Positions 1 through 27,804 of a DNA stretch of 27,804 nt are shown piece after piece (within the stretch, counting starts at the first letter, position 1; each line of letters starts with the position of its first letter). Origin of the DNA: a virus (lineage: Duplodnaviria > Caudoviricetes); the IMG/VR virus record IMGVR_UViG_3300022666_000006, positions 1 to 27,804 of that record, one strand, 5' to 3'. Below the pieces are notes generated by a model. It was not told where the DNA came from, ran no database searches, and saw only the letters and a list, made by a program, of their open reading frames with translations. The position numbers and the translations under genes are program-made.

Positions 1-2
1 GC

Positions 3-1004
3 ATGAGCGAGTTGAGCACCTACTACCCGACGCTGCTTGACGTAACCAAGGCTACCGGCCCGGACGGAAACATCGTCAAAATGGCCGAGATCCTCAACGA
101 GACCAATCCCATACTTGATGACATGGTATGGAAGGAAGGCAACCTTGCAACCGGTCACCGTGGAGCAATCCGCGCCGGTCTGCCGGATGTCTTCTTCCGC
201 AAGTATTACGGATTCGTCCAGCCGAGCAAGTCCACCGTCGTGAACGTCACCGACAACTGCGGCATGCTCGAAGCCTACGCCACGGTTGACAAGGCGCTGG
301 CCGACCTGAACGGCAACACCGCAGCCTTCCGCACCTCGGAAGACCGGGCGTTCATCGAATCCATGTCGCAGAAATTGGCGACGTATCTGTTCTACGGCAA
401 CGAGTCGACGGAACCCGAGGCTATTACCGGCCTGGCTCCGCGCTACAACAGCCAGTCGGCGGAGAATGCCTGCAACATCATCACCTCTGCGGCCACCCCG
501 GACAACACCGATAATACCTCCATCTGGCTGGTGTGCTGGGGCGATAACGTCCACGGCATCTTCCCCAAGGGGTCCAAGGCTGGCTTGCAGATGGAAGACA
601 AGGGCCAGATCACCCTCCAGTCCACCTCCGGGTTTATGGAGGCCTACCAGACCCATTACCGCTGGGACTGTGGCCTGCACGTCAAGGACTGGCGCTATGT
701 GGTCAGGATCCAGATTGACGAGGAAGACCTGACCTCCAGCGGTGCCACTGGTCCGGCCCTGATCGACCTCATGGCACAGGCAATCGATTTAATCCCGAAC
801 ATCAACGCAGGCCGCCCGGTGTTCTACTGCAACCGGAACGTCCGCTCTTACCTGCGCCGGCAGATCATGAACAAGACGGTCAACTCCACGCTGACCATCG
901 AGCAGATCACCCGGCCCAACGGCGCACTGATCCGCGAACCGATGTTCGACGGCATCCCGGTCCGCCGCTGTGACGCCATCCTGTCCAACGAGACCGGCAT
1001 CTAA
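3..1004 (+). CDS. Major capsid protein (BPP-1 Bbp17/epsilon15 gp7-like, HK97 fold)
   Basis: 333 aa. Motifs PTLLDV, EILNETNPILDDM, EDRAFIESMSQ, FYGN..EPE, YRWDCGLHVKDWRYVVRI and FDGIPVRRCDAI are typical of this capsid family; it is followed by a cement-protein gene. Confidence 0.93.
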   Translation: MSELSTYYPTLLDVTKATGPDGNIVKMAEILNETNPILDDMVWKEGNLATGHRGAIRAGLPDVFFRKYYGFVQPSKSTVVNVTDNCGMLEAYATVDKALADLNGNTAAFRTSEDRAFIESMSQKLATYLFYGNESTEPEAITGLAPRYNSQSAENACNIITSAATPDNTDNTSIWLVCWGDNVHGIFPKGSKAGLQMEDKGQITLQSTSGFMEAYQTHYRWDCGLHVKDWRYVVRIQIDEEDLTSSGATGPALIDLMAQAIDLIPNINAGRPVFYCNRNVRSYLRRQIMNKTVNSTLTIEQITRPNGALIREPMFDGIPVRRCDAILSNETGI

Positions 1005-1015
1005 CCGATAACCTC

Positions 1016-1038
1016 CGGGGGTGATGACCTCACCCCCG
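1016..1038 (+). terminator. GC-rich stem-loop after the capsid gene (weak terminator or mRNA stabiliser)
   Basis: CGGGGGTGA-TGACC-TCACCCCCG is a perfect 9-bp stem, followed by CAACCCTTTT; the U-tract is displaced from the stem. Confidence 0.55.
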
Positions 1039-1062
1039 CAACCCTTTTGAAAGGAGAACAAT

Positions 1063-1530
1063 ATGCTTCTCGACGAGTATAACGAGTTTGCGGATGCGAC
1101 CGCAGTAACCGGCAACGCCGGGACCGCGCTGATCGGCGATGTCATCAACCTGAAGGCTGCCGGGCTGGACGTTGGCAACGGTGAGCCCATCTATGTGGTG
1201 GTCAACGTGGACACCGAGATCATCACCGGGGGCAGCGCCGGGACCATCCAGTTCTTCGTCGCCTCCGACGCGCAGGCTGCCATTGCCACCGACGGGTCCG
1301 CAACCATCCACGCGTCCTCCCCGTCCATCGTGACCGACGGCACCGACGCCAACGGAGCGCTCTGCAAGGCGGGAGCATACCCGATATTCGCCGCGCTCCC
1401 CATCGGGTCTTACGAACAGTATCTCGGCATCCTCTGCACCATCGGCACCACTGCGGTCACCGCGGGCAAGATCAACGCCTTCCTGACCCGCGACCCGAAA
1501 TCCTGGAAAGCCTACCCTGACGGGCTCTGA
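1063..1530 (+). CDS. Bbp16-like capsid cement/decoration protein
   Basis: 155 aa, beta-rich. MLLD..F start, GDVINL...DVGNGEPIYVVV, and C-terminal YLG....TAGKINAFL. AAGGAG RBS; directly after the capsid gene. Confidence 0.85.
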   Translation: MLLDEYNEFADATAVTGNAGTALIGDVINLKAAGLDVGNGEPIYVVVNVDTEIITGGSAGTIQFFVASDAQAAIATDGSATIHASSPSIVTDGTDANGALCKAGAYPIFAALPIGSYEQYLGILCTIGTTAVTAGKINAFLTRDPKSWKAYPDGL

Positions 1531-1543
1531 TAGGGGGTGACAC

Positions 1544-1885
1544 ATGGTAGTCCGCATCATCAAAACCTGTTTCGTCAATGGGGCGCTCCGCTACCCCGGC
1601 AGTCTGGTTGAGTTGAACGAGGGCCAGAAGCCGAGCAAGAAGTGCATGGTCGTTCTCTCCAAGGTGCCGGAAGGCTCCAAGGTGGAGTCGAGCCCCGAAC
1701 CGGCACCCAAGGCCAAGCGGACCAGAAAGGAACTCCAGACCGAGCTTGACCAGGCGGGCGTTGCGTATGACGCCGGGGCCACGGTCAAGGAACTGGAGGA
1801 ACTCCTGCGGCTGGTCAAGGCGGCAGGAACCGGGCTGGTGGTGGAAGGCAAAGAGCCTTTCGCCCCGGATGACGACGTGATTTAG
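1544..1885 (+). CDS. Small virion-module protein with HeH/LEM-like C-terminal domain
   Basis: 113 aa. N-terminal CFVNGALRYPGSLVEL and C-terminal TRKELQTELDQAGVAYDAGATVKELEELL; GGGGGTG RBS. Confidence 0.65.
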   Translation: MVVRIIKTCFVNGALRYPGSLVELNEGQKPSKKCMVVLSKVPEGSKVESSPEPAPKAKRTRKELQTELDQAGVAYDAGATVKELEELLRLVKAAGTGLVVEGKEPFAPDDDVI

Positions 1886-1893
1886 GCATGACG

Positions 1894-1920
1894 GGGGAGG
1901 GGTAACGCCCTCCCCTCTTT
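1894..1920 (+). terminator. Probable intrinsic terminator after the head genes
   Basis: GGGGAGGG-GTAACG-CCCTCCCC followed by TCTTT. Confidence 0.65.
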
Positions 1921-1935
1921 GCATTGGGAGGAAAT

Positions 1936-2535
1936 GTGATCAGCGAGGTCTCAATCTGCAACTTGGCCCTGTTCCGCATCGGGCATACTCAGCGCATCGA
2001 CTCTTTGACCGAGGCAAGCGTGCCTGCCGAACTGTGCAACATCCTCTACCCCATCGTGCGGGACCGCATCATCGAAGCCGGGGACTGGTCGTTTGCCCGA
2101 AAAAGGGTGACGCTTGCCTCTGTGGGCGACCCTCCCGACAACTGGGCGTACCAGTACCAGTATCCCTCAGACTGCGCCAAGGCACGAAGCATCGAGGTTT
2201 CCGGCCTGCGCAATCCCCATTCCGGGCAGCGCATCCCGTTCGAGGTCATGGCCAATACGGTCAACGAGGGGCGCTCGATATGCTGCGACCAGGAGCAGGC
2301 GGTGCTGGTCTACACGGCAGCGGTCACCAATACCGCGCTTTTCGCGCCTGCCTTCGTCAATGCGATAGCCTGGGCGCTGGCGCTGGAGCTGGTAACGCCG
2401 CTGGCAAGGGATGTCAAGTTCGCCTCCCTCGCGGCACAGCAGGCACCTGCGGCCCTGGCCGAGGCGCTGGCGGCAGACATGGCCGAGCGGCGGGAAGACA
2501 GGCCGGTCAGCGAGTTTATCAGCGTGAGGTACTGA
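1936..2535 (+). CDS. Tail tubular protein A / head-tail adaptor (T7 gp11-like)
   Basis: SEVSICNLAL..IG, WSFARKR..LA, W.YQYQYPSDC and F..ALAWALA motifs. GTG start at 1936 chosen because GGAGG lies at 1927-1931. Confidence 0.85.
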   Translation: MISEVSICNLALFRIGHTQRIDSLTEASVPAELCNILYPIVRDRIIEAGDWSFARKRVTLASVGDPPDNWAYQYQYPSDCAKARSIEVSGLRNPHSGQRIPFEVMANTVNEGRSICCDQEQAVLVYTAAVTNTALFAPAFVNAIAWALALELVTPLARDVKFASLAAQQAPAALAEALAADMAERREDRPVSEFISVRY

Positions 2536-2536
2536 C

Positions 2537-5086
2537 ATGGGGACCGGAGTCATTCAACCATCATTCACCGCGGGGGAGCTTTCCCCGTCCATGTATGGGC
2601 GCATCGACTTTGCCCGCTACTATACCGGGCTGAAGACCTGCCGGAACTTCATTGTCAGACAGTACGGCGGCATCGTCAACCGGCCCGGCACCAAGCTTGT
2701 GGCCGAGACCAAGAGTTCTGGTGCGGTGCGGCTGATCCCGTTCCAATTCAATACCGAGCAGGCATACGTCCTGGAGTTCGGGGACCAGTACATGCGGGTC
2801 CACAAGGACGGCGCGACGGTCGTGAAGACCCTGGCCGATACCTCCGCATGGTTGACCGGCACCGCTTATGCCGTGGGCGCGTTCGTCAAGCAGTCCAACG
2901 TGATTTACTACTGCCTGACCGCCCACACGTCCGGCACCTTCGCAACCGATTTGGCCGCCGGCAAGTGGGTGGCGCAGTCCATCTACGAGATCCCGACCCC
3001 TTACCTGCTGGCCGATCTGCCGCTCCTCAAGTACACGCAGAACGCCGACGTGATGACCATCTGCCACACGTCCTACAAAACCCGCGACCTGTCGCGTACC
3101 GGGCATTCGTCCTGGACCCTGACCGAGTTCGTCAACACCGAGGGGCCGTTTGCCGACGCGAACCTGGACCAGACCATCACGGTATACGCCTCGGGCTACA
3201 CCGGGACGGTCACCCTGACCGCCAGCGCGACACTGTTCACCTCGGCCATGATCGGTCAACTGATGCGGATAGAGCAGGCACCGACTACCCCCGTGCGGAA
3301 GTGGGAAACCGCGACCCTGTTCTACCTGAACCAGGAGCGCCAGGCCGGGTCGAACTACTACAAGTGTCTCTCCTTTCCCTATGCGACCAGCGGCACGGTA
3401 CGCCCGTCGGTGCTGGAGGGTCAGGAATACGATGGATCTCCCGGCTGCCTGTGGGAGTACCTGCACTCAGGGTTTGGTATCGTGCAGATCACGGCAGTGG
3501 CGAGCGGCACCAGCGCCACGGCGACAGTATTGAAGCGACTCCCCACGGGCTTGGTATCGGTCACCATGACCATGAACATTACCGGCATCGTGGACAACGG
3601 CGAAACGACCCACTACTGCCGGGTGACCGCGGCGGGCCATCCCTTCGCCGTGGGAAATATCGTGACCATTGCAAACGTGGTCGGCACGACCGAGGCTAAC
3701 GGCACCTGGACCGTCTCGGCGGTTAACTCCAATACCTTCGAGATCCCCGTGGTGTTCGTTAATGCCTATGTCTCGGGCGGTACGGCAGTCAGGACCGACA
3801 GCTCAATCCCGTCCTACAAGTGGGCGCTGGAGGCATGGGGTGGCGCGAACCTGTATCCCGGATGCGTCACCTACTACCAGCAACGGCAGATCTTCGGCGG
3901 CTCCTATGGATTTCCCCAGGATGTGTGGATGTCAACCGTGTCCGGCTTCAAGGCATTTACCCGCGACGTGCCGGTCATCGACGATAACGCCATCTCGCTG
4001 CGTATTGTCTCCCGCGAGGTCAACGAGATACGTCATTTCGTGGACATCAAGAACCTGATCGCCCTGACCTCTGGCGGCCCCTTTGTCCTGAGTGGCAACG
4101 AACAGACCGTGCTGACCCCCACCACGACCCGCGCCGAACGGCAGGAAGGCTATGGCTGTTCCCATGTGCGCCCGCTGGTGGTCGGCAAGCAGACCCTCTA
4201 CCTTCAGGAGAAGGGCGGCAAGGTGCGGAGCCTGGGCTACTCCTTCGCGGATGATTCCTTTGTCGGGTCGGACCTGACCATCCTCGCCTCGCACCTGTTC
4301 AACGGCTACACCATCGTGGACTGGGCGTTCCAGGAGGCACCGTTCTCCTGCATCTGGGCGGTGCGGGATGATGGGTCACTGCTCGGTTTCACCTATCTCC
4401 CGGAGCATGAGGTGGCAGCCTGGCACCGGCACGACACCGACGGGGACATAGAGAGCGTGTGCGTCATCTCCGAAGACGATGTTGACGCCGTCTACCTGTG
4501 CGTGGAGCGCACCATTGGGGAGACCACCAAGCGGTTCATTGAACGGATGGATGACCGGGACTGGACCGACATCGAGGACGCCTTTTTTGTCGACTGCGGG
4601 CTGTCCTACTCGGGAGCGCCGGCAACCGTCATCTCTGGCCTCGACCACCTGGAAGGCGAGACGGTCAGTATCTTGGCGGACGGGCATGTGCATCCGCAGC
4701 AGGTGGTGACCTCCGGGTCCATTACGCTCCAGCATTCGGCCTCAAAGGTCCATGTGGGCCTGCCCTACGTCAGCGACATGGAGACGCTGGAGATCAATTC
4801 ATCCGGGTCCAACCTGCTCGACCGAACGAAACTTATCAACCATGTCGGTTTTATGGTCGAAGACACCGTGACCGTGTTTGCCGGGCCTGACGCCAGTAAC
4901 CTGCGCGAGTACAAGGGGCGCAGCATCGAGGCATACGGCGAGCCCAACGCGCTCAAGGACGGGCTGATGGAGATACCCATCGTGGCGACCTGGAGCAAGC
5001 AGGGGCGGGTGTTCGTGCGGAACTCGGACCCGCTACCCATCACGATACTGGCAATCATCCCGGACCTTACGGCAGGTGGGCGATGA
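2537..5086 (+). CDS. Tail tubular protein B / nozzle (T7 gp12-like) with inserted accessory domains
   Basis: 849 aa. QPSFTAGELSP..GR.D..Y, NRPGT, RLIPFQF, EFGDQYMR, DLTILASHL, AWHRHDTDG and FFVDCGL..GLDHLEG motifs. Confidence 0.9.
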   Translation: MGTGVIQPSFTAGELSPSMYGRIDFARYYTGLKTCRNFIVRQYGGIVNRPGTKLVAETKSSGAVRLIPFQFNTEQAYVLEFGDQYMRVHKDGATVVKTLADTSAWLTGTAYAVGAFVKQSNVIYYCLTAHTSGTFATDLAAGKWVAQSIYEIPTPYLLADLPLLKYTQNADVMTICHTSYKTRDLSRTGHSSWTLTEFVNTEGPFADANLDQTITVYASGYTGTVTLTASATLFTSAMIGQLMRIEQAPTTPVRKWETATLFYLNQERQAGSNYYKCLSFPYATSGTVRPSVLEGQEYDGSPGCLWEYLHSGFGIVQITAVASGTSATATVLKRLPTGLVSVTMTMNITGIVDNGETTHYCRVTAAGHPFAVGNIVTIANVVGTTEANGTWTVSAVNSNTFEIPVVFVNAYVSGGTAVRTDSSIPSYKWALEAWGGANLYPGCVTYYQQRQIFGGSYGFPQDVWMSTVSGFKAFTRDVPVIDDNAISLRIVSREVNEIRHFVDIKNLIALTSGGPFVLSGNEQTVLTPTTTRAERQEGYGCSHVRPLVVGKQTLYLQEKGGKVRSLGYSFADDSFVGSDLTILASHLFNGYTIVDWAFQEAPFSCIWAVRDDGSLLGFTYLPEHEVAAWHRHDTDGDIESVCVISEDDVDAVYLCVERTIGETTKRFIERMDDRDWTDIEDAFFVDCGLSYSGAPATVISGLDHLEGETVSILADGHVHPQQVVTSGSITLQHSASKVHVGLPYVSDMETLEINSSGSNLLDRTKLINHVGFMVEDTVTVFAGPDASNLREYKGRSIEAYGEPNALKDGLMEIPIVATWSKQGRVFVRNSDPLPITILAIIPDLTAGGR

Positions 5087-5556
5087 GGGATGTCCGGGTG
5101 GTCATGGCGCTGCCCTGCCACATCGACAGGATAGCCGACAACGTGCGCGAGCCTGACCGGGCGGAGTTGTGGGCCGCTGCCTGCAAGACGCCGAAGGAAG
5201 TGCTTGAGAGCGCCATTGAGAACTGTTCGGCATCATGGACCGGCTTTGTGGACGGCATCCCGATTTGCATGTTCGGCGTGACCGGGGGCGATCCTCTCTC
5301 GGGCGTCGGTATCCCGTGGATGGTTGGGACGCACCACCTCGACCGGATGGCGCACCTGTTCCTGCGGCGCTGTCGTGAGCAGGTCCAGGCCATGAGCGAG
5401 GCATACCCGCTGCTCAGAAACTACATTGACAACCGCAACGGCAGGGCTATCCGCTGGCTTGAGTGGCTCGGGTTCGAAATGGGGGTTCCGGTTCCCTATG
5501 GACCCTTCAAGGCGCTGTTTCGGGGCTTTCAGATGGTAAGGAGGAATCATGTGTGA
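5083..5556 (+). CDS. GNAT-fold internal virion-associated protein (T7 gp13-like)
   Basis: 157 aa. RE.DRAE, CMFGV, GIPWMVGT and L.NYIDNRN..AIRWLEWLGF motifs; ATGA overlap with the nozzle gene. Confidence 0.8.
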   Translation: MRDVRVVMALPCHIDRIADNVREPDRAELWAAACKTPKEVLESAIENCSASWTGFVDGIPICMFGVTGGDPLSGVGIPWMVGTHHLDRMAHLFLRRCREQVQAMSEAYPLLRNYIDNRNGRAIRWLEWLGFEMGVPVPYGPFKALFRGFQMVRRNHV

Positions 5557-6016
5557 TTGGGGCATATCGGCGGCGATAACGTCCATCGTGGCGGCGGGAA
5601 CGTCGGCTTACGCCAGTTACGAGTCAGGGCAGTCGCAAAAGAAGGCGGCAGAGTACAACGCCGAGATGCAGACTCGCGCGGCGAAGCAGGAGATCCAGCA
5701 GGGCAACATCAAGGCAACCGAGATGCGGGACCGGGCGCGGAAGATAGCCGGGACGCAGGCGGCTGGATTCGGGGCGGCTGGCCTCGACACGACCAGCGGG
5801 ACCGCTTCCGACATCCTGGACGAAAGCCGGATGTTCGGGGAACTGGACGCCCTCCGCGCCATCAACAACGCCCAGCGCAGCGCGTCGGGGCTCAAGGCCC
5901 AGTCTGAGCTTGACCTGTGGCAGGGACACGCGGCGGCGAGGGCTGGGACAATGCAGGCTGCCGGGTCACTCCTATCCGGGGCGAGCAATGCGTACAGAAC
6001 CTACAAACTCTTCTAG
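5549..6016 (+). CDS. Internal virion (ejection) protein, T7 gp14-like
   Basis: 155 aa. Starts MCD, has a hydrophobic Ala/Gly N-terminus and the Q.A.FGA.G.D..SGT..DI motif; position matches the usual gene order. Confidence 0.8.
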   Translation: MCDWGISAAITSIVAAGTSAYASYESGQSQKKAAEYNAEMQTRAAKQEIQQGNIKATEMRDRARKIAGTQAAGFGAAGLDTTSGTASDILDESRMFGELDALRAINNAQRSASGLKAQSELDLWQGHAAARAGTMQAAGSLLSGASNAYRTYKLF

Positions 6017-6028
6017 CAGGGGTATCCC

Positions 6029-7720
6029 ATGCCGATAACCATACCGAGATACAGCGAAGCACAGGTTGACCCGAACAGCGAACCGCTGCCGCGGGCGCAT
6101 GGTCTATCCCCCGAGGCGTTTGGCGCTGGCCTGGCGCGGGGCTTGGGGCAGACTGCTGGGGTGATGGATGACCTGGCGAAAAAAGCCGTGGCGGATGCCA
6201 ACACCGCGGCAACGCTCAATGCCCGGAACTTCCTTTTTCAGGTCGAGAGCGACACGTTGTATGGGGACAACTCCAAGCCGGGCCAGGGCGTCCTGAAGAA
6301 AAAGGGACTCGCGGCGGCGCAGGATGAGCAGTTTGCGCTGAACAACTACAAGAAGCAGGTTGAAGAGTACGAGAAGACCCTGGGGAACGACGATCAGAAG
6401 CTGGTGTTTCGCACAATGGCCGGCGAACGCGGCATCTCCATACAGCGGATGCTGGCGCAGCACTCCCGCAAGGAGATGGACTGGCACCAGGACGAGACGC
6501 TGAAGGCTACCGAGGAGACCTCGCGGGACCGCATCAGCATGCTCTATAACCAACCGGACGAGGTAGACCGGGAGATCGCAATCATCAAGTTCGCCCGCAA
6601 CAAGCGGCTGGACGATATGGGCGTGGGCAACGACCCGGAGTCGGCGGTCATACGCGCAAACTACCTGAAGGACGGGGAGAGCAAGGCGCTTGGTGCCGTA
6701 GTGGACTCCTATATGAAGGCGGGCGGGTACAAGGCGGCAACTGATTTTCTGGAGAAGAACAAGGACCGCTTCCACGGGGACGATTACGACAAGCGGATGG
6801 GGCAGATCCGCCCGCTGGCGGATGCGCAGACCGGCGGAGACGTGGCGAAGGAGATATTCGACCTCAACCCCGACGGCAAGATAACGGACAGCATGTCCGT
6901 CCTGCGGGAGCGGCTCAAGGACAACCCGGCAGCAAAGAAGCACGGGGAAGCCGAGTTAAAGGCAATGTATGTCGAGCGCGAAACCGCGAGGAAGCAGGAG
7001 GCAGACGAGGCCGAAAATGCCGTCTACGCTCGGCTGGTCACCGGACAACGCCCGACTGCCGAGGAATGGAGCAGGCTTGCCAAGGCCGATCCCAAGCGGA
7101 TTGACAAGATCCAGGATGAGATGCGGCGAGAGCAGGAGCGGGCCGAGGACCGGCGAGAGCGGGAACTGGACCGGGCAGAGCGCAGGGCCGACCGAGCCGA
7201 GAGGCGGGCCGACCGGGACAACGGCAACCAGTTGATGAACTGGTCGAACCTGGTACAAGACCCTGCCAGCCTGAAAGGTGCCAACCTTGACAGGCTTTAC
7301 TATACCGGCGCACTGAGCAAGCAGGGATATGCGGACCTCTCCCGGCGGCGCTCCGAACTGATCAACAGCCCGGAGAAAGAGAACTGGGCCAGGAGCAAGT
7401 CCGAAGTGGTCAACGACATATTCCGGGCGGCGGGCATCAAGGATAAAACAGGAGCCCACGCCAAGGCATGGGAGTTTGTGGAGAATTCTACCGACCGGAT
7501 ACTGAAGAACCCGACGATGGAGGACTACAAGCGGGCGGCGCGGGAGGCGGTCTACAAGGTGCCGGGGACCGGGGAGCAGTTCTACAACCTGACGATTGAC
7601 GATGTGCCGGCAGCAGAGCGGGGCAACATCACTAAGGCGTTTCAGAAGCGTTTCGGCAGGGCTCCGACCAGCCCCGAAATTGCCTACTACTACGGGAAAA
7701 TGACGATGGGGAGAAAATAA
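6029..7720 (+). CDS. Internal virion (ejection) protein, T7 gp15-like
   Basis: 563 aa, helical and charged. MP..IP.Y start and the 'AFGAGLARGL' segment are typical of BPP-1-like ejection proteins; position between gp14-like and gp16-like genes. Confidence 0.7.
   Translation: MPITIPRYSEAQVDPNSEPLPRAHGLSPEAFGAGLARGLGQTAGVMDDLAKKAVADANTAATLNARNFLFQVESDTLYGDNSKPGQGVLKKKGLAAAQDEQFALNNYKKQVEEYEKTLGNDDQKLVFRTMAGERGISIQRMLAQHSRKEMDWHQDETLKATEETSRDRISMLYNQPDEVDREIAIIKFARNKRLDDMGVGNDPESAVIRANYLKDGESKALGAVVDSYMKAGGYKAATDFLEKNKDRFHGDDYDKRMGQIRPLADAQTGGDVAKEIFDLNPDGKITDSMSVLRERLKDNPAAKKHGEAELKAMYVERETARKQEADEAENAVYARLVTGQRPTAEEWSRLAKADPKRIDKIQDEMRREQERAEDRRERELDRAERRADRAERRADRDNGNQLMNWSNLVQDPASLKGANLDRLYYTGALSKQGYADLSRRRSELINSPEKENWARSKSEVVNDIFRAAGIKDKTGAHAKAWEFVENSTDRILKNPTMEDYKRAAREAVYKVPGTGEQFYNLTIDDVPAAERGNITKAFQKRFGRAPTSPEIAYYYGKMTMGRK
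7129..7218 (+). repeat. E/R/D-rich coding repeat (approx. ERAEDRRERELDRAERRADRAERRADRD)
   Basis: Imperfect 21-nt/7-aa repeats such as GACCGGGCAGAGCGCAGGGCC and GACCGAGCCGAGAGGCGGGCC. Confidence 0.6.
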
Positions 7721-10700
7721 TGGCGTCTGTTGACGATTACCTTGGAGTTATAGATAGCGACTCAAGCGACCGGCGCACCAGGCTGAAGTCCTCGCTTTAC
7801 TCGGCCGCCGATTCCTCGCCTGACGCCGAGTCCGCGCTGGTGAAGATCTCCCGGCGTTCCGGCATCCCGGTCGAGGCACTCAGACTGGACAACGGCCAGG
7901 AGGCAAAACGCCGGATTGCCGCCGAGGACGCCGACCACCTTATCGACAATGCTCCAGCAACCGCCGACCTCCTCTCCGACCCGGAGACGGCAAAGGCGTT
8001 GTGGGATGATGCTCAGGCATTGGTGGGCGTTGAGGATGTGTTCAAGGTGAAGCCGGTCAACCCTATGAGCATCGCATCACCAAACGACCGCAGCGCCGCA
8101 AAACGTGCTCCGGGCGTCATGCGGGCGCTGTGGGAAGGTGCGAAGGCGTCCCCCGAGCTGGTCAATCAGTCGCTGGCGAGGACCGGCCAGGCTGTTGCCG
8201 AGTTCGTTGATTGGTCATTGCAGGTATTCCCCGACGATACCGGAGTGCGGAAGCGTGTATCCGAGATTGCCAAGGACAGCGCCGACTATTGGAAGCGGGC
8301 GGCAAAGGCGAAGATGGGAACCTACGCCCCCGGTAGCGCCGAATCTTACGCGCAGCAGGCCGGGTCCAGTATCGGCACGTCGGCACTCGCGGCACCCTTC
8401 GGCATGGGCGGGGAGAATGCGGCCCTCGCCATGTTCGGGCTGTTTGCAGATGGCGGCTACCAGGAGATGCGGGATGCCGGATACAACCCCTTGGCGGCTG
8501 GCGCGGTGGACGTATCGAACCGCATCATGGAAGGCTTGACCGAGAAGATCGGCCTTGACCGCATCTACAAGGGCGGCGATGACGTGCTCAAGACTGCCAT
8601 CAAGTTCACGCTTGGGGATCTCGGCGGCGAAGAGATCAACACCATCTACAACGCCATATCGGACAAGGTGAACTTGAAGCCTGACATGACCTGGGGAGAC
8701 CTGGCGCAGCAGGTGCTCGACACGGCCATCGTGACCGGCATAGCCGGGCCTTTGCAAGGTGCCAGCATGTCCGGGGCGGCCAGGGTGTCCGAATCCCTCT
8801 ATTCAGCATACGAGCGCCGGAACGCCATCAAGCAGCAAACCGACTTCCTCACTGCCTTGGGCGATTCCGTCAAGTCAACCAAGAGTTTTGAGCGACTCCC
8901 CGAGAAGGTGCAGGAGTTGGTAAAACGCCTCAAGGAGCAGGCAGGCGGCAGCGTGGATAACGTCTACATCCCTGCGGATCGCTGGTCGATGCTCTGGCAG
9001 GACGCCAACCTGGACCCCGGCGACGTGGCCGAGGAAATCCTGGGCGACCGGCAGCAGTACCAGGAGGCTGTGGCCGCGAATAGCGACATCGTTATCCCGC
9101 TGGAGAACTTCATCAAGCTGGCCGGGACGGACAATTACAACGAGATCCTGAACGACGTGCGGCTGAATCCCGGCGAGATGACGCCACGGGAACATGCCGA
9201 GTGGACGCAGAACATGGACGCCGAGGTGGAGCGCATCCTGGCCGAAGCGCAGGGCGAGGAAGCGGCGGCGGCTCCCGATAGACAGGTCTATGATGACGTG
9301 CTGGGCCAACTCATCGCCATCGGCACCGAAAGGGGTACGGCGGAGAAGCAGGCGGCATTGTGGCAGGCTACCATGCGGACACTGGCGGCCAGGGCCGGCA
9401 CGGACGCCATGACTCTGTTCCGGCAGTACGCACCGACCGTGACCCGGCCATTGCCCGACGTGCTGGCAAAACGTGTCAGCGTGGACATGCAGATCGACCC
9501 GCTGATTGACCGGCTCCGCGCTGGCGACCTAGGGGCGAAGGAAGCCGACATATTCGGGCCGTCGCTTATCGAGTTCATCCGGTCCAAAGGCGGGCTGAAG
9601 GATTCGGGGGGCGAACTCAAGAGCCGGGACGCTGGCAAGGGTATCGTGCGCAAGAACGGCATGGAACTCGACCGGGCGAGGGAAGCGGCTGTTGAGTCTG
9701 GCTACCTGCCGGAAGACGCGACCATCTCCGACTTCCTGGATGCCCTGGACGCGGAGTTACGCGGCAAGCCGAGGTATTCCCCCGGCAACCAGAACAACGC
9801 CCTTCTTGAGGAGCGGGAGACGCTCCAGCAGTTCAAGGACTTTCTCGACCAGAACGGTATTGACCTGGAGGGGATGAGTAACGAGGAAGTGCGGAAGGTG
9901 CTGGGGCAGGGGGCTACGCAGGGTGCGATGTGGCAGTACCCGGCGATATCCCCCGAAGACGCCAAAGTTGCCAAGCAGCAGGTAGTGGCGGCGCTGGCGA
10001 CGGTTGCCCCTGAATCGACTCGCGCCATGCAGCTTGAGATTATGCTGGGGCAGTACAATGCGATAATCGACGGTGGCGCGAGTTATGCGGATTTTCAGCC
10101 GGCTGCGTTATTTCAATCTGCCTGGCACGGCAGCCCCCACACATTCGGCAAATTCTCACTGGACGCCATCGGCACCGGGGAAGGAGCGCAGGCTTACGGT
10201 TACGGGCTCTATTTCGCTGGTAGCAAGGAGGTAGCGGAGTGGTATAAAGAGAAGCTTTCACGTGACGACGGGACTATTGTTCGTCGGCTGCTAGACGCGA
10301 TTAATAACGCGGGCGTTAGTACCAGCACCCTTCCGATGGAGGCCTTTTACCTATTCGCGGCGGAATACGCTTACAACAAGGGCGACATGGCCGCGACTCT
10401 TAAAAACGCGAGTAAGACCATTCGGATGTATGAATCCGACGGCCAGCATGAAGAAGCCAGCGACCTTAGCGCCGTCAAAGACGCCGTTGAGAGCGCTGCC
10501 GCGAACGGCGCGGATTTCCCAACCGTTTCAGCGGGCCGCCTCTACAAAGTGGAGCTGGCCCCCGAGGAAGACGAATACCTGCTCTGGGATAAGCCCCTGA
10601 GTGAGCAGAGCGAGAAGGTGAAGGCGGCCATCTCTGATGATAAGAAGCTTGATGAGTGGTTCAATAGTCAGAAAAGAAGAGACGCTGGAGTGAAATTAAG

Positions 10701-13700
10701 CCAGAGGGCTCCATGGGAAGACACGGACAGCGTAACCGGAAGGGATTTTTACAGAACCCTCTCGGATATGATAGGCCGCGATAATCATGAACGGTCCAAT
10801 GGTGCTATCAGGAACGAACCGGACGACAAAGCTGCCTCCGAATACCTCCACTCCCTCGGCATCCGTGGCATTAAATACCTCGACGGAACGAGTCGCGGCA
10901 AGGGTGAAGGCAATTACAACTACGTCATTTTCAACGACATGGACGTGACTATCACGCAGGTCGAGCAGCGCAATAACGGCACCAAGCGCGGCTTCTTCGA
11001 CCTCTCCAACAACACCATTGGCCTGCTGGAAAACGCCGACCTGTCCACCTTCCTGCATGAATCCGCCCATTTCTTCTGGACCGTCATGCGCGATCTGGCT
11101 ACCCGGCCCGACGCGCCCGAGCAGATTGTTGAAGACTACCAGACCCTCCTTGCATGGTTCGGCACCGACAATCCCCAGCGTGAACATCTGGAGCAATTCG
11201 CCCGAGGCTTCGAGCAATACCTTGGCGAAGGCAAGGCACCGACCCCGGAACTGCAACCCCTGTTCCAGCGGTTCAAGGCGTGGATGATCCAGGTCTACCG
11301 CTCCCTTAAAAACCTGAACGTGGACCTCACCGACGAGGTGCGCGGCGTGTTCGACCGGATGATCGCCACCGACGAGGAGATCAAGGCGGCGCGGGAGGGC
11401 GTGGGCGCAAAACCCATCTTCGCCACAGCCGAAGAAGCCGGCATGACTGAGGCCGAGTTCGCGGCATACCAGTCAGACGCTGCCAAGGCAGGCCAGAGGG
11501 AAGAAGAGCGCCTGACCTCCGACCTGATGCGCGAGTACCAGCGTGAGCAGGAGAAATGGTGGAAGGAGCGCCGGGCCGAGGTCCTCTCCGAAGTGGAAGC
11601 GGAGGCCAAGCAGAACCCGGTCTACGAGGCGATCAACCTCCTCACCACCGGCAAACTGTTCGACGGCACCGAGCACCCGGCAGGACCGATGAAGCTCGAC
11701 AAGGAGGAACTCACCCGGCGCTACGGCAAGGAGTTCTTGAAGCGACTCCCGCGAGGTTTCCACCACATCTACGCCACCGAGGGCGGCACGTCCGTCGACC
11801 TCGTAGCCGAGGCGTTTGGCTTCGACTCCGGGGATGCCATGCTCCAGCAGATGATCGAAGCGCCGAAGCTGAAAGATTGGGTCGAGGCCGAGACCGACAT
11901 CAGGATGCGGAAGGAGTACGGCGACAAGCTGACCGACGGCACCATTGCCGAAGACGCCATGTCTGCGGTCCACTCCGACGAGCGGGCCAAGGTGCTCCGG
12001 GCTGAACTGGCGGCTATCCGCAAGAAGCAAAGAGAGGTCAAGCCCTACGTTGACGCGGCCAAGGACCAGGGCAAAGAAGAGCAGGCCCGGTTACAGAAGG
12101 AGCGCGAGTACGAGCGCCGCTGGTTCGAGGCCGAAACCCGGATGAGGATAGCGGTCGAACGCGGGGCCGCACAGGGCGAGATAGACCGGCTCCGCGCCGA
12201 GGTAAAGACCGCCGCCGCCCTGCGCCGGGTCTCCCGCCAGGATATGTATGCCGGCATCCCCCCGGTCGAATCGTTCAAGATGGCTGCCGCGCTCTCCATC
12301 GGCCAGAAGAAGATCTTCGAGATAGACCCGTTCAGCTACGCCAGGGCCGAACAGAAGGCGGCGCGGGAGGCGTTCGACGCCGCGGCAAAGGGTGATTACG
12401 TCAAGGCTGGCGAGGCCAAGCAGCGGCAGATTCTGAACCACTACCTGTACCGGGAAGCGAAGGCGGCAAAGGACGATGCCGAAAAAATCCTTCAGCACGT
12501 CAAAGGGGTCCAATCCAAGCGGGGCCAGGAGCGCATCGCCAAGGCGGGCGGGCCGTTCCTTGACCAGGTGAACGCCCTGCTTGAGCGATACCAATTCCAG
12601 CGCACCTCCAATGCGGAACTGGAGCAGCGCGAGACGCTGCGGGAATGGGCGGCGCGGATGGAGGAGGAGGGGCTGATAATCCCCATCTCCGACGAGATGC
12701 TGGAGGCGGCAACGGTCATCAACTACCGGCAGGCAACCACTGACGAACTGTGGGCGTTTTACGACGCCCTGCGGGTCATCGAGTCGGCGGCCCGGCAATA
12801 CCGGGAGTTCCGCACTCAAAACGACCTGCTGGAGTGGGAAGATGTCAAGGACGATCTGGTCGGGGCAATCTTGAACGCCGACCTGAAATCCACCGGGGAG
12901 CTGGGCAGGCCCAACAACAAAATGAAGCTCCGCAAAGGGCTCAAGGTCAAGGGAGCGGCGGCATGGCGCTGGTTCGACGCCGAGCACCTGAAGATCGAGC
13001 AGATGGTGGAGTGGCTGGACAGTGGCAGGATTGATGGTCCGTGGGCGAAATACTTCTTCGACATGGCCGACCACGCGCAAACGAAAGAGTACGACTATCA
13101 CGCCACGGTCACCAAGGCACTGCAAGATCTGAACGACCTGATGCCGAAAGAATGGCATGGCCGGATGTTGGACGATACCAGGGCAAGACTCCGGGGCATC
13201 GACGGGGCGGTCAACCGCTACACCCTGATATCCATCGCGCTCAACACCGGCAACGAGGGCAACCTGCAGCAACTCCTTGACGGGAACATGTGGAACGAAG
13301 AGGAACTGGACGCGGCTCTGGAGGAACTTTCCGCCGAGGATTGGCAGTATATCCAGGGCGTGTGGGACATCATTGACTCGCTCTGGCCGGAAATCGAGGC
13401 GCTCCAGAAGAGGATGACTGGTCTGCCGCCCAAGAAGGTCGAGGCGCGGGAGATCCAGAACCAGCACGGCACCTTCCGCGGTGGCTACTTCCCGCTGGTC
13501 TACGACCCGAAAACCTCGCAGGTGGGCGAGAAGCAGGCGGCGGCAGGCGAGGATGTGACCGGCTTTCTCAAGATGAACTACGGCAATGCGGCTACCTTCA
13601 AGGGTCACACCAAAGAGAGGATGGAGACGGTTGTTGCCCGCCCACTGCTGGACTTCGAGAAGGTGGTGGCGCGGCACATGGGCAAGGTCATCAAAGACCT

Positions 13701-14919
13701 GTCGCACCGCGAGGCGATATTCAACCTGAACCGGATACTCCGGGCTCCCGAGATAAAAGCCCTCCTCACCGACCGGATGGGGGAGGACTACTACCGGCAG
13801 ATGCGGGCCTGGATGCAGACGCTGATATCCGACCGGGCCGACTCCTTGGCGTCCGAGGTAACACTGCTCCCGAGGTTGGCGCGGGGACTACGGACCAACA
13901 CGGCAATCGTCACGATGGGGTTCAAGATCTCGACCGCCCTATCTCAGTTCGCCGGGTTCGGACCCTCCGTCGACCTGGTGGGCTACCGCAACATGACCAA
14001 GGCGCTGATCCAGGCAATGGCGCATCCTGGCCGGGTGTGGCAGACGATCACCGAGAAGTCTGGCGAGATGCGGCACCGGGCCGGGACCATCGACCGCGAC
14101 ATGAAGGAAGAACTGATGAAGTTGCGCGGGGTGCGGGGCAAGGCGGCTGCCGTCAAGCGGACCGCGTTCATCCTGACCGCAATGGCCGACCGGGTGGTCT
14201 CGGTCCCAACCTGGCTGGCTGGCTACAACAAGGCTATCGGCGAAGGGCTGTCAGAAGGAGATGCTATCCGCATGGGTGACCGGGCGGTTCGCCTCTCTCA
14301 GGGTGGCGGCGGGGCCAAGGACCTGGCGGCGGTCCAGCGGGAAAACGAGTTGATGAAGCTGTTGACGATGTACTACACACCGTTTAGCGCCTTGTATGCC
14401 CGGCTGCGGGATGTGGGGCATACCACTCGTGGGCCGAAGGATCTGCCGCGGGCGGTCGCCCGGACCATCGCACTGGTCATTCTCCCGGCAGTGCTGAGTG
14501 ATTTGTTGGTCGGCAGGGGGCCAGATGATGACGAAGACGATGTTTGGTGGGCGGCGCGGAAGGTGACGCTTTACCCGTTCCAGTCGGTCCCGTTCGTGCG
14601 CGATGTGGCGAACGTGGTCTTCGAGCCCAAACTGGCAAAGCTCGGCGGTGCGTCTGCCAAATTCAAGCCGGGGTATAAGATAACCCCGATGGAGGACTCG
14701 GTCCGCAAAGTCATAAAGGCTATCGAAAATCTCAGTGGCGCATGGGACGGTGACAAGCCGTGGGACGATGTGGCGTGGGATGCTTTCGAGGCCAGTGGGT
14801 ATCTGTTCGGACTCCCGACCGCACAGACACGGATAACCGGCGAATACTTGGAAGATATGTTGACCGAGGGGGATAATCAGGATAATCTGAGCGGAATAGT
14901 GTTTCGCCGCCACAAATAA
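7720..14919 (+). CDS. Large ejection protein (T7 gp16-like position), polyvalent, with PARP-like ART and zincin-like peptidase domains
   Basis: 2399 aa. WHGSPH...GTGEGAQAYGYGLYFA...GIRGIKY...NYVIF at about 10120-10940; RGFF....ADLSTFLHESAHFF with HExxH at 11056-11070; C-terminal GGYFPLVYDP and RLSQGGG..KDL regions as in BPP-1-like large virion proteins. Confidence 0.85.
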   Translation: MASVDDYLGVIDSDSSDRRTRLKSSLYSAADSSPDAESALVKISRRSGIPVEALRLDNGQEAKRRIAAEDADHLIDNAPATADLLSDPETAKALWDDAQALVGVEDVFKVKPVNPMSIASPNDRSAAKRAPGVMRALWEGAKASPELVNQSLARTGQAVAEFVDWSLQVFPDDTGVRKRVSEIAKDSADYWKRAAKAKMGTYAPGSAESYAQQAGSSIGTSALAAPFGMGGENAALAMFGLFADGGYQEMRDAGYNPLAAGAVDVSNRIMEGLTEKIGLDRIYKGGDDVLKTAIKFTLGDLGGEEINTIYNAISDKVNLKPDMTWGDLAQQVLDTAIVTGIAGPLQGASMSGAARVSESLYSAYERRNAIKQQTDFLTALGDSVKSTKSFERLPEKVQELVKRLKEQAGGSVDNVYIPADRWSMLWQDANLDPGDVAEEILGDRQQYQEAVAANSDIVIPLENFIKLAGTDNYNEILNDVRLNPGEMTPREHAEWTQNMDAEVERILAEAQGEEAAAAPDRQVYDDVLGQLIAIGTERGTAEKQAALWQATMRTLAARAGTDAMTLFRQYAPTVTRPLPDVLAKRVSVDMQIDPLIDRLRAGDLGAKEADIFGPSLIEFIRSKGGLKDSGGELKSRDAGKGIVRKNGMELDRAREAAVESGYLPEDATISDFLDALDAELRGKPRYSPGNQNNALLEERETLQQFKDFLDQNGIDLEGMSNEEVRKVLGQGATQGAMWQYPAISPEDAKVAKQQVVAALATVAPESTRAMQLEIMLGQYNAIIDGGASYADFQPAALFQSAWHGSPHTFGKFSLDAIGTGEGAQAYGYGLYFAGSKEVAEWYKEKLSRDDGTIVRRLLDAINNAGVSTSTLPMEAFYLFAAEYAYNKGDMAATLKNASKTIRMYESDGQHEEASDLSAVKDAVESAAANGADFPTVSAGRLYKVELAPEEDEYLLWDKPLSEQSEKVKAAISDDKKLDEWFNSQKRRDAGVKLSQRAPWEDTDSVTGRDFYRTLSDMIGRDNHERSNGAIRNEPDDKAASEYLHSLGIRGIKYLDGTSRGKGEGNYNYVIFNDMDVTITQVEQRNNGTKRGFFDLSNNTIGLLENADLSTFLHESAHFFWTVMRDLATRPDAPEQIVEDYQTLLAWFGTDNPQREHLEQFARGFEQYLGEGKAPTPELQPLFQRFKAWMIQVYRSLKNLNVDLTDEVRGVFDRMIATDEEIKAAREGVGAKPIFATAEEAGMTEAEFAAYQSDAAKAGQREEERLTSDLMREYQREQEKWWKERRAEVLSEVEAEAKQNPVYEAINLLTTGKLFDGTEHPAGPMKLDKEELTRRYGKEFLKRLPRGFHHIYATEGGTSVDLVAEAFGFDSGDAMLQQMIEAPKLKDWVEAETDIRMRKEYGDKLTDGTIAEDAMSAVHSDERAKVLRAELAAIRKKQREVKPYVDAAKDQGKEEQARLQKEREYERRWFEAETRMRIAVERGAAQGEIDRLRAEVKTAAALRRVSRQDMYAGIPPVESFKMAAALSIGQKKIFEIDPFSYARAEQKAAREAFDAAAKGDYVKAGEAKQRQILNHYLYREAKAAKDDAEKILQHVKGVQSKRGQERIAKAGGPFLDQVNALLERYQFQRTSNAELEQRETLREWAARMEEEGLIIPISDEMLEAATVINYRQATTDELWAFYDALRVIESAARQYREFRTQNDLLEWEDVKDDLVGAILNADLKSTGELGRPNNKMKLRKGLKVKGAAAWRWFDAEHLKIEQMVEWLDSGRIDGPWAKYFFDMADHAQTKEYDYHATVTKALQDLNDLMPKEWHGRMLDDTRARLRGIDGAVNRYTLISIALNTGNEGNLQQLLDGNMWNEEELDAALEELSAEDWQYIQGVWDIIDSLWPEIEALQKRMTGLPPKKVEAREIQNQHGTFRGGYFPLVYDPKTSQVGEKQAAAGEDVTGFLKMNYGNAATFKGHTKERMETVVARPLLDFEKVVARHMGKVIKDLSHREAIFNLNRILRAPEIKALLTDRMGEDYYRQMRAWMQTLISDRADSLASEVTLLPRLARGLRTNTAIVTMGFKISTALSQFAGFGPSVDLVGYRNMTKALIQAMAHPGRVWQTITEKSGEMRHRAGTIDRDMKEELMKLRGVRGKAAAVKRTAFILTAMADRVVSVPTWLAGYNKAIGEGLSEGDAIRMGDRAVRLSQGGGGAKDLAAVQRENELMKLLTMYYTPFSALYARLRDVGHTTRGPKDLPRAVARTIALVILPAVLSDLLVGRGPDDDEDDVWWAARKVTLYPFQSVPFVRDVANVVFEPKLAKLGGASAKFKPGYKITPMEDSVRKVIKAIENLSGAWDGDKPWDDVAWDAFEASGYLFGLPTAQTRITGEYLEDMLTEGDNQDNLSGIVFRRHK

Positions 14920-14930
14920 GGAGGCACCAA

Positions 14931-16595
14931 TTGACACTGGCTACAACCACGAACAAAGCGACGTTCCAAGGGTCTGGCACCACCGGACCATTTTCCTTTA
15001 CCTTCCCGTTTTTTGCAGATGCAGATATTAAAGTTTACAAAGTTGTGTCGGGCGTAGCCTCGCTCTTGACCATCACGACCGACTACACAATCACCGGGGC
15101 CGGGAGCGGTTCTGGTGGAGCGGTTACCACTGTGTCGGCGCTGGCGTCCGGGGAGTCCCTCATTGTCCTGCGGGACATGACCATCAATCAGTCGACCGAC
15201 CTCGCCAACCAGGGCGCATTTTACGCCGAGACTATCGAGGATGCGCTGGACCGGCTGACGATGTTCTCCCAGCAACTCAAGGAACAATCCGACCGGGCCA
15301 TCAAGCTGCCGATTGCTGACCCGACCGATACCACCGCGCTGGCTACCAACCTGCAACTGCTGGCCGGAATAGCCGCCGACATCGCTACTGTGGCGGCTGC
15401 CGTGGCCGACGTGAGCACTGTTGCCGGGATGTCGACCGATGTTGCTACTGTGGCGGACAACTTGGCCGACGTAACCAATTTTTCCGATGTCTACCAGGGG
15501 CCGTATGCTACCGACCCGGCAACCAGGAACGACGCCAGCGCCCTACATCCCGGCGACCTGTACTTCAACACGACTACCGACGTGATGATGATCTACACCG
15601 GCAACGGATGGATCGCCCCGGCGTCGCCCGATGCTGTGGGTGTCAATTTTGATACGGCAAGCGGGGACGGGTCGACAACCTCCTTTACCCTTGAAGGTCT
15701 GGTGCTGGCGTCTCTTGACGCTATCGAGGTTTTTGTGGGGGGGGTGTTCCAGCGACCCACCATTGATTACACCGCACGGGCAAGTTACGTGCCAGCGCTC
15801 CAAACCTATTCCGCGGTTATTACCTTTACTTCCGCCCCGGCAGTCGGGACCGATAACATTTCGTTCCGCTGGTACTCTTCGATAGCGGTCGGCACCCCAA
15901 ACAACAACAGCGTTTCTACCATCAAGATCCAGAATGGCGCGGTCACCAAGGAAAAGCTGGCATCTGACGCCATAGACGAGACCAACGTCAATCTCTCCGA
16001 CGTAACCACCGGGAACGTGTCCGCCGCGGCGCACGGCTTCTGCCCCAAGTTCCCCGACAATACGACTACATTCCTGCGGGGCGACGGTTCCTACGCCTCA
16101 CCCGATGGTGGGGATGCTGGCACTGTTGACGGACTACATGCCGCCGATATCTGCAATTACGCCGAATCGTGGGTAACTACGCAGGTCTCCAGCGCAAAGT
16201 CGATCCCGTGGGACGATACCATCCCCCAGTCCGGGGAAGGGGCGCAACTCACCACCGTCAGCATTACCCCCAAGTCCGCGACCAACCGCCTCATTATTGA
16301 CGTGTCGGTCTACTGTGACGCGTTTGCAACCTTCCTTCCCGTGGTGGCACTGTTCAAGGATTCCGAGGCCGGTGCGCGGGCGGTCGGGTGCAAATACTCC
16401 CCGTCCGGCGATTACCTCACCTGCGTCAGCTTCAGGTACTCAATGGTGGCGGGTGGAACCTCGGCCATTACGTTCAAGCTCCGCTTCGGCGGGGCAGGGG
16501 GCGGCACGGTCTATGTTAACGGCACCGGTGGAGATGGGCGGCGCTTCGGCGGGGTGATGCGGTCCGGCCTAACCGTAACCGAAATCACTGAATAA
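14931..16595 (+). CDS. Tail fibre protein (T7 gp17-type N-terminal adaptor)
   Basis: 554 aa; TTG start after AAGGAGG. N-terminal G.G.T..F.FTFPF...DI.V...DYTITG..., then Q.TDL.NQG.FY.E.IEDALDRLTM..QQL, a coiled-coil, and a C-terminal beta domain (IPWDDTIPQ..EG..ITPKS). Confidence 0.88.
   Translation: MTLATTTNKATFQGSGTTGPFSFTFPFFADADIKVYKVVSGVASLLTITTDYTITGAGSGSGGAVTTVSALASGESLIVLRDMTINQSTDLANQGAFYAETIEDALDRLTMFSQQLKEQSDRAIKLPIADPTDTTALATNLQLLAGIAADIATVAAAVADVSTVAGMSTDVATVADNLADVTNFSDVYQGPYATDPATRNDASALHPGDLYFNTTTDVMMIYTGNGWIAPASPDAVGVNFDTASGDGSTTSFTLEGLVLASLDAIEVFVGGVFQRPTIDYTARASYVPALQTYSAVITFTSAPAVGTDNISFRWYSSIAVGTPNNNSVSTIKIQNGAVTKEKLASDAIDETNVNLSDVTTGNVSAAAHGFCPKFPDNTTTFLRGDGSYASPDGGDAGTVDGLHAADICNYAESWVTTQVSSAKSIPWDDTIPQSGEGAQLTTVSITPKSATNRLIIDVSVYCDAFATFLPVVALFKDSEAGARAVGCKYSPSGDYLTCVSFRYSMVAGGTSAITFKLRFGGAGGGTVYVNGTGGDGRRFGGVMRSGLTVTEITE
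15378..15473 (+). repeat. 30-bp / 10-aa tandem repeat in the tail fibre shaft
   Basis: GACATCGCTACTGTGGCGGCTGCCGTGGCC / GACGTGAGCACTGTTGCCGGGATGTCGACC / GATGTTGCTACTGTGGCGGACAACTTGGCC / GACGTA, encoding DIATVAAAVA-DVSTVAGMST-DVATVADNLA-DV. Confidence 0.75.
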
Positions 16596-16605
16596 GGAGA
16601 CCGAT

Positions 16606-16884
16606 TTGAGCCAGCGACCCGACAATTCGCAATGCCAGGAACACTCAGGGATGTTTACCAGGATGAACATTGGGATTGGCCTACTGTCAATCTTGGTCGG
16701 GCTGTTTGGCTACAGTTCATTCGTTCAGATCCCGCGACTGGAGTCCTACATGAAGGATCAGTATTCCGGGCTTGATAAAAGAATGATGATGGCGGAACGG
16801 GACATCTCGCAAGGGAAGATCGAAGACGAACGCATCAAAGCACAACGCAATGCCGACCATCCGGCAAAGGACAAGTTCCAATGA
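16606..16884 (+). CDS. Single-TM membrane protein, putative holin/antiholin-like
   Basis: TTG start after AAGGAG; C.EHSG motif, one hydrophobic segment (IGIGLLSILVGLFGYSSF) and a charged coiled tail; first gene of the lysis region. Confidence 0.55.
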   Translation: MSQRPDNSQCQEHSGMFTRMNIGIGLLSILVGLFGYSSFVQIPRLESYMKDQYSGLDKRMMMAERDISQGKIEDERIKAQRNADHPAKDKFQ

Positions 16885-17072
16885 TTTGCCCTCACTCCTC
16901 CCGGTGCGAATGGTTGCGTCGGTTCGGGGTGAGGACGTGCCACCGGATGTTCTGGGCCGACCGGTGCAAGCCGGTAGATGGGGTTGACGATGAGGCAGCA
17001 GAAGATACAGGAGGACCGGGGAGCATTGAGAGTCCCCGAGAAGAAACCGCCGAAACACTGCGCGAGGTGTGA
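16881..17072 (+). CDS. Small Cys-rich hypothetical protein
   Basis: 63 aa; ATGA overlap with the upstream gene; four Cys in the N-terminal half. Confidence 0.4.
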   Translation: MICPHSSRCEWLRRFGVRTCHRMFWADRCKPVDGVDDEAAEDTGGPGSIESPREETAETLREV

Positions 17073-17136
17073 CCACTGGATGGACAACACGGCGACCGAA
17101 TGTGGAATATGCGGCGGGCCGCTGCGGAAAGGATAG
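16990..17136 (+). CDS. 48-aa zinc-ribbon microprotein (not in ORF track)
   Basis: Hand translation gives MRQQKIQEDRGALRVPEKKPPKHCARCDHWMDNTATECGICGGPLRKG*, with a CxxC-x10-CxxCG pattern. The true start could be TTG further inside. Confidence 0.55.
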   Translation: MRQQKIQEDRGALRVPEKKPPKHCARCDHWMDNTATECGICGGPLRKG

Positions 17137-17138
17137 AG

Positions 17139-17264
17139 ATGCCCTGTGACGGAATGCGCTGCCCCATCAACGGGCAGGCTTGCGACAAGCGCACTAACAA
17201 CGAGGAGCCGATAGATGGCCCCTGGCCGGATATGAAGCCGAGCGCGAGAGACCATGCAGATTGA
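17139..17264 (+). CDS. 41-aa Cys-containing microprotein (not in ORF track)
   Basis: Hand translation gives MPCDGMRCPINGQACDKRTNNEEPIDGPWPDMKPSARDHAD*. AAAGGA lies upstream; the ORF fills the gap and overlaps the endolysin start. Confidence 0.4.
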   Translation: MPCDGMRCPINGQACDKRTNNEEPIDGPWPDMKPSARDHAD

Positions 17265-17817
17265 TAGGAAGAAATTCTTCGACGGATACCGCGCCGCCTT
17301 CGGCAAGCTGGAGCAGGGCCAGGTGGATGGGTTGGAGTTCCTGCTGGGCAAGCTGGAGGTCGACCCCGACATTCTCTGGCTGTCGTGGGCGGCGTATATG
17401 CTGGCGACGGTCAAACATGAGACCGGCGATACCTTCCGACCGATCAAAGAGTTCGGTCGAGGCAAGGGCAAGAAGTACGGCATCCCCACCAGAAGCGGAA
17501 AGATTTATTACGGGCGCGGCTACGTCCAGCTTACCTGGGAACGGAACTACCTGATCATGGGGCCGTATGTCGGTGAGGATCTGGCAAGTCATCCCGACCG
17601 GGCGCTGGACCCTGACGTTGCCTACAACATCATGAGCGTAGGGATGAGGAAGGGGATGTTCACGGGGCGGAAACTCTCGGACTACCTCAACGCCGAGTCC
17701 CGCGACTACCAGAACGCTCGTCGCATCATCAATTCGGTGGACTGTGCCGAGAAAATTGCCCGGTACGCGGTCCGGTTCGAGGAGATACTGGAATCGGCCA
17801 TAATCGGGGAAGGGTAA
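17254..17817 (+). CDS. Endolysin, glycoside hydrolase family 19 (chitinase-like)
   Basis: AYMLATVKHETG.TF.PI.E, YYGRGYVQLTW..NY and ARRIIN motifs. Confidence 0.92.
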   Translation: MQIDRKKFFDGYRAAFGKLEQGQVDGLEFLLGKLEVDPDILWLSWAAYMLATVKHETGDTFRPIKEFGRGKGKKYGIPTRSGKIYYGRGYVQLTWERNYLIMGPYVGEDLASHPDRALDPDVAYNIMSVGMRKGMFTGRKLSDYLNAESRDYQNARRIINSVDCAEKIARYAVRFEEILESAIIGEG

Positions 17818-17913
17818 GGTAAGGGTCGGGCCAGGAAAAGCCCTCAGAATTGAAATATGGGCGTTGCGCCCGTAGACCCGCATAAACAAAGGCTTTACGA
17901 AAGGAGCGGTCAG

Positions 17914-18195
17914 ATGATAGGCAAATTTCTAAAGGGCAGGCTCAGGGAGGCTTCCACGTATCGCGGACTCCTGGTCATTGTCGGCATGTTCGGGATATCA
18001 TTTTCCCCGGAACAGTCCGAGGCTATCATTGGGGGCTGCCTCGCGGTCTACGGTATCCTCGCCGCCTTCCTCCCCGACAAGTTCGGAGAGAAGAAGGATG
18101 CGCCGATTCCGATCCCCGAGGCAAAAGAGATTGAGCGCCGCATCGAGTCCGGCCCGACTCCCTGGAACGGCAAGACACCCGGACAGTTTCCGTGA
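17914..18195 (+). CDS. Holin (two TM segments)
   Basis: ATG at 17914 after AAAGGAG. RL.E.STYRGL motif, with TM segments GLLVIVGMFGISF and AIIGGCLAVYGILAAFL. Confidence 0.7.
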   Translation: MIGKFLKGRLREASTYRGLLVIVGMFGISFSPEQSEAIIGGCLAVYGILAAFLPDKFGEKKDAPIPIPEAKEIERRIESGPTPWNGKTPGQFP

Positions 18196-18285
18196 GGTTC
18201 TCCGTCGGCAAATCGTTCCGGTGTGACCCGGAGTATTTCTTTCTGCGGCTATGGAAGCGCCTGTTCGGGCGCAAGGAGGATGTAT

Positions 18286-18561
18286 ATGTGGACATGGATC
18301 AAAGCGGCATGGGGTGCGGCGGCGGATCTTCTTCTGCCGACGCTGAAACTGTTTCTCTCGGACATCGGGCCTGCTCTCGGAAAAGCGGCTGTCAGTGCGG
18401 TCGGCATCGTGGCGCAGGATCTGGCGGGCAAGACGGGCGGTGAGAAGCGCGATGCTGCTTACCGGCTCATTCTTGACGAACTGAAGGACCAGGGCATAAC
18501 GGCTGCGGAATCGGCCATCAACGCCGCGATAGAGGTCGCGGTCTTAAAACTCAAACAGTAA
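18286..18561 (+). CDS. LL-H-holin-like lysis-cassette protein
   Basis: ATG at 18286 after AAGGAGG. G.EKRD.A...I.AAIE.AV..LK signature and an amphipathic N-terminus. Confidence 0.55.
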   Translation: MWTWIKAAWGAAADLLLPTLKLFLSDIGPALGKAAVSAVGIVAQDLAGKTGGEKRDAAYRLILDELKDQGITAAESAINAAIEVAVLKLKQ

Positions 18562-18573
18562 GGGGGTGTTGTC

Positions 18574-18984
18574 ATGGCTGATGCCGTTACCGTAACCAAA
18601 TTAGCAGAGGACCGCCAGACGGTCACCTACCATCTAACCAACATCTCGGACGGGACCGGCGAATCCGCCGTACAGAAGGTCGACAAGTCCGGCCTGGCCG
18701 GGTTCGACGGGGCTACCGAACCGCTCAAGCTGAAGATATGGGAGATCCGCTGGGCAATCTCCGGGTTCACCGCGGTCAAACTCTTGGCGGACCACACCAC
18801 GGACGATGTGCTGATGGTGCTGGCCGGGAACGGCTACGAGGATTTCGGGGTCTACGGCGGCAAGGCGGATCCTGCGTCTGCCGGCGGGACCGGGGATATT
18901 CTGCTGACCACCGCCGGGGCGTCCGCCGATGCTACCTACGACATCACCGTGACATTTTGGAAGGAAGGTCGGGTGGCCGCATGA
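18574..18984 (+). CDS. Conserved phage structural protein (beta-sandwich; possible head decoration or spike base)
   Basis: MADAVT....LTNISDGTGESAV.KVD.S.L...DF...GG....G.TGDI.LTT...TY.I pattern, recalled from environmental phage virion proteins; GGGGG RBS. Confidence 0.6.
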   Translation: MADAVTVTKLAEDRQTVTYHLTNISDGTGESAVQKVDKSGLAGFDGATEPLKLKIWEIRWAISGFTAVKLLADHTTDDVLMVLAGNGYEDFGVYGGKADPASAGGTGDILLTTAGASADATYDITVTFWKEGRVAA

Positions 18985-21377
18985 TGAGGGGGATGCGTCG
19001 TGCCATGATGCGTGAGAAAGATCAGGCCCGCCAGCGCAAGCGGGCAGTGATGCTGGCGGGCAACAACGGCGGGCGGCAGGACATGTCTACCTTCTTTGCG
19101 CCCCTGACGTCGACCGACAAGGTTCTGTCGCCGGTTCGCGGAGTCGGCCCCGCCACCTTCACCCGCGCCTCTGCCCAATACATCACCGACCATGAGGGCA
19201 ACGCGAGGAAGGTGGGGAGCGGCTCTGTTGCTGTTGAAGGCAGTCGGGTGGTGACGAACTTGCTCACCTACTCAGAAGACCTGAGTAATGCGGCGTGGTC
19301 AATTTCGGTCGTAGGAACTGGTAGTGTAAACATAGGGACTGATAAAAGTGTTACTTTGTCTGCAATAGATAGTGGTGACAGAGCCTACGTTGTACACACG
19401 TTGTCAGGACTTACGGTTAATAGTGGAGAAATCTTACGCGTATCGTGGGAGCAGAATGTGCTTACCGGAACTCCTAACGGTCGCATGTTTTACGTGTATA
19501 ATACGGGTGCAATCACACAAGAGTTTAGAACTTTAATAGGTTCTGGGCGTGTTTCTTCACTTGTAACATTCAACACTACAGCAGTAAATCCTATATTATA
19601 CATAGGTGTGGGTGTTTCATCAGGTGTATCGTCTCCGTATAGTATAAATATCCGTAATATACAAGTTGAAGTTGTCACCGCCCAATCCAATACCAATCCC
19701 GGCGAGTACGTCAAGACAACCTCTGCCGCTGTCAGTAAGTGCTTCAGCACCACCAACGGTAACACGGTCAATGGCACAACTGGTGTCGTCACCGAAGCAA
19801 CCGGGACACCCCTCCCTCAGTCCTACCCTGAACGGGCGAACAGCACAGCCTACTCCCTGAACGACAAGATTCAGGTTTCCGGCTGGTGGTACAACTGCAC
19901 CACGGCTGGAACGTCTGCTGGTTCTGCTCCTACCTTTACGACAGGTAAAGCGGGACTTGTCACGGTCACAGACGGAACGGTGACGTGGACGCTTGGTGGT
20001 CGTCTGCTTCTGGGTTATGTCAGCGAACCTGCCAGCACGAGCAAGGTAACAGCCTATGGTCTTATCCCGGCTGGTAAGCTTGGGAGTGAGTTGAGTGTTA
20101 ATGGAGACTTTGCGTCAGGTGACACAGGATGGGTCCACGGAGATTCTTGGACGCTAGGAAGTGGGGTAGCGGCTGCAAACTCTAGCGTTGACGCTGTGAT
20201 GTATCAGTCAGTTGTAACCTTGGGAAAAATGTATCAGTTGTCCTACCAAGTTACTGCAATCACTAGTGGAGGTTTCACGGCGAGAGTTGGTGGAGTCGTT
20301 GGAACTACTCGCACAACTACAGGCACCTTTACGGAAATACTAGGACCAGCGGCTACCACAGGCGCAGGAATCGCTACAGTTGGTGCAACAGTTGGCAGTG
20401 TCGACAACATATCAATCAAAGAAGTCACATGGGCAGTAGGCACCAAGAGCTACTGGACCGGTTCCGCATTTCAGCAGAACATCACCGGCCTCACCCTCAG
20501 CGGTGACACTGCGGGCCTTGTAAAGGTTGCCGACGGGACCACCCTTGTAACCACTGCCGGTTTGCTCGGCATCAATGCCAATGGCAAAGTCTACGAAGCA
20601 GACAACACGCTCGGACCAACTCCTTCCGTCATTACCTTTGCTGGCACAACCGGGAACACGAACAAGCACAGCGGAGCACTCTACATTGCCAAACTCAGCG
20701 GCGGCGGTACGTCTACCATTGAGATAAACGGCACCACGACCGCCATTACCTCGGCGGCATTGACACGGGTGAAGGTGGAGGACGTAACCACCGCATCAGG
20801 GTCGCAACTCATCCTGAACGTGGGCGCGGGGGATAAGGTTCAATTTCTCCTAATGGGATTGTCCGAGGCATCCTTTGTGTCCTCCATCATGCCCACGGCG
20901 GGGAGTACGGCTACGAGGGCGGCAACGAGTCTGAGCTATCCTGTGTCCAACATCAAGGATGCAGCCGGGACGGTGTATGTTGAATACTTCTCTCCACTGG
21001 CAACGACTGTCGGGGATATGCGTTTGTTGGGTTGTACGGGAAACGGTGGCGAGACGCCCATCCTGACCAACACGACGAAATCCGTCGAACTGTACGACGG
21101 GAGCACGATCCCGACCGGCCCGGCAGTTGCCCCGAGCACGACCGCGGTCAACAGGGTGCTTACCAGGTGGAATGCCACCGCGGGCAAATTGAAGGCTTTT
21201 GCCGGCGGTCAGGCAGGAACCGAGGGGGTCTATGACGGTACGTTCGGCATGACCAGTGTTGATGTCGGTTCGGGCCGGGCGGTTGGTGATGCCCGCTTTA
21301 CCGGGTACATCCGCAACGTCAAGGTCTGGAACTGGGCGCTTTCCGACATACAGTGCATAAAGGAGATCACGAAATGA
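18981..21377 (+). CDS. Head spike / fibre-like adhesin with carbohydrate-binding modules and a C-terminal ConA/LamG-like domain
   Basis: Likely start is ATG 18981 (ATGA overlap), giving 798 aa. TFTRAS...D..G, E..R.TNLLTYSEDLSN.AW, SS..PT.GS.ATRAA, GTVYVE and G.IRNVKVWN.ALSD motifs; Thr/Gly/Ser-rich. Confidence 0.72.
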   Translation: MMRGMRRAMMREKDQARQRKRAVMLAGNNGGRQDMSTFFAPLTSTDKVLSPVRGVGPATFTRASAQYITDHEGNARKVGSGSVAVEGSRVVTNLLTYSEDLSNAAWSISVVGTGSVNIGTDKSVTLSAIDSGDRAYVVHTLSGLTVNSGEILRVSWEQNVLTGTPNGRMFYVYNTGAITQEFRTLIGSGRVSSLVTFNTTAVNPILYIGVGVSSGVSSPYSINIRNIQVEVVTAQSNTNPGEYVKTTSAAVSKCFSTTNGNTVNGTTGVVTEATGTPLPQSYPERANSTAYSLNDKIQVSGWWYNCTTAGTSAGSAPTFTTGKAGLVTVTDGTVTWTLGGRLLLGYVSEPASTSKVTAYGLIPAGKLGSELSVNGDFASGDTGWVHGDSWTLGSGVAAANSSVDAVMYQSVVTLGKMYQLSYQVTAITSGGFTARVGGVVGTTRTTTGTFTEILGPAATTGAGIATVGATVGSVDNISIKEVTWAVGTKSYWTGSAFQQNITGLTLSGDTAGLVKVADGTTLVTTAGLLGINANGKVYEADNTLGPTPSVITFAGTTGNTNKHSGALYIAKLSGGGTSTIEINGTTTAITSAALTRVKVEDVTTASGSQLILNVGAGDKVQFLLMGLSEASFVSSIMPTAGSTATRAATSLSYPVSNIKDAAGTVYVEYFSPLATTVGDMRLLGCTGNGGETPILTNTTKSVELYDGSTIPTGPAVAPSTTAVNRVLTRWNATAGKLKAFAGGQAGTEGVYDGTFGMTSVDVGSGRAVGDARFTGYIRNVKVWNWALSDIQCIKEITK

Positions 21378-21775
21378 TAACACTTGCAATCCAGCTCAAG
21401 ACCGACCTGGCCGATACCGCATTCACGCCGCAGGAGACCGGCTACTGGCTGCCCTGTCTGGTAGCCTCGGCACAATTCCTCCAGCAGCTGAATCTGGCGC
21501 TGGAGCCCCAACTGATCCACGGCCCCATCCCGTGCAACCCGGTAGCCGACCATACCGAGGGCTACCTGGGGAATATCAACACGCCCCCCAATGAGTTCGG
21601 CGTTGTCCAGGTCCGCATCGAGAACTATGCCGCGCTGAAGATCCCATTCCTGCCGCCCGAGGCACCGTTCGTTATCTACCTGGGCGACACCTCGGAGCGG
21701 AAGGAGATCGGCACCGACGAGGCAGGCAACCCGATTTACGAGACCGTGCTGGCCGGTAGCTTTTCCGGCGACTGA
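21374..21775 (+). CDS. Hypothetical protein coupled to the spike gene (possible assembly chaperone or tip protein)
   Basis: ATG 21374 overlaps the spike TGA; AGGAG RBS; 133 aa; last gene before the terminator. Confidence 0.6.
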   Translation: MITLAIQLKTDLADTAFTPQETGYWLPCLVASAQFLQQLNLALEPQLIHGPIPCNPVADHTEGYLGNINTPPNEFGVVQVRIENYAALKIPFLPPEAPFVIYLGDTSERKEIGTDEAGNPIYETVLAGSFSGD

Positions 21776-21817
21776 TTCCCTCCCCAAACCTCCGCAGCAA
21801 CCTCCCACCTCTCCCTT

Positions 21818-21844
21818 GCCCGTCAGCGATGACGGGCTTTTTTT
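21818..21844 (+). terminator. Intrinsic terminator ending the late operon
   Basis: GCCCGTCA-GCGA-TGACGGGC followed by TTTTTTT; overlaps the 3' end of the convergent integrase ORF. Confidence 0.9.
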
Positions 21845-22620
21845 ATTGGCACCACGTTGTCCTTGCCGAGCCTCCCGGCGTGGCGCAGGATGTAGGCAGC
21901 GACGATCTCCACAGTACGGCGCAGGTCTGCCATGTGGAACTGGATATAGCCCGCCGTCACGTCCTGCGGGAGTGCGTGGTTGACCAGGCGCTTAATGGTC
22001 AGTACGGGGACGCGGAGCGTCTCGCAGTAGGTTTGGAATGTGCGGCGCAGGTCGTGTAATATCAGGTCTGCTCCGCCCCGGCTTGCCATCGATTCCAGCG
22101 CATAGCGGCAGTCCACCAGATGCCCTGTCTTGCTCCGAGTCGAGGGGAACACATATCCATCGTCGGACAGCCTGAAAAACTCGGCGTGCTCCTTCAGAAG
22201 CTCCACAAGGTAGGAGCAGATCGGGATGTCGAGCGGTTCGCCTGTCTTGGTATCGACAACGTACATGGTCCCCTGCTCCAGATCCAGGTCGATCCACCGC
22301 AGGGCGAAAATCTCCATCTTCCGTGCGCCGGTAAAAAGCAGCATCTTGAGCGCAACCCTGACGTTTGGCTCCCCGGCATCCTCGGCCAGGTCAAACCATG
22401 CCCTAAGCTCCTCGGGGCGCAGATAGCCCGTCCTGGTCTTGAGCTTGTGCCATGACTTTGTGGCCGAAAGGATAGCGACCGGGTTGATGGGCAGCGCGTC
22501 ATCGTGTACCAGCATCGCCAGGTTGGCCACGACCCGGTTACATGCAGCATCTCCCCGAACTGTCTCCTGTTCAGCCCCCCTGGCCTCGCGCACTGCCTTT
22601 AACTTTTCCTTTAGATCCAT
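21823..22620 (-). CDS. int: N-terminally truncated tyrosine integrase fused to the start of a repressor gene
   Basis: Catalytic R (TGARKME), K (DTKTG), HxxR (HDLRR), H (VNH) and Y (TAGY) are all present, plus a C-terminal NVVPI tail. Only about 60 aa precede the catalytic domain. GAGG RBS 6 nt upstream. Confidence 0.88.
   Translation of the reverse strand: MDLKEKLKAVREARGAEQETVRGDAACNRVVANLAMLVHDDALPINPVAILSATKSWHKLKTRTGYLRPEELRAWFDLAEDAGEPNVRVALKMLLFTGARKMEIFALRWIDLDLEQGTMYVVDTKTGEPLDIPICSYLVELLKEHAEFFRLSDDGYVFPSTRSKTGHLVDCRYALESMASRGGADLILHDLRRTFQTYCETLRVPVLTIKRLVNHALPQDVTAGYIQFHMADLRRTVEIVAAYILRHAGRLGKDNVVPIKKARHR
22527..22620 (-). pseudogene. 5' remnant of an XRE/cI-type HTH repressor
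   Basis: Removing one G from the G6 run (C6 at 22575-22580 on the + strand) gives MDLKEKLKAVREARGLNRRQFGEMLHVTGSW, the XRE pattern (L+..R...G.....A..L.V...). It sits in the cI position, divergent from the Cro/Ner-like gene. Confidence 0.75.
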
Positions 22621-22639
22621 CCCGTACCTCTCATAACAA

Positions 22640-22668
22640 ATTATTCAACCCAGTTCAATTTGATACAA
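22640..22668 (-). promoter_or_regulatory. Leftward PRM-like sigma70 promoter
   Basis: On the - strand, TTGTAT (22668-22663), a 17-nt spacer, then AATAAT (22645-22640), just upstream of the RBS and ATG at 22620. Confidence 0.55.
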
Positions 22669-22717
22669 TTTTTTCTTGACAGGCTCAACTAAGTGGATTA
22701 TAGTTCAATTCAGTTGA
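22645..22717. promoter_or_regulatory. Three palindromic operators, consensus TCAACT-N-AGTTGA
   Basis: TCAACCCAGTTCA (22645-22657), TCAACTAAGTGGA (22685-22697) and TCAATTCAGTTGA (22705-22717), plus a half-site TCAACT at 22735-22740. Confidence 0.8.
22676..22704 (+). promoter_or_regulatory. Rightward PR-like sigma70 promoter of the early operon
   Basis: TTGACA (22676-22681), a 17-nt spacer, then TATAGT (22699-22704). Confidence 0.88.
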
Positions 22718-22789
22718 GCGACATACCGATTTATTCAACTATGATTCAATATTTGTAACCATATACCACTAGATGGAGATTTGTCAATT

Positions 22790-22984
22790 ATGACGCTAAA
22801 CCTTACTGCCAAAAAAATCAGGTCCAAAGGCTTGACGGTCAAGGCTTGGGCGGCGCAGCACGGCTACCCGTACCAGACCGTGATCAAGGTGCTGCATGGG
22901 TACACGGGAAAAAGAAGCGCCAGCCTCGCGCTGGAGATACTGGACAGACTAAGGACCGACGGGTTCCTGGAGGAGGCGAAATGA
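22790..22984 (+). CDS. Ner/Cro-like small HTH DNA-binding protein
   Basis: IRSKGLTVKAWAAQHGYPYQTVIKVLHG HTH; first gene after PR. Start is ATG 22790 or TTG 22781. Confidence 0.8.
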   Translation: MTLNLTAKKIRSKGLTVKAWAAQHGYPYQTVIKVLHGYTGKRSASLALEILDRLRTDGFLEEAK

Positions 22985-23169
22985 GCAACTGTTACACGAC
23001 GAAAGAACTCAGCGAGATGCTCGGGATTTCTGCCGGGAAACTGGCTACCGAGCGGATGAAGGGTAAAGGGATTCCCTTTGTGAAGATCGGCGGGGCGGTG
23101 AGATACCGCAAGAAAGACGTGGAGTCCTACCTGGAGAACAACCTGCGCCGCACGGTCGCAGACAAATAA
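22981..23169 (+). CDS. xis: Excisionase-like HTH (HTH_17 type) protein
   Basis: ATG 22981 (ATGA overlap); YTTKELSEMLGIS...R..GKGIPFVKIGGAVRYRKKDV. Confidence 0.8.
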   Translation: MSNCYTTKELSEMLGISAGKLATERMKGKGIPFVKIGGAVRYRKKDVESYLENNLRRTVADK

Positions 23170-23188
23170 CAGCGGGAAGGGAGAGGTC

Positions 23189-24109
23189 ATGAAGGTAACG
23201 AAGAGCGTAAGGCAGTGCGTGATGGATGTTCTGGAAGGTGCTGAAGGGTCCATGTCGGTGTGCGAGATCTACCGGAAGATGCACCGGGAATTGTTCTCGC
23301 ACGTTCGGAAGGAAAAGGCGACCGCTCTGATCAAGGGTGCCCTCGACGTCCTGAAGGCGCATGGCTCCATCAATGCCAGTACGACAGAGAAGCTCAATCC
23401 CGGCGGCGGCATGGTCGAAGTGCCGGTCTATTACGCAGTGCGCCAGGGCGTGCTTGAGATGGCGAAGCCTTCCCGCAAGCATATCTTCAGCGGCGGCGAA
23501 CTGGAGACCATCATCAAGGGCATGGCCCCGCCCTTCACCTTGGAAGCCGTGGTTGACTCCGTACCCGAAACGCTCGACCGCCGCGACGTGAGCAATGCCG
23601 TGGCCTGCAAGATTCATCGGATGGTCGTTGCTGGCGAATTGCGGGTTGTCGGAAAAACGTACTCCCGCAACGGTCGCACCATGCGGATATACGATTTCCC
23701 CGAAGAACAGACCCCGCAAGCCCCCCCTGCCCCCACCGAAGATCCCAAGGGCGGCACATTCTATTTCAAACATTTCCCCGTTCGCACGCTAGTCAAGGAC
23801 GGCAAAACCCTGTTCAACGCGAGAGACATAGCGTCCATTCTCGGTTTCCTCGACCCGGAGGAGGCGGTGGCGAACTACTGCGAGCGCGTGGACAGCGGCA
23901 TGGTGTCCGCGACCGGGTGCAGCCGGATGATTTTTGTCTCGAAGACCGGTAACAAATACGACCTGGTGGAGTGGCTGATCGACGTGGGCGGCAAGGTGCG
24001 GACTGTCGACCCAGAACCGTCCGTGGAGCTTCAGCAGGCAATCGAAACGATAACAGCGCTGCAAGGCAGGCTTGAGCGGATCGAGCAGACGCTTTGGCCG
24101 GCGGCGTAA
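23189..24109 (+). CDS. Bro-N domain protein with N-terminal tandem winged-helix-like domains (antirepressor-like)
   Basis: C-terminal F....VRTLVKDGKTLFNARDIASILGF.DP..AV..YC is the Bro-N pattern; GGAGAGG RBS. Confidence 0.65.
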   Translation: MKVTKSVRQCVMDVLEGAEGSMSVCEIYRKMHRELFSHVRKEKATALIKGALDVLKAHGSINASTTEKLNPGGGMVEVPVYYAVRQGVLEMAKPSRKHIFSGGELETIIKGMAPPFTLEAVVDSVPETLDRRDVSNAVACKIHRMVVAGELRVVGKTYSRNGRTMRIYDFPEEQTPQAPPAPTEDPKGGTFYFKHFPVRTLVKDGKTLFNARDIASILGFLDPEEAVANYCERVDSGMVSATGCSRMIFVSKTGNKYDLVEWLIDVGGKVRTVDPEPSVELQQAIETITALQGRLERIEQTLWPAA

Positions 24110-24123
24110 AAAGGAGACCCCCC

Positions 24124-24267
24124 ATGTTCACCCACATCGCATGTGTAATGGCAGGAGCCTGGTTCGGAATGCTGATCATGTGCCTGGTGCAGGCCAACCG
24201 GGAATGTCGGCGAGAGATAGACGAGGAGATCCAGAGGTTCAACGATGACCTTGGAGGGAGGTTCTGA
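24124..24267 (+). CDS. 47-aa small membrane protein (not in ORF track)
   Basis: MFTHIACVMAGAWFGMLIMCLVQANRECRREIDEEIQRFNDDLGGRF*; AAGGAG RBS; G...G...MCL.Q pattern resembles DUF3789-like phage peptides. Confidence 0.65.
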   Translation: MFTHIACVMAGAWFGMLIMCLVQANRECRREIDEEIQRFNDDLGGRF

Positions 24268-24268
24268 A

Positions 24269-24553
24269 ATGTACGACTACTACGAGCACAAGCACCGGAG
24301 ACAGAACCAGGACCTGCGCCCGTGGGCCTGCTGCGCGGTTATCCTGCTGGTGATCACGATTGTCGCGATAGTCCATTCCTGCACCGCAAAAGAGCGGCAG
24401 CAGCAGGCGATTGACGAGGTAAGTCTCGGCATCCTCACCCATGACCAGCAGGTCGAGGTGTGGGACCGGACCATCCACGACGCGGACCGGGAGATAACGG
24501 CGCTCGACCGGGTGCTGGTCGACAAGGTTGAGAGCGATTGGAGGAAGAGGTGA
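24269..24553 (+). CDS. Hypothetical single-TM protein
   Basis: ATG 24269 after GGAGG; hydrophobic WACCAVILLVITIVAIV segment. Confidence 0.6.
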   Translation: MYDYYEHKHRRQNQDLRPWACCAVILLVITIVAIVHSCTAKERQQQAIDEVSLGILTHDQQVEVWDRTIHDADREITALDRVLVDKVESDWRKR

Positions 24554-24657
24554 GAGCGGAAGACGAAGACCCTTGCGACCACGATTGGCGCTTTGTGGGC
24601 AATGACGATGTTGACCTTTACGAGTGTCGACGGTGCGGAAAGGTGGTGGAGAGATGA
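24550..24657 (+). CDS. 35-aa Zn-finger microprotein (not in ORF track)
   Basis: GTG start. MRAEDEDPCDHDWRFVGNDDVDLYECRRCGKVVER* has C-x-H-x-W...CxxCG; start and stop overlap both neighbours (GTGA and ATGA). Confidence 0.65.
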   Translation: MRAEDEDPCDHDWRFVGNDDVDLYECRRCGKVVER

Positions 24658-24836
24658 AGCTGATCATTGAATGTGCAGACTGCGAAACCCCGTTGCAAAC
24701 CCACACGAAACTGGACGGCGACAAACTGACCATGATGGTCGAGCCCTGCCCGCGCTGCATCGCCGCAAAGATCATGCTCGCGGATCAGCCGTGGGTGAGG
24801 AAAGAACTTTTGAAAGAGGGAGGGTGGCATGAGTGA
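24654..24836 (+). CDS. Small CxxC...CxxC protein
   Basis: MKLIIECADCE...VEPCPRC; ATGA overlap with the upstream ORF. Confidence 0.6.
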   Translation: MKLIIECADCETPLQTHTKLDGDKLTMMVEPCPRCIAAKIMLADQPWVRKELLKEGGWHE

Positions 24837-25770
24837 ATTGACGATAGTAAACGCACCGCTGACGAAGCAGGCGGTAATTGCTCAGAAGCGGTTGATCCAG
24901 GAAGTAATGGAAGCCGTCATGAAAGAAGGAACGCATTTCGGCACCATACCGGGATGCAAGCAGCCGAGTCTTTACAAGGCCGGGAGTGAGGCGATCCTTT
25001 CCACGTTCCGCATCTCCGTTGACCCGTCCGTGGAAGACCTTTCAACGCCCGACTGCTACCGCTACCGGGTCACGTTGCGCGGCGTGGTGCCATCCGGTGA
25101 GATCGTCGGCGCAGGCGTGGGGGAGTGCTCCACCGATGAGGAGAAATACCGCTGGCGTGGTGTGGTGTGCGATGAGGAGTTTGACGCCACACCCGAGGAC
25201 CGGCGTCGCATCAAGTGGATCAAGGGGTACAACAACGGCGCGGCCAAAGGGTTGAAGCAGGTCCGCACAAATCCCGCCGATCTCGCCAATACCGTGTTGA
25301 AGATGGCGAAGAAGCGGGCGCAAATTGACCTCACCTTGACCGCTACCGGGGCATCAGATGTCTTCGCGCAAGATTTGGAGGATCTGCCGGAAGAGGTCCG
25401 CGACGGGCTGGCCGATGAGCATCCGCCGTCCAAGGGCAAGCCCGAGGTCCGTCAGCCGGAACGCAAGGCCGCGCCGCAACAACAGAACGGCACCATCACC
25501 GAGTCACAAAAGAAGCTGATATTCGCCCGCCTCAGGTCCGCAAACATCGAGCCGGAAGCGTTCTGCTCCCACTACAAAATCGAATCCATCACCGATCTTC
25601 CGTTTGCCGAGATGAACGCCGCGCTGGAAGCCATCAAGAACGGGGAGATCCGGGCAGTCGAGGCGAAAGAGCAGGCATTGCCCGAGGTGTGCGCCGAGTG
25701 TCAACAGCCGATAATCAACGGGGCATGTCGCAACCCGAGTTGCCCTGAAGGGCGGCCCGCAGATGAGTAA
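24829..25770 (+). CDS. Putative single-strand annealing/recombination protein with C-terminal Zn finger
   Basis: HFGTIPGC..PSLYKAG.E, G.G.CST.E.KY and NTVLKMAKKRA.ID.TL....SDVF.QDLED motifs; adjacent to an exonuclease gene. Confidence 0.65.
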   Translation: MSELTIVNAPLTKQAVIAQKRLIQEVMEAVMKEGTHFGTIPGCKQPSLYKAGSEAILSTFRISVDPSVEDLSTPDCYRYRVTLRGVVPSGEIVGAGVGECSTDEEKYRWRGVVCDEEFDATPEDRRRIKWIKGYNNGAAKGLKQVRTNPADLANTVLKMAKKRAQIDLTLTATGASDVFAQDLEDLPEEVRDGLADEHPPSKGKPEVRQPERKAAPQQQNGTITESQKKLIFARLRSANIEPEAFCSHYKIESITDLPFAEMNAALEAIKNGEIRAVEAKEQALPEVCAECQQPIINGACRNPSCPEGRPADE

Positions 25771-26359
25771 CTTCGTCTTCGATGAGGGGCGGCATGTTTA
25801 CACCCTTAATGGCGCAGATCTTCCCAGTGTTACCACCGTCATTGACAATGGCGTGCGGCCATACGCAGGAGTGCCGCGCGAACTCCTTGACCGCGCAGCC
25901 CGATTCGGAACAGCGATGCACCTGATGGTGAAATACTATCTCGCGGAAGAGTTGGACGAAGACAGCCTTGACCCGCCGCTGGCCGGATGCCTCCAGGGAT
26001 TCAAGACTTTCCAAGCCGAGCGGCCAGACATTTTTGAAGAGCAGCCGATCGTTGAGAAGCCCGGATACCACAAGCGGCTCAAATACGCAGGGACGCCTGA
26101 CCTTGATTTTCCGCGCATCGTAATCGACATCAAAAGCCGTGAGACGAACATGCTCACGGATGGGATGCAGACGGCAGCGTATGACCACATGACCGGCAAG
26201 GGCGACCGTGAGCGGTACGTTTTGGAGCTCCACCAGGACGGCAATTACAAACTGGTGCGACTTAATCCAACAAAGAAAAGCGGAGAATTGGCGTGGAGTC
26301 GCTTCCGCTACCTGCTGGACTATCACAACATGGGAGAGGAGATCAAAAGATGGAAATGA
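25763..26359 (+). CDS. PD-(D/E)XK exonuclease (Cas4/RecB-like phage family)
   Basis: F.E..H.Y..., PSVTT, GTAMH, YAGTPD....IDIKS and Q.AAY motifs. Confidence 0.82.
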   Translation: MSNFVFDEGRHVYTLNGADLPSVTTVIDNGVRPYAGVPRELLDRAARFGTAMHLMVKYYLAEELDEDSLDPPLAGCLQGFKTFQAERPDIFEEQPIVEKPGYHKRLKYAGTPDLDFPRIVIDIKSRETNMLTDGMQTAAYDHMTGKGDRERYVLELHQDGNYKLVRLNPTKKSGELAWSRFRYLLDYHNMGEEIKRWK

Positions 26360-27054
26360 ACACCGAACTGAAACTGGAAGAGGAATTTTCCGAAACGGCA
26401 CTCACGCTCTACGAGCAGGCATTATCGATCCAGGTTACCGACAAACCCACATACACGGCAGCCGGCGAGTTCGGGAAGTCCCTCAAGGAGTTGGAGAAGA
26501 AGATTATTGACTATTTCGCCCCCCTCAAGAAGGCCGCGCACGAGGCTCACAAGGCCATTACGAAACGGGAGGCTGACGAACTCTCCCCGGTGCGCGAGGC
26601 TATGGATTGCGTCCGCAAGTCGATGAACAGATACCTGGCCGACGTCGAAGATGCCCGACGCAAGGCTGAAGCCGCGGCGCAGAAGGCGGCAGAGGAAGAG
26701 GCCGAAAAGGAGCGCCAGCGCCTCCTGAGACAGGCGGAGAAGGCCGAGGCCAAGGGTAACGAGGAAAAGGTCGAGGAGCTACTGGAGAAGGCTGAGAACG
26801 TCTATGTCGCCCCGGTCACGGTGGCGCGAGACACGTCCGTCAAGACCGATACAGTGAGCCTATCGTCTGCAATGGAACTTGAGGTTGCAGTGAGTGACCT
26901 TCGGGCGTTCGTCGTTGGGTTGGTGCAAAAGAATCTCCCGCCAACCATGCTTGAGGTTAAACATGCCCCCCTAAAGGCATGGGTGAAAGCCAACGCGCTG
27001 ACCTCTTTCCCTGGGCTGGTTATCCGCGAGGTTCCGAAAGCGAGGATCAGATGA
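26350..27054 (+). CDS. Coiled-coil protein of the recombination module
   Basis: ATG 26350 after GGAGAGGAG; long A/E/K coiled coil ending in PGL.I.E, as in Gam/Gp157-like phage proteins. Confidence 0.55.
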   Translation: MEMNTELKLEEEFSETALTLYEQALSIQVTDKPTYTAAGEFGKSLKELEKKIIDYFAPLKKAAHEAHKAITKREADELSPVREAMDCVRKSMNRYLADVEDARRKAEAAAQKAAEEEAEKERQRLLRQAEKAEAKGNEEKVEELLEKAENVYVAPVTVARDTSVKTDTVSLSSAMELEVAVSDLRAFVVGLVQKNLPPTMLEVKHAPLKAWVKANALTSFPGLVIREVPKARIR

Positions 27055-27410
27055 CCAACGCCAACGAACAACTCTACCGCAAAACCACCCACGGAAGCCG
27101 GGTCCGCTATGTCCCCTATGACCCGAAAGAGGACGTACCCATTCCCCCGCCCGAGTTTTCGGACGAGGACATCATCACCCTCGGCACGACTGTCGGGACC
27201 ATAGTGCTGGTGCAACTCGAGCGGTATATCCCGGAGCACAAAAGGAACCATCGCAAGGTCAAAGCCGTTACGGATGCCCTGCTGGATCTGGCGCGGGGGC
27301 AGGGGAAGCCGGTCGACCGGGAACTGGCGGAGCACTGGATGGATGTCTGGAACGAAACGATGAGAAGGTTTCAGGATACGCTGGTCGAGCGGGCGGAATC
27401 GGTGCAGTAG
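27051..27410 (+). CDS. Hypothetical protein
   Basis: ATG 27051 (ATGA overlap, GAGGA RBS); LYRK....RY.P N-terminus. Confidence 0.6.
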   Translation: MTNANEQLYRKTTHGSRVRYVPYDPKEDVPIPPPEFSDEDIITLGTTVGTIVLVQLERYIPEHKRNHRKVKAVTDALLDLARGQGKPVDRELAEHWMDVWNETMRRFQDTLVERAESVQ

Positions 27411-27421
27411 TCAACCTCCAT

Positions 27422-27445
27422 GCGGGGCTTCGGCCCCGCCCTTTT
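27422..27445 (+). terminator. Intrinsic terminator-like hairpin with a UUCG tetraloop
   Basis: GCGGGGC-TTCG-GCCCCGC followed by CCTTTT. Confidence 0.7.
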
Positions 27446-27455
27446 AAGGGGAACC

Positions 27456-27804
27456 ATGAGATTCACCGAAGCAGAGTACGCCGCACTACAGGCCCGCCAG
27501 GGCGTTCAACCCGAACCGGGGAAGGTGTTTACCTGCGTCACCGAGCGCGAACCCCTGGAGGATGAGGAGCAGCGCACGGTGGCACGTTTCCTAGACTTGC
27601 TCGGCTTCCGCTGGTGCCATGTACCGAACGGTGGGAGCCGGAACAAGATTGAAGCGGCAAAATTGAAAGGGCTCGGGACCAAGCCGGGCGTTCCGGACCT
27701 GCTGGTCTTCGACTCTCCGCCCGGCAGCGAGTGGGTGGGCGTGGCGATTGAACTCAAGCGGGTCAAGGGCGGCAGGCTGTCGGACGAGCAGCGGGAGTGG
27801 CTGG
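27456..27804 (+). CDS. VRR-NUC domain nuclease (partial, runs off the window)
   Basis: Hand translation gives MRFTEAEY...E..EQ...HVPNGGSR.KIEAAKLKGLG.KPGVPDL....IELKRVKGGRLSDEQREWL. Confidence 0.85.
   Translation, partial: MRFTEAEYAALQARQGVQPEPGKVFTCVTEREPLEDEEQRTVARFLDLLGFRWCHVPNGGSRNKIEAAKLKGLGTKPGVPDLLVFDSPPGSEWVGVAIELKRVKGGRLSDEQREWL

Follow-up and report, generated by a model that had tools for sequence, protein, structure and literature searches.

A probable deletion scar linking a repressor-like start with the 3' half of an integrase gene in a phage

We propose that a single leftward open reading frame (ORF) of 265 amino acids in a phage record marks a deletion within the lysogeny operon of what was formerly a temperate phage: the first ~30 codons of a likely XRE repressor gene now run into the 3' half of an integrase gene, and the phage would be left with lytic growth only. 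We put the probability of this reading at roughly 0.8. The ORF (21823..22620, minus strand; defined from the ORF list and Pfam matches) probably represents nothing more than the usual trace of lost dormancy in a temperate phage, and no new enzyme. Throughout, the window is the whole stretch of DNA that was analysed, a 27.8 kb phage record that is about 63% complete.

Gene neighbourhood and switch signals

On the plus strand of the window, genes for a GP7-type capsid, the tail and the tail fibre lead up to the single leftward ORF, beyond which a rightward early operon carries Cro-like, excisionase-like, antirepressor-like, recombination and VRR-NUC genes. The first of these (22790..22984, plus strand) encodes a Cro/Ner-like helix-turn-helix (HTH) protein that matches phrog_925 and, at 32.7 bits against a cut-off of 34, the BcepMu gp16 family TIGR04111, which we take to be Cro/Ner-like. 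It is followed on the same strand by genes for an excisionase-like HTH_17 protein (22981..23169, by profile match) and an antirepressor-like protein with Bro-N/Ant similarity over residues ~190-250 (23189..24109). Intact switch genes of the lytic side stand here beside broken lysogeny genes, the arrangement of a lytic derivative. A profile search for Peptidase_S24 gave no match in the window. Given the incompleteness of the window, a second repressor could sit outside it, and this counts against the scar reading.

The repressor-like start of the leftward ORF diverges from the Cro-like gene, with promoter-like sites between the two. Its ATG is preceded by a Shine-Dalgarno-like GAGAGG (22627..22632, minus strand, read from the sequence). 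One promoter-like site faces the repressor/integrase operon (22758..22787, minus strand) and the other, convergent with it, faces the early lytic operon (22676..22704, plus strand); they are consensus matches only, at 10 of 12 and 11 of 12 positions, respectively, and each has a counterpart in a related phage, G002. An imperfect inverted repeat found by repeat search (22683..22719, no strand assigned) lies over the rightward promoter-like site and is a candidate operator. At the other end of the ORF, a hairpin resembling an intrinsic terminator (21818..21847, plus strand), which would serve the rightward tail genes, overlaps the last int codons; G002 has a hairpin in the same place, with stem letters changed relative to the window.

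Elsewhere in the window, a 2399-aa protein (7720-14919) with an LPD22 domain at its N-terminal start is probably an ejection or polyvalent protein. Possible slippage sites are also seen in a G8 run of the tail-fibre gene (15737-15744) and a C7 run of the antirepressor-like gene (23721-23727).

A repressor-like start on a truncated integrase

The ORF begins MDLKEKLKAVREARG (22620-21823, minus strand), and an XRE helix-turn-helix is readable in its first ~30 codons only with a +1 shift at a run of six G (22575..22580, minus strand), after which the +1 frame continues LNRRQFGEMLHVTGSW. All of this is as the first-pass annotation had described it. The HTH reading is interrupted by a +1 frameshift whose simplest site is the G6 run; the difference may reflect the gain of a G or another +1 or -2 event nearby. 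The likely 5' remnant of the XRE repressor gene (22527..22620, minus strand) spans about 30 codons; the ORF frame gives helix 1, and the +1 frame gives helix 2 and the turn.

The read-through peptide, for which a profile search had been suggested as a check, matches Pfam HTH_31 best (E 8.6e-4, 20 bits against a cut-off of 27), as well as HTH_19 and HTH_3 (E 0.03), all under the Pfam cut-offs, and weakly PHROG 147 and 8 (E 0.04-0.05) and NCBIfam RstR (E 0.15). The HTH match stops at residue 28-31, with no complete recognition helix and no C-terminal domain. Two control peptides, one with the same start continued without the shift and one consisting of the +1 part only, matched nothing at E up to 10. 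We also scored the read-through, with an X at the break, against a local XRE profile of 30 sequences from phage loci: it reaches 6.1 bits vs 1.9 bits for the ORF frame, and only 3 of 3000 decoys with random continuations score at least 6.1 bits, a count uncorrected for a few alternative frames. The XRE-like start thus scores above controls and most decoys, but every family score falls under its cut-off, and we regard the HTH reading as probably beyond chance but weak. A repressor remnant is nevertheless likely, because the HTH matches exceed those of the controls and the start lies opposite the Cro-like gene. A protein search of low sensitivity found no longer relatives of the read-through peptide.

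The rest of the ORF (21823..22536, minus strand) is the 3' part of an Arm-DNA-bind_3-type tyrosine integrase, comprising the last core-binding helix, the linker and the whole catalytic domain. Pfam Phage_integrase (PF00589) matches residues 67-226 (E 3.8e-13, 50 bits), and R100, K125, H189, R192, H215 and Y225 are aligned in 20/20 homologues, so the catalytic residues are all intact, as had been noted at first. The nearest proteins, at 42-46% identity over the retained part, are mostly 400-459 aa long with an arm-binding domain present, and 106 of the 120 collected homologues have at least 380 aa. Arm-DNA-bind_3 (PF13356) occurs in all three homologues scanned and is absent from the fusion ORF, and a SAM-like match spans residues 121-208 of homologue P0012. 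The homologues agree with the earlier description of integrases of about 400 aa with arm- and core-binding domains. The integrase part of the fusion starts at a position equivalent to homologue residue 167-221 (the anchor was found in 17 of 20 aligned rows), which means that the arm domain is gone, together with the core-binding domain except its last helix.

The junction was placed with a motif preceding a conserved Asn, anchored in 97 of the 106 homologues of at least 380 aa. ORF residues 17-28 miss nearly all conserved positions of this motif; R29 and V31 fit whereas V30 and A32 do not, and from N33 onward the sequence fits the family on the whole, except at L34 and L37. From this pattern the integrase sequence appears to begin at residue 29-33, and the deletion junction is best given as a zone (22524..22538, minus strand) rather than a single base. 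The family-motif comparison itself gives 22536-22524, within the initial estimate of about 22515-22535.

A structure model of the ORF has pLDDT below 55 over residues 1-60, becomes confident from about residue 65 and is mostly above 85 from residue 70. Its fold matches XerA, XerH and the integrases of lambda, P2 and HP1 (E 1e-7 to 1e-4), and structures of SroF appear at ranks 44 and 47 among the fold matches. The first-pass annotation had also considered that full-length homologues might share this N-terminus as that of a native short recombinase. Among the best 150 HMMER matches none aligns from residue 1 except the ORF itself, no homologue listed in the top 120 or the top 150 shares its N-terminus, and none of the 17 homologues inspected by eye has an XRE-like start. 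As its N-terminus is unshared within the best 150, the ORF does not correspond to any native short recombinase known so far. No tRNA-like attP core was seen. Three homologues of 652-713 aa (P0176, P0191 and P0207) seem to consist of a full integrase followed by another, partly degenerate copy of the core-binding and catalytic domains.

The junction in metagenomes and the module in related phages

We compared the window with Logan contigs of the biofilm metagenome runs X1, X2 and X3, all of one study. The contigs of all three of these full-share runs cross the junction and the G6 run unbroken, with 0 differences and no indel, at depths of 13.5, 230 and 5.5, respectively, level with the flanks. 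At contig level, the proposed check of junction support comes out in favour of the join, which contigs of three samples carry identically together with the G6 run. No branch, longer allele or second path is present at the junction in the X1-X3 contigs, nor any G5/G6 variation, although contigs drop rare variants and low-level slippage could hide in them.

Outside the ORF, a second contig of 1.6-1.8 kb with a depth of about 7 (X1 and X2) joins the window at 21777-21806 with other upstream DNA, and likeness to G002 begins at about 21776-21777, the same spot as this branch. The site may be a module boundary, a sibling phage or attL, a sibling with another tail-end module being the simplest. An integrated copy, of which no second junction was seen, would likewise be compatible with the X1 depths of 13, 7.4 and 13.5; with a dead integrase, such a copy in X1 is explicable only if integration came first, which counts against the scar reading. 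In the same run, depth rises to 789, vs 13.5 alongside, towards the 3' end of the antirepressor-like gene (23896-24000), a segment common to far more abundant relatives in the sample. Short identical or near-identical pieces of the window (21962-22155, 22906-23055 and 23501-23786) occur in wastewater runs X5 and X6, of two other studies, X6, perhaps an RNA run, having a single identical piece of 150 bases over cro/xis. None of the runs listed as sharing the window is labelled as RNA. These pieces indicate that the same or a very close phage exists beyond the biofilm study, while X5, X6, X7 and X12 cover no junction.

The relative G002 is a complete phage of 39,062 bp with terminal repeats. Its capsid and tail proteins are 98% and 95% identical to those of the window, and DNA identity between the two phages is 89-99% in most of the virion blocks, falling to 72-74% in the switch region. 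The layout is that of the window, with both face-to-face promoter-like sites and the terminator hairpin kept, and yet only 566 nt separate the int stop from the cro start, vs 967 in the window. The int remnant of G002 starts at the equivalent of window residue 127, directly after an in-frame stop and with no in-frame start, and is devoid of the catalytic Arg and Lys (R100 and K125). Its breakpoints differ from those of the window on both sides: the remnant begins about 45 nt past the -35 box of the rightward promoter, and a comparison of the spacers puts the join at or near the place expected for the repressor ribosome-binding site, although a point some ten codons into the gene is also possible. 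Searches of G002 for HTH_3 or Peptidase_S24 gave no match, the HTH_3 search being insensitive to remnants, as it also missed the fragment in the window; no repressor, partition or plasmid replication family was found among the 38 ORFs scanned out of 60 listed.

The int remnants of the window and G002 are 68% identical, with a dN/dS of 0.19 and a dS of 1.5, and neither has an internal stop; the corresponding dN/dS values are 0.31 for cro and 0.18 for xis. The low dN/dS and the lack of internal stops indicate that the integrases diverged under purifying selection as working genes and were then cut separately and lately, and the two deletions are likely, on sequence grounds, to be independent and recent. 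The collapsed module of G002 thereby supports the first of three options offered in the first-pass annotation, that of a temperate phage turned lytic. Adjoining the int remnant of G002 is an IS200/IS605-type TnpB gene (L002 3668-4840; 390 aa, OrfB_IS605, Cas12f1-like TNB). The two phages are unlike over the tail-fibre and lysis block (window 15572-21775), where the window has a GH19 endolysin and G002 a CHAP-type one; this difference between flanks that are 90-95% identical is a module swap.

No intact temperate parent was found in any collection searched, the pattern searches being able to detect close relatives only, in collections from which near-identical records may be missing. The integrase part found one distant locus among viral contigs, a 30-base start-of-gene pattern had 0 matches, and no relative was confirmed in searches with Cro and the upstream 133-aa protein. 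An alignment of the two integrase sequences retrieved one irrelevant genome locus, only G002 among viral contigs and nothing from metagenomes; an Ant alignment retrieved G002 only, or none; and annotated phages offered only integrases of about 33% identity. The protein search with Cro recovered no relative, not even the Cro of G002, and its sensitivity is therefore low. We therefore infer the deletion, its size and the identity of the repressor.

Among capsid relatives, 23 of 55 loci were searched for PF00589 and two matched, and both were rejected as clues to the parent: G054 has a 417-aa integrase of another type with no adjacent repressor, and G058 has only an integron-integrase-like fragment. 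This catalytic fragment (L145 1487-2035) adjoins the small terminase gene. Of 81 loci related through the ERF-like gene, 50 were searched with the tail protein and four matched. A contig of sludge run X4, from another study, has 1175 letters between the flanks vs 1276 in the window, with a gappy match to the int end; its module is too short for a 400-aa integrase plus a repressor and may hold an intact short repressor. All three related modules (window, G002 and X4) are too short for a repressor and a full integrase.

Proposed origin, rival readings and known systems

Based on the above, we propose that the leftward promoter would once have driven a repressor and then an integrase, in a P2/186-like face-to-face switch. 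P2-type phages carry int in the same operon as the repressor. A +1 frameshift in the G run would have knocked out the repressor and produced a clear-type mutant, and a deletion of at least ~0.5 kb, taking part of int and the remainder of the repressor gene, would have removed dead DNA and landed by chance in the shifted frame, at odds of one in three. The two events may have come in either order, a deletion followed by the gain of a G being the version for which selection could be argued. The needs of lytic growth would have set both limits of the deletion: at one end the rightward promoter, which would have been kept along with cro, xis and ant, and at the other the tail-operon terminator, kept within the last int codons. 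Since the core-binding domain is mostly missing, we predict that the fusion protein, should it be made at all, could not recombine DNA. Chance at one in three is the likely explanation for the in-frame join, the opposite outcome being seen in G002; two events that leave the frame open and every catalytic residue in place are also what selection would yield, and to that extent count against a scar.

The first-pass annotation had put forward one deletion joining the 5' part of cI to the 3' part of int, probably with loss of attP. The join is supported by the domains cut relative to homologues and by the different collapse in G002. In P2-like phages, however, the order is attP-int-switch (PMC3448106); with that order, attP would lie beyond the int end and escape the deletion.

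The rival that survives best, though we consider it unlikely, is that the in-frame fusion was selected, the gain of a G having restored a core-less catalytic domain as a resolvase, nickase or DNA-binding regulator. The open frame with its six catalytic residues, the promoter-like site and Shine-Dalgarno sequence in place, the abundance of the allele (230x) and the recombinase-fold repressor SroF among the fold matches would all fit, and FimB and FimE are short, catalytic-domain-only invertases, exceptions to the two-domain build. Against this, the G002 remnant is out of frame and without the Arg and Lys, the N-terminus is unshared in the best 120 and best 150 matches, an XRE-like start occurs in 0/17 inspected homologues, and no partition or plasmid replication family appears among the 38 G002 ORFs. 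Tyrosine recombinases, moreover, generally need and pair a core-binding with a catalytic domain (PMC8138268). A version in which the operon collapses repeatedly in reactor and wastewater biofilms (3/3 modules) and the scar was here rescued as a selected chimeric protein, with G5/G6 as an on-off switch, is similarly doubtful.

Programmed site-specific excision of the immunity cassette, committing the phage to lysis, is highly improbable: it would accommodate the shortness of all three related modules, but the breakpoints of the window and G002 differ on both sides, the junction has no repeat of note, and the X1-X3 contigs offer no longer allele or second path. Neither a selected fusion nor site-specific excision would predict the pattern in G002, and both of these options of the first-pass annotation are disfavoured for that reason, the former also by the loss of most of the core-binding domain.

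There is likewise very little probability that the HTH is partly coincidence, with some 14 codons or none derived from a repressor and a G run that was always six. Every HTH score is below its cut-off and the insensitive search found no full-length relative of the peptide; yet only 3/3000 decoys reach the score, the ORF frame matches nothing, and the location opposite the Cro-like gene, behind a promoter and Shine-Dalgarno sequence, is where a repressor is expected. Least credible is an assembly or sequencing artefact at the junction or G6, since, although X1-X3 belong to one study, which may itself have yielded this record, and were compared at contig level, separately assembled contigs of three samples show 0 differences over the junction, one of them at 230x.

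A deletion scar has several counterparts among known phages. The repressor gene is partly or wholly deleted in mycobacteriophage D29 and in Cluster A delta-rep escape mutants (PMC6550527), which resemble the window in combining a temperate build with a repressor deletion and a lytic-only outcome. In the P2-like phage HQ103 (PMC10321612) and the clear mutant L-413C (PMC3448106), the repressor is broken by a small frameshift, as proposed here. HQ103 does not integrate, but, unlike the window, it keeps its integrase, and it can still enter a host-controlled carrier state (PMC10321612), so that repressor loss is no proof of strict lysis. Streptococcus thermophilus phage TP-778L is lytically propagated and, like the window, has only a truncated integrase; its origin was a recombination event in which the intact int at one prophage end and the truncated int at the other took part, and a repressor fusion is not reported in the available part of that paper (PMC3952083). 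The P2/186-type switch has convergent promoters, the repressor first in the lysogenic operon (PMC1904263) and the order attP-int-switch (PMC3448106), and the layout proposed for the window would resemble it in these features. The window differs from P2 in its podovirus-like virion genes (GP7 capsid, head-tail connector), its BcepMu gp16-like Cro and its separate xis, and does not belong to a P2-like phage.

A search of the literature for the phrase 'repressor-integrase fusion', covering few subscription journals, found no paper. We regard the ORF as a real new instance of an event that is already well described, the deletion or frameshifting of the repressor in phages of temperate build, and its importance would be much greater only if the fusion protein were active or selected. 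Lifestyle predictors that count an integrase Pfam match would call the window phage temperate. On our reading, the switch from temperate to lytic life has occurred in nature separately in two relatives whose immunity modules differ, and the two independent losses hint that engineered biofilms favour the loss of lysogeny in this phage group.
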